From Heptranchias perlo (Eukaryota), in contig NC_090333.1 of assembly GCF_035084215.1 (NCBI RefSeq), positions 36,766,001 through 36,830,000 on the forward strand: a stretch of 64,000 nt of DNA, read 5' to 3'. Positions 1 to 64,000 of this stretch are shown piece after piece (within the stretch, counting starts at the first letter, position 1; every line of letters begins with the position of its first letter). The notes under the pieces are model-generated. The model had not been told where the DNA came from. It did not search any database and saw only the letters and a list, made by a program, of their open reading frames with translations. Made by a program: the position numbers and the translations under genes.

Positions 1-36
1 TGGACTGATTTGGGATTTCTAACATTTGTTCAGTAC
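1..36 (-). CDS. SHISAL2A: SHISAL2A probable exon 3, 5' part only (runs off window)
   Basis: Minus-strand acceptor gttttgtttctctgcag|GT at 37/36. The phase-1 join to exon 2 gives an open frame ..LDLQTP-S-TEQMLEIPNQS. No homology check was possible on 12 codons. Confidence 0.6.
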
Positions 37-295
37 CTGCAGAGAAACAAAACATCCATATAAACGGTTAAACAGTTTCAGAGGTGTCCTTGAAGACCAA
101 GAGAAGCCCTTGTGGCAGGTTATATGAGTTGACATAGTGGTTGTTAGTTAAGACAGTGCTTGAGCATCTTGAGAGGTTTCTCTTTGTATTAATTAGTTTT
201 CCTGACACCCTAGTGCTGAAAGACAAAGAGTACGACCAGTATGGAGTGAAGGCAGTACAAGTGAGAGAAGATGTGTACCAGCACCAGTACCTAGA

Positions 296-750
296 CTTAT
301 CTTAGCTACCCTTGTAAGGTCATTGAGTCTCTTCCTGCACTGTGTGGCAATTCTTGGGATGGTGAAAGAAGCACTGACTATCTCTGCCACTTCCCCCCCA
401 CACACCCTTCACAATGGGGCTTCCTGCCTTCAGAGCCAACCATCTTGCTCTTCTGGACCTCACCTGTCAAAAAGATCTCTATGGATGCATCTGAGAATCT
501 GGGAGTCCTTCCAGCTGCTGACATCCCCAAGGCTGCTGCTTCAGCCATTCTTGGAGAAAAGTGATGTTGCCCTTTAACTGGCTGCAGCCTTTTAAAAGCC
601 CCACCAGAACTGAAGTTTCCTCCCTCCCAGTGATGATACGTTATCAGGAGCAGTTTACCGCTCCAAACCCAACCTACATTGCAGATGAGGGCCCCGCAAG
701 AAAACTGCAGGTTGGCAGCCCGTACCGATGGGAGGAGAATTCAACTCATA
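296..750 (-). mobile_element. Harbinger relic carrying a Myb/SANT ORF2 exon
   Basis: EVAEIVSASFTIPRIATQCRKRLNDLTRVAK matches the Harbinger Myb/SANT motif. It is followed by a decayed donor (AAG|ATAAG), with a weak TIR-like end near 750. Confidence 0.6.
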
Positions 751-1469
751 ATATCAACCTGGCCTAAACCCATAATTTGCATGGCTGCACCTTAGCTAGG
801 CAGTGGAGACTGGCAGTGTATAAGGATCCATAGTCCAGCATGAGTAAGCACCTTCAGGAAAAGAAGGAAGGCAAGGGAACAAAATAGAAAAAAAAGACAT
901 ACTGCAAAGTAAACAAACACCATCATGGTCAATTACTATGAGGTATATTGGGTGGATTTTATAAATTTGATGGAAAAAAAATCTGATTCAGGATCAGACT
1001 CCATTATACCCTGAACAGACTACAGTCTAACTGAACCAAAATGAAAGTCTGTTTGTCTTATACAAAAATGCTCCAGTGGTTGCCGGGTTTACACTGAGAA
1101 TAGGAGCTGGGAACAAAAGCAGATGTCTGATGCGATGCTATAAATCAAAAAGATTGACTGGTAAATTCATGTGTCAATCACTGACTCATGGACCATCTAA
1201 AATGACTGCTCCATCTACAAATGAAATGAATGAAGTGGCTGTGAGATCACCAGTGAGGCGAGTGTATAAACTCCAGAGTAAACTCCATCCAGGACATACA
1301 GCAAAGGGGGCATACAGTAGATCAGAAAATTGCCTAGCATTTCTTTTTTGCAAGGAGTATCATAATTTATGGAATCCATCAAAAAGATCACACCCATAAT
1401 CTTCCTATGTTTATTGTTTTCCCCCAAACATCAATAAGATCAAAAGATAATTACTATCTTAATTCATCC

Positions 1470-2250
1470 ATCCAGAGAGATCCTTGTTGCATTCAGTTAT
1501 TTTTTATAATTTTTCCAGGGTTTTGGCCTCCACCATTCTACCTGGAAGTTTATTCCATACGTTGGTTACTCGTTCTGTGAAGAAGTCTTTCCTGATATCA
1601 GTTCTAATATTACCTTTTACCAGTTTCAACCCATGTCCCCTAGTTCTATACCCATGTTTTAATTTAAAGTAACGTTCCAGCTTTTTCTATCTTATCTTAT
1701 ATACCTCTATAAGAGCAGCTCTCAAACACCTCCTTTCCAAGCTGAAAACCCCAAGTTTCTCCAGTCTTTCCTCATAACTCAGACTATTAACACTAGAGAT
1801 CGGCCTCATGGCTTTTCTTTGCAATGACTCCAGCACTTGAATGTCTCTCTTATTTCTTGTCAAATAGAACTGGACACAGTATTCAAGGTGCAGGCTGACC
1901 AGAGCACTATAAAGTTTGATCATTACCTCCTCTGACTTATGTTCTGCTGCTTTGGCTATGCAGTTCAATATCCTATTGGTCTTGTTGATTACTACAATGC
2001 ATTGGTTGAACAGGTTTAGTGCTGAGTCGGCTAAGACTCCTGGGTCTCTTTCAGCTTCATCCTTAGCTATTTCATTGAGTACATGTGTTGTCTATTTTTC
2101 CTTCCTGTGTGTAGTACTTTACATTTGTCTGCATTAAAATTCATCTGCCATTGTTCTGCCCACTTACATGTTTCATCCAACTTGTTTTGCAATTTCTGAG
2201 CTGCCTGCTCCAGTTACACAGCCTCTTCTAGTTTGGTATCATTTGCAAAT
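1470..2250 (-). mobile_element. CR1 LINE 3' fragment
   Basis: ORF 1687-1968 reads LYSALVSLHLEYCVQF...LSYEERLEKLGVFSLERRCLR, the CR1 RT C-terminus. Confidence 0.85.
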
Positions 2251-2930
2251 TGATTCAATCAATAATGCCCAGCTTTCAGTGACTGTCATTCTACACACTT
2301 TACAACATGTATACTTATTCACTCTCAACCAGAGTCAATAATATACAAGTAGCACTACAATAAATTATATATACTTGATTGATATGGATGTAATTGGTGT
2401 AAATCGCACCTGAGTAGTCTCACAAGATTGTAAACCAATATGTGGATAGCAGAATGACAGTGCTTTGATCTCCATTCACATCTAATTACAGCAAAAGATC
2501 TGTCATGCAAAAACACCAAACTGTAGTTAATTATTGTGAAGAATTAAACACCCACTAACTTATACATCCACAAATCAGCATCAGTCCAGCTGCCTACCTT
2601 CCCATTCATGCTCACCGTCTTTCATATTAATGTTTAAACAATAGACAAGATTGGTCTTGTTGTTTATTTAAGTTGCTGCCTGTATTTCTTTAGCACAAGC
2701 TAAAAGCACAGCAGGGGCGGATGCTCCCCCACAAATGTTCAATTTTAGACAGTTTATTTGGTGCAGTATCCAGTATTTTGCAGTAAAATTTATTGTATTC
2801 TTTATTCAATATATTAGAATCCACTGAGTAGAACAGAAAACCACGATCACAAATACATGTCAAGAGGCCACCTCATGATTCATCTCCCTGTTTTATATAT
2901 TTCAACGCCCAAATGCAAAAAATACATAAA

Positions 2931-3570
2931 TCTGGAGGATGGCCTTGAGGAGAATCCAGCACCTGGAGGCAGCCTGGAGAAAGAGCTTGGGAACAGGAGG
3001 TGGCCTGGGGAAAGCTCAGGACCAAGAGGCGGCCTGGGAGACAGCTCCAGACCTGGAAATAGCCTGGACCTGGAGGAGGGCTGGAGGAGAGCTCAAAACT
3101 TGAAAGAGGCCTGAGGAAGGTCAGCTTCAGACCAATAGGTTGCCTGAAGCAATGTACAGGACCTGGAGGATGCCTGCAGGAGAGTTCAGGACCTGGAGCC
3201 GGTCTGGGGAAGAGGTTTGGATTTGGTGAAGCTGGAGGAGAATTTGTGACATGGAGGTGTCTTGGAGGAGTGCACCTCCAGATTCTACCCTTCATCTTTC
3301 AGATCCACCCTTGATCACAGATATCTTCATGATATTCAGCGTTCCTCAAACAAAATCTACAACAAGATCTGGAGGTGGCCTGAAGGAGAGCTCTGGACCT
3401 GTAGGAGGTATGAACGAGAGCTCGGGGCCTGAAGTTAGTCTGGTGGAGAGCTCCGAACTTGGAAGCAGCCTGCAGGAGAGTTTGGAACTTGGAGGATTCC
3501 TGAAGGAGGCCTTGGGAGACCGCTGAAGTAGGAATCTGCAGGCAGCCTGGAGAAATAATTCAAAGGTGGA
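2931..3570 (+). repeat. Degenerate 30-bp tandem repeat in two blocks
   Basis: Unit is approximately cctggaggtggcctggaggagagctcagga. It translates on + as decapeptides SGGGLKESSG/PVGGMNESSG/PEVSLVESSE/LGSSLQESLE. Confidence 0.8.
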
Positions 3571-3667
3571 GAGGTATTTGAAATCAAAGCTATGGGAGGG
3601 AACAAACAAGCCCTCCTTTGACTCCATTCTTGATGTCAAAGTATGCGATGCGTGACAGACGTATGCC

Positions 3668-4312
3668 ACATATGAACATACGAACAATGACAGACTGGAA
3701 AAGACCCACTGGTCCATGCAGCCCATCCCACACAATTGCAATGCCTTGTGTATCACAACATATGCACTCCCTACCCCACCCGAAAGTCATGTAATGTCCT
3801 GGGAAAGGCAAAAAAAAAGATAAAAACCCAGGCCAATTAGAGGGGAAAAAATGAAAAATTCCTCTTCATCCCCCTTAGGCAATCAAAACTAGTCCAGAAG
3901 ACCATTCTGGCCCTGATTAAGGTTACACAGTACCTACCTTTTGTACGAGTTGATCTCCGCCCCAGCCAAAAATTGGTCCAGTTCTCGTCTGAAGGAATTC
4001 AGTGAATCAGCGTCCACCGCACGACCCGGCAGCCATTCTCTGGGAAAAGAACCACCTCCTAACATCTAACCAAGTTCTGGCCTTACATAACTTGAGATTG
4101 TGGCCCCTGGTCCTCCCTAACCTATTTAGTTGAAACAAACTGTCTACACAAACACTATCTAAACCCTTCATCATCTCATAAGCCTCGATCAAATCACCCC
4201 TAGCTCTATGCTTCTCTAACGTGCTCTTTGAGCCTATCTTGATAACTAATATGCTTCAAACTTTGAATTAATCTTGTGGCCCTCCTCTGCACCCTTTTCA
4301 AAGCCTCAATAT
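3668..4312 (-). mobile_element. CR1 LINE 3' end with long 3' UTR
   Basis: IEAYEMMKGLD..RTRGHNLKL..FFSQR, with an 8-mer tail (acatatgaacatacgaac on +). Same family as 4987-5157 and 61400-61977. Confidence 0.85.
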
Positions 4313-4986
4313 CAAAATTATATCACCGTTTATAGTGACTGAGAAGTTAGCAAACTCTTGTCAGCTGAAACTTTAAGTAGGTATGCACCGTATACGATCG
4401 ACAAAAATTGTGGGCGAGTTTGTTAAAAAAGGACAGAAAAAGCAGCTGACAGGAAAACTAATAGGGTGTGAAATTAAGCCGTGTAGCGCCCGTCTTGTAG
4501 GTGCTACGCGGACACCTAAGCCCTGAAAATGGTGTCCAAGATGTGAAGTGCACAGGACACCATCTTGGTAAAGGGGGTTGTGCATGCATACCTAACGACC
4601 GCCGACAGCATGTAGAGTAGGGAGATTATGGCGCGAATCAGTGTGGAACGCTGATTTGAAGCAGCGGGCGACATTTTGGAACTCCACACTCCAGCCAACG
4701 CACTGTCTTAACCTCACACAGCTGAAAAGGACTTAAATAGCATAAAGGACACCCCACCAGCACTATTGAAAGGAGACATGCAGGAGTTACAGATTAGTTG
4801 TTGGATTATTGCTTCTGGCTGCTAATGCAATTGTACACGTATTTGGAAGTTTCCTATACTTGGCTAATTCTACAGAGAGTAGTCTGGGTGGTCTTGCAGT
4901 ATTTTTAGTGGCATTTAAAATATTGTGCTGATAAAAGTTGCTTTCAGACAAGGGTGGCCTGATAGGGCTTCCTCTGGGAATTGAAC

Positions 4987-5157
4987 AGCGGTGGACGCTG
5001 ATTCACTGAATTCCTTCAGACGAGAACTGGACCAGTTTCTGGCTGGGGTGGAGGTCAACTCATATGTAACATTAATCAGGGCTAAATTGGTCTCTTGCAC
5101 TAGTTTCGATCGCCTAAGGGGGTTGGACAGGAAACTTTCATTTTTTTACCTCTAATT
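4987..5157 (+). mobile_element. CR1 3'-region fragment interrupting the Harbinger transposase 5' end
   Basis: gctgattcactgaattccttcagacgagaactggaccag matches the reverse complement of the 3960-4020 region and matches about 61650-61830. Confidence 0.75.
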
Positions 5158-6165
5158 GGCACTCAGGGACCAATTCTCTTACCTCAACTTCAGTGACGAC
5201 CAGTGCATCAGACAGCTGCGGTTCACTAAAGAGGTCGTGACTGAAATTTATCAACTGCTGCAGCCACAACTGCAGCCTCAGAATAGGGCAAGGACAGCAT
5301 TACCTGTGGCTGTCAAGTTAACCGTGGCGCTTAATTTTTATGGCTCTAGCTCCTTTCAGGCTGCTGCTGGTGATATAAGCAACATCTCACAGTTTGCAGT
5401 GCACTGCTGTATAAAGGAGGTCACTGAGGCTCTGTACACACTCAAACAGATTCATCTCATCCCCTCTTGTCAGAGACAAGCAGCGGGAGTGAGCACGAGG
5501 GTGTGCTTGCATCGCAGGCTTCCCCATGGTGCAGGGTGCCATTGACTGTACACATATTGCTATGAATGCTTCACATCAGAACTCGGCCATATTCATGAAC
5601 AGAAAGGGATTCCACTCCCTCAATGTGCAGCTGGTGTGTAACCACATGCAGCACATCAGGTCAATACCCGCTGTCCTAGCAGCAGTCCATGATTCCTACA
5701 TCCCGCGGCAGTCCAATGTGCCACCTATATTTCAACCAGCACGGCAAATCAAAAGCTGGCACTGGGTGACAAGGGCTATCCCTTCATGAAATGGCTCATG
5801 ACTCTGGTCAGGAACCTATGCACACGTGCACAGCAGGCCTACAACGAGAACCATGCTGCCATACAGAACATCATAGAGCACACCATAGGCATCCTCAAGC
5901 AATGCTTCCGCTGCCTGGACTACCCTGGAGGAGCCCTGCAGTACTCAACTGACCGGGTATCAAGATTTTTCGTTGTATGCTGCATGCTGCACAACCTGGC
6001 CATTATGAGGGGACAGCCCTTGTCACCACCTATCCGGTGAGAACCTGAGCAAGAGGAGGAAGAGGTGGAGGAGGAGGTGGAGGAGGAGGCAGGGAGGCTA
6101 CAAGGTAGACAGGCCCTGTCTGCCAGGGCTCTACGTGATCAGATGATTAATGAACAATACCAGTA
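5158..6165 (+). pseudogene. Harbinger (HARBI1-like) DDE transposase, frameshifted
   Basis: LRFTKE..ALPVAVKLTVALNFYGSSSFQ, GAIDCTHI, NRKGFHSLNVQLVC, HDS, GDKGYP (about 5765-5782) and NIIEHTIGILKQCFRCL..CCMLHN are spread over several frames, followed by an acidic tail. Confidence 0.9.
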
Positions 6166-6399
6166 ACCTCAACGACATCTCCCCATTCACCAACAGTCCC
6201 ACACTCTTAACCTTTCCTCTCTCATATGACCATAAAATTGTCCTCCTTATGATTACACATTGTTTCCTCCCTCAGCTCATCGCAGAAATGAAAACCAACA
6301 CCAAATACAAATTCATAACCACATTTATAGATTTACAGATCAAATGATTCAAACAAAATGATACTATTCACCCTTGTGCATTCTCTCAATGTCTGTCGT

Positions 6400-8172
6400 T
6401 CATGTGCCTTTATCTTTCCTAGTGCTCCTACGAGGTGCATCCCCAGTGGCTGGAGCATAGGTAGTGGACTGTTGAGAAGTGTTGAAATGGCCTGAGAGGA
6501 CGACCTCAAGCAGCTTTGACCGAGAGGCCCCAGCTTCAGACTGCACCATCTCAGCCAGGGCTGCAGCAGTCTGGCCTGGCTGGCTGACAGGCAACAGCAA
6601 AGGCACTGGTGGAGTGGCAGAGGAGAGGGCAGGAATGGTGTCAGCCTGAAAGAAAACAGCACGTACGACTGCCATGGCACTACTGCCACTCTCCCGGGGC
6701 GGCGCCTCAGCAATCCTGGTGAACAGATTGCTGGACTGTTGTGACGTCCTAGAAGCCCCTTTTCACAGTGGAACCTAGAGCCATGATAGCAGCAGTCTGA
6801 GCTAACAAGGCAACAGTCTGACCTTGGATGGCAACTGTTGGTGTTGCAACGGAAGCTACAACATCGGTCATCAGATGCTGTATCATGGTGGATTCTACAG
6901 GTGTGCTGATGGAGGTGACCACCCATTCTATGTTGGAAAGGATGGACTCCAAGCTCTGCATAAAGCCCTGTGCCAAGTGCAGCTGGACAACTCCATGCCC
7001 CTTGACATTGTGCGCAGGCTTTCTGGCAAGCTTTCCAGTTTACCAAGCCTTTAGTTGTGTACGCCCATCAGCCTTCTTCTGGTGCAACCTCACCCTCGGG
7101 TGAGCCGGCATCTGCAGTATCCATTCCCCCCACACCAGCTCCTTGCCACTGGTGCCCGGTGTCTCATCACGTGCAGATCCCTCCTCTATCTTAGCCTCTA
7201 AATTACGCGCAGTGTCAGTCTCTGAGCTGGTGCCTGCGAGTGGAAGATCAAGTGATGGTGTATCTGCATCATCACTGTCGTCTTTTTTTGCCTTCTCTGA
7301 CTGGGCAGGTTCCAGTTCTTGGGTATCTGAAATGACAAAAGGACACAGGTTGAGTTTTAGTGCAGGGAGAGGAGAAAGTAAGACGTGTGTGCTCACACCA
7401 TCTGCAGCATGGGAGTCAGAAAAGATTGTAGGATGAGGGAGGAGCGAGAAGCGAGAAGGAGGATTAGGTATGCAGAGACCCTAATCATTGATACCTCCAG
7501 CACCGCCAGTGGCCATGGCTGCAACAACGGCCCGCCCAATAATGGATAGCACTGTCTCCTTCATGGGGTGAGCCCGTGTAGGTGTGCTTGTCCTCCCCCA
7601 GTTCTTTCCTGCTGTCTACTGTTGCGCGCCACCTTCTCTTGCAAGAAAGAGGGAAGTGTATCAGTGAGTGTCCTGCAAGATGTTTGGTTGATGTGGCTGT
7701 CATGGTTGACTAGCTGCCAGCGTGTGTGACCTGTGACTTATGGGTGTGCGGCTTGCAAGAGTGGTAATGTGTGAGGGTGAAATGAAGCATCTGATTTGCA
7801 GGGTTGCGTACTAATGGAAAGAGTTTGTTGGTAGGTGGTTATGGGGGGTTGTAGTACGTGGAGCAGTGGATGAGGCTAGTGATGCAGTGACAGGTTATGC
7901 CACTTGACAGTGAACTCACCTTGACCACTTGTGTCAAATCATTGAACTTCTTCCTGCACTGCATCCATGTGCATGGTGCGATGCTCCTGGCATTTACCTC
8001 GTGCACGACTTCCTCCCACTGCCTCTTCAGTATATTTCTGGAGGACCCCTTGCCCCTCCTGCGGATATAGGATGCCCCTCCTTCTGGCCACCTCTTCCAC
8101 CAAGGCCTCTAATGCACCGCCCCAGAACCTTGGTACACACTCTCCTGAAGGCACAGCCATTCCTCGCTATCA
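6400..8172 (-). pseudogene. Harbinger ORF2 Myb/SANT DNA-binding protein, probably 3 exons, frameshifted
   Basis: RFWGGALEALVEEVARRRGILYP..WEEVVHEVNARS..QCRKKFNDLTQVVK|gtgag (exon ends 7920); exon 2 KVARNSRQQERTG near 7640; exon 3 acceptor gtcatttcag near 7326. Confidence 0.8.
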
Positions 8173-8769
8173 TGCAGCACAGAGTTAGCTACCAAATGAA
8201 TTCCAGCTCTTCCTGCAGCCAGAGTGCACCCCCCCCTTCAAGAGATGCAGGCTGCCTTTAAGTAGTGCTAGCCACTCCCGATATCGGGGCCCCCTCACTG
8301 GTGCATGTAGCCAATCAACAGCGCAGGTAGCACTGGCTGCATGCAGCAACCATTAAAATCACCAGGCAGCATGAATGTTACGTGCTGCCTGCATCGCAAA
8401 CAATGGGCGCGGATTAAACGAGCACCGCGATTCCAGTGCCCGTTTTTGGGGGTTAACCAATTTAACCCCCATGGTGTTTGTAAGATGGATCTACAGAGAG
8501 GAAATGAACTGTGGGTTTGACAAAAAAATAAAATACCAAATTAAGTAATTCAATTTGAACAAAGAAGAGAGAAAGGAACAGACTAAGGAGCAGAAAAAGA
8601 TATAATTTGGATTTATGTGATTAAAGGCTCTTAAAGTATCATATTAAGTGTTACAGGACATTATGGAATCCTACCGGAATTTACAGTTTATCCAATGGGA
8701 GCCTATGGCTATTACTTCTAAGGGTCTGCGAAGAACCTGTAAGTTTGTTATATAATAACCTATTGGCTA

Positions 8770-9060
<291 letters not shown>

Positions 9061-9910
9061 TCAAATGACACTGTTCTGCATTCAAACACATTCCTCCACA
9101 TAAAGGAACACAAGAAAACATGAAATGAGAAAAGGATATTTGACCTATCAAGCCTGCTCCCTCCACAGATCATGTATAAACTGTTCCATTATAGACTCTA
9201 TCCATTAATACACTCTTTACCTTACAGGGTTGCTCCTGACAGTAAGTGAGACTATAGCATAAACGATTCAGTACATAGGAATGGCAAAATGCCACCACCG
9301 GCAAAAGTAAATGACTGTCGCTACCAGCACTTGCACAAGATCTGCTATCTTGATTCTTGACACTTTTATCTTTGCCAGCCTGTGTGGACCCTCACAGCCT
9401 GGCAGTGGAGAAGTTTCTGAACACAGTGACAAATCCAGCTTTGTAATAACCTCTTGTAGTCACATTTGCAACATTCGAACAACGATGCAGGGGCAAATCT
9501 TGTTTTCCTGTTGTTGCCAAATCCAGTGCTCAGTATAAACAGGATGACTTTGGCAAAAGAGAATTAGCACAGTTACAGAAGTTTTACACAAATACTCCCT
9601 TTCCACCTCATGTAATCAAGTAAAACTCCAGGATATTCCACATTCTAACTACTCTCTGGGTGAAAAAGTTTCCCCTGAATTGACTATTGGATTCATTGGT
9701 GACTATCTTATGTTTATGGCCCCTAGTTTTGGTCTCCCCGACAAGTGGAAACATCATCTCTATGTCTACCCTATCAATGATGAGCTACAGCCAACAAGAT
9801 ATTGAAGTTGATAATATGTAAACTTATTTCCACATGAGTCATTCCTACAAGTATTCAGACTAAGGATGTCAGGGTACATTTTGATCTTAACAGTAATTAT
9901 TTACAACATA

Positions 9911-10437
9911 GGGGACGATTTTCCTGTTACCAACTCCCACCATCCCCCTGCGCTTGGCTGTCTGACGGGTGGAGTGCACTCAAAATGACCTGAAACAACT
10001 TGTATTTCCGGATGCAAGTCACTTACATAGGCCAGGCACTCCCCTGGAGGTGGCAAAGTTATCCACTGGCATCAGGACCTTCTGGCTGCTAACTAAAAAC
10101 TGTATCCACAAGGCCTCCTGTGCTGATCCCTGTCCTTCAAAGAAAAAAAGGACCTATGGTGGGTCCTGTTGTCTTTGAGCTCGATAGAAAAGGAGCTGGG
10201 AAAATGGTCACTTCTTCTTGATGCCCCTCAAAATGGGCACCCTTCTGACACTGAGGAGGTAAATTGGGTAGAAAGGCCAGGCTCCCTCCCACTCCATTAC
10301 AATGGCAACCATTAGCCTATGGCTATCCTGGGGCAACATAAAGGGGCAAAGACCTAATGTTATGGATTTCTGCCCCTTTTTCCTCACACCTAAGGAATAA
10401 GTGTTCTTCAGACACAAAGAACAGGAAAATCTGCCCC
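9911..10437. mobile_element. Harbinger-type MITE
   Basis: TIRs ggggacgattttcctgtt / aacaggaaaatctgcccc with a perfect 3-bp TSD ATA. Confidence 0.85.
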
Positions 10438-11564
10438 ATAATCTTTGAGTTTTGACAGTAGATTATCTTCCTTATAATAATAATTTCAGGAGTGAAATTG
10501 TGCAGCTATGTGTGCAAAATTTCTGTAAGAAACGATAAATTAAAACTAGCACAGCAGGATCAATAATGAAACCTAGCTGAGAAAGACTGAGGGCTGACTA
10601 TAACTATTCACACATACAGCTGACAATCACAAAGCACTCGGTCATTCCTGTGACAAATGGAGTAAGAGTGAAGAACGCGCAAACCAAGGTTTATGGATCA
10701 AGATCTGGAAAGCAAAGTGTCTCCTACCAAACCAAGGAGAAAGCCGCCAATATCCGGAAGGGGAAGCAGACGTGGGAGGCTATCACACAAGTGAGCTTCA
10801 TTAAATGTACCTTGCCATATGTGATAGGTGCCATTAATGAAAATCAAAGTAAATTACAGATTTCAATAGGCTTCTGCTTAAGTTTCTTAGTATAGTTGAC
10901 CTGAATGGATCCAGTAATCTGTTTCAAATGCAATACAAAGGGAGTGAATGAATATTGTTACGAATTAGCACAGTAAGATCAACAAAAGGAAAGCCTAGAA
11001 TGAGGCACCTGGGAAGGATTGAAGACTGATTATAATTATTTAAATACACAGCTCACAATTGCGCACTCAGTTCTTACAAACCTTCTGTAGGTAAGCTACA
11101 AAACTGTGCTGTTACCTTAAATAGATAAAATACTTTCTCATTCAATGCATATTAATCTTCTCCTTATAAAAAAAGCTGCCTTCAAAGGAAAGTAAGGAGT
11201 ACCGCTGTGAAATGGAAATGTCGGAGAGGCCATTGTCTGTGAAGTTGCACAGGGCCTACAAGTCGGACGAGGGGAATACACTCCAGGTTTATGTAATTAT
11301 AATCATGTACCTTCTCTGTGTAAATGTGATTCAACAGCTGTAAAACAGTGACTAAACAGCACCATAACATGTGCTGTGTACTATCTGAACAGCAATAACA
11401 ACATGTCCATTGAATTAGCACATTGCTATTTCTTCTGCAGATATATTACAACCCAGAAGCAATAAATTGGGGCCTCTTCCCACTGTATTCAGAGTTTTCA
11501 CTAGTTCAAGCACACCCAGAGAAACTAATTTCAGAGAGCCTTGGTAATTTAGAAAAGGAAGCAC

Positions 11565-11700
11565 CTTTTGAACACCTATATTAAATCTCTCCCTTAACCT
11601 TCTCTGTTCTAAGGAGAACAATCTCAGCTTCTCTAGTCTCCCCACGTAACTGACGACCCTCATCTTTGGTATAATTATAGTAAATTGCTGCACCCTTTCC
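11565..11700 (-). mobile_element. CR1 fragment
   Basis: RVQQFTIIIPKMRVVSYVGRLEKLRLFSLEQRRLR. Confidence 0.75.
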
Positions 11701-11779
11701 GAGTCTAAAGAGAGTTTTTTTTTAAATTTGTTCATGGGATGTGGGCGTCACTGGCAAGGCCAGCATTTATTGCCCATCC

Positions 11780-14688
11780 CTAATTGCCCTTGAGAAGGTG
11801 GTGGTGAGCTGTCTTCTTGAACCGCTGCAATCCATGTGGTGAAGGTTCTCCCACAGTGCTGTTAGGAAGGGAGTTCCAGGATTTTGACCCAGTGATGATG
11901 AAGGAACGGCGATATATTTCCAAGTCAGGATGGTGTGTGACTTGGAGGAGAATGTGCAGGTGGTGTTGTTCCCATGTGCCTGCTGCCCTTGTCCTTTTAG
12001 GTGATAGAGGTTGCAGGTTTGGGAGGTGCTGTCGAAGAAGCCTTGGCGAGTTGCTGCAGTGCATCCTGTGGATGGTACACACTGTGCGCCGGTGGTGAAG
12101 GGAGTGAATATTTAGGGTGGTGGATGGGGTGCCAATCAAGCTGGCTGCTTTGTCCTGGATGGTGTCGAGCTTCTTGAGTGTTGTTGGAGCTGCACTCATC
12201 CAGGCAAGTGGAAAGTATTCCATCACACTCCTGACTTGTGCCTTGTAGATGGTGGAAAGGCTTTGGGGAGTCAGGAGGTGAGTCACTGACCGCAGAATAC
12301 CCAGCCTCTGACCTGCTCTTTTAGTCACAGTATTTATGTGGCTGGTCCAGTTAAGTTTCTGGTCAATGGTGACCCCCAGGATGTTGATGGTGGGGGGTTT
12401 GGTGATGGTAATGCCGTTGAATGTCAAGGGGAGGTGGTTAGACTCTCTCTTGTTGGACATGGTCATTGCCTGGCACTTATCAGGCATGAAAGTTACTTTC
12501 CACTTAGCAGGCCAAGCCTGGATGTTGTCCAGGTCTTGCTGCATGCGGGCATGGAATGCTTCATTATCTGAGGGGTTGTGCATGGAACTGAACACTGTGC
12601 AGTCATCAGCGAACATCCCCATTTCTGAACTTATGATGGAGGGAAGGTCATTGATGAAGCAGCTGAAGATGGTTGGGCCTAGGACTCTGCCCTGAGGAAC
12701 TCCTGCAGCAATGCCCTGGGGCTGAGATGATTGGCCTCCAACAACCAGTATCATCTTCACTTGTGCTAGGTATGACTCCAGCCACTGGAGAGTTTTCCCC
12801 CTGATTCCCATTGACTTCAATTTTACTAGGGCTCCTTGGTGCCACACTCTGTCAAATGCTGCCTTGATGTCAAGGGCAGTCACTCTCACCTCACCTCTGG
12901 AATTCAGCTCTTTTGTCCATGTTTGGACCAAGGCTGTAATGAGGTCTGGAGCTGGGTGGTCCTGGCAGAACCCAAACTGAGCATCGGTGAGCAGGTTATT
13001 GGTGAGTAAGTGCTGCTTGATACCACTGTCAACGACACCTTCCATTACTTTGCTGATGATTGAGAGTAGACTGATGGGGCGGTAATTGGCCGGATTAGAT
13101 TTGTCCTGCTTTTTGTGAACAGGACATAGCTGGGCAATTTTCCACTTTGTTGGGTAGATGCCAGTGTTGTAGCTGTACTGGGACAGTTTGGCTAGAGGCG
13201 CGGCTAGTTCTGAAGCACAAGTCTTCAGCGCTACGGCCGTGATGTTGTCAGGGCCCATAGCCTTTGTTGTATCCAGTGCACTCAGCAGTGTCTTGATATC
13301 AAATGGAGTGAATCGATTTGGTTGAAGACTGGCTTCTGTGATGGTGGGAATATTGGGAGGAGGCCGAGATTGATCATCTACTCGGCACTTCTGGCTGAAG
13401 ATGGTTGCAAACGCTTCAGCCTTGTCTTTTGCACTCACGTGCTGGATTCTGCCATCATTGAGGATGGGGATGTTCACGGAGCCTCCTCCTTGCGTTAGTA
13501 TTTAATTGTCCACCACCATTCACGACTGGGTGTGGCAGGACTGCACAGCTTTGATCTGATCCATTGGTTGTGGAATCGCTTAGCTCTGTCTATATCATGC
13601 TGATTCTGCTGTTTATCATGCATGTAGTCCTGTGTTGTAGCTTCACCAGGTTGGCACCTCATTTTTAGGTACGCCTGGTACAGTTCCTGGCATGCTCTTC
13701 TACACTCCTCATTGAACCAGGGTTGATCCCCTGGCTTGTTGGTAATGGTAGAGTGACGAATATGCCAGGCCATTAGGTTACAGATTGTACTGGAATACAA
13801 TTCTGTTGCTGCTGATGGCCCACAGCACCTCATGGATGCCCAGTTTGAGCTGCTAGATCTGTTCCGAATCTATCCCATTTAGCACGGTGGTAGTGCCACA
13901 CAATACATGGTGTCCTCAATGTGAAGGCAGGACTTCATCTCCACAAGGATTGTGCGGTGGTCACTCCTACCAATACTGTCATGGACAGATGCATCTGCAA
14001 CAAGGTCAAGTAAGTTTTTCCTTCGTGTTCGTTCGCTCACCACCTGCCGCAGGCCCAATCTGGCAGCTATGTCCTTCAGGACTCTGCCAGCTCGGTCAGT
14101 TGTGGTGCTACCGAGCCACTCTTGGTGATGGACATTGAAGTTCCCCACCCAGAGTACATTCTGTGCCCTTGCTACCCTCAGTGCTTCCTCCAAGTGGTGC
14201 TCAACATGGAGGAGGACTGATTCATCAGTTGAGGGTGGGCGGGTGGTGGTAATCAGCAGGAGGTTTCCTTGCCCAGGTTTGACCTGATGCCTTGAGTTTT
14301 CATAGGGTCCAGAGTCAATGTTGAGGACTCCCAGGGCCACTCCCTCCTGACTGTATATGACTGTACTACCACCTCTGATGGGTCTGTCCTACCGGTGGGA
14401 CAGGACATACCCAAGGATAGTGATAGGAGAGTCTGAGACGTTGGCTGAAAGGTATGATTCTGTGAGTAAGGCTATGTCAGGCTGTTGCTTGACTAGTCTG
14501 TGGGACAGCTCTCCCAATTTTGGCACAAGTCCCCAGATGTTAGTGAGGAGGACTTTGCAGGGTCGACTGGGCTTGGTTTGCCTTTGTCGTGTCTGGTGCC
14601 CAGTGGTCCGATGCAGGGTGGTCCGTCCGGTTTTATTCTTATGATTTTTGTAGCGAGATTGTACAACTGAGTGGCTTGCTAGGCCATT
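11780..14688 (-). pseudogene. EN-RT polyprotein of the tRNA-headed LINE (one nonsense codon at 14389-14391 plus frameshifts)
   Basis: EN motifs LLTNIWGL, PDIALLTESYL, GNFNVHH, SDH. RT motifs NYRPISLLS, LDIKAAFDRV, GVPQGRVLGP, MFADD. The 565-aa RT part is open over 11780-13477. Confidence 0.9.
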
Positions 14689-14904
14689 TCAGAGGGCAAT
14701 TAAGAATCAACCATATTGCTGTGGGTCTGGAGTCACATTTAGGCCAGACCGGGTAAGGATGGCAGGTTTCCTTCCCTAAAGGACATTAGTGAACCAGATG
14801 AGTTTATACGACAATTCGATAAAAATTTCATGGCCACCATTACTGATGCTAGTGTTTACTTTTAACTTAATTAATTGAATTTAAATTCCCCAGCTGCCAT
14901 GGCA

Positions 14905-14958
14905 GGATTTGAACGCATAACTCCAGACTATTAGTCCAGTAACATAACCACTATGCTA
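14905..14958 (-). promoter_or_regulatory. Internal RNA Pol III type-2 promoter (A and B boxes)
   Basis: A box TAGCATAGTGG (14958-14948) and B box GTTCAAATCC (14914-14905), with tRNA-like spacing near the element's 5' end. Confidence 0.75.
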
Positions 14959-16084
14959 CCATACCCAGTGCAAAGGAGAGTCTTTAGACTAAAGCTAGCA
15001 GCAAAATTCCTGACAGAATGTCCACAGTATCAAACAGTTCAACATGCAGGCTAGTAACACCTTTAAATAGTGCTTAACAAACCATAAAAAAAATCATGCC
15101 AAGTCTGTGCTTTAATGTGGGTTCATCATGTTGAGAATATTGGAAAGTTGGTGTATAGGAACAGGAAACCATGCTCATTTTCACCTCCTTAATCCATGCC
15201 GTGGCTCTCCACACTCCAGCCACTCGCCCTCACTGGTTTCTCCCAGCACCATCACAGCCTCAACTGTACGTGTTTTAGCCTCTCACCATGCCCAAAAGCT
15301 TCACTTTCTTCAATCCTCCGTGCTACGGCCATCCATCTGCACGGTTCCTTCCAGTGCCATCACAGACCAAAGTAAAATAAGTTAAAGCAATTGGATATTC
15401 AAATAAATTCAGGGTAGCCTTCATTTTTAACTTTTGAGACAGATTATTCTTTGTTATGATGTAAAAACAAAAAAAATGTTGATTGTTTTTGTATTTATTA
15501 TGATGATGTAGCCAGTGTAACAATCAAGTTCTAAGGGGAAACAATAATCGCATCCTGCCAGCACTAAATATCATAATGTAATTAGTTTTATAAGCAGAGT
15601 AGGCTTAACATAAACTGGCAATATACCAGTATATTGAGAGAACATTCTGAATTAAAGAAATCTTCTGCAGTTTAATATTTCTCTAATTCTACACTAGAAC
15701 ATAAGCTATTTATATCTTGGTCTTCAATCCCAACTGCACTCTGCAGGAGATTGACTATAATATATTAAATTTGCTATGTATCTTTAATACTCCCTATCTT
15801 GGCATTACTATTCTGTCACAGAAGTCACTCCTACAGCTACATGAAGCTATCTACCACTACATGAAGCTTCATAAACTCCAGATCCCCTTTCCTTTACCTA
15901 CAGTACCACTGTGCACATAGCTTCATTGCTCCAGCACATCACCAACATTCCCAACCTTCCTCCTGGTAACCGTAATTTTGGAACAACTTACCATTTTCTT
16001 TATCCCTTACTTCAGTTTCCCCCTTTTCTATGTTTAAAGTAAACGATTCATGAAACTTTAAGTGTTTTTCTTGCTGAAAGATTA

Positions 16085-17829
16085 ATTCGGCAGGCTCAAC
16101 ATAATTAATGTAAGCAAATTAACAGTAATAAAGGAAATACTGGCACAAAAGAGTGACAAATCCCCAGGACCAGATGGTTTCCATCCCAGGGTTTTAAAGG
16201 AAGTAGGTGTGAACATTGCAGATGCCCTAACTATAATCTTCCAAAGTTCTCTCAATTCAGCAACTGTTTCTTTAAATTTGAATTTTTTTTTTAATTTGTT
16301 CATGGGATGTGGGCGTCACTGGCAAAGCCAGCATATGTTGCCCATTCTTAATTGCCCTTGAAAAGGTGGTGGTGAGCCGCCTTCTTGAACCGCTGCAGTC
16401 CGTGTAGTATTGTATATATCATGCTGCGATTTAAGAAAGGTTAGATAGGGAAACCAGGGAATTATAGACCAGTTAGCCTAACATCTGTTGTTGGAAAATT
16501 ACTAGAGTCTATAATTAAGGATAGAGTGACTGAATACCTTGAAAATTTTCCACTGATCAGAGAGAGCCAGCATGGATTTGTAATGGGTAGGTCATGCCTG
16601 ATGAACCTGACTGAATTTTTTGAAGAGGTGACTAAAGTAGTGGACAAGGGAATGTCTATGGATGTTGTTTATATGGACTTCCAGAAGGCATTCGATAAAG
16701 TCCCTCATAAGAGACTGTTAGCTAAAGTTGAAGCTGAGGGCAAATTATTGACCTGGTTAGGAAATTGGCTGAGTGGCAGGAGACAGAGAATAGGGATAAT
16801 GGGCAGGTAGTCAAATTGGCAGGATGTAACTAGTGGTGTCCCACAGGGATCTGTGTTGGGGCCCCAACTATTCACTGTATTTATTAACAACTTAAATGAC
16901 AGGATACAGAGCTACACATCCAAGTTTGCTGATGACACAAAGATAGGCAGCTTTGTAAGAAGTGTAGATGGAAGCATAAAGTTACAGAGAGATATTACTA
17001 GGTTAAGTGAATGGGAAAAACTGTGGCAAATGGATTTCAATGCAGGCAAGCGTGAGGTCATCCAATTTGGACCTAAAAAGGATAGATCAGAGTACTTTCT
17101 AAATGGTGAAAACACGAAACAGTGGAGGTCCAAAGCGACTTAGGGGTCCATGTACATAGATCATTAAAATGTCATGGACAGGTACAGAAAATAATCAAAA
17201 AAGCTAATGGATTGCTGGCCTTGTATCCAGAGGACTAGAATACAAGGGGGTAGAAGTTATGCTACAACTACACAAAGCCCTGGTTAGACCACATCTAGAG
17301 TACTGTGTTCAGTTCTGGGCATCACACCTTAGGAAGGATGTATTGGCCTTGCAGGGAGTGCAGCATATATTTACTGGAATGATACCTGGACTCCAAGGGT
17401 TAAATTATGAGGAGAGATTACACAAACTAGGGTTGTATTCCCTGGAATTTAAAAGATTAAGGGATGATTGGATTGAAATTTTCAAGATATTAAGGGGAAC
17501 TGATAGGGTAGAGAGAGAGAAACTATTTCCGTTTGTTGGAGAGTCTAGGACTAGGGGAATTAGAGCCACGACTTTTGGGAGTGAAGTGGGAAAACACTTC
17601 TGCACGCAAAGGGTGGTAGAAGTTTGGAACTGTCTTCCGCAAATGGTAGTTGAAGCTAGCTCAATTGTTAATTTTAAATCTGAGATTGATAGTAACTTTG
17701 GTTAACAAAAATCTAAGGAATATGTGGCTAAGGTGGGGATATGGAGTTAGATCACAGATCAACCATGATCTCACTGAATGGCGGTACAGACTTGAGGGGC
17801 TAAATGGCCTATTCCTGTTCCTATGTTCC
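16085..17829 (+). mobile_element. CR1 LINE RT and 3' end (5'-truncated), interrupted near 16270-16430
   Basis: DKSPGPDGFHPRVLKE, YMDFQKAFDKVPH, SKFADD and LVRPHLEYCVQFW, with tail ctgttcctatgttcc. Same family as 31262-33892. Confidence 0.9.
16284..16405 (-). mobile_element. 3' tail fragment of the tRNA-headed LINE family nested in a CR1
   Basis: Near-identical to 11715-11835, including the T-run (poly-A on minus). Confidence 0.85.
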
Positions 17830-17912
17830 CACCACCTCCCCCAGCCTCATGGGGCCCATTTCCCTCCCTCCAGGGCTTCCTGCTGCTCCTGAATGCCTTT
17901 TAAAATGCTTTT

Positions 17913-18481
17913 CCTGCCACAATGCCTTTCCACCATCTACAAGGCACAAGTCAGGAGTTTGATGGAATACTCTCCACTTGCCTGGATGAGTGCAGCTCTA
18001 ACAACACTCAAGAAGCTCAACACCATCCAGGACAAAGCAGCCCGCTTGATTGGCACCCCCATCCACCACCCTAAACATTCACTCCCTTCACCACCGGCGC
18101 ACTGTGACTGCAGTGTGTACCATCCACAGGATGCACTCCAGCAACTCGCCAAGGCTTCTTCGACAGCACCTCCCAAACCCGCGACCTCTACCACCTAAAA
18201 GGACAAGAGCAGCAGGTACATGGGAAAAACACCACCTGCACATTCCCCTCCAAGTCACACACCATCCCGGCTTGAAAATATATCGTCCTTCCTTCATCGT
18301 CGCTGGGTCAAAATCCTGGAACTCCCTTCCTAACAGCACTGTGGGAGAACCTTCACCACACAGACTGCAGCAGTCCAAGAAGGCGGCTCACCACCACCTT
18401 CTCGAGGGCAATTAGGGATGGGCAATAAATGCTGGCTTTGCTAGTGACGCCCACATCCCTTGAACGAATAAATAAAAAAAA
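17913..18481 (+). mobile_element. 5'-truncated copy of the tRNA-headed LINE family
   Basis: TIYKAQVRSLMEYSPLAWMSAA..HHHLLEGN* followed by the same tail and an A-rich end. Confidence 0.9.
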
Positions 18482-19884
18482 CAATTAGCCGTTTGAAGCT
18501 ATTTTGACTGTTTTGGCAAACTTATAGGTTTTCTCTCTTTAGACACTGATTCTGTAGACTTCGCCTCACACCTGCAGCTGCACACTTTTGCCACTTGTTT
18601 GAGTTTAATACACTCCAGAAGCTGCAGATCTCCATACTTATACCTAAACCATCACTAATGCAGTGAGGGAACGTGTTTTGTTCTGACTTTCCATGGGTAA
18701 TGCCATGGAAAATCCATTAACGCATACTTATTTACACTCCAATAGAGTTCATCGTACACAAGTGGTGCTATATTCCAAAAGAAATTATACACTTGAATGC
18801 AATGCATGTAATTGGTGTTAATTATACCTGAGTAGCCAGCCGCACGAAATTGGTGACCAATATGTCAATAGTAAAATCAGTATTTAGATTTCTGGTCATA
18901 CCTGATGAATTACATTTTTATAATAATTTATAGTATACTACCTGTATTATTTTGCAGTGATCAACAGTAGCCAATGATTCAATAAACGTGCAGCAATAAC
19001 ATCACAATCATTGTGCAATTGCGATCATAATTCAACAAGGTCTGCACTGACCACTGACTTCCACCATGGGACCCAGCAACAAAATAGCCTCAAAAGGATA
19101 CAAAATGAAACAGAATCTCTACTGTAAACTGCATACTTCATATATTATTAGAAAAACATAGAAATATACAGGATTAATCTCAAAACAATAAAAACAACTC
19201 AGTTCAGATGATATACAGCTCATGTTCCTCTCTAGCAGTTTATTGCATCATTGGAACAACTTGTCACCTAGTTACCAAGTGTTCATTATTCTCTATACAA
19301 TCTACCTTAATTTTATTACAATGAAGTATCAACTGTTGATCGTCATTCTGTAACCTTTTAGTGATTACGTTGCAATCATTACCTTCTACATGGATGTCAT
19401 CAAGCACACTGTCACAACAGCTACTATTAACAATATAAGATACCAAAGATAATCAAAATTAAAACAACCCTATCAACCTCATCCAACTTTCCATACAAAT
19501 AAATATAAAACTCCTGTGTTTAGCACATGTTCATTGCACATGCAGAATTGTATTGCACAAAAAATGCCAATTGGCTTAAATTTCCCAGAAAGCCATCAAA
19601 AAACACAAACGCTTTCTTCACTATCCGAGTCTATCTTGTGCAAACTTCTTCCCAGAATGTTGCATCTTCACTCGCCCCAATAGATGCCACTATGAATAGA
19701 ACTTATAACAAAAAAAATCACAAAAATTAAACAAGTCTCAAACAAAGCAATAAACTACACACATACTTACCCAATTCATCTTAAAAATTATTCCAAACCA
19801 TTATTTATTTATTTATTTCATGACTTAAACAGTCACTTATTTCACGACTCTTCGGTAGAACCATCAAGGGAGAGGGAGGAGGAA

Positions 19885-20348
19885 CCATGTTTACCAGGGA
19901 TGAAAGACTTCAGTTATGTGGAGAGACAAGAGAAACTGGAGTTGTTCTCCTTAGAGCAGAGAAGGTTAAGGGGAGATTTGATAGAGGTGTTCAAAATCAT
20001 GAGGGGTTTTGATGGAGTTAAATAGGGAGAAACTGTTTCCATTGACAGAAGGGTCGGTAACCAGAGGACACGGATTTAAGGTAATTGTCAAAAGAACCAG
20101 AGGCAACATGAGGAAACATTTTTTTACATAGTGAGTTGTGATCTGGAATGCACTGCCTGAAAGGGTGGTGGAAGCAGATTCAATAGTAACTTTCAAAAGG
20201 GAATTAGATAAATACTTGAAGGGAAAAAATTTGCAGGGCTATGGGGAAAAAGCAAGGAAGTGCAACTAATTCGATAGCTCTTTCAAAGAGTCGGCACAGG
20301 CACGATGGGCTGAATGGCCTTCTTCTGTGCTGTATCATTCTACGATTA
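19885..20348 (+). mobile_element. CR1 LINE 3' end
   Basis: LEQRRLRGDLIEVFKIMRG..TRGHGFKV; same family as the 29664-30100 region and 62810-63347. Confidence 0.85.
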
Positions 20349-21051
20349 CCCCCTCTTCCACAGGCTTGCCCCTCTCTTCTGCGTAGGCATGCCGGTTCTG
20401 CTTCTCACTGCTCTTTATCTCTGAATCTACTGAGATTGTGACAAAAGATGGAATCAGTGTACGTATCCCGAGGCACAAAGGGATGAAAAAGACAGATTTT
20501 CCTCAGCAACAGCTTTGCCACCAGAACTCAGGTGGGCTGGCTATCCGCCCAAACCTACTGACCTAGCATTGAACTTGGTGAATTTCCCAGGGTCAGCATC
20601 ATTTCCAGAGAGGCCTTGGACCCCTGCAGTGGCAGAGCAGGGCAGGTGACCTGTGAAGCAGTACAAGGATAGGGGTGTTTTGACGCTCAAGTTTAAATCT
20701 TGCGGAGGGAGAATTTAAATTTTAAATAAGCCTTGTGCCGCCTGAGCAATGCTGGACTTCAGTAGAGTGCAACATTGCTACAGTGATATTGATTAAAGTG
20801 ATGTATGATATCACTCTGTCATTAGCATCTATTTTGAATATGCCCACTCATATTTGGACAGGCATGTACAATGTCCATTGTCATTTCCACCAGAAAACCC
20901 TGGAAGTTGCAGCGATTGACAGGGAGCTAACGGAAGTGCTCCAGAATCAATTTCCAGCCCCTGCTCGCCCCAGTACCGCCCACAATCAGGCAGGAACAAT
21001 GAGGAAAATCCAGGTAAATATGAAGGTGCAGAAGAAAAATGAAATAAACAA

Positions 21052-21755
21052 GGGCCCGGAAATTGCGCTAAGCGGTGAACGAACCTCGCCAGCCGAAGGT
21101 TAGTTATAAATTCACCCACAAACCATTCATGGGCTTCTGGGCTCCAATTTGCTTCAATGGTGAGCTGTGAGAATGGGGAAGGATTGGTCTCTCCCCTCAA
21201 CCAATCAGCTTGAAGCATCCTTCACAAGCTGCGCAGTCTGACCCAGGAAGTGAAAGCTACAACAGTGAATTGAAAAGTAAAATCAGTTAGAAAAAGTGAA
21301 ATAAAGAGAGGGAAAGATTAAAAGACAGAGATAAAAGAGACAGAAAGAAAAAGTAAAAAAATTAAAATGTTAATTTTTTTTAAGTGTCCAGGAACAATTA
21401 ATATCAGGAGGAATGAGACTCCACATTTTTAAAAGTTAATTTTCAGAGAGGTTGTTTGGCAGTCATTAATACATACCACGCTGTTAAAAGTTAGTTTAGA
21501 CCTGATATAATCAGCGTATCTTTTATCTGGAGAGATTAGTTAGTTTGCAGCTGGGCAGGGGAGCAAGGTCACGCTGGTCCATTCATTCCAGCCGGCTAGA
21601 TCTCCTTACCGCGAAGCTTTCAGAGAAGCAGGGAATCAGATAGAACAATTTCTGGATTTTGCATGTCCGCTCTCCAGAACTTACTCTTCCATTTTCCCTG
21701 AAATAACAGTGAGCGCTATTCGACTCGCCGTTATTTTATGAGCAATTTCTGGGCC
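21052..21755. mobile_element. Harbinger-type MITE (about 700 bp)
   Basis: TIRs gggcccggaaattgc / gcaatttctgggcc. Internal sequence matches 39087-39777 in the opposite orientation. Confidence 0.8.
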
Positions 21756-21884
21756 AACAAGTTTTCAGTCAAATGAAAAAATGCAGAAGTCCTTGCCATA
21801 TAACTCCTTCAATACCACAGTCTAAATTCTGCCAAATTCTCCCACACCCTAATGCACCAAAGTTATGCCATAACAGTCATCACC

Positions 21885-22360
21885 CTCTGGAACAGACTAC
21901 TGAAACATGTAGTAGATATGGATTTGCTGCAGTCCTTTAAAAGGGAACTTGATAAGTTCCTGAGTGGAGAAGACATTTCCACTTATAGCGGGTAAGCTCA
22001 TATTTAGCTGGGGTTGTGAGGAGTTGTGGGCTTTCTCACTCTCCTGGTTCTTTTGCTTGACTGCTTTAAGGATCTGGGCAAGTTCCTGAGAGATTGCATT
22101 TTCAGTTATACAGTAAATTGAAGGTTAGCTGGGATTAGAATAATTTATGGATTACCACGGTCTCTTGGAGATTTGCTTAATTGCCTTGGAGCTGAAGAGG
22201 CATTTCCCAATGTTTTCCCTGAATTGACAGCAGTTTTTTTCCTCTCCCAAGAGACTGCATGGCTGTGGATCGATGAATGGTGTACGTGGTTGCACCATGT
22301 CTGGCTAAGGTGGGCTTGATGGGCAGACAATCTTTTCCTATCCCTTTTATATGTTCATGT
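21885..22360 (+). mobile_element. Old CR1 3' end
   Basis: tggaacagactac..tttaaaagggaacttgataagttcctg, followed by a CR1-like 3' UTR ending tatgttcatgt. Confidence 0.55.
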
Positions 22361-22439
22361 GTAATACAAGGATTTGTTTTGTATCACAGATTAGTAAATC
22401 ATAACTAAATCTACCAGTCACCAACCCTATATTCCCAGC

Positions 22440-22735
22440 TGGGACAGAGGGACAAAACACAAATACATACATAAACATGGACAGAGAAAGAGAACCACAG
22501 ATAAACATCGTGACAGAGAGAGAGAGAGCCACAGATGTACACAGAGAAAGTGAAGGCCACAGAGAAAGAATAAAGGCACCACAATATACACACAAACAGT
22601 GAGAAGCATAGAGAGGAAAACTATAGATACACACAGGGCATGAAAAAACATGGCTATACACATGACAAAAAGAGAGAGAACCAAAGATACACAGAAAACA
22701 ACAGACAGAAAGAAAGAGGCAGGCAGAGACAAAAA
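22440..22735. repeat. GA/CA-rich low-complexity tract
   Basis: Runs of acagag/agagag/acacac. Confidence 0.8.
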
Positions 22736-23131
22736 GTGTTTCTGGTCATTTGCTATCAAGCATGGACATGTCATTTGAGCAACCCATGTGAGGGCAGACT
22801 TGGGAAATATAAAAATGAAGCAATTTTGCTCAACAGCTTCAGGGTTTTGATCCAGTGTAATCAGGGATGTCCTCCCCTGCATAATAAAAAAAGTGCCGGG
22901 TGATAAAAATGAATTCACTGAGATATTATTTATATGTATGTGATTGTAGTTTTGATCTTGTAAGATGCGTTTTTTTTCCTTGTTGTTTGTGTAACTGAAG
23001 TTAGTTGTAATTTAAACCTTAATTCGCAATGTGGGACTTCAAGGAATATTAATTCTGTGATACAAGAGTGTGCATTTATAAACTGCATTTACATTGCACA
23101 AGACTAGTTAGTGTCACCATCTTCTTGAAGT

Positions 23132-26100
23132 ATGGTTGTAGTAGGCGACAGTCTAGTTAGGGGGATTGACACTGTTCTCTGCAGCCAGGAGCATGAGTCC
23201 CGAAGGCTATGTTGCCTACCCGGTGCCAGGGTTAAGGACATCTCCTCCGGAGAAGAACTTGAAGTGGGAGGGGGAGGATCCAATTGTCATGGTCCATGTA
23301 GGTACCAACGACATAGGTAGGACTAAGAAAAAGGTTCTGCTGAGAGAGTTTGAGCAGCTAGGGACTAAATTATAAAGCAGAAACACAAAGGTAATAATCT
23401 CTGGATTATTACCCGAGCCATGAGCAAATTGGCATAGGGTCAATAGGATCAGGGAGATGAATGCTTGGCTCAAAGATTGGTGTGGGAGAAGTGGGTTTCG
23501 ATTCGTGGGGCACTGGCACCAGTACTGGGGAAAGAGAGAGCTGTTCCGTTGGGATGGACGACACCTGAACCATGCTGGGACTAGAGTTCTCGTGAATCGA
23601 GTAACTAGGGAGGTAGATAGGGCTTTAAACTAAATAAGGGGGGGAGGGTCCCGGTGGAGAGAAATCTAGAATGCTAAAGAGAAAAGACAAAGAAGCAGTG
23701 CAGGAAAGTGATTGGGGTAAGGATAACCAGATTGTGTCAGGAAGGGACAGAGCGCACAAACAAAAGACAAAAAACAGGGTCCAGGTAAGAAAAAATGGTA
23801 ATAAGACAAATAGGGCCATAGTACAAAATAATGTTAAGATGTCTAAAAATGTTAAAAAGACAAATCTAAAGGCACTGTATCTGAATGCACGAAGCATTCG
23901 TAATAAGGTAGACGAATTAACAGCGCAAATAGATGTAAACGGATATGATATAATAGCAATTACTGAGACATGGCTGCAGGTGACCAAGGCTGGGAGCTGA
24001 ATATCCAAGGGTATTCGATATTTAGGAAGGACAGACAAAAAGGAAAAGGAGATGGGGTGGCGTTGTTAGTAAAGGATGAAATCAAAGCAATAGTGAGAAA
24101 GGATATTGGCTCAGAAAATCAAGATGTAGAATCAGTCTGGGTGGAGTTAAGAAGCACCAAGGGGCAGAAAACACTGGTGGGAGTTGTCGATGGGCCTCCA
24201 AACAGTGGTGGTAATGTAGGGGATGGGATCAAACAGGAAATTAGAGAAGCATGTAACAAGGGTACTACAGTAATCATGGGTGACTTTAATCTGCATATAG
24301 ACTGGCCAAACCAAATTAGCAATAATACTGTGGAGGATGAATTCCTGGAGTGTGTACGAGATTTTTTTTAGACCAGTACGTTGATGAGCCAACCAGGGAA
24401 CAGGCTATCCTAGATTGGGTATTGTGCAAGGAGAAGGGGTTAATTAATAATCTTGTTGTGCGGGGTCCTTTCGGGAAGAGTGACCATAACATGATAGAAT
24501 TCTTCATTAAGATGGAAAGTGAAGTAGTCCAATCCGAAACTAGGGTCCTAAATCAAAACAAAGGAAACTACGAAGGTATGAGGAGTGAGTTGGCTATGAT
24601 AGATTGGGAAGCTTCATTAAAAGGCATGACGGTGGATAGGCAATGGATAACATTTAAGGAACGCATGCATGAATTGCAACAATTATACATTCCTTTCTGC
24701 TGCAAGAACACAAAAGGAAAAGCGGCCCAACTTTGGCTAACAAAAGAAATTAAGGATAGTATTAGATCCAAAGAGGAATCATATAAAGTTGCCAGAAAAG
24801 GTAGCAAGCCTGAGGATTGGGAGCAGTTTAGAATTCAGCAAAAAAGGACCAAGAGATTGATTAAGAGGGGAAAAATAGAGTATGAGAGTAAACTTGCAAG
24901 GAACATAAAAGTGGACTGTAAAAGCTTCTACAAGTATGTAAAAAGAAAAAGATTAGTGAAGACAAATGTAGATCCCTTACAGTCAGAAATTGGAGAATTT
25001 ATAATGGGGAACAGGGAAATGGCAGAGCAATTAAACAAATACTTTGGTTCTGTCTTCACGGAAGAGGACACAAATGACTTCCCAGAAATGTTAGGGAACC
25101 AAGGGTCTAGTGAGAAAGAGGAATTAAAGGAAATTAGTATTAGTAAAAAAAGTGCTGGAGAAATTAATAGGACTGAAAGCCGATAAATCCCCAGGACCTG
25201 ATAATCTGCATCCTAGAGTACTAAAAGAGGTAGCCATGGAAATAGTGGTTGCATTAGTTGTCATCTTCCAAAATACAATAGATTATGGAACAGTTCCTGC
25301 AGATTGGAGGGTGGCAAATGTAACCCCACTATTTAAAAAAGGAGGGAGAGAGAAAACAAGGTACTACAGACCGGTTAGCCTAACATCAGTAGTAGGGAAA
25401 ATGCTAGAGTCTATTATAAAGGATGTGATAATAGGACATTTAGAAAATATCAACGGGATTAGACAAAGTCAACATGGATTTATGAAAGGGAAATCATGTT
25501 TGACAAACCGACCGGAGTTTTTTGAGGATGTAGCTGGTAGAATAGATAAGGGAGAAACAGTGAATGTGGTTTATTTGGATTTTCAGAAGGCCTTTGATAA
25601 AGTCCGACATAAGAGGTTGGTGTGCAAAATTAAAGCACTTGGGATTGGGGGTAATATACTGGCATGGATTGAAAATTGGTTAACAGACAGGAAACAGAGA
25701 GTAGGAATAAATGGGTCTTTTTCGGAGTGGCAGGCGGTGACCAGTGGGGTACCGCAGGGATCAGTGCTTGGTCCCCAGCTATTCACAATATATATCAATG
25801 ATTTGGATGAGGGAACCAAATGTAATATTTCCAAGTTTGCTGACGACACAAAACTAGGTGAGATCGTGAGTTGTGAGGAGGATGCAAAAAGGCTTCAAGG
25901 CGATTTAGACAAGTTGAGTAAGTGGGCAAATACATGGCAGATGCAGTATAACATGGATAAATGTGAAGTTATCCACTTTGGAAGGAAAAACAGAAAGGCA
26001 GAGTATTATTTAAATGGTGACAGATTGGGGAATGTTGATGTACAAAGGGACCTGGGTGTCCTTGTACACCAGTCACTGAAAGCAAACATGCAGGTGCAGC

Positions 26101-26778
26101 AAGCAGTTAGGAAGGCAAATGGTATGTTGGCCTTCGTTGCAAGAGGATTTGAGTACAGAAGCAAGGATGTCTTACTGCAGTTATACAGGGCCTTGGTGAG
26201 ATCACACCTGGAGTATTGTGTGCAGTTTTGGTCTCCGTACCTAAGAAAGGATATACTTGCCATAGAGGGAGTGCAGCGAAGGTTCACCAGACTGATTCCT
26301 GGGATGGCAGGACTGTCGTATGAGGAGAGATTGGGTCGACTCGACCTGTATTCACTCAAGTTTAGAAGAATGGGAGAGGATCTAATTGAAACATATAAAA
26401 TTCTGACAGGGCTAGACAGACTGGATGCAGGGAGGATGTTTCCCCTGGCTGGGGGGTCCAGAGCGAGGGGTCACAGTCTCAGGATACGGGGTAGGACATT
26501 TAGGACTGAGATGAGGAGAAATTTCTTCACTCAGAGGGTAGTGAACCTGTGGGATTCTCTACCTACCACAGAAGGCTGTGGAGGCCAAGTCACTGAATAT
26601 ATTTAAGATGGAGGTAGATAGATTTCTAGACACAGAAGGCATCGGGGGCATGGGGAGAGAGCGGGAATATGGTATTGAGATAGTGGATCAGCCATGATCA
26701 TATTGAATGGCGGAGCAGGTTCAAAGGGCCGAACGGCCTACTCCTGCTCCTATTTTCTGTGTTTCTATGTTTCTGTGC
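23132..26778 (+). mobile_element. Long CR1 LINE: ORF1 SGNH-esterase part plus complete but frameshifted ORF2 (EN+RT)
   Basis: VVVGDSLVRG, HVGTND; YLNARSI, AITETWL, MGDFN, SDHN; [26 protein letters not shown]; tail ttctgtgtttctatgtttctgtg. Lies antisense in SHISAL2A intron 1. Confidence 0.95.
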
Positions 26779-27509
26779 TTTTTGGGCAATTGATTGAAAA
26801 CCAAATATAAAGCTGCCAGGACTCAGTAAGACTGACAGCCATGAAGACATGCTAAAATCCAAGAAGTTTACACTCGGCTTGTAGCAGTTGCCCAAAACCC
26901 ATGTTTCTAGGAATTGGTGGCAGTGAGGTGAGTCTCGCACAATGTAAAAGAGCAATAGGTACTTTTATCTCGAGGTAGTGCCCGTTTCCCTCCATCAATG
27001 GCACTCACAAATACTGCACAAGAACAGGAGCTGCATTTCCACTCTATTCTTAGCTGATGGCCTGCAAGGGTTTACATGCTACTTACTGACAGGATAAGTT
27101 CCATTTCTCTGTGGGTTTTACACTTAATTTCTAACATCTGTGTAAAATAATCTTAAGCTCACATCTAGTTCTATTCGGAGTAAAGGAGTCAGGACTGTGC
27201 TACAGTTGTGTCTTTGCATGGACTGTTGCTCTCACTGGGTGTTCATTTTTGGTTTCAATTAATTATGTGTTTGAATTAAATCACAAACGCCGTTGCTGTG
27301 AATCTACTGTTAAAGCGCAACCCGGTAAAGTGACTCTTACTTTTGCTTCTCACTCTGTTTAAAGAGAGAATATTAGAAACAGCAAAACTGAGTTCATCGT
27401 CCTTTGTCAGGGTTTCTTGGAGGATGCTGTGGCTGAGCTTTTATTGGATACTATTGTTTTTTTAAAATAGAATAGAATATTTTAAAGCACAATGAATTAC
27501 TTGTCTTAC

Positions 27510-27691
27510 CTTAACCACCACATGTAGCTGTACTCGTAAGGGAAGAAACTGTTGGGGTCATCGCAGCAGTATTTGATATCATTAAAGCCGCAGCAATATT
27601 TGGCGCCTATGTCGCTGTCCGATTTGGGACACATGAAGCCCGAAACTAAGGCGTTTTCGGCGTTGTAATAGCCGCTACAATCCGCACTCAT
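27510..27691 (-). CDS. SHISAL2A: SHISAL2A (FAM159A) coding exon 1, Cys-rich Shisa-like domain
   Basis: Kozak gtcaccATG at 27691; MSADCSGYY..FMCPK..YCCGFNDIKYCCDDPNSFFPYEYSYMWWL; donor AG|gtaag at 27510/27509; 182 nt. GPX7 lies upstream on the same strand, as in human. Confidence 0.95.
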
Positions 27692-28075
27692 GGTGACCTC
27701 GGAGAGAAAGATCGGCAAACACCCGGGAGTCCAGCGATCGAAGGAGACGAGTCCCAATGTGGGGGAAGGTGTTGGGGTTCAAGTAAAGTTAGAAACCTTC
27801 GGAAGAGCCGGGGATTGAGTCCAAACAAAGTCAGGTAAAGTGGTCCCGCCGCTCGCCACCGCTGCCTGACTCCTGAGTGATCCGCTCAATGAGAAGTTGC
27901 TCAGGAACCGGCTCCAAACCTCACTCTGGGGAGTAATGGGAAGTAAAATTGTCTTATTTATTTGCCGCTGGCGCTCTGCGGTGCGCGACGTGCGCTTCAC
28001 AACAAGACAACGCACAGGGTTCATCACTGACCTCGCCTGAGCAACTGGGAGAGCTTCAGCCGGAACCCGCACCTC
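27530..28075 (-). promoter_or_regulatory. CpG-rich promoter/5' UTR region of SHISAL2A
   Basis: CpG density is clearly above background over and upstream of exon 1. TSS not located. Confidence 0.65.
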
Positions 28076-28593
28076 ACTGTTTGAATGTTGATTTGTCTGA
28101 AACCATTAACTTTGTTTCGGCAGACAGTTTCTCGTTAGTATTCCGATTCTCACGCAACAGTTCTTTCATAGTTGGAACCTAGAGATAATTGCTTTACTGG
28201 AGTAAACCCCTGAAGGTCTGAAGCAAAATGTATTTGCTCACCTGCGTTTTCAGCTCACTCATGGAACGAGTCCATTCTGGGTGGTAAATAAGTAAAATCA
28301 CTTTCACTGTGCCCCTTTGTGGTGCTTTTTTTTTTCTCTTTCTCTGTCCCTGTGGTTCTCTCACTGGGTTCCTTTATATTTTCTGAAATCATGCTCCCCT
28401 GGGGAATGTGCCTTTGATTTCTCGCTCCGGCAGGTTGAGTCTCCCGCCGGGAGCACAATTTCATAACATGGCCCTTGCAATTTTAGCATTGCTGTGAAGT
28501 GATTTCTGCTTCCCACATCTACTGAACTTGTAATGTAATCAGAAGGACAGTGCCTAATCTGACTCCAGAACAATCCAGATTGAGGCTTCCTGC

Positions 28594-29572
28594 ATAAGAA
28601 CATAAGAAATAGGAGCAGGAGTAGGCCAAACGGCCCCTCGAGCCTGCTTCGCCATTCAATAAGATCTTGGCTGATCTTCGACCTCAACTCCACTTTCCCA
28701 CCCGATCCCCATATCCCTTGATTCCCTTAGAGTCCAAAAATCTTTCGATCTCAGCCTTGAATATACTCAACGACTCAGCATCCACAGCCCTCTGGGGTAG
28801 AGAATTCCAAAGATTCACAACTCTCTGAGTGAAGACATTTCTCCTCATCTCAGTTCTAAATGGCCGACCCCTTATCCTGAGACTATGTCCTCTAGTTCTA
28901 CACTCTCCAGCCAGGGGAAACAGCCTCTCAGCATCTACTCTGTCAAGCTCACTCAGAACCTTATATGGTTCGATGAGATCACCTCTCATTCTTCTGAACT
29001 CCAGAGAGTGTAGGCCCATTCTACTCAATCTCTCCTCATAGGACAACCCCCTCATTCCAGGAATCAATCTAGTGAACCTTCGTTGCACTGTCTCTAAGGC
29101 AAGTACATCCTTCCTTAGGCACGGAGACCAAAACTGGACACAGTGCTCCAGGTGTGGTCTCACCAAAGCCCTGCACAATTGCAGCAAGACTTCCTTACTC
29201 TTGTACTCCAAACCCCTTGCAATAAAGGTCAACATACCATTTGCCTCCCTTATTGCTTGCTGTACCTGTATGTTAACGTTCTGTGTTTCGTGGACAAGGA
29301 CACCCAAATCCCTCTGAACACCAACTTTAATAGTTTCTCACCATTTAAAAAATATTCTGTTCTTCTGTTCTTGCTACCAAAGTGAATAACCTCACATTTC
29401 TTCACGTTATACTCCATCTGCCAACTTCCCGCCCACTCACCTAACCTGTCTATATCCCTTTGCAGACTCTTTCCATCCTCCTCACAGCTTACTTTCTCAC
29501 CTAGCTTTGTATAGTCAGCAAACTTGAATACATTACACTCAGTCCCTTCATCTAAGTCATTAATATAGATTG
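28594..29572 (-). mobile_element. CR1 LINE 3' fragment, relatively young
   Basis: 207-aa ORF LVRPHLEHCVQFWSP..RGHSLRI..NLWNSLP; tail ataagaacataagaa on +. Confidence 0.92.
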
Positions 29573-29663
29573 CAGGAGAGAGTTTCACACCACTTCCCTT
29601 TGATAGGAACTCAGAATGTAAATCTACCGTGGTGTCAAATGAGGTGTATAAAATCCCTTATTA

Positions 29664-32600
29664 TCATAGTAGGTACAGCACAGGAGGAGGCTATTCGGCC
29701 CATCATGCCTGTGTCGGCTCTTTAGAAGAGCTATCCAATTAGTCCCATTCCCCTGCTCTTTCCCCATAGCCCTGTAATTTTTTTCCTTCAAGTATTTATC
29801 TAATTGCCTTTGAAAGTTATTATTGAATCTGCTTCCACCATCCTTTCAGGCAATGCATTCCAGATCATTACATCTCGCTGCGTGAAAAATATGTTTCCTC
29901 ATGTCACCTCTGGCTCTTTTGCCGATTACCTTAAACCTGTGTCCTCTGGTTACCGACTCTTCTGCCACTGGAAACAGTTTCTCCTTATTTACTCTATTAA
30001 ACCCCTTCATGATTTTGAACATCTCTATCAAATCTCCCCATAACTCCTCTGTACTAAGGAGAACAACCCCTGCTGCTCCAGTCTCTCCATATAACTGAAG
30101 TCCCTCATCCCTGGTACCATTCTAGTAAATCTCTTCTGCACCCTCTCTAAGGCCTTGACATCCTTCCTAAAGTGTGGTGCCCAGAACTGAACACAATGCT
30201 CCAGCTGAAGCCTAACCTGTTTTTATAAAGGTTTAGCATAATTTCCTTGCTTTTGTACTCTATGCCTCTATTAATAAAGCCCAGGATCCCATATGCTTTT
30301 TCAACAAACTTCCCAACTTGTCCTGCCACCTTCAAAGATTTGTGTATGTGCACCCTAGGTCTCTCTGCTCCTGCACCCCCTTTAAAATTGTACCATTTAG
30401 TCTATATTGCCTCTCCTCATTCTTCCTACCAAAATGTATCACTTCACGCTTCTCTGCATTAAATTTTATCTGCCATGTGTCTACCCATTTCACCAGGCTG
30501 TCTATATCCTCCTGAAGTCTGTTACTGTCCTCCACATTGTTTACTATATTTCTGAGTTTCGTGTCATCTGCAAACTTTGAAATTACACCCTTTATACCCA
30601 AGTCCAGGTCATTAATATGTATCAAAAAGAGCAGTGGTCTTAGTACTGACCCCTGGGGAAAACCACCGTATACTTCCCTCCAGTCTGAAAAACAACTGTT
30701 CACCACTACTCTCTGCTCTCTTAGCCAATTTTATATCCATGCTGCCACTGTCTCTTTAATCCCATGGGCTTTAATTTTGTTAACAAGTCTATTATGTGGT
30801 ACTTTATCAAATGCCTTTTGAAAATCCATATACACAACATCAATTACACTACCCTCATCAACCCTTTCCATTACTTTATCAAAAAACTCAATCAAGTTAG
30901 TCAAACACAATTTTCCTTTAACAAATCCATGCTGACTTTAATTTATTAGCACATACTGTTCCAAGTGCCAATTAATTTTGTCCCGGATTATTGTCTCTAA
31001 AAGTTTCCCCACCACCGATGTTAGGCTGACTGGCCTGTAATTGCTGGGTTTATCCTTCTCTTTTTTGGAAAATTTGCAGTCCTCCAGTCCTCCGACATCA
31101 TCCCCATATCTAAGGAGGTTTGGAAGATTACTTCCCTCCATAACCTTGGATGCATCCCATTTGGACTTGGTGACTTTTCTACTTTGAGTACTGCCAATCT
31201 TTTAAGTACCTCCTCTTTACATATTTTTATCCTATCCAATATCGCTACTACCTCCTCCTTTAGGAACATAGGAACAGGAGTAGGCCATTTAGTCCCTCGA
31301 GCCTGTTCCACCATTCAATGAGATTATGGCTTATCTGTGACCGTACTCCATTTACCCGCTGTAGCCCTATATCCCTTAATACCTTTGGTTAACAAAAATC
31401 TATCAATCTCAGATTTAAAATTAACAATTGAGCTAGCAAAAAACTGCCATTTGTGGAAGATAATTTCAAACTTCTACCACCCTTTGCATGTAGAAGCGTT
31501 TCCTAACTTCACTCCTGAAAGTCCTGGCTCTAATTTTTAGGCTATGTCCCCGAGTCCTAGACTCCCCAACCAGCAGAAATAGTTTCTCTCTATCTACCCA
31601 ATCAGTTCCCCTTAATATCTTGAAAACTTCGATCAAATCACCCTTAATCTTCTAAACTCCAGGGAATACAACCATGGTTTGTGTAATCTCGCTTCATAAT
31701 TAAATCTACGCTGCACTCCCTCCAAGGCCAATATATCCTTCCTAAGGTGCGGTGCCCAGAACTGAACACAGTACTCCAGGTATGGTCTAACTAAGGCTTT
31801 GTATAGTTGTAGCATAACTTCTACCCCCTTGTATTCTAGTCCTCGAGATATAAAGGCCAACATTCCATTAGCCATTTTGGTTATTTTCTGTACCTGTCCA
31901 TGACATTTTAATGTTCTAGATACATGGACCCCTAGGCTTCTTTGGACCTCCACTGTTTCGAGCTTTTCACCATTTAGAAATTACTCTGATCTATCCTTTT
32001 TAGGTCCAAAGTGGATGACCTCAAACTTGCTTACATTGAAATCAATTTGCCACATTTTTGCCCATTCACTTAATCTATTATCTCTCTGTAATTTTATGCT
32101 TCCATCTACATTGCTTACAGTGCTACTTATCTTTGTGTCATTGGCAAACTTGGATATGTGGCTCTCAATCCCATCATCTAAGTTGTTAATAAATACAGTG
32201 AATAGTTGAGACCCCAACACAGAGTCCTGTGGGGCACCACTAGTCACATTCTGCCAATTTGACTATCTGCCCACTGCTGCTCAGCCAATTTCCTAACCAG
32301 GTCAGTAACTTGTCCTCAATTCCATGAGCTTCAACTTTAGCTAACAGTCTCTTATGAGGGATTTTATCAAATGCCTTCTGGAAATCCATATAAACATATC
32401 TATAGACATTCCCATTCCCTTGTCCACTACTTTAGTCACCTCTTTTTAAAAATTCAATCAGGTTCATCAGGCATGACCTACCCTTTACAAATCCATGCTG
32501 GCTCTCTCTGATCAGCTGAAAATTTTCAAGGTGTTCAGTCACTCTATCCTTAATCATAGACTCTAGTAATTTTCCGACAACACATGTTAGGCTAACTGGT

Positions 32601-34950
32601 CTATAATTCCCTGGTTTCTCTACCTCACCTTTCTTAAATAGCGGAGTGACACGTGCAATTTTCCAATCTAAAGGAACGGTTCCTGAATTGAGAGAACTTT
32701 GGAAGATTATAGTTATGGCATCTGCAATGTTCTCACCTACTTCCTTTAAAACTCCGGGATGGAAACCATCTGATCCTGGGGATTTGTCACTCTTTAGTGC
32801 CATTATTTTCTTCATTACTGTTAATTTGCTTACGTTAATTATGGTGAGTCCCCGTCCCTGATTCAAAATTAGTTTCCTTGGGGCGTCTGGCATACTAACC
32901 TCTTCCTCTCCTGTAAATACTGACACAAAGTAATTATTTAACACATCCACCATTTCCTTATTTTCATTTACAATATTACCATTGTCAGTTTTTAAGGGGC
33001 CTATATTGCTTTTGACTACCCTCTTTTTCCTAATATAATTGTAAAAAACTTTTGTGTTGATTTTGATATCCCTTGGAAGTTTCTTTTCATACTCCCTTTT
33101 TGTAGCTCAAACTATTTGTTTTGTCACCCTTTGCTGTTCTTTGTATCTCTCCCAATTGCCAGGCTCTGTGCTATTTTTTGCATTCTTGTATGTTTTTTTT
33201 AGTTTTATGTTGTCCCTTACCTCTTTTGTCATCCATGGCTGTTTTTTTTGGCAAGTAGAGCTCTTGCCCCTTAGGTGTATAAACTGGTTCTGTATCACGT
33301 TAAATTCTTTTTTGAACACTTCCCTCTGATCTTCTGTCGTTTTACCCATTAACAGATTTGCCCAGTTTGCTGTGGACAGTCTCTGTCTCATCACATTGAA
33401 GTTGGCCTTATCTAAATTTAGAATCTTAGTAGCTGATATGGGTTTCTCCCTTTCAAATACAACGTTCAACGCGATTGTATTATGATCACTATTAGATAAA
33501 TGTTCATGCACTGTTAGGCTGTTAAGCAAATCTGGCTCATTATCATTATTAAATCTAATATGGCCTGCCCCCTTGTTGGTTCTAGAACATATTGTTGCAG
33601 AAAGCCGTCCTGAACGCACTCAAGAAATTCGCTAGCTTTCTGACATGAGCTCGCCTGCTTCTCCCAATCGATATGAAAATTAAAATCCCCCATTAAAACC
33701 ACTCTGCCTTTGCTACATGCTTGTCTAATCTCTGCATTTATACATTCTGCCACTTCGTAGCTGCTACCATGGGGCCTATACACAACTTCTTCTACAGTCT
33801 TAAATCCTTTTCTATTTCTTAATTCTACCCATAGTCTCCACTGCCTGCTTACCTCTCGTTATATCCTCTCTTACCATTAAAGTAATTTCATCCTGCTACA
33901 ATGGCAGCATCCTCTTCTCTAGAGAAAATGGATACAATGTATATATTTAGTACATCAGCCATGCCCTCTGCTTCCACAAGATCTTTTTTGTCTCTAATCG
34001 GTCCCACCCTTCCTTTGACTACCCTTTTACTATTTATATGTTTATAAAAGACTTTTGGGGTTCCCTTTTATGATTGCCATTAATCTATTCACATACTCTC
34101 TCTTTGCCCCTCATTCCCTTTTTTAGATCTCCTCTGTACTTTCTGTAATCAGCCTGGTTCTCTACTGTGTTATGAAACTTACATTCGTCATAAACCTCCT
34201 TTTTCTGTTTCTTTTTAATCTCTATATCTTTAGTCATCCAGGGAGGACTAGCTTTGGATGCCCTTCCTTTCCCCCTAGTGGGAATGTGTCTACGCTGTAC
34301 CCAAACCAACTCCTCCTTGAAGGCCTCTCATTTACTGTTTTGCCTACCAATTTTTAATTCCAATCCACCTGGCCAAGATCACTTTTTAACTCACTAAAAT
34401 TAGCCCTCCTCCAGTAAAGCATTTTCACATTTGATTGTTCCTTGTCCTTTTCCATAACTATTCGAAACCTAATGATATTATGATCACTGTTCCCTCAATG
34501 CTTCCCCACTGAAACATGCTGCACCTGTCTCATTTCATTTCCCCAGACTACATCCAGCACTGTTTCCTTCCTGGTTGGGCTGGAAATACTCTGTTCCAGA
34601 AAGTTCTCTTGAACACATTTCAGGAATTCCTCCCCCTATTTGCCTTTTACAGTGTTACTGTCCCAGTCCATGTTGGGATAATTGAAGTCCCCAATTATCA
34701 CTATTCTGTAGTTCTTGCATCTTTCTGTAATTTGCCTGCAAATTTGCTCCTCTATCTCCTTCCTACTATTTGGTGGCCTATAGTATACACCCAGTAGCGT
34801 AATAGCTCCCCTATTGTTCCTCAATTCTAACCAAATAGATTCTGTCTTTGACCCCTCAACTACATCAACCCTTTCTAGTACTATAATAGTTTCTTTGAGC
34901 AATACTGCCACCCCCACACCCACTTTCTTTCCTTCCTTATCTTTCCTGAA
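29664..34950 (-). mobile_element. CR1 LINE (EN to 3' end) split by a nested CR1
   Basis: RT and 3' part at 29664-31260 (KFADD); linker and EN part at about 33893-34950 (GVYYRPPNS, IGDFNYP). Confidence 0.8.
31262..33892 (-). mobile_element. Nested CR1 LINE (EN-RT-3' end)
   Basis: Its own tail aggaacataggaacagg at 31262 interrupts the host element. Motifs LMGDFNFH, SDHN and NYRPVSLT. Confidence 0.85.
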
Positions 34951-35884
34951 TCCCTTTGACCTCCTGGATACTTTTTACACTTAATCTAGCAGACCATAAA
35001 ACGCCTAGTAAATAGTTTATTTTTAAAGGAACCCTTAGCAAAATTTGCTTTCAAGTTTGGTTTTAAAGATATCAATATTTTTTAAACATAACTCTTTTTA
35101 CAAGTTCAGTAACCTCAGACGGGCAACATGAGATCCGTCCACCTGATCACAAATAGCAGTTCTACACTGACTGGCCATGTCCTTTTGGGCTCACTGCTCT
35201 CCTGCAATGCCATCTCCTCCAACTTGGACTGATGTTCTCCTGCATAGTCAGCTGCTCCAATCTGGATCTGCTGCTGCTCTCCCATTAAACAGCTACTTCT
35301 ATTTCTTGCTCCATTAGTTTTCCTTTTTGAATTCTGCAGGGCTGAAAATTTGGAAAAGGCTGTGCTCGGTACTACTATTGTAGATTTAGGATTTATCCGT
35401 CAATAACCACTGAGAATAACATTTCTACCAGTTACAATTATTCAATCTTTGCTACAGTATCTGTTACTTGGAGACTACTTTAATGAAAAATTGGAAAATT
35501 TTAACAATTTTCTACCATATAACAGTAGTACCATATCAACCTACTGCCTCCATATTAATTTCACCAACTGCCAATTACTATATCTCAGAACAACAATTCT
35601 GTATCACCAGGTACACAACAGTCCACACAGAATAAGCTTAAAAAAAATTTGTGAAGTTAATACACATGTTAAAAACATGTCAGCACTTATTTTACAAAAC
35701 AAGAAATTACAAGCAAGTCAGCTTGCCTAGCTCACTCAGCTCAAAGATTCTGCACCTAAAGCTGCCCAATGATATATTTTTCTGTAACTCACCAATTCCT
35801 TTTAAATGTCCTCTATGAATATCAAGCCGCACAAGGCAAACTTATATCAAAGACATACAAGTTAAACTTACCGATCAGGAAACT

Positions 35885-36559
35885 GGCCCAGCATTTCCAT
35901 AAATGGCACAACTGGCTAATATCTACACCGATCTTACAGTGGGCAACTTACGCTGAAATTTCCTGAGAATCTCATTAGCATGTGCCAAAACGTAAAAACT
36001 GGTGTACAACAGGAAGAAATCAGTGTAAACAAATGGGGCCTGAGGAAAGTACGGAACTTATGCCGTATTCCTTCTTTTATGTATAAAAATTAAAGTTTGA
36101 AGCCATCAAACCATCCTTTATGCACACAAGGCACAGCATTTTTAAGAAAATCCAATCATGGAAGCTTTTCACTTTTTAATGTAACTTATTGTGATGCCAT
36201 AAAAACGCATTCAAAGATACAGAAAATACAATGTAGGTGAGGAAAATAAATAAAAAATACTGCTTAAAAATCACCATTAAACAGAAATATGACTTTGGGA
36301 CCTGCTGAACCTAGAATTTTAGGCATAAACTTACGCTTGTTCAGAACTGGCATAAATTTAGGAAACTCGCATTCTTTGGTCTTTTGCATGACCGTGAGCT
36401 GCAGAGGGTTTCAGCAAAGGTTTCACTGAATCGGCACAAAAGTTCAAGGAAACTTGGGCGTTGCATAAAATGAATCTACTCAATCTTTTGCACTGAAAAT
36501 CGGCATTATGCCATACTTATGCCATTGTTTTGGCATACATTTCCAGGAAATTCCGGGCC
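35885..36559. mobile_element. Harbinger-type MITE
   Basis: TIRs ggcccagcatttcc / ggaaattccgggcc, flanked by act/acc. Confidence 0.6.
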
Positions 36560-36879
36560 ACCAAGCGCTGAGTTTGAAAGGTAACGTTCAAGGGTAAATC
36601 CTACTCCATACGTATGGGGTGAAGTTATAAATGAGTAAAATTCAGTGACTCTCATAAGATGAGAGTTCAATATTACAGTGCTTCTATTCAAAATTCTCAC
36701 CTTCATATCAGCTGGTGCCCACAACTATGTATTCTCTTTGTTGTTTCTCATTTGAGCCTGCACATTCCTATCAACTGTTGCTCTCCCCTTCCAGCACTAT
36801 GATAATTAGATGGCAACTATTCCTCCCAACTCTACTTCTGGTTCCCTTGCCTTTTTGAAACCTTTTCTCCATGTATCTA

Positions 36880-37080
36880 TTCTGCTGATTTTAAATCAGC
36901 AGCGAGACCCCAAACTGAAGCTAGGAGTCGGGAGCAAGAGTTGCAATTTAAATACCAAAGTGGCAGAGTATTGGGGCCGATAAATATGTACTCTGCTCCC
37001 CTAGCAATTTAAATTCTGCCTTCTGACTCTTCAGTCCCAGCTTTCATCAGGGAGAGCAGCACACGTGCATAAAATCAGCT
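36880..37080. repeat. Imperfect palindromic element with a partial second copy at about 37740-37825
   Basis: Nested inverted arms gctgatttta..taaaatcagc, gagtc..gactc, atttaaat..atttaaat, gcagagta..tactctgc. Confidence 0.6.
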
Positions 37081-38449
37081 AATTTGAATTTCCTACACCC
37101 CACGCAGTTACTCATCATTCACCAGGGCTCCAGTGGTTTTTAATGTGTGCTATCACTAAATGCTGCCTCGCTGAAGAACTCCACTCTGCCCGATGGCATA
37201 AAAGACAGTGGAGATTGAAAGAGCAAATGCAAACAGAATAAGAAATGGTTGCAACCCATTTTATTGGTTTTATGCCCGAGTGGGGAAAATATTGATTTTG
37301 ATTTGACAAGTCTGTTGATGTAGGTGCAGGACCTAAAAACAGAAAATGGTGGATATGCTAACTCCATAAACATATCAATAATCCAGAAAACAGAGAATGT
37401 ACCTCTTCTTTAAATAAGGAGCATTGCATGGTCCAGGACCCTTGTTTAACTACAGTACACAATTCTCATTAAGCAATCTTTTGCACATAATTCTTGCATT
37501 TTACCTTTGATTGTATTCACTATCTAAGCATTCTGGGTCCTTTTTAAAAGGCATTTCAATTTCTCTTAACATGATGCATCATGTATACAGAGCTATCCAC
37601 TGTGCAGTTCCAAGCATTACGATTTCTCCTTAGTGGCATTTGGTCTGGCAGTATATATACACCATAGTCCTGCGTGAGTCAGCGCTTACTTCTGTTGTTG
37701 AATTTAAATCTCCTCTCTGAATCAATCCTGCTGAGCTATCTCTGATTTAAAATCAATGGTAGGAGTCTGAACTGAAGTCAGGAGTTGGGACAGTTGCCAT
37801 TTAAATATCACAGTGTTAGAGGACGGAGCAACAGTTAACAGTAGCACCTGATAAGAATGCACTTGAGGACACATACACTCTGCAGAAGAGTGCTTCAGTA
37901 ACAGATCAAATTTTTATGTGGAATAAGCCCCTGCTATAATTGGCTTTTTTAAAAACTGCTCTGATCCTATATTGATGCATAAGAGTGAAGATTTTCCATC
38001 TTGTTGCTGGGCTGTGCATTGTGTGCTGCTTTGATCTTCCTCTTTTCTGTTATAGATATTAAAATGGCAGAAAACTTGTCAATGAATCCTGACTTTTTAA
38101 TTTCTTGCCTTGGAGACTCCATATCAGAAAATATGCAGCCTGATTAGTTTGCACTTCAATTTGAGTCAGACAGCTTGTCCTAGGAGCTTTAAGACTTGAA
38201 AGTCTCTAACCTGATAAGTGACCAGTTTGAATTTCATGGTTGCTTAGCTACCCATGTCTAATGCATCAATTTTTGTTGTGGGAGCATCAAGCTTTGCTTC
38301 TTAACACTCAATGAACCTCTGCCTAATAGCACTTTTGCCCACAGGGCCACCATCAGATTAAGTGTTGCTTATGGCATTTACACTGACAAGGATTATTATG
38401 AATACTTCAATTATATTTAGTTTACCAAAATATCAACTGTCTTTCCCAT

Positions 38450-38560
38450 CTCACCCCATTGCCGCTGAAATTTTCATTTATGCCCTTACCACTTCAAGAC
38501 TCAACTTCTCCAATGCTCTCCTTGTTGGCCTCCCAAGCTTCACCCTACATAAACATCAAC
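38450..38560 (+). mobile_element. L2 LINE fragment
   Basis: AAEIFIYALTTSRLNFSNALLVGLP is typical of the L2 RT C-terminus. Confidence 0.7.
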
Positions 38561-39086
38561 TGGGAAATTCTTAGAGTCTGAAATTCTGACCCAAATTGAG
38601 GATGGAGAGCAGGCGGACATGCCACCAACAGCTGGAATTTAAAGCAGAACCCAGTTCCACCCTAATTCTGCCCCATTTTTTCTAGGCAGCCATTTTCAGT
38701 TGATGGGGTGGGGAGGGGGCAGCTGTGGGTGGATCTTCCAAAATACTCGCAAAAGAGTTGCCAGGCCTTTGTGGATTCAAATAACCGTCAGCTAAATTCA
38801 AAATGAGCTGCCAGTCATACACTCAGAGAATGAATCACAGTTATTTGTGTTGAATTATATGTCTTGGTTCCTTCCTTATAAATGCAAGTAGTTGTTGTTG
38901 TTTAAGCTATCTGCTTGAAGACCAAACTGACTAGTAATCTCAAGTTAGGCAGAATGTGGATTTCGAATGCAGCTGGTTTATAACTCCTTGTATTGTGACT
39001 GAATTAAAAGAGCCACTTTCAAGCTAAAACTAGACAAAAGTGCTTCATTTTTGGCACAGAGACAACAAACCTGCACATCTAACAAT

Positions 39087-39777
39087 GGGCCGGATTTTGC
39101 TGTAAAAATAATGGTGAGGCTAACAGCGCTGTTATCTCTGTGCAAATCATACAGCAACTTCAGGCGACCGCACATGCAGAGTTAAACGCAGAAATCCAGA
39201 AGTTGCTGTATGAGATGAGATCCTCCTCCGTAAACTCCGCGAGACAGCATTTGACGTCTGGCTCCCCATTCAAATAAATGGCGTAAAGTTCCTGCACTGA
39301 CGTCGGAGATACGGACTAATTTTGCCATAAAAAGTTAGGACTGGTCCATTCTGATGTAAGTACCCTTTTAACAACATGGTCAGTCTTAATGACTGTCGAA
39401 CAACCTCTCTGGCACTGAAAATTAACTTTAACAAGCGTGGAGTCTCATTCCTTCAGATTTTAATTGTTGATGGACATTTAAAAAAATAAAATTTAAATAC
39501 TTTTTTTTGCATGTCCTTTCTGTCTCTTTTATCTTTCTCTTAATTCAATCTTTCTCTTTATTTCACTTTCTGTGCCTGATTTGACATTGAATTCACTATT
39601 CTAACTCACACTTCCTGTTCACACAGCTCCCAGATGCCCTGTAGAGGGCGCTGCACTTTTTGGCGCTCTAATTTAGAGGAAGTTGCCGTGCAAAAGCTCA
39701 GAGAAAGTCTATGGGCAAGTGCAAGTCTAACAAACAGAGGGCACCGTTCGTTCACCGCTCACAGCAAAATCTGGCCC
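39087..39777. mobile_element. Harbinger-type MITE (same family as 21052-21755)
   Basis: TIRs gggcccggattttgctgt / acagcaaaatctggccc; shared internal gaatgagactccac..aaagttaattttcag. Confidence 0.85.
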
Positions 39778-40109
39778 ATTAATTCTTTTTGATATCCAAA
39801 CTGCTCCAGCTCCTGATTTCTTACAGGGTCACCGCGATCTTAGATTCTTTACATGGCACCGTAGGATCTAGGGATATAGTGAGCCTTCTATTGATGATTT
39901 GTCAGAATCATGAGGTAATTCAGCTATTTTACAAACTTCTCAGTTTAGGGAATAGATGATAAAGTACAGCAAGAGACAGTACCGTGCATTTAACAGCCAG
40001 TATCAGCATGATCAGTGCTGCAATTTAAATGCTATTCTCAATTACATTAGAAAATACCAAAAGTGATAATATATTTAAAAATCACTTTTGGGGAGCAAGA
40101 TACAGATTT

Positions 40110-40355
40110 CCACTACCCTTTGTGTGAAAAAGTGCTTCCTGAGTTCACTCCTGAATGGCCTAGCTCTAATTTTAAGAATATGCCCTCTTGTTGTGGATCC
40201 CCCCACCAGAGGAAATAGTTTCTCTGTATCCCTTAATAATTTTAAATACCTCGATTAGATCACCCTTCAGCCTTCTAACTATAACTTCCTCCCCTTTGTA
40301 TTCCAGTCATCTTGAAATAAAGGCCAACATTCCATTAGCCTTTCTGATTACTTTT
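40110..40355 (-). mobile_element. Old CR1 fragment
   Basis: Nucleotide similarity to the CR1 3' region at 31470-31900. Confidence 0.6.
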
Positions 40356-41179
40356 GGCACACTCTCCTTTATGTCCTTCAGAAATCCTCCTCCTCTTCCA
40401 TCAACATGCATAGGACTTCCCTTAGGACAACTCATGGTTTTAGGATCTATCCTTTATTGTGGACAGGAATCAAAAAGTTGCAAGTGACCAGAAAGTCCTA
40501 CAGTTTGGAAGTTTGAGGTCCAGCACCCAGGTACCGTCTAGTAATTGCTTTTAGTTACTGGACTTAATTTATGCCATCATAAGATTTTACCCTGGTTTTG
40601 AAAACAATAGAGCATCACATCAGAGCTCGTTTTAAATATAAAATATTAAGCAAATTTGTTTTATGAAAGATGAACAGGCACATAACAAATAGTAACATAA
40701 TTATATATTTACTGTAGACAACTTTCGACCTAACTCCTTGAGTGGACAAAATAAAAAGAGCACAACTCTAAGAACTAAGCTAATTCTTTGTAAATAACTT
40801 TTAAATTGCGCACTTGATTCTTTTTTCTTTAAGGAATATCAAACTGACCAGTACTAACTGGTTGCTTCTCTGAAATTTTGAACAGTCTCCTCTCACAGGA
40901 TTTTCCAATTGCCTCTGATTTTTACAGAACAGTGTTTTTTATATATCCTGGAAAAAAGTTATTGGAACTTCACTGATTTTGAATTCTGACCTCTACAATC
41001 CAAAAGGGAACTCTCAGTCAATTGCATCTTTCTCAAGCCTATAACTAACTAAACTTGTAGCATAGTATTGGGATTGGCATGGTATATGACTTTGGCTTCA
41101 GCTAGCTGTTAAACTCCCTATGCACAACGACCGGGTTTAAAGGGGCTGCCGCCAAACCAAAACCTCAACAAAAGTTCAC

Positions 41180-41850
41180 ATCCTGCCTTCCATTTTTATT
41201 TATACTACTTTTTTACTTTCAAATTTGATCCAATCTCTCTGTTCATTCATGGAACCCCAGCTTTCGATACATTCCCTTTTTTCCTTACTGGAACATACCT
41301 GATTTGTACTCTTTCCATCTCTGCGTAAATAATTCCCACTACTCATCTACAGCTCAACTTGCCAATTTTTCATTTCATTTTATATGGGCAAGGTTTCTTC
41401 TTATCTTGCTATAATTTGTTTCTTTCCTTATCATTGATTTTTCTTTTTCATTTTCTATTCTTACACTGAACCTAATTATATTGTGATCACTGTTTCCCAA
41501 ATATTCTCCTACCTTTAGGGTACCTATTTACTCTACTTCATTATCCAGAACCGGTTCAACCGTTCCTACTTTATTGGAGTGGCAACATATTGACTGAGAA
41601 AATAGTCCTAAGCACAAAGCAGAAAAAAACTCCCCTTTTTGCACCACAAATATTTTCTTATTGCAGTCTATTTTGGAATAATTGAAATCTCTTACAATTA
41701 TATCTTTATTGTTAATACATCTCTTTAATTTCTCTACGCATTTCATCATTAATTTTCTTTCCGTTGGTTGGTGATCTATAATATACTCCTACTAATGTGA
41801 CAGATCCCTTGCTATTCCTTAGCTGAATCCAGAAGAATTCTGTTTAGACT
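41180..41850 (-). mobile_element. Old CR1 endonuclease-region fragment
   Basis: IIVRDFNYSKID plus an SDHN-like remnant near 41480. Confidence 0.6.
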
Positions 41851-42384
41851 AAATATCTATTTAAATCCTTATGCTCTGGTGTTAAAATAATGAGACCAAA
41901 AATCTGTGGGTCATGAGGTCAGTGGTTATGTCAGGGCTATGCCAACTTTGTGCCCTCCAGTGCTGATCCCACCAGAGTTTTGAGCGGTCAGCGGGAGGAT
42001 ACCTCATTAATCTGTAACACTACTGATGCATCTCTGGCACCCACCTATCCACATTTGTTGGAATGTGCCTAGCGTTCGCCCCCCCACCCCCGCCCCGCCC
42101 TGGTCATGACATCTGCAGCTTTTCCCTTTCTACTGGGTTCCAGGCTGCATCCCTGGCTTGAACTCTAATGGTGGGACTCACATTCACCCTTGTGGATATG
42201 CCTCTTTCAACCTTTCGATATCCATAGTCCCTGTACATCTGAGCTTACTTTCCCTTCCAAGCTGTCTACTCTTGCTTTTCCCCTTTCGAAAAATGATTTC
42301 TAGGACAGCTTTGGGATTGTAAAATGCACTATTTTCAGATAGCTTGTACAATGCAGTTGTGGCTCCTTGGAACTGTAGTCCTGT

Positions 42385-44075
42385 AATTGCTGATGGACAA
42401 GTTTAATGCAAGTTTTGCCTGGTTGGGGGAGAGTATACCAGACAAACAAGGTGGACAGGACATTAGAAGAAGGTCAAAAAAAATTAAAACATTTAAAATA
42501 GAAAGAGGGGAGATAATTGATAAACTAATCAAACTAAGGGAGGTTAAGAACCGTGGTCCGGATGAATTGCATCCGTGAAATTAAAAGAAGTTAGGGAGGA
42601 GTAGCAGAGGCACTATTACATATAAATAAAAATTCACTAGAAAAGGGAAAAGTGCCAGAAAACTAGCGGACAGCTAATCTTATTCCTATATTTAAAAAGG
42701 GAGGTAGAACAAGTCCAGGGAACTATAGACCAGTCAGCTTAATATCGGTGGTAGGAAAGATAATGGAATCTTTGCTCGAAGATGTAATAGAAAAACATTT
42801 AGAAACTGAAAATATAATAAAGTGTAGTCAGCCCAGATTTCAAAAGGGAAAGTCATGCTTGACCAATTTTATTGAATTCTTTGAAGAAGTAACGGAAAGA
42901 GTAGAAAAGGGTAATGCAGTAGATGTAATATATTTGGATTTTCAAAAGGCCTTTGGTAAGGTACCGCATTGTAGATTCATGGCTAAGGTCAGAGCATGTG
43001 GAGTAGGGGGACAGGAAGCAGAATGGATAGTAAACTAGCTACAAAACAGAAAACAGAGAGTAGGGGTTAAGGGTAGCTACTCAGACTGGCAAAAGGTAGG
43101 AAGTGGTGTTCCACAGGGATCAGTGCTGGGGCCACTGTTGTTCACAATTTACATTAATGATTTGGATTCGGGAATCAACACCAAATTGAGGGGTGTAGTT
43201 AATACAAAAGAAGAATGCGTCAAAATGCATGATGGCATTAATAAACTTGCAGAATGGGCATGTAATTGTCAAATGAATTTCAATATAGATAGGTGTGAAG
43301 TAGTGCATTTTGGTAGGAAGAATAAGGAGGCCACATACTGCTTGGATAATAAGAGTCTAAACAGGATAGAGGAGCAAAGGGATCTAGGGATACAAATACA
43401 CAAATCACTAAAAATAGCAACGCAAGTTAGCATGGCCATAAAAAGGCAAATCAAGCATTAGGGTTCATTTCTAGAGGGATAGAATTGAAAAGCAAAGAAG
43501 TGATGTTAAACTTGTATAGAACTTGGTTAGACCACACTTGGAATATTGTGCACAGTTCTGGTCTCCATACTATAGAAAGAATATAGAGGCATTGGAGATG
43601 GTGCAAAAAAGATTCACAAGGATAATACCAGAACTGAGAGGATACCCTTATCAGAAAAGGTTGAACATGCTGGGGCTCTTTTTTCTAGAAAGGAGAAGGC
43701 TGAGGGGTGACCTGATAGAGTTCTTTAAGATAATGAAAGGGTTTGATAGAGTAGATGTAGAGAAAATGTTTCTACTTGTGGGAGAGGCCATAAATGTAAA
43801 ATAGTTTCTAATAAATCCAATAGGGAATTCAGGAGAAACTTCTTTACCCAAAGAGTGGTAAGAATATGGAATGTGCTACCACCAGGTGTATTTGAGGCAA
43901 ATAGCGTGGATGCATTTAAGGGGAAGCCGGATAAGCACATGAGGAGAAAGGAATAGAAGATATCCTGATAGGGTTAGATGAAGTAGGGAGGGAGGAGGCA
44001 TGTGTGGAGCATATACGCTGGCACAGGCCAGATGGGCCGAATGGCCTGTCTCTGTGCTGTAGTTTTGATGTAACT
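42385..44075 (+). mobile_element. CR1 LINE RT and 3' end, degraded
   Basis: [41 protein letters not shown]. Confidence 0.9.
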
Positions 44076-44365
44076 CGATGTTCAAGGGCTCATCAGGGTG
44101 CGCCATGATGCTTGTGGAAGTGGGAGCAGGGATGAGGGAGAGACTTGTTGAATACAGCTATAGGGTGGATTTGTGATCTTTTATGTGTTAAATGATAAAT
44201 TATATTTTTACAGGTACATGATGAGGCAGTGAGGTGGGTGAGGAACTATCGTCTCAAATTTATTTGCATAATATGATGGGTTATTTTCTACTTTCATTAC
44301 TCACCAATTAAAAATAAGAAACACACGGAGACACAGACCCTTAGCCATTGAGGGACACTTAATAG

Positions 44366-45140
44366 GTGTCAGCCATGGCTCAGTGTTAGCACTCTTACCT
44401 CTGAATTAAGAAGGTTGTTGGTTCAAGCCACACTCCAGAAACTTGAGTACGTATTCCAGACTGGCATTTCAGTGCAGTGTTGAGGGAATGCTGCACTGTC
44501 CAAGGTGCTTTTTTAGGCTGAGACGTTAAACTGAGGCTTGGTCTGCCCTCTCAAGTTGACATAAAAGATCCCATGACACTATTCAAAGAAGAGCTTGGGT
44601 GTTCTCCCAGTGTCCTGGCCAATATTTATCCCTCAAACAACATCAATAAAACAGATTGGCCTAGAAATTGCATTGCATAGCGCCCAAAAAACACCTAAGG
44701 CCACAAACTGGAAGGCAGGAAGCGCTCCACTCACCATATTGGATAAAGACATAGAATAGATGTTCATTACCCACACCTGACGCTGGCGATAGGCCCTTTG
44801 CATATGCCCACTTACCTGAGGGCTGCTGCGATGCTAGCCTTGGCCCGATTTCTCACCACTCCTCTTTAGTCTTTGCTGACGGCCTATTGGACATCTATTA
44901 CAATGAAGTTTGAGGCCCAATATCACCCTGCACTCCCCACCTGCCCAAAAATGGTCACGCCTGAATTTCTAGGCAATTATCTGGTCATGTATCTCATTGC
45001 TGTTTGTTGGACCTTGCTGTGCGTAAATTGACTGCTGTGTTTCCCTACATTACACTTCAAAAGTACTTCATTGGCTGTAAAGCGCTTTGGGACGTCCTGA
45101 GGTTGTGAAAGGCACTGTATAAATGCAAATCTTTCTTTCT
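44366..45140 (+). mobile_element. tRNA-derived Deu-domain-type SINE interrupted by a MITE
   Basis: A box tggctcagtgtt and B box ggttcaagcc; central gtgtcctggccaatattt; L2-like tail aaagcgctttgggacgtcctgaggttgtgaaaggcactgtataaatgcaa, resembling the L2 end at about 57630-57690. Family assignment is from recall. Confidence 0.75.
44658..44975. mobile_element. Harbinger-type MITE nested in the SINE
   Basis: TIRs ggcctagaaatt / aatttctaggca with a perfect TSD ATT (44655-44657 / 44976-44978). Confidence 0.85.
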
Positions 45141-46430
45141 TTATTGACCCCTAGACTACACCGTTTCCAAAGCTTCTCCAGTCCAAGCAACACCCTTTAA
45201 CCCTAGCCCTTTGTTTCCTGTCTGTCAACAAACTATATTCTATCTACGCTGCTACCTTCCCTCTTATATCATATACCTAAATTTTTGAAACAAGCCTCCT
45301 GTAAGACAATTTATTGAAAGTCTTCTGAATATCCGTCTACACATCTGCTGAATTCCCTTTATCCACTCAATCACATCTTCAAATAACTGTAACTCTTGCA
45401 GCATTTCCTCATAACTGAGCTCTAATTGTATGTATTAATGTGGTTGCTCTCCTCTGCACCTTGTGCAGCAAAGAAATGGAACACAGTACTCAAAGTGCAG
45501 ATATACCATACCCTTATATAGCCTAAGGATAGTACTCTTCATTTTGTACTCAATTCCAGCAATACAATCTAAAACCTTATTTTCATTCCCTAAAGCCACC
45601 TCACGTTGCTTGTGCATATTTAACAAGTAATTGATTATACCTCCCAGGTCTCTTTCTTAATCTGTTACTTTTACTAGATACCTTGCAGGTCTCCCCTCCA
45701 AGTCACACACCATCCCGACTTGGAAATATATCGCCGTTTCTTCATCGTTGCTGGGTCAAAATCCTGGAACTCCCTTCCTCACAGCACTGTGGGAGAACCT
45801 TCACCACACGGACTGCAGCGGTTCAAGAAGGCGGCTCACCACCACCTTCTACAGGGCAATTAGGGATGGGCAATAAATGCTGGCCTTGCCAGCGACACCC
45901 ACATCCCATGAACGAATGAATAAATAAATATGCCTGCAGTTTCCTAACCCCAAATGCTTTTCTCCACATTAAATCTGTCAGACATTCTTCTGCATTGTTT
46001 AAGTTGGCCTGCAACTATTGATTTGAATTACTAACCCATATTCACATTTTCGTGTCATTAGAGAATTTAAGAATGGTCCCATTTAAGCTCTACTTTAAGT
46101 CACTAATGAAAATGATGAGCCACTTATGATCAGGCCCTAATCAGACTCACTCCCCTTAATGACAACTCTCTTTCTATCCAACATTATAGCTATGGAATAA
46201 TCACACATCTCCAATTTTTCTAATAGTCGTCTATGCAGTACTTTACTTTTAAAAATTTGGAAATCAGAACCTTAACAGGATTATCTTCATCCAGATACTT
46301 CTGCAAAGAACTCAAGCAGCTTAGTGAAGCAGAACCTATGTTTCCTAAAGCCATGCTGGGCATCCCTAAGAACTGCCAAAATATCCATTTAATCATAAAT
46401 CATACCCTGTATAATGCTTTCCAACAGAGT
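45140..46430 (-). mobile_element. Highly decayed CR1 remnants
   Basis: ILRLYKGMVYLHFEYCVPF and other weak RT remnants. Confidence 0.5.
45683..45928 (+). mobile_element. 3' fragment of the tRNA-headed LINE family
   Basis: gggcaattagggatgggcaataaatgctggccttgccagcgacacccacatcccatgaacgaatgaataaataaa. Confidence 0.9.
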
Positions 46431-46879
46431 GCAGTGATAGGGTTCTTTGTGTGGCCTCATTACATTTAACTAGATATTGGGCAGTCTGGCTCATAGGGAA
46501 CACAAAGTCTGCTTAGAGGAGCAGCTAGTAATCCTGAACCTAATGAAAATATCCAGGATAAAAACCTAGAAATTTAACATTTTTTGTAGGCCTAGATTTT
46601 TCTCCATGGTGTATTTCCACCAGTAATGCGTCAGGTTGGGACTTCCAGCTGTTCATGTTCCCATGCTCTGACCCTGTTCTACTTTCCTTCCTCACGTTTA
46701 TTATCACACTCAGGGTGGGTTCCCAGGGCAATTAGCACTCGCTATTAGCTTGCCTTTGGAGAGGAGTGCTGAGAAACCAATGCTGTTATGGCATTTAACT
46801 GACGGCAGCAGCTTAAAGCAGAAGGCCACTGATTTCAAAACAATATACTGAGACCAGAAGAAGCCCTCTGTGCGTGTCG

Positions 46880-47094
46880 CACTTAAGTTTTCAGACTTTT
46901 CCACAGAGGTGTCATTGGTCCAAATAATAGAACGGAAGGATTGATGATTTGGCACTGAGGGAAGGAGGACAACTAAAGTAATGATCCCAGTACAGTGGAA
47001 GGAGGTAGCCTTGGCAATCAGTGCCACTTCCACCGACCTCCACATGACAACTCAGTGCTAGAAGCAGTTCAAAGATCTTATCAGGCAATCTCAG
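46880..47094 (+). pseudogene. Harbinger-like Myb/SANT exon relic
   Basis: KFSDFSTEVSLVQIIERKD**FGTEGRR..VQWKEVALAISATS..TQC*KQFKDLIRQSQ|gtaag. Confidence 0.7.
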
Positions 47095-49420
47095 GTAAGA
47101 AGAGACAGTCACAGCTCATAACAATATAAGAAGCATGTTTCACATTTGCAGCCACCTTGCTCTCACTGTGTTAAGCATCATCTATAACTTACTGCATGGG
47201 GCACCACAAAATATTTCGCCCTTTTCCTTCCCCTGCAAGTGTTCCTCCAGTTGCAGCCTAACATGAAGGAAAACAGTAAAAGCCTCACATGATTCACAGT
47301 TGCTCCTTTCCTGCACATGTTATCACCCTCATTGAAGAATACTCACTGACACCTGGGTTGTATTCCACATGATGGAAAGTAGAGGACCTATGTAAACATA
47401 CCAGAGAAGCAGTGAGAAAAGAAGTAGGTGGGGAGTTGCCAGCTGCAGATTGGTCCTAACATTCATCTTCTCATAACCCTTCAGCTCCTGCAGCACACAT
47501 ATAGCTGTAATCACAATACATTGTGAATGCTTATGGTCATATCTTGTACGTAAAGTACTGTAACCATTGTGCTGCTCAACCATTCCTGCTTCCTCCTTTT
47601 CTTTTTGTGCCCTCCCAGGTGTGCCACAGCAACAAGCAGAGGAAAAGCTGCATGAGAAACCTGTTTCCTTTGGGTCAGGGCTACCTAGCCCCTTTTCACA
47701 AATGGTATCATTCACTCTGTCCCAAGCACCACCCAGAGACAACCATTAGGTGACATGGTGGGGCGGATAGTAGTTAGTAAAGCAGAAGGGAGTGCACAGG
47801 TGGCCTGATGGTGATGCACAGAGCAGGAGCGGCCATGAGAGCTGGGGCTGGAAGTTGAGGGGACAATGACAGTCAACAGGAACAAAAGATACCTATCCTC
47901 AGCTGAGACTCTCAGGATTTGGATCTGAGGTCCTGCATTTAAAACAAGGATGCTTGTAGAGCATCAAACATACGTGCTGCCACTGGAGACAGTGTCCCAG
48001 AATGTACTGCAGATGGTAGCCCAGTAGGAAGAATACGCTACCCACACCTTAGCAGCATGATGGATATACGTTCAGCATTGTAGCGAACTCCAAAGCACCT
48101 GGCAACTCCAGAACAATCTGCAGCAGCACAGTCTCCACCCCCCCACCCCCTCCACCGCCCATCAAAGTCAACACAAAGAAAATTGGGCACGGTGTAAAAT
48201 GGGCAGCCAATTCGTTCCTGGTGTTGACCAAGTTCACCCTACGATCTCTGCTGGTCTGAATACAGAAAACTATCTCTCAGGGCTTCAACAATTTGACTGG
48301 TACTATTTGCACAGCTTTCGTGCTGGTAAATTGGCCAACTTTAAACAAGGCCCAGTACTAGTGACCTGACAGATGCGCACTTCCATGAAGATGATGTCTC
48401 TCTGAACAGTAGCGATAGGTCGTCTGCTGGGGAGTGGTGGGGGGCCAGACTGGGCAGACTCTACAGATGTCTGCACATGTGACAGAAAGTAACCAGGAAT
48501 AGGCTGCCCATGCAGCAGCACAAGAGATGCAACTACAACACCCGATTTGAGGCCTCAGCTGTCCTGAAACAAAGGCAACCTCAGTCCAAATGGTTCCCGG
48601 AGGAAATCTCCAACCGTTCCATTTTACACCTTCCTGCCCTTGAGAGAACACTATAGAGAAGTAGGAGTTTAGGATTGAAAGGGCATGCTTTTGTAGACAT
48701 CAGGAGAAAGCATGGGGGCAAAAAACATTAGGAAGGTACACAGAATGCTGTGAAGTAAAAAAAACTGTTAGCACAGACGTTATGAGCAAAGTATTTTTTT
48801 TAGCAAGATGGGTGAATGCTTTGCAAATGTTTCCAAAATGGTAGATGTAATTAGTTGTGTTTGAGAAGCAAATGTCTGGATAGTAATGATTTGGTGTTCT
48901 GTAAAGAAGGAAGGGTGCAGATACAGATTGGCCACCTGCATAACCTTCTCCAAAAGGCTCCACAGAATGGCAGCCCAAAATACCTAGAGTCAGTTCCTCT
49001 AGGCAGCTCAGGGGCATCAGATTGATTGGACCCCTTCCAGTTGACAGATTCTCTTTTGTGTTGCAGTCCTCCGTTATATACAAAGAGATTGGTGAAGTGT
49101 TGACTGTTCAACGAGCCCTGACTTAGTTATGCAATTGGCCACAGTGCTTCCCAAAATAAGATTGCAGGAACATGCAGAATGCAAGTGGGTATTGGGGAGT
49201 CTTTAGTGACCCTACTCGCCATCAGTAAAAGATTTCCTGGGAAATTGAAAGGTCTGTCGTGCATGAATATGGGTTGCTTTCTGCTAGTGTTGGAGAGAGC
49301 AAAACAGTCTTTAAAGATGAGGAAGCATCCCATGTGATGATGCAGCTGGTACAGGGGAAAGAGTATGTGTGCGACACCATGCCACAATACTGTAAAGAGA
49401 TAACATTAGCAGTCACTTAC

Positions 49421-49650
49421 CTTGGCAAACTTCTTCAAAGTGCTGATTTTTTTCTGCATCAGGGAGGAACAACTTCTAACAGCAGAAACTCCATTCACCT
49501 GCTCTACCACCTCTTCCCACATAGGTCTGACAGATGCTTTCTGGAGACGGTGCCACTCACAGCCAAAAACTGGCAACCTTGTTTTGCATCAGCTCCCAGA
49601 GCACTACTTTCAGTGCTCCTCCTTGGGCATTTGCAAGTTCCTGACTCAGC
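49421..49650 (-). pseudogene. Harbinger-like Myb/SANT exon relic
   Basis: FGCEWHRLQKASVRPMWEEVVEQVNGVSAVRS..QKKISTLKKFAK|gtaag, with a possible TIR caatttgtaccc near 49862-49873. Confidence 0.65.
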
Positions 49651-50855
49651 CTCAGAAAAAAGGAAGCAACAAAAAAATTCTCTACAACTGGAACCTCTCT
49701 AAGGAGTTGCATCTGCAGTTTTAAGTTTACGCTCTGGCCACACGCCACATTGACTAATCTGCACCGGGAACATGATTCCTTTAAGAAATGAGGGGTAAAC
49801 CCCTGAGGTCCTTTCTCTATGTATGCAACACAGAAAGCACCAGCATACTGATTCCCCAGTGCAATTTGTACCCTTATATTTTTTTGTGTTCATTAAGGGG
49901 GACTAACATTTGCACCAGGCACACAGGGAGAATGTTTATGAAGCACTTTGACACTGATGTGAGATTTTGCATCTGGAATCAGGCAGCCAGCCAGGCCTAG
50001 ACTATTAGAAAGTGTTCAAGCTGCTGATCACTGGACATCAGCAATAACGAGGCCATGTTCTTTGGGAACTGTTTATTCGGGTACATGTTCTTGTGCAGAA
50101 ATTACCAAATATTGGAACATTGTATGGAAACCTGTGAGAAGCATCTTATATGTGATAGCACCAAACAGAATGCAAAAATAAAACAAAAACATCCAATACA
50201 AGATTTATCTGAAAACTTGCAATGCATGGAACAGAATTTTTGAAATGCTGCTTCAGCAAAAAACATTGATCATGCTGTCTCACTAATAAGAAATTTTGAT
50301 CCACAAAGTTTGAAGCAATAATGTGTGATTCAATCCCCTGCACCACCAACTTCTCAATCTCAGCCCCATCATTGTGGCACATAGTGGAAGCCAAGTAATA
50401 CTCAGTGGGGTGAAGGGAAAATTGGGGGAATGCCCATTCCTAGGTCTTTCTTCCACATCTCCTGGATACTGGTACAGATTTTCATTTACGTAAGTCATCT
50501 ACCTGTTACTCAATGGCTGTAGAGGCTCAGAAAGGAAGGAATGGAGGGATATTATATATCCTCCAACTTTAAAAAGAAGAAATTGTTAATCCATAAAGTA
50601 AATTTTCTCTCTCAAGGGAAAGCCTGCTAAGATCAGATACAATTTCAGTTAAATCTGTACAATCATTAGAGAGACATAAACAGTGATTGTTTTTGTTTAC
50701 AATTACCTTTTTGTGTCTCAGAACAGGGCCAACCATGACGCCACTCCACTCTTTTGATGAAAAAAAATGAACTGAGCATTTCTTCATATACCTTTCTGCC
50801 CTAAGAATGCATCATTCATGCTCTTCACATTTATCATGCACTAATAAAAAGACTT

Positions 50856-51447
50856 GGAGGAGCAACTTTAACCTTGCCTGCCTGGCAGAAACCGGGTGGG
50901 CGGTTAAAATGCCCCGGGTGACTTACTCACCAATTTCCTGCCTGCTTTGCACTGACCCTGATTTTAACTTGTTCTTCTGAAACTGGCAGGCTCCTTCTTT
51001 AAATACATAGATCAGGATCCAGCAACATCATCAGGCCCCGACTGCAATTTTAACTCTGACCTTAGCAGGGAAGCCACTGAGGCTTTTTCACCAGGTGAAA
51101 ACAATGAGAAGAGACTATCCAAGACGGGAAGAGACCATTTAAAGAAAGTTTTCTTTTTACTTTGCTTGTGGGGCCAGGAGGAGCAGGAAAGTTCCTCCAG
51201 ACCCCACCAGGAAAGTTTGGATCTCCCCTGCCCCAGGCTGACCCCCCCTTCCCTCCCCGAGACCCGCCCGAAACTGCCGACTTACTTTTTGCCAGCGAGA
51301 CTTCCACTCCCACCTGCCAGCCAGCTGCCACTTTCCAACTGTTTCGGGGCAGGCAGCTGATAAGGCCCAGGTGTTAAAATCATGATTGGCCCTCGCCCCA
51401 CTCCCCCCCCCTCCCCACCGAATCCCCCTCCCACTTAAAATTCCCCC
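50856..51447. mobile_element. Probable Harbinger-type MITE
   Basis: Degenerate ends ggaggagcaactttaacc / ttaaaattccccc with internal gattttaac/gttaaaatc motifs like those in 58707-59097. Confidence 0.5.
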
Positions 51448-51592
51448 TTTTGGAAATGCAACCGTTTTGTGTATAATTTCACAAATGAGAAGTGGTTTTG
51501 TAGGTGCTCAAACTTTTACTGATGTTTAATCCATAATAATATAACATTCCTTTCCATTGAATTGACCTAGTTTAGGTCATGAATTGACCTAG

Positions 51593-52660
51593 AGCTGAGT
51601 GAGATCGGAGACGCATAAAGGAGGGCCCGAGAGCGGGAGAGCTGAGCTAAGCGAGATCGGAGGCGGATAAAAGAGACCCCGAGAGCGGGAGAGCTGAGCT
51701 AAGCGAGATCGGAGGCGGATAAAAGAGACCCCGAGAGCGGGAGAGCTGAGGTGAGCGAGATCGGAGGCGGATAAAAGAGACCCCGAGAGCGGGAGAGCTG
51801 AGGTGAGCGAGATCGGAGGCGGATAAAAGAGACCCCGAGAGCGGGAGTGCTGAGCTGAGTGAGATCGGAGGCGGGTAAAAGAGACCCCGAGAGCAGGAGA
51901 GCTGAGCTGAGTGAGATCGGAGGCGGATAAAAGAGACCCCGAGAGCGGGAGTGCTGAGCTGAGTGAGATCGGAGGCGGATAAAGGAGGGCCCAAGAGCGG
52001 GAGAGCTGAGCTGAGTGAGATCGGAGGGGGATAAAGGAGGGCCCGAGAGCGGGAGTGCTGAGCTGAGTGAGATCGGAGGGGGATAAAGGAGGGCCCGAGA
52101 GCGGGAGTGCTGAGCTGAGTGAGATCGGAGGGGGATAAAGGAGGGCCCCGAGAGCGGGAGTGCTGAGCTGAGTGAGATCGGAGGGGGATAAAGGAGGGCC
52201 CGAGAGCGGGAGTGCTGAGCTGAGTGAGATCGGAGGGGGATAAAGGAGGGCCCGAGAGCGGGAGTGCTGAGCTGAGTGAGATCGGAGGCGGATAAAGGAG
52301 GGCCCGAGAGCGGGAGTGCTGAGCTGAGTGAGATCGGAGGGGGATAAAGGAGGGCCCGAGAGCGGGAGTGCTGAGCTGAGTGAGATCGGAGGCGGATAAA
52401 GGAGGGCCCGAGAGCGGGAGTGCTGAGCTGAGTGAGATCGGAGGCGGATAAAGGAGGGCCCGAGAGCGGGAGTGCTGAGCTGAGTGAGATCGGAGGGGGA
52501 TAAAGGAGGGCCCGAGAGCGGGAGTGCTGAGCTGAGTGAGATCGGAGGCGGATAAAGGAGGGCCCGAGAGCGGGAGTGCTGAGCTGAGTGAGATCGGAGG
52601 CGGATAAAGGAGGGCCCGAGAGCGGGAGTGCTGAGCTGAGTGAGATCGGAGGCGGATAAA
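51593..52660 (+). repeat. Tandem array of about 20 copies of a 52/53-bp CpG-rich monomer at the 5' end of a full-length CR1
   Basis: Unit gagcgggagtgctgagctgagtgagatcggaggcggataaaggagggcccga (period 52). The left block uses an aaaagagacccc variant, and some left units are shortened. Confidence 0.95.
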
Positions 52661-52942
52661 CTGGGACCAGCGGTGGAGTTCCAGAGGTGACGTCACCAGT
52701 GAAAAAGTGATGCAGCGCAGGGGAGGCAGCTGATTGGTATGTAGGTTCAGGTGAGTATTTCTCCTATTCTGCCGTGCAGTAACTAAAGTAAAAAGAAAGG
52801 GAAGGTCTGCAGGTCTTATAGCAGGTGGCGTTTTTTGAGTGAATCAAGGTCCCTATTGTAGTTAACATTCTCTAAATTAAGAGTAATTTAAAGGAGTAAA
52901 CTCCTTAAGGGAGTAACTAACAAGCTTAATCTAAGGCAAGTC

Positions 52943-53867
52943 ATGGCAGCAGAGCTCGCACCCGTGATATGCTCCTCCTGCACTATGTGGGAAGTCACGG
53001 ACACTATCGGTGTCCCTGGCGACCATGTGTGCAGGAAGTGTGTCCAGCTGCAGCTACTGGCTAACCGCATTTCGGAGCTGGAGCTGCGGGTGGATTCACT
53101 GTGGAGCATCCGCGATGCTGAGATTATCGTGGATAGCAAGTTCAGTGAGGTGGTCACACTGCAGGTAAAGATTACACAGGCAGAAAGGAAATGGGTGACC
53201 GCCAGGCAGAGTAAAAGAACTAGGCAGGTAGAGCAGGAGTCCCCTGGGGCCTTCTCCCTCTCAAACAGATATACCGCTTTGGATACTGTTGGGGGAGATG
53301 GCTTATCAGGGGAAAGCAGCAAGAGCCAAGTTCGTGGCACCACGGGTGGCTCTGCTGCACAGGGGGGGAGGAATAAGAGTGGGGCTATAGTGATAGGGGA
53401 ACAGATAGGCGTTTCTGCGGCCGCAAACTTGACTCAAGGATGGTATGTTGCCTCCCTGGTGCTAGGGTCAAGGATGTCATGGAGCGGCTGCAGGGCATTC
53501 TGGAGGGAAAGGGTGAACAGCCAGTAGTCATGGTCCATATCGGTACCAACGACATAGGTAAAAAAAAGGGATGAGGTCCTGCAAGGTGAATTTAAGGAGT
53601 TAGGAGATAAATTAAAAAGCAGGACCTCAAAGGTAATGATCTCAGGATTACTACCAGTGCTACGTGCTAGTGAGTATAGGAACAGGAGAACAGATGAATG
53701 CGTGGCTGCAGGGATGGTAGGAGGGAGGGATTTAGATTCCTGGGACATTGGGACCTGTTCTGGGGAAGGTGGGACCTGTACAAGCGGGACGGGTTACACC
53801 CGAGCAGGACCAGGACCGACGTCCTCGCGGGGTGTTTGCTAGTGCTGTTGGGGAAGGTTTAAACTAG
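52943..53867 (+). pseudogene. CR1 ORF1 (zinc finger/leucine zipper + SGNH esterase), frameshifted
   Basis: MAAELAPVICSSCTMWE..HVCRKCVQLQLLANRISELELRVDSL; the GDS motif is hit by a deletion near 53400; HIGTND is present. Confidence 0.85.
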
Positions 53868-54029
53868 AGTGGCAGGGGGATGGGAACCTGAGCAGGGAGA
53901 TAGAGGAGGGGGAAACAAGGATAGAAACAAAAGACAGAAAGGGAAGAAGCAATAGTAGAAGGCAGAGAAAACAAGGGCGAGAAACAAATAGGGCCATAGT
54001 GCAAAATAAAACTAAGATGACTAGCAATC

Positions 54030-56833
54030 TTAAAAAGACAAGTCTAAAGGCATTGTGTCTTAATGCGCAGAGCATTCGCAATAAGCTAGATGAATTAACA
54101 GCGCAGATAGATATTAACGGTTATGATATAGTTGCAATTACGGAGACATGACTGCAGGGTGACCGAGGATGGGAACTGAACATCCAGGGGTATTCAATAT
54201 TTAGGAAGGACAGGCAAAAAGAGAAAGGAGGTGGCATAGCGTTGTTAGTAAAGGGGGAAATCAATGCAATAGTGAGGAAGGATATTGGCTCGGAAAATCA
54301 CAATGTGGAATCTGTATGGGTGGAGCTAAGAAACACCAAGGGGCAGAAAACATTGGTGGAGGTTGTCCAAAGGCTCCCAAACAGTAGTGGAGATGTAGGG
54401 GAGGGCATTAAACAGGAAATTAGAGACACATGCAAGAAGGGTACAATTGCAATCATGGGTGACTTTAAACTATATATAGATTGGTCAAACCAAATTAGCA
54501 ATAATACTGTGGGGGAGGAATTCCTGGAGTGTGTACGTGATGGTTTTCTAGACCAATATGTTGAGAAACCAACTAGAGAACAGGCGATTCTAGACTGGGT
54601 ATCGTGCAATGAGAAAGGATTAATTAACAATCTTGTTGTGCGGGGTCCCTTAGGGAAGAGCGACCATAACATAATAGAATTCCTCATTAAGATGGAGAGT
54701 GAAGTAGTTGAATCCGAAACTAGGGTCCTGAATCTAAATAAAGGAAATTACGAAAGTATGAGGTGCGAGTTGGCTATGATAGATTGGGGAACTTTACTAA
54801 AAGGGATGACGGTGGATAGGCAATGGCTAATATTTAAAGAACGTGTGCAGGAATTACAACAATTATTCATTCCTGTCTGGCGCAAAAAAAAAACAGGAAA
54901 GGTGGCTCAACCGTGGCTTACAAAAGAAATTAGGGATAGTATTAGATCCAAAGAGGAGACATATAAAATTGCCAGAAAAAGCGGCAAGCCTGAGGATTGG
55001 GAGCAGTTCCGAATTCAGCAAAGGAGAACAAAGAGATTGATTAGGAGGGGAAAAATAGAGTATGAGAGTAAACTAGCAGGGAACACAAAAACTGACTGTA
55101 AAAGCTTCTATAAATATGTCAAGAGAAAAAGATTAGTGAAGACAAATGTAGGTCCCTCACAGTCAGAAATGGGGGAAATTATAATGGGGAACAAAGAAAT
55201 GGCAGAACAATTAAACACATACTTTGGTTCTGTCTTCACAAAGAAGGACACAAATAACCTCCCAGAAATATTAGGGAACCAAGGGTCTAGTGAGAAGGAG
55301 GAACTGAAGGAATGCAGTATTAGTAAAAAGAAAGTGCTAGGGAAATTAATGGGGCTAAAGGCTGACAAATCCCCAGGGCCTGATAATCTACATCCCAGAG
55401 TACTAAAGGACGTGGCCCTGGAAATAGTGGATGCATTGGTGATCATCTTCCAAAATTCGATAGACTCTGGAACAGTTCCTACAGATTGGAGGGTGGCAAA
55501 TGTAACCCCACTATTTAAAAAAGGAGGGAGAGAAAAAACAGGGTATTACAGACCAGTTAGCCTAACATCAGTAGTGGGGAAAATGCTAGAGTCTATTATA
55601 AAAGAACACTTGGAGGGCATTAACGGGATTGGACAAAGTCAGCATGGGTTTATGAAAGGGAAATCATGCTTAACAAATCTACTGGAGTTTTTTGAGGATG
55701 TAACTAGTAGAATAAATAGGGGAGAACCAGTGGATGTGGTGTATTTGGATTTTCAGAAGGCTTTTGATAAGGTCCCACACAAGAGGTTAGTGTGCAAAAT
55801 TAAAGTACATGGGATTGGGGGGAATATACTGGCATGAATTGAGAATTGGTTGACAGACAGGAAACAGAGAGTAGGAATAAACGGGTCTTTTTCTGGGTGG
55901 CAGGCAATGACTAATGGGGTACCGCAGGGATCAGTGCTTGGGCCCCAGCTATTCACAATATATATCAATGATTTGGATGAGGGAACTAAATGTAACATTT
56001 CCAAGTTTGCAGACGCACAAAGCTGGGGTGGAATGTGAGCTGTGAGGAGGATGCAAAGGGGCTCTGATGTGATTTAGACAAGTTGGATGAATGGGCAAGA
56101 ACATGGCAGATGCAGTATAACGTGGATAAATATGAGGTTATCCACTTTGGTTGTAAAAACAGAAAGGCAGATTATTATCTGAATGGTGATAGATTGGGAA
56201 AAGGGAAGGTACAACGAGACCTGGGTGTCCTTGTACAGAGCATTCAGGTGGAGCAAGCAGTTAGGAAGGCGAATGGTATGTTGGCCTTCATTGCAAGAGG
56301 ATTTGAGTACAGGAGCAGGGATGTCTTACTGCAGTTACACAGGGCCTTGGTGAGACCACATCTGGAGTATTATGTGCAGTTTTGGTCTCCTTATCTGAGG
56401 AAGGATGTCCTTGCCATGGAGGGAGTGCAATGAAGGTTTACCAGACTGATTCATGGGATGGCAGGACTGACGTATGAGAAGAGATTGGGTCGACTAGGCC
56501 CATATTCACTCGAGTTTAGAAGAATGAGAGGTGATCTCATCGAAACATATAAAATTTTGACAGGGCTAGACAGACTAGATGCAGGGAGGATGTTCCCGAT
56601 GGCTGGGGAGTCCAGAACCAGGGGTCACAGTCTCAGGATACCGGGTATGCCATTTAGAATCGAGTTGAGGAGAAATTTCTTCACTCAGAGGGTGGTGAAC
56701 CTGTGGAATTCTCTACCACAGAAGGCAGTGGAGGCCAAGTCATTAGATGTATTCAAGAAGGAGATAGATATGTTTCTTAATGCTAAAGGGATCAAGGGAT
56801 ATGGGGAAAAAGCGGGAACAGGGTACCGAGTTA
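54030..56833 (+). pseudogene. CR1 ORF2 EN-RT with stops and frameshifts
   Basis: [38 protein letters not shown]; the FADD motif is broken near 56010. Confidence 0.92.
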
Positions 56834-57367
56834 GACGATCAGGCATGATCATTTTGAATGGTGGAGCAGGGCCGAAGGGCTTAATGGCCTACTCTTGCTC
56901 CTATTTTCGATGTTTCTATGTTTAGGTTTCTTAGTACGAGTAACATAAACAAAGCACTAGTCTAAAATTTACTTGAAAATATGAAGGTTAAACATGTGAT
57001 ACATTATTTAAAAAGAAGAAACCTGTAATAATGTGTAAACAATGACTGTACTTGCTGTTCATCTTACCTATTGCGTTTCTCATGTTATATTATTTACTCA
57101 CAAGGCTGCCCTTGCATTTAGGAACACATGAAACTTGAATTCAACCCCCATTAAAAAAATTAATAAATCGCGTACAGTCCACTCCCCCACTTAAACCAAT
57201 TTTTTTTTGCATCAGAAAAGCACAACCCATATTCAAGTACATATGGTGTCATGAGGAATGAATTAGTGGGCTTCACAAGACATAATTGATAACACAAAAA
57301 ATGATTGTCAAATAGTGGTGTGAAATTGAATAATGAAACATTAATTATTACAGAGTTGGGGGTTAAA

Positions 57368-57531
57368 TTACAATTCCTCTTTTCGTTTCACAATGAGCTG
57401 TCTCACTAGTGATAAAATTTGCGGCTTTATTTCTGCGACTGAGACAGAAGGTTCCCAAGCATCCACCACCTCTCCATTCACATCCACAAGGTACTTCCAG
57501 AAATTCCAGTTTGGTTCCTTCCCAGAGGAGT
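57368..57531 (-). CDS. GPX7: Glutathione peroxidase 7, last coding exon
   Basis: Acceptor tttctgcatttcattgtag|AC; SSGKEPNWNFWKYLVDVNGEVVDAWEPSVSVAEIKPQILSLVRQLIVKRKEEL*. Contains the GPx WNF motif and a KDEL-like KEEL. AW-P-VSV and the SHISAL2A neighbour favour GPX7 over GPX8. Upstream exons were not found in the window. Confidence 0.9.
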
Positions 57532-57624
57532 CTACAATGAAATGCAGAAACAATTCTTATTATGCATAATATTCTTAAGATTTACTGTACACATATTTCT
57601 GAAAATACCTACATGGTTGTTTTC

Positions 57625-58322
57625 AACAGCAGTAACTTGCATTTACATAGCGCCTTTAACATAGTAAGACGTCCCAAGGCACTTCACAGGAGCGATTATC
57701 AAACAACATTTGACACCGAGCTACATAAAGAGATATTAGGACAGGTGACCAAAAGCTTGGTCAAAGAGGTAGATTTTAAGGAGCGTCTTAAAGGAAGAGA
57801 GGTGGAGAGTTTTAGAGAGGGAATTCTAGAGTTCTAGGCAGCTGAAGGCACGATCGGGGATCGGGGATGCACAAGAGGCCAGAATTGGACGAACTTAAAG
57901 GATTGTAGGGCTGGAGGAGCTTACAGAGATAGGGAGGGGCGAGGTCATGGAGGGATTTGAAAACAAGGATTAGAATTTTAAAATCAAAACGTTCCCGGAC
58001 CGGGAGCCAATGTAGGTCAGTAGGCACAGGGGTTATGGATGAACAGGACTTGGTGCGAGTTAGGATACGGGCAGCAGAGTTTTGGATGAGCTCAAGTTTA
58101 CGGAGGGTGCAAGGTGGGAGGCCGGCCAGGAGAGTCTAGAGGTAACAAAGGCATGGATGAAGGTTTCAGCAGCAGATGAGCTGAGGCAAGGACGGAGACA
58201 AGCGATGTTACGAAGGTGGAATTCTGCGATCTTGGTGATGGAGAAGATATGGGGTCGGAAGCTCACCTCAGGGTCAAATAGGACACCAAGATTGTGAACG
58301 GAATGATTCAGCCTCGGACAGT
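57625..58322 (-). mobile_element. L2 LINE 3' fragment in the GPX7 intron
   Basis: FHLRNIACLRPCLSSSAAETFIHAFVTSRL and LHWLPVRERFDFKILILVFKSLHDLAPPYL; tail ggcgctatgtaaatgcaagttactgctgttg. Confidence 0.9.
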
Positions 58323-58706
58323 TTTCATGGAGGTAGCAGATATCAGGGCTTTATTTTTTGCTTTTTTGCACAACGTCATCCCCAGTTCAAGTGCAGTATG
58401 AATTACATGCAGAGTAAAACTCCCTCTGCTCCACTTCCACCCAATTTAAGAAGGTAACAACTCCACCCGTGACAAAAATGTGCTTTTTTATTTCTCACAA
58501 CAGTCATTCACTTTGAATAAGATCACCAATTTGCATTGGATTATGGCTAGTTTTGTGCTGTGGAGTTATTCCTACTAAATGTTGGATTTATAAAGGATGT
58601 TCATATTAGCAGTTTGCTACCATCAAACTTGACGTCATCAGCAAACTTGCAATTAAACAAAGTAGTGTTCCTAACACTAGAGGCAGCACAAACCACCAAA
58701 GTAGAG

Positions 58707-59097
58707 AGGGGGATTTTAACTTCCGGGGTGTGGTGAAGTGGGCAAAATTGCAGAGGAAGGGTAGCCTGCAGCGGCCTGCATTATTCTTGCTCCTCCTAGC
58801 CCCACAAAAATAATTTTAACACTTACCTTTTCAGGCCTCATCCTCTGCCTGCCGGGTTCTACTGAGCGGAGTCCCCACGATGCATGTTCTGCCAAGTAGG
58901 ATGTGCATCATGGGACCCCAATCTGCATGAATTCACAAGGCTCCTACCTGATTCAGGCGGACACCTAAGTTGCCCATGAAAGCTCTAGAGGCAAAATGGT
59001 AGGAAGCGAATGGAAATGGCACGGTAAGCCCACCGCTGTGATTTTAACTCTGTTACTGCTCCATTTCTGCTGGGTGGAGGGAGTTAAAATCGTCCCT
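58707..59097. mobile_element. Harbinger-type MITE
   Basis: TIRs agggggattttaac / gttaaaatcgtccct. Confidence 0.7.
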
Positions 59098-59689
59098 TAG
59101 GTGCTCTCAGTCACAGGTCTATTACATGTGCTGCCTCAGTAGCTTTCAGACGTGGAGGTGCCCAAAAAACTTGGCTGCCAACAGCTGAAACCCTCCTGCA
59201 TACCCCACACAAGCCGTTGAACCAGATTTATTATCATTAGCCTGTATCAGGGAAGTAGTCACTGAGATCCTAATGCTCCTGCCCTCTTCCCACCCCCGCC
59301 CCCCCCATCCCACTCCTCTCAGCGGATTTACCCCTCCCATAAAATCATTCTCTCTTCTGGTACTGATCTGCTAAAACAATAAAAAGACTCTAGATCTTTT
59401 AAAAATGGGCACTATGTTCTAGCAGACTAGTATAAAAAATGGCTCTAGATGAAGGATTAATAGAATCATAGAATGGTTACCACACAGGAGACCATTTGGT
59501 TGGTTGCTTGACTGCTGAGAACTCATATTGATGGGATGCAAGTGGAGCAGCCGTTGTCTGCCTGCTCACCCTGCTGTCTACATGTCCATTCCCCTCTCAG
59601 TCTGTCTACTGCATGGAGCTATATTACACCACATAAACTAAAGAATAACAAACAAGCCTGCAAGAGATCCTGACCCCCACTGTTCGTGA

Positions 59690-61080
59690 AGGGGAGATCT
59701 TGCAAATCTAACTTACTGAATTTTCTTTGAGGGTGTAACAAAGGAGCTTGAAAGGAAGGTTAAGGCAGTAGACGTGGTGTACTTGGATTTCAGTGAAGCC
59801 TTTGATACAGCTCCTCTAGAAAGACTGGTATTGAAAAGAAAGAGAGCAGGAATCAGTGGAAATATTTTACAACAGATGTGTAATTGGTTGACCAATAGAA
59901 TTCAGTCAGTGGTACAGGAATTGTCATCAGCCTGGGAGAATGTTAGCAGTACAGTCCCACAGGTCTGATATGGGACCTCTTGTTTAATATCTTCATAAAT
60001 GATTTGGAGCTAGGAGTCACAAGGACAGTGGGTAAATTTGAAGACAATACAAAGGTAATAAAAGGTGGTAGACTGCAAAGCTGAACAAGATAAGCTAAAG
60101 GAGGATTCAAATATAATTGGGAATTGGGCAGACAGGTGGCAGATGAAATTCAATGCAAAGTGCTTCACATGGGAACAAAAAAATCCAGGAAGGAACTATT
60201 ACTTAAAAGGAAATAAAACAATGTGTATGGAAAATGAAAGAGATGTGGGGGGGTCCTGATTGATAACAAATTGAAGCTGTCGCAACAATGCTCAGAGGCA
60301 GCGAGTAAATCAAATCAGATGTTGGGATGTATGAAAAGGTCAATACTGAGCTGAAATGCTAAGGTAATCCTGCCTCTTTATAAATCATCGCTGCAACCGT
60401 ACTTAGAATACTGTGTACAGTTCTGGTTGCTACACTATATAAAGGATATTGCAGCTATTGAAAGGATATAGAAGACAGCAACCAGAATGATTGAGGGGAT
60501 GGATTATGAGGAGCAATTATGTAATTTGGGCACTGGAAGAAAAGGTTCAGATGTGATATGATGCTGTTTTTAGGATTCTAAAGGGATTAGATAATGTAGA
60601 CCATGACAAGCTGTTTCACCTTGTCCAGAACAGTAGAACCAGAGGACACAGCCTGCACTTGAAAGGGAGTAAATTCCAAACTAATCTGCAGAAATGTTAT
60701 TTCAGGAAGTGAGTGATTAGTCTATGGAACAAGCTCCTTAGGGAGATGGTGAATGCAGATAGTGTTGATACATTCAAATGAAAATTAAATATATTTCTTT
60801 CAGAAAATAATATTTTGGGCCACAGTATATGAGTAATTTGACACATGACGTAAGTGTAGCATGCTTGGGGGAGGGGGAACAGGTGACTTTGGTCCTAAAG
60901 CTTTCCACCACTGAGGGTTTTCCCCTCCTCGTGTCTGGGTCTGTTGTAGACTAATTGATAGAGACTGATTGTCATGATTAATCAACAACTCCATTATTGT
61001 TGTATCATGTGACTACCAGGATGGTAGAAGGTGAACTAGATGAAGCTTGGTCTTTTTGCGTCTAGCAATTCATACGTTCC
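59690..61080 (+). mobile_element. Old CR1 RT and 3' end
   Basis: VYLDFSEAFDTAP, NWADRWQMKFNA, LEYCVQFW. Confidence 0.85.
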
Positions 61081-61132
61081 ACTGTTTAGACCACCCCATT
61101 CTGTTTTACAAGACCAGTTTTAATCCCTTCAT

Positions 61133-61220
61133 TTTCTTTATTTGTTCTTGGGATGTGGGTGACTCTGACAAGCCAGTATTCATTGCCCATATTTGGTTGC
61201 CTTAAAGACATTAAGAGTCA
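61133..61220 (-). mobile_element. Degraded short element joining the tRNA-headed LINE tail directly to its 5' domain end (putative ORF-less SINE partner)
   Basis: On +, ttgttcttgggatgtggg..cattgcccat..ttgcctt (like 11728-11791) is immediately followed by aaagacattaagagtca (like agggcaattaagaatca, 14693-14709). Confidence 0.55.
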
Positions 61221-61399
61221 TGGAAGTCCTCTTATCCCTTTCGGTATCAATTTCTGCCTCTCCTTAAATTTCATCCAGCTCAAGAAATTGATTTTAGGAT
61301 CTGAATATCAAATGGCTTCGCTGTTGCTTCAGTTGATATTTTAGAATCTGAAAAAGAAAGTTTCCTTTAAAAACGTTTATCTTTCCTGAGCCATGATAG

Positions 61400-61977
61400 G
61401 TTGAAACAGCTGGGTCTCTACACTTTAGAGAAGCATAGACTTAGAAACCTCAATCAAATCACCACCAAGATGATGAAGGGTTTAGATTGTGTTTGTGGAG
61501 ACAATTTGTTTCAACTGAATAGGTTAGGGAGGACCACGGCTCACAATCTCAAGTTATGTAAAGGCAGAATTAGGTTAGATGGTCAGAGGTGGTTATTTTC
61601 CCAGAGAATAGTGGACCTGTGGAACAGGCTGCTGGGTCGTGCGGTGAATGCTGATTCACGGAATTCCTTCAGGAGAGAACTGGACAAGTTTCTGGCTGGG
61701 GCGGAGATCACCATGTACAAGAGGTAAATACCATGTAACATTAATCAGGGCCAGAGTAATCAACTGGACTAGTTTTGATCGCTGAAGGGTGTCGGAGAGG
61801 AATTTTCCAGATTTTTTCACCCCAATTGGCCTGTGTTTTTTTTTACTTTTCCAGAGAGATTACATGGCTGTCCCCGGGTGGGGTGAGGAGTGTATATATT
61901 GTGATGCACAAGACATTGCAGTTGCGTGCAACCGGATGGACCAGTAGGTCTTTTCCTGTCCATAATTTTTCATATGT
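61400..61977 (+). mobile_element. CR1 3' end
   Basis: LGLYTLEKHRLR..RTTAHNLKL..FSQRIVDLWNRL. Confidence 0.85.
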
Positions 61978-62427
61978 TGGTATAAGGCTCCAGTGGAACT
62001 ATCTCAGCCACCCAAAGCTCAACCTCATCTTACTCACAGAACATCTCATAGGATTAATAGATTGGGCATTCAAGCGAGTAAGTTAGCTGGTACAAAGGGT
62101 AACCTGGCGAAAAAGCCACAAAGCCCTGTTTACGAATCTATCCAGGATTTCTGCCAATCTTTCGCTGAAGTTACGGCGGCCAATCGGGAGAACCTTCAAG
62201 GAAATTCCCAGCAATTACGTCACAGCTGCAGCAATATGGTGGGATCTTCACTGTCAGCTCAAAAAGTAAGAAGCATGAGCTAACAATAATCAGATCATGA
62301 TCTGATGAATGAGGTTTTCATCAGAGGAACACTCACGATGAATTACATGGATCAATATAATTACTACGGAGCAAGTCAATCACTTTTTCCAGCAAGATAA
62401 ATTCCTTATTCACGGCTCCTCTTCAAA

Positions 62428-62620
62428 GCTCAGTAGGTAAAGTCAGCATACAGATGCACCATACAAGCTAGAAAGTCACAGTTTCAATTCCCAGTCTGTG
62501 CCGAGTTAGCTGAACTCAGCTGAGGTGATAGTTGGGGCACTACAATTGCTAAGCTAGTGAGGGGAAGATCAGCTGAGACTCCAGCTCCTAATTGCTATCT
62601 AAAGTACTGCTGTGTGAAGC
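62428..62620 (+). mobile_element. Degraded tRNA-derived SINE head
   Basis: A-box-like agctcagtaggt and B-box-like gtttcaattccc, followed by agtctgtgccgagttagctga. Confidence 0.45.
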
Positions 62621-62809
62621 TGTAACACAACGTTTGACAAGTAATGATACTGGAGAATCTAAATTCACAAGCAGTGATATTGGGAAATGTTGCTTGACAA
62701 GTGGCAATATCCTGGCTTATTTTACAGACCAATTTCAGGGAATGCTATGGAATATATATATGGCTACTTTAAAATTCTAGCTCTGCTTCTATAAATACTA
62801 CAGAGCAAT

Positions 62810-63347
62810 AGTATTGTGTTCAATTCTGGCCACCGCACTTTAGGAAGTTTGTCAAGGCCTTAGAGAGGGTGCAGAAGAGATTTACTGGAATGGTACCAGG
62901 GATGAGGGACTTCAATTATATGGAGAGATTAGAGAAGCTTGGGTTATTCTCCTTAGAGCAGAGAAGGTCAAGAGGAGTTTGACAGGAGTGTTCAAAATTG
63001 GTTTTGATAGGGTAATTAAGGAAAGACTGTTACCAGTGGCAGATGGGTCGGTAACCAGAGGACACAGATTTAAGGTGATTGGCAAAAGAATCAGTGGCAA
63101 CATGAGGAAACACTTCTTTTTATGTGGCGAGTTGTTATGATCTGAAACACACTGCCTGAAAAGCTGGTGGAAACAGATTCAATAATAACTTTCAAAAGGG
63201 AATTGGATAAATACTTGAAGGGAAAACATTTACAGAGGTATGGGGAAAGAGCAGGGGAATGGAAATAGTTGGATAGCTCTTTCAAAGAGCCGGCACAGGC
63301 ACGATGGGCCAAATGGCTTCCTTCTGTGCTGTACCATACTATGATAC
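62810..63347 (+). mobile_element. CR1 3' end
   Basis: Same family as 19885-20348; tail accatactatgatac. Confidence 0.85.
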
Positions 63348-63494
63348 AACAGCCTTACCGGTCATACAGAATGGAAGCACAGAACATGGCCCTTTCTGGA
63401 AGCTCATGGTAGATTCCCACTTACTGCCAGAAGCACTTAGCAACATGCACAGAGTGTTAACATTTATATTCACATGGTTCAACACTTCTGATCC

Positions 63495-63640
63495 CCCTCC
63501 CATTCCCAACCTTTCCATCTTTGGCCTCGTTCACAGTTACAACCAAACGCCACACAAACTTCAGGAGCAGTATCTCATCTTCTTCTTAGGCACTCAGCAG
63601 CTTTCTGGTTTAAATAATAAAGGGATTTTTTCAATTTAGT
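63495..63640 (+). mobile_element. Penelope-like element GIY-YIG C-terminal fragment
   Basis: QTPHKLQEQYLIFFLGTQQLSGLN resembles the Penelope-type RKLEEQHLIFRLGTLQPxGLN motif. Confidence 0.65.
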
Positions 63641-64000
63641 GCTCTGGCAAGAGTCTCGTCCGCTTGAAGAACATATTGGAAATATGGGCAAGAGCTGTGC
63701 ATGATTTTTTGACCATTAATTTAAATGTATGTCCGAATCTCCGACATGTTAATCCAGTGAGCGAGGCCCCTCACTCAGTCAGAAGATTATCCCTATTGAC
63801 TTTAATGATTTCAGACCTTAGTTGCTTCTCATTTGCCATCCAATTTCTCTCATTCATTTTCCACTTTGGAGTTTCCAACATGTTTCCTCAATCAGATCAA
63901 GATGTCTGTATGTATCACCCAACACTTTTCAGCTTTTTCCAGTCAATAAAAAAAAAACACCCTCAGGAATTTGCCTCCTTCTTTGTAACAGTATCTGACC

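What the first reader, a model, noticed from the sequence alone, without database searches (positions are those of the whole stretch)
11707..14980. An autonomous-type LINE with a SINE head: tRNA A/B boxes fused directly to an EN-RT frame, no ORF1, inserted as one unit
Seen: on minus, the element reads 5'-gcactgggtatggTAGCATAGTGG..GTTCAAATCC (tRNA-type A/B boxes), then a non-coding domain of about 200 nt, the APE-EN/RT frame, a short tail and poly(A). A probable TSD (aaagagag / aaaggagag, one indel) encloses head and body together. Removing the element restores a palindromic empty site, so this looks like one insertion rather than a SINE lying next to a LINE. Established: tRNA heads define non-coding Pol III SINEs, whereas LINEs are generally regarded as Pol II-derived transcripts and CR1/L2-group elements usually carry ORF1. 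From recall only, the middle domain (..catctggttcactaatgtcctttagggaaggaaa..) resembles the Meta/SlmI SINE body. Inference: a SINE-LINE hybrid that may be the autonomous parent or partner of that SINE family.
Basis: partly seen in the sequence, partly recalled or inferred. Interest (0 to 1): 0.9.

Follow-up and report, generated by a model that had tools for sequence, protein, structure and literature searches.

The report
Shark Zenon LINE with tRNA head
This is a decayed copy of an abundant protein-coding jumping gene of sharks and rays (a Zenon LINE) whose normal front end is the tRNA-type promoter of non-coding SINEs and whose coding strand lacks the T-runs that stop RNA polymerase III, so it may be a natural messenger RNA made by a polymerase thought to make only non-coding RNA.

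Summary
Observation confirmed. Window 11715-14966(-) is a dead copy of a 3.3-kb family with thousands of copies (6,218 exact head motifs). In position-ordered samples 24 of 30 heads run into the ORF; 20 of 30 ORF starts reach the head and the other 10 are truncated; none has another 5' end or an ORF1. The family is the elasmobranch Zenon LINE. All seven shark and ray consensus sequences in PMC13343379 begin with this head, unremarked there, while the hagfish and coelacanth Zenons do not. Lack of ORF1 is normal for Zenon, the body shows no Meta match, and TSDs are rare. Indirect evidence for Pol III: A/B boxes are kept across sharks and rays; there is no TTTT in 3.3 kb of sense strand; TTT runs are at 25% of expectation, against 96-146% in three other LINE families of this genome and at least 54% in 64 relatives; and the ORF, under purifying selection, has no start AUG. 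Short head+body+tail SINEs derive from it by deletion. Transcription itself is untested. The scan has noted this family before in other genomes (e1-8041298, e1-7807155, e1-7940627, e1-8042209).

The parts
14893..14966 (-). tRNA-derived head (tRNA-Thr(AGT)-like); the family's fixed 5' end. This copy lacks a 20-nt second hairpin present in most copies
14948..14958 (-). Pol III A box (TAGCATAGTGG)
   Evidence: exact in 20 of 32 copies; box visible in the published shark and ray consensus sequences
14906..14916 (-). Pol III B box (family GAGTTCAAATC; one change in this copy)
   Evidence: exact in 24 of 32 copies
14661..14892 (-). AT-rich linker and conserved non-coding body of unknown origin, shared with the short SINE derivatives
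11780..14660 (-). Single APE-endonuclease + RT frame (972 aa in the family, basic N-terminal arm, no in-frame AUG before aa 249); broken here by frameshifts and stops
12365..13111 (-). RT domain (PF00078)
11715..11779 (-). 3' tail hairpin and short A-tail
   Evidence: fold z -1.67, 12 of 200 shuffles as good
11707..11714 (.). Weak target-site duplication, 3' copy
14972..14980 (.). Weak target-site duplication, 5' copy (one extra base, 5 nt from the head)

Best explanation
Shown: the element is a copy of the elasmobranch Zenon LINE, an ORF1-less autonomous retrotransposon whose full-length form begins with a tRNA-derived A/B-box head. The head was gained in the shark-ray lineage and kept since. 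It spreads by target-primed reverse transcription (established for APE-RT LINEs) and throws off short head+body+tail SINEs by internal deletion. Inferred: the head is the element's working promoter. RNA polymerase III starts at the tRNA 5' end, reads all 3.3 kb because the sense strand has been purged of terminators, and stops at the first T-run in flanking DNA. The same uncapped RNA is translated from a non-AUG start at low level, and the protein binds the 3' hairpin and A-tail of its own RNA in cis and copies it. Each new full-length copy thus carries its own promoter, as a SINE does.
For: (1) Sharp shared 5' end 8 nt before the A box, with unique flanks. (2) A and B boxes are visible in all 7 shark and ray consensus sequences (one B box, HypSab, lacks a base); the A box varies only at its degenerate positions, while the D- and T-stems and the spacer differ (read by eye). 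(3) No run of 4 or more T on the sense strand of the 3,307-nt majority, against 18 A-, 12 C- and 6 G-runs, and no TVTTT among the 7 TTT sites. In the ORF, T4 is 0 vs 4.1 expected (P 0.009-0.017) and T3 is 5 vs 20 (P < 0.001). (4) Controls: CR1 of this genome T3 27 vs 28; two other LINE families of equal T content 24 vs 22 and 20 vs 14; 64 metagenome relatives T3 ratio 0.96 +/- 0.16, minimum 0.54, all with 2 or more T4; the three headless vertebrate Zenons show T-runs in their first 400 nt. (5) The ORF is under purifying selection (15:5 against a 24% synonymous expectation) and LINE forms outnumber SINE forms 24 to 3, which fits action in cis; no start AUG. (6) Type 2 Pol III promoters can give translated reporter RNA (PMC8223928, passages).
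Against: No transcript evidence: the runs found were contigs without strand, start or cap. T4 absence alone is weak when codon usage or dinucleotides are held fixed (P 0.10 and 0.13; T3 P 0.001 and 0.054). Within this genome the A and B boxes are no less diverged than the body (3.1% and 2.8% vs 3.2%), as expected for dead copies, so selection on them rests on the by-eye cross-species reading. 3.3 kb is far beyond usual Pol III products and uncapped RNA is translated poorly (general knowledge). The tail ends in AATAAA plus an A-run, which also fits Pol II. One intact-frame copy has TTTT in its head (L370). AUG-less starts occur in Pol II LINEs too (recalled: L1 ORF2, R2).
Confidence: 0.55

Rival explanations
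1. The element is transcribed by Pol II like other LINEs. The tRNA head is kept as a TFIIIC-binding or chromatin element, as part of an internal Pol II promoter, or as an RNA fold that sets the 5' end (for example by RNase P-like cutting) or helps translation. T-run loss has another cause.
For: LINEs are held to be Pol II transcripts (PMC5786205). AATAAA precedes the A-tail. The anticodon arm and a second hairpin look kept across species at the level of structure (by eye). T4 depletion is not significant given codon usage.
Against: It does not explain a strand-specific loss of T-runs that is absent from 3 other LINE families of this genome and 64 relatives. The cloverleaf is not the predicted fold, and the box sequences are kept while their stems are not.
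Confidence: 0.25
2. Split life cycle: Pol III makes the full-length template RNA, but the protein comes from rare capped Pol II read-through of intact copies and acts largely in trans. The element then behaves as its own SINE.
For: It explains the A/B boxes and the T-run loss without needing translation of uncapped RNA. SINE derivatives show that trans mobilisation occurs.
Against: Under trans action the ORF should decay and short forms should win, yet shared variants are mostly synonymous and LINE forms outnumber short forms 24 to 3. Capped RNA would favour an AUG start, which is absent.
Confidence: 0.17
3. A SINE happened to land in front of a truncated LINE at this locus.
For: The TSD here is weak.
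Against: The junction recurs in 39 of 39 top hits, in 24 of 30 position-ordered heads and in 7 published consensus sequences.
Confidence: 0.01

Closest known systems
Elasmobranch Zenon LINEs (SquAca_Zenon-1/2/3, CarCar_, RhiTyp_, ScyCan_, HypSab_Zenon-1; PMC13343379, Genome Biol Evol 2026)
   Same: The same family. The first 400 nt of the published consensus sequences match head, body and ORF start, closest to SquAca_Zenon-1. Six of the seven are 3.1-3.3 kb long (one is 2.9 kb), against 3,307 here. No ORF1, poly(A) tail.
   Different: The paper has 0 hits for tRNA, Pol III or promoter in its main text and 0 for tRNA in the held supplement: the head, the T-run loss and the derived SINE are not remarked there. 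Its Zenodo files were not seen.
Other Zenon elements (hagfish, coelacanth CR1-5_LCh, lepidopteran Zenon and its deletion derivative Persaeus)
   Same: Single APE-RT ORF and poly(A) tail; short deletion derivatives exist (PMC6740152).
   Different: No such head in the first 400 nt of the hagfish and coelacanth consensus sequences. Persaeus, which keeps part of the Zenon 5' UTR, has no tRNA homology or Pol III promoter.
RTE-1_DAn and relatives (Repbase, mentioned in PMC5786205)
   Same: A LINE that carries a tRNA-like sequence similar to SINE2 heads.
   Different: RTE clade. It is mentioned in one sentence as a source of false hits, with no position or function given. The Repbase entry was not seen.
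tRNA-derived SINEs with conserved bodies (Meta, Deu/SacSINE1, V/HE1, CORE) and bipartite LINE-derived SINEs
   Same: tRNA head with A/B boxes, then a conserved body, then a LINE tail; the short derivatives here have this layout.
   Different: Here the head sits on the coding element itself. The body does not match Meta or Deu motifs or, by eye, the V domain. In the published model the head is added to an already deleted LINE; here deletion of a headed LINE suffices.

Membership tests
Zenon (CR1-group LINE) | Single ORF with APE endonuclease and RT, no ORF1 | tested here: met
   no other 5' end in 30 of 30 position-ordered ORF starts
Zenon (CR1-group LINE) | Poly(A) tail (said to be unique to Zenon in the CR1 group) | tested here: met
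   definition from PMC13343379
Zenon (CR1-group LINE) | Sequence match to named Zenon consensus | tested here: met
   an exact 13-nt A-box motif found in SquAca_Zenon-2 and -3; the first 400 nt of seven rows compared by eye; the rest of each cell is cut
Zenon (CR1-group LINE) | RT groups with the Zenon clade in a tree | not testable with these tools
   no named reference RT sequences could be loaded; the RT region is 28% identical to this genome's CR1 and 39-45% to the best unnamed and lancelet proteins
tRNA-derived SINE (SINE2) | tRNA-derived head with A and B boxes at the 5' end | tested here: met
   tRNA-Thr call only at a lowered ARAGORN threshold
tRNA-derived SINE (SINE2) | Short and non-coding | tested here: not met
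   972-aa frame under purifying selection; met only by the 0.4-0.5 kb derivatives
tRNA-derived SINE (SINE2) | Transcribed by RNA polymerase III | not testable with these tools
   only contigs available; indirect support from T-run loss
MetaSINE | 66-bp Meta domain right after the head | tested here: not met
   two bivalve Meta motifs give best matches with 5 mismatches, reached by 26-39% of shuffles; vertebrate MetaSINE sequences were not visible (figure only)
DeuSINE (SacSINE1) | Deu domain and L2-type tail | tested here: not met
   two motifs taken as Deu from BivaMD-SINE1 do not match; SacSINE1 itself was not available
V-SINE / CORE-SINE | V or CORE domain | tested here: inconclusive
   by eye only: no V domain; a stretch of about 11-13 nt at the body's end resembles BivaCORE-SINE2 and may be chance
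SlmI SINE | Body similarity | not testable with these tools
   no paper or sequence found

The most novel reading that the evidence does not exclude
Sharks and rays carry an autonomous retrotransposon whose 3.3-kb, 972-codon messenger RNA is made by RNA polymerase III from an internal tRNA promoter and translated without cap or AUG. This would be a natural, long-lived exception to the rule that Pol III makes only non-coding RNA, and a direct route by which SINEs arise from a LINE through one deletion.
Probability: 0.5. Interest if true: 0.9.

Novelty: new variant of a known kind. Interest (0 to 1): 0.72.

Why it matters
The SINE/LINE divide rests on the polymerase (Pol III and non-coding vs Pol II and coding), and a recent paper states that Pol III makes no coding RNA in normal biology (PMC8223928). 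A LINE with thousands of copies that has kept A/B boxes across sharks and rays and purged terminators from 3.3 kb would be a natural Pol III messenger. It would make testable how long Pol III can read and how an uncapped, AUG-less RNA is translated. It also shows SINE birth in progress: several independent deletions join body to tail. Even if Pol II does the work, the family's published description misses its 5' architecture.

Tried and rejected
TSDs as proof of joint insertion: 3 of 32 copies had 10 nt or more with one mismatch allowed (null 0.5%; one of the three lies 29 nt beyond the tail). A stricter test gave 6 nt or more in 2 of 37 rows, and 4 rows there had an empty upstream flank through a slicing error. 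Rejected as general evidence. Meta and Deu identity of the body: rejected; my own first guess, SacSINE1-like, fell with it. An overlapping 75-codon upstream frame (AUG at family nt 276) as a tiny ORF1 or frameshift leader: 5 of 5 shared non-CpG changes in the overlap at nt 352-451 are synonymous in the main frame and non-synonymous in that frame, and one further change (nt 342) is the reverse; it also appears closed in 3 of 6 published lineages read by eye. Not supported. The AUG-GCC-UAG mini frame: its stop codon varies among copies. Self-insertion avoidance as the cause of T-run loss: A-runs, which are T-runs on the other strand, are not depleted. Low Phe content (2.0%) lies within the range of relatives (minimum 1.5%). 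T4 within 30 nt after the tail: 9 of 37 vs 14% background, not decisive. tRNA heads in distant relatives: none in 64 frames of 80 metagenome loci, but many contigs may lack their 5' end; viral contigs gave nothing. Rfam gave nothing relevant. A single fixed body-tail junction is rare (4 matches); junctions vary. RNA runs: contigs only, labelled RNA by guess, so no expression claim is made; small-share metagenome runs were ignored. Ten literature searches found no description of a tRNA-headed Zenon or a Pol III-transcribed LINE. Repbase, Dfam, Weber 2020, Nishihara 2006 and Gunnery 1995 were not readable or not read.
Full report
The observation. On the minus strand the window holds a tRNA-type head starting at 14966 (A box 14958-14948, AGT anticodon arm, B box 14916-14906), about 230 nt of linker and body, an APE-endonuclease/RT frame from 14660 to 11780, a short hairpin tail and an A-tail. 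The copy is dead: 5.6% from the family majority, with frameshifting deletions and stops. The proposed TSD is weak (8/9 nt, one indel, 5 nt from the head), but the two flanks form a 10-bp inverted repeat, which fits one site. ARAGORN and Rfam at default do not call the head; at a lowered threshold the family head is read as tRNA-Thr(AGT), 1 of 4 calls.

It is a family. The genome is 3.25 Gb. All 39 non-self top hits to the head-ORF junction span it. Exact 18-mers count 6,218 for the head, 7,465 for the body and 8,524 for the endonuclease start. Top-hit lists are biased, so I classified the first 30 matches of each motif along contig 1 (the three samples share some copies). Heads: 24 of 30 run into the ORF, 3 are short head+body+tail elements, 3 are interrupted. 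ORF starts: 20 of 30 reach the head, 10 end within the body or linker in unrelated flank, and none shows another shared 5' end or an ORF1. Bodies: 24 into the ORF, 5 short, 1 unresolved. Similarity-ranked sets agree (endonuclease query: 15 of 29 reach the head, 14 truncated; body query: 25 of 29 into the ORF, 4 short). Full copies start at the same base, 8 nt before the A box, with unique flanks.

Coding capacity. Of 40 copies fetched because they reached the head region, 31 had both end motifs (8 lacked the head motif, 1 the tail motif). With the window copy, 32 were aligned. The majority is 3,307 nt with one 972-codon frame (nt 332-3247) and no Met before residue 249. The other copies differ from it by 1.3-4.5%. 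Variants shared among copies are 15 synonymous to 5 non-synonymous, where 24% of random changes are synonymous. Among 150 scored RT hits, ten have stop-free frames of 969-973 aa. All ten belong to this family by their 5' ends: 6 start at nt 1-13, 3 at nt 48-55 and 1 at nt 323. So the headed form is the autonomous, recently active one. TSDs are mostly absent.

Identity. PMC13343379 (passages, parts 2-3 of 8 and supplement searches read) reports Zenon LINEs in five elasmobranchs, hagfish and coelacanth, all without ORF1 and with poly(A). Its seven shark and ray consensus sequences begin with this head and body; the Squalus acanthias ones are closest. Only the first 400 nt of each cell are visible. 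The two hagfish and the one coelacanth consensus lack the head and show T-runs. The paper has no hit for tRNA, Pol III or promoter. So the family is published, ORF1 loss is ordinary for it, and the head is deposited but unremarked. The head was probably gained once in the shark-ray lineage (inference). Runs from four coded organisms hold the element. Distant relatives (24-41% identity) showed no A/B boxes upstream in 64 of 64 long frames from 80 loci, with the caveat of missing 5' ends.

The body and the SINE. The body matches neither two Meta nor two Deu motifs from the MetaSINE paper's supplement (PMC4824008; parts 1-3 of 6 of the text and parts 1 and 3 of 4 of the supplement read). Short elements join the end of the body (mostly nt 327-340, one at 301) to the tail at several points (nt 3175-3247) and are 85-97% identical to the LINE majority, head included. 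Similar skips appear in contigs of all four runs laid. Several breakpoints and a shared lineage-specific head suggest that the present SINEs arise from the headed LINE by deletion. Whether the LINE first took its head and body from an older SINE by template switching is open.

Is it made by Pol III? This was not measurable here: the runs are contigs. There are four indirect signs. First, the fixed 5' end. Second, the boxes: across the seven published sequences the A box varies only at its degenerate positions and the B box keeps its pattern (one lacks a base), while the stems and spacer change (by eye); the head does not fold as a cloverleaf. Third, terminators: TTTT and TVTTT are the shortest Pol III terminators (PMC8466645, passages). 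The sense strand has neither, against 18 A-, 12 C- and 6 G-runs of four or more. With the protein and silent-site composition fixed, T4 is 0 vs 4.1 (P 0.009-0.017) and T3 is 5 vs 20 (P < 0.001). With codon usage fixed, T4 is not significant (P 0.10) and T3 is (P 0.001); a dinucleotide model gives P 0.13 and 0.054. Controls show no such loss: CR1 T3 27 vs 28 and T4 4 vs 7.5; six CR1-like fragments in the window all above expectation for T3; two other LINE families with T 0.20-0.21 at 24 vs 22 and 20 vs 14; 64 relatives at ratio 0.96 +/- 0.16, lowest 0.54, against 0.25 here. Fourth, selection on the ORF with LINE forms outnumbering SINE forms suggests that the template RNA is also the translated RNA, and it has no start AUG. 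Pol III reporters with internal promoters do give protein, and removing a TTTT about doubled output (PMC8223928, passages).

Against: no transcript data; the length; poor translation of uncapped RNA (general knowledge); an AATAAA before the A-tail; no excess conservation of the boxes among dead copies here; and AUG-less starts in other LINEs (recalled). I put 0.55 on Pol III making the full-length RNA that is also translated, 0.17 on Pol III template with Pol II-derived protein, and 0.25 on Pol II throughout.

Prior art. [quoted passage not shown] Lepidopteran Zenon yields a deletion derivative without a Pol III promoter (PMC6740152, passages), and bivalve Zenons drive ordinary SINEs (PMC11481361, passages and a supplement search). 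PMC5499810 (parts 1-3 of 6; no supplement held) describes other shark SINEs with L2 tails. PMC7245038 (part 1 of 4) and PMC5804259 (supplement search only) added nothing. Ten searches found no account of a Pol III-transcribed LINE. Repbase, Dfam, the Zenodo files and the supplement of PMC5499810 were not visible and could hold one. Earlier notes of this scan describe the same family in other genomes, one with the same paper; they are leads, not support.

Verdict: real, family-wide and ancient architecture; a new variant of a known LINE clade; the striking part, a Pol III messenger, is plausible and directly testable but unproven. Interest 0.72.

Noticed in passing
window 17917-18480(+), 45692-45928(+), 16280-16408(-), 61132-61190(-): Four more 5'-truncated 3' ends of the same Zenon family in the window (82-92% identical).
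   Followed up: partly
window 25164-26369, 55193-56760, 31705-32806, 42601-43446, 30296-31078, 16454-17101: CR1-type RT fragments of at least two families (97%, 88% and about 68% to the control majority); used as T-run controls.
   Followed up: partly
window 51592-52660: Tandem array of a 52-bp G-rich unit, 20.5 copies, 96% matches.
   Followed up: no
L349 and G000 C13, C38, C424, C725, C1626: A young RT family with intact frames of about 1,310-1,320 aa, some copies spaced about 7 kb apart in tandem; possibly a site-specific Tx1/L1-type element in a tandem array.
   Followed up: no
window 14916-14924; family nt 43-66: A second hairpin between anticodon arm and B box is a duplicate of the anticodon arm here and in Squalus but has a different stem in other sharks; about 13 of 90 copies, including this one, lack it.
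   Followed up: partly
window 14660-14690: The end of the body has a short resemblance to bivalve CORE-SINE motifs; may be chance.
   Followed up: no
L368, L372, L373: Three of ten intact-frame copies are truncated at nt 48-55, at the second hairpin, keeping the B box but not the A box.
   Followed up: no
L255:head nt 87 and L264:body nt 219: Two copies are interrupted by an insert that starts with the same approximately 25 nt, suggesting another repeat inserting into this family.
   Followed up: no

Follow-up and report, generated by a model that had tools for sequence, protein, structure and literature searches.

A CR1-Zenon LINE of Heptranchias perlo with a tRNA-like head, few T-runs and no AUG start: a candidate for Pol III transcription and cap-independent translation

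Introduction

Can a vertebrate LINE be transcribed by Pol III, and if so, how would its protein be made? The question is raised by a 64,000-nt stretch of Heptranchias perlo DNA (GCF_035084215.1 NC_090333.1:36766001-36830000, referred to here as the window), in which a preliminary description pointed out about 3.1 kb of a protein-coding retroelement without TTTT (T4) on its sense strand, and proposed that the element had been selected for read-through by Pol III, which terminates at runs of four or more T.

A Zenon LINE in the longest T4-free stretch

From 11557 to 14820 (3264 nt) the plus strand is free of AAAA, and no other gap of this kind in the window is as long, the runner-up being 931 nt; the gap originally described (11724-14820) is therefore real and even wider. 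Position 11724 is the 3′ end of the element, from which the gap continues for 167 nt into the poly-A and flank, and an A5 on the plus strand (14821-14825) lies just beyond its other end. In base-composition shuffles of the region (n=2000), which ignore coding structure, the probability of no AAAA was 0.006. The stretch, the element and its relatives in the window are:

11557..14820, minus strand: T4-free stretch of the sense strand, found by scanning for AAAA on the plus strand
14821..14825, minus strand: T5 run, private to the window copy and missing in the other 32 aligned rows
11715..14966, minus strand: decayed full-length copy of a CR1-Zenon LINE, about 3.25 kb in length and sharing about 93% identity with other copies
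11715..11779, minus strand: short 3′ UTR with AATAAA (within 11764-11773) and poly-A (11715-11723)
17917..18480, plus strand: same-family copy, 5′-truncated, 91% identity
45692..45928, plus strand: same-family copy, 5′-truncated, 92% identity
16280..16408, minus strand: same-family 3′ fragment, 90% identity
61132..61190, minus strand: same-family tail fragment, 82% identity

The element consists of a tRNA-like head, a leader of about 280 nt, a single APE-RT frame, a short 3′ UTR and, as in CR1-Zenon, a poly-A tail; there is no ORF1, and a 355-nt leader alone precedes the ORF. The nearest proteins among the matches listed are single-ORF elements of 30-40% identity, in a clade apart from the CR1 of the window. 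Likewise, FastTree places P0001 inside the clade of these single-ORF relatives (support 0.92), whose Zenon label we infer, and away from the window CR1. The first 400 nt match, by eye, seven elasmobranch Zenon consensuses from five species, so the family is already known (PMC13343379); the published CarCar, HypSab, RhiTyp, ScyCan and SquAca_Zenon elements are, to judge from that source, the same family, with a single APE-RT ORF, no ORF1, a poly-A and a length of about 3.3 kb.

When the 3.25 Gb genome was searched with the 5′ ORF, 7961 first-look candidates emerged, and 40 of them were scored. Several copies are 98% alike, and the frame is intact (no internal stop) in 24 of 30 copies selected by protein search, from which we take it that the family is young, with many intact natural copies. 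A recurrent "1 TAG" in the copies turned out to be the terminal stop only. A near-repeat flanking the window copy was tried as a target-site duplication (TSD) and rejected: it is not family-wide, and 0 of 44 full-length copies have one of at least 7 nt. The viral contigs searched gave no match. Besides the young copies there is an old lineage (57 loci, 61,433 aligned nt); a DNA search with one of its copies as query returned young copies, and since its commonest letter differs from that of the young lineage at just 230 of 3323 columns, the two are not independent.

Other sequences in the window include canonical CR1 copies at 23600-26700 (+), 52890-56950 (+), 28400-34970 (-), 42670-43460 (+) and 16445-17705 (+), one of which includes an ORF1-like frame (52892-53527); two CR1 copies served as controls. 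A G-rich tandem repeat at 51589-52843 is a source of long spurious open frames. Broken frames at 5156-6040 (+) and 6333-7480 (-) resemble a PIF/Harbinger transposase and a partner gene in their motifs, and a fragment at 57812-58135 (-) is one we take to resemble the C-terminus of L2 ORF2. Outside the window, pieces of three protein models (P0003, aldo-keto reductase-like; P0020, SVEP1-like; P0022, storkhead-box-like), two of them named as sharks, are 71-80% identical to the Zenon ORF, and would be either annotation chimeras or exonised copies.

T-run depletion

When the window copy was aligned with 32 others, after exclusion of 7 of 39 for large indels, 21 of the 33 rows contained no T4 and no T4 site recurs in the ORF; the T5 in the head, which had to be copy-specific if the Pol III proposal was to hold, occurs in one row of 33. 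Similarly, 26 of 30 further copies lack T4 over the scored span (head covered in 14). The two shorter copies cited in the preliminary description (17913-18481 and 45683-45928, both on the plus strand) are also free of T4, which adds little because the expected runs there number only 0.74 and 0.49. The contrast drawn with CR1 was borne out by two families of the same genome (20 copies each), which keep 2.44 and 3.86 T4/kb; of the two CR1 runs quoted as examples, gtctttttcgg is present (at 25715), and gagtttttgagg is absent from the plus strand, which alone was searched.

Against shuffles of the element's own codons, the lack of T4 is borderline (0 observed vs. 2.0-2.2 expected, P 0.07-0.09; L149: 0 vs. 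2.1, P 0.08), and the stronger part of the case for depletion is T3 and the rank among controls. In L149, one of the youngest copies, T3 runs number 5 vs. 12.5 expected by codon shuffle (P 0.003), and the depletion recurs in two other copies (P 0.001 and 0.020), A3 being normal under this shuffle. A third-position null gave P 0.011-0.028 for T4 (L149: 0 vs. 3.4, P 0.025), and a null drawn from CR1 codon usage P 0.001-0.003 (L149: 0 vs. 5.1, P 0.001); both flag A3 as well, and for this reason (P 0.002) we regard the third-position null as imperfect. Among 52 control LINE ORFs (of 80 metagenome LINEs, those with an ORF of at least 500 codons), observed/expected ratios are 0.24-1.91 for T4 and 0.66-1.38 for T3, compared with 0 and 0.29 here. 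Mild T3 depletion appears in two of six CR1 ORFs (P 0.012 and 0.017), and C-ending codons are generally preferred. Four sets of assembled contigs gave no strand, start or level of expression; of 292 variants in them, 40 were inspected, and nine changes to A on the plus strand make no sense-strand T4, a check that has little power at this coverage.

The old lineage carries 0.50 T4/kb, with no ORF T4 site in more than two copies (61 kb), and a T4 or longer run at the T/A boundary behind the head in 6 of 19 copies. We read the latter as slippage, a T4 in the old master copy being possible; no T4 site is shared inside the unit of the young copies, and the old lineage has this one ambiguous site. 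A separate tally of T-runs behind the head read zero in 34 of 51 cases and, being noisy, carries no weight here. In a related pattern, poly-A tails often become mixtures of T-runs and A-runs after insertion, as slippage would produce, also at the T/A boundary behind the head.

The idea that all Zenons lack T4 was rejected, as the matched stretches of five Zenon-clade metagenome contigs contain 2-26 T4. A headless contig of the same clade (L170) has 36 T4 in its ORF and a Met upstream of the APE; this combination of no head, an upstream Met and many T-runs is what a Pol III model predicts, though it is one case. We read the T-run avoidance as real, lineage-specific and of moderate strength.

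A tRNA-like head as part of the mobile unit

Upstream of the leader lies a segment with the internal boxes of a Pol III promoter:

14895..14966, minus strand: tRNA-like head, 3′ limit approximate, 5′ end 8 nt ahead of the A box
14948..14958, minus strand: A box TAGCATAGTGG, identical in 36 of 45 head copies
14905..14915, minus strand: B box core GTTCAAATCC, AGTTCAAATCC in 33 of 45 head copies

The 5′ boundary is sharp, position -8 being G in 34 of 45 head copies and position -9 random. Among 39 copies selected by the ORF (including the near-duplicates L045 and L046), 30 extend to the head and 23 to the A-box region; conversely, 26 of 29 copies selected by the head continue into the ORF. The head is a constant component of the unit that moves. 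By eye, the first 400 nt of the seven published consensuses from five elasmobranch species carry the same head (PMC13343379), which is not present in the hagfish and coelacanth Zenon consensuses given there. Nor does it occur in the five Zenon-clade metagenome contigs, most of which are without 5′ ends.

The A and B boxes are constant while the spacer between them varies, so that 40 of 45 copies have an offset of 64-66 nt and the other five one of 43-49 nt, a difference due to an internally repeated hairpin of the youngest copies (e.g., L149 and L033) that the window copy does not have. ARAGORN and Rfam called no tRNA on the head, which is therefore tRNA-like by its boxes and position alone. 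Internal A and B boxes together with a fixed start are the make-up of a Pol III type-2 unit.

The head could instead be a SINE-type passenger, captured once, with a capped RNA that Pol II makes either by starting in the head or by reading through, and the T-poverty a product of codon bias and chance in one lineage. The borderline T4 result under codon shuffling, the general preference for C-ending codons, the AATAAA ahead of the poly-A and the derivation of every sample from one lineage all suit this explanation, as does the existence of headless Zenons (also in PMC6740152, as far as its available text goes). It fits less well with boxes that stay constant around a varying spacer, a 5′ end at a fixed tRNA-like offset, and a T3 depletion that survives the strict shuffle and lies beyond all 52 controls; in addition, nine upstream AUGs, none of them for the ORF, are poorly suited to cap-dependent scanning. 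We consider it an unlikely account. Selection for Pol III read-through, as first proposed, keeps the support of the fixed A/B-box head, the copy-private T5 and the T4-rich CR1s, and is weakened by the borderline T4 statistics and by the trait not being Zenon-wide.

A reading frame without an AUG

How such an RNA could be translated depends on the 5′ end of the ORF:

11780..14654, minus strand: single ORF with a basic N-terminal extension, APE and RT (FADD at 12602-12613), carrying a stop and frameshifts in this copy
14652..14654, minus strand: GCT triplet complementary to the loop AGC of the leader, out of frame here by a private indel

In other natural copies the ORF is intact at about 970 codons, with its first Met only at about codon 248 (247-252 in most), and Pfam finds the APE endonuclease upstream of it, at residues 43-243 (E 3.5e-10). 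Between the old and young lineages, pN/pS is 0.30 in the extension (P 0.03), 0.23 in the APE (P 5e-5) and 0.23 in the RT half. As these values are low upstream of the first Met, with the APE equal to the RT half, the region is translated. An in-frame TAA lies three codons ahead of the GCT in all 21 intact copies scored (of 27), and the leader holds nine ATGs, none of which opens into the ORF. Measured up to the NIWG motif, the GCT lies at a distance divisible by three in 67 of 81 young copies (lengths 102-126, in steps of three); it is in frame in one of three old copies scored and, by eye, in four of five published species, SquAca_Zenon-1 being one base off. The ORF very probably initiates at a non-AUG codon.

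This would not follow if the family were non-autonomous and mobilised by an RT truncated to its first Met or by a partner LINE, as the upstream frame need not then be translated. The lack of a TSD of at least 7 nt in all 44 full-length copies would be in keeping with that; the constraint ahead of the first Met at the level of the RT half, the Pfam match to the APE and the frames intact in 24 of 30 copies make it very improbable.

Leader fold and its likeness to type 6 IRESs

Four elements were delineated in the leader:

14725..14800, minus strand: leader domain 1, stem S1 (arms 14789-14800 and 14725-14736), from RNAalifold, with a compensatory pair
14774..14783, minus strand: possible UUUA-loop hairpin within S1, absent from the RNAalifold fold
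14755..14773, minus strand: CUGCC-loop hairpin within S1, with a compensatory A-U/G-C pair
14667..14692, minus strand: terminal leader hairpin with the 7-nt loop CU-AGC-AA (14676-14682)

RNAalifold was run on 25 natural copies (15 young and 10 old, picked for completeness), and recovered S1, the outer CUGCC stem and the terminal hairpin with its 7-nt loop, not the UUUA and GCAA hairpins. At pair 212:284 of S1, young copies have U-A (82 of 84) and old copies A-U (39 of 48), with a chance probability of 0.13; at pair 243:251, 54 of 90 young copies have A-U and another 28 have G-C; and the pair closing CUGCC is, by eye, C-G, U-G or U-A among the published species. The terminal hairpin has an A-C mismatch in young and a G-C pair in old copies. 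Overall, the 162-nt leader is as stable as its shuffles (z -0.54 and -0.40).

The loop AGC is complementary to the in-frame GCU, the spacer between them differing between lineages, and the terminal 7-nt loop has what we take to be anticodon-loop geometry; the base at U33 varies, 24 of 94 young copies having C or G there. The pairing of a hairpin loop with an in-frame triplet is described in the same way for pseudoknot PKI of type 6 IRESs (PMC10516663, PMC12221177, as far as their available text goes). The likeness to these elements, found in dicistrovirus intergenic regions (IGR), extends to a structured element of about 150 nt placed just before, and directly abutting, an AUG-less frame, and to a 3′ hairpin whose anticodon-like loop is complementary to an in-frame triplet. 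The loop of SLV in type 6 elements, read in reverse, is CAGCC. The leader loops UUUA and CUGCC resemble those of type 6 SLIV (AUUU) and SLV (CCGAC in the available text of PMC12221177).

There are also differences. No PKII, PKIII or L1.1 was convincing when sought by eye in the leader, pseudoknots being beyond what the folding tools predict, and Rfam matched no IRES or ribozyme there. Unlike in type 6 IRESs, the two small hairpins are adjacent within one stem, and the leader belongs to the 5′ end region of a retroelement in a cellular genome. The PKI-like AGC:GCU pairing is only 3-4 bp and invariant, with 93% of cells paired and no compensatory change, hence without covariation. The leader may work like a type 6 IRES, class membership being meant as likeness only.

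Pol III transcription could also be right and the protein start in another way, either from a near-cognate codon or by termination-reinitiation that needs no AUG, with ribosomes delivered by a mini-uORF (ATG-GCC-TAG, in frame, within the terminal hairpin) or by uORFs ending at leader position 275. Such uORF-type delivery and reinitiation are known for L1 ORF2. In-frame uORFs do exist here, the mini-uORF ATG is found in all five published species, ACG follows the GCT in 41 young copies, and the PKI-like pairing shows no covariation. Yet GTG replaces the ATG in the old lineage (55 G vs. 15 A), and ACG is not universal, with ACA and AAA in other sublineages and species. Besides, the second stop (TAA) bars simple read-through in the 21 of 21 intact copies scored, and ribosomes would still have to be loaded onto an uncapped RNA. 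We rate this alternative, too, as having a small share of the probability.

SINE-like derivatives

Head-plus-tail copies with varied junctions were found as 10 exact matches, which suggests that repeated deletion from the LINE yields SINE-like forms. Of the 30 loci with the old pattern, 3 extend far into the ORF; in most of the rest the tail follows soon after GCTA, a motif that the search itself required. Ten nucleotides at the leader end (14692-14701, minus strand) are the exact reverse complement of the ORF end and tail start (11781-11790) in young copies, and pair with two mismatches in old ones, at a rough chance probability of about 0.03-0.04; such pairing of the two ends might promote the deletions from which SINE-like copies result.

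Identification of the leader as a Deu domain was rejected, because the published AmnSINE1/hagfish Deu alignment (PMC7245038 supplement, available part) differs. By eye, set against this published segment of 130-140 nt, the leader shows no Deu/Nin central domain, the sole likeness being a 10-nt match to SINE2-7_EBu.

Proposed expression of the element

T-run avoidance, a tRNA-type promoter and the lack of an AUG before the endonuclease together point to an RNA that is likely made by Pol III and likely translated without a cap. The AUG-less start and the folded leader, which the preliminary description had missed, are the translation step that the Pol III model requires. We therefore lean towards reading this headed, T-run-poor, AUG-less Zenon LINE as Pol III-transcribed, with cap-independent initiation at a non-AUG codon, a reading that the sequences moderately favour.

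In the proposed scheme, TFIIIC and Pol III would transcribe the LINE from the A/B-box head, which we consider probable. Pol III would read through to a T-run in the flank, the A-tail being templated, as in SINEs; the AATAAA in the tail also fits Pol II. The uncapped RNA would be translated via the folded leader, which would set the frame at a non-AUG codon, and such structure-directed initiation is somewhat favoured. The terminal hairpin would act as a PKI-like tRNA mimic through pairing of its AGC with the in-frame GCU, and decoding would begin one codon further on; this is the least certain step, and we put it forward as possible rather than probable. The SINE-like forms would derive from the LINE by internal deletion. 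Taken to its full extent, the scheme would describe an active autonomous retrotransposon of a vertebrate that bypasses both Pol II and the cap, with a 3.3-kb terminator-free Pol III RNA and a type-6-like IRES that uses a tRNA-Ala anticodon mimic and no initiator tRNA; as a whole we hold this only tentatively, and would rather expect some part of it to fail.

Relation to published elements and significance

The family is known, and its mechanism has apparently gone unremarked, though Repbase or Dfam may already annotate the head. The main text of PMC13343379 has 0 occurrences of "promoter" or "tRNA", and no mention of the head, the T-run avoidance or the AUG-less start was found in its available text. 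The hagfish and coelacanth Zenons given there have different 5′ ends, with T4. A motif of about 45 nt in the 5′ UTR of L170 (about 390-440) is shared, by eye, with the 5′ end of LatCha_Zenon-1 and negative in Rfam, and may be a conserved UTR element in another Zenon lineage.

Like tRNA-derived SINEs (SINE2) such as shark SacSINE1, the Zenon element has an A/B-box head, a non-coding body, a LINE-type tail and a fixed 5′ end; unlike them, it carries an intact ORF of 2.9 kb. The 463-bp SacSINE1 couples a Deu body to an L2 tail (PMC5499810 and PMC2746220, available text). Internally deleted 5′-plus-3′ derivatives of a single-ORF LINE have been described as the Zenon-derived SIDE Persaeus (PMC6740152) and, similarly, as bipartite LINE-derived SINE bodies (PMC5786205). 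According to the parts of these papers available, Persaeus is without tRNA homology or a Pol III promoter, while the derivatives here are headed, and the parent LINE of the bipartite SINEs is assumed to be Pol II-transcribed, the head being added later; here, by contrast, the autonomous LINE itself bears the head. In the available text of PMC3894237, a factorless IRES in non-LTR elements is raised as a possibility only. The open full-text literature (leaving aside subscription papers, Repbase and Dfam) yielded no Pol III-headed autonomous LINE and no IGR-like IRES in one, and we found no description of the combination of Pol III with cap-free translation for an autonomous retrotransposon. In the available text of PMC12221177, type 6 IRESs are described as being of unknown origin.

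LINEs are taken to be Pol II transcripts (e.g., in the available text of PMC5786205), and Pol III is assumed to make short RNAs without coding capacity. A natural Pol III mRNA of 970 codons would, if true, break both assumptions. The family also provides a direct example in which deletion from an already headed LINE gives rise to a SINE-like element, and its SINE-like derivatives would, if the model is true, retain a ribosome-binding leader, which gives a testable reason for the conservation of SINE bodies.
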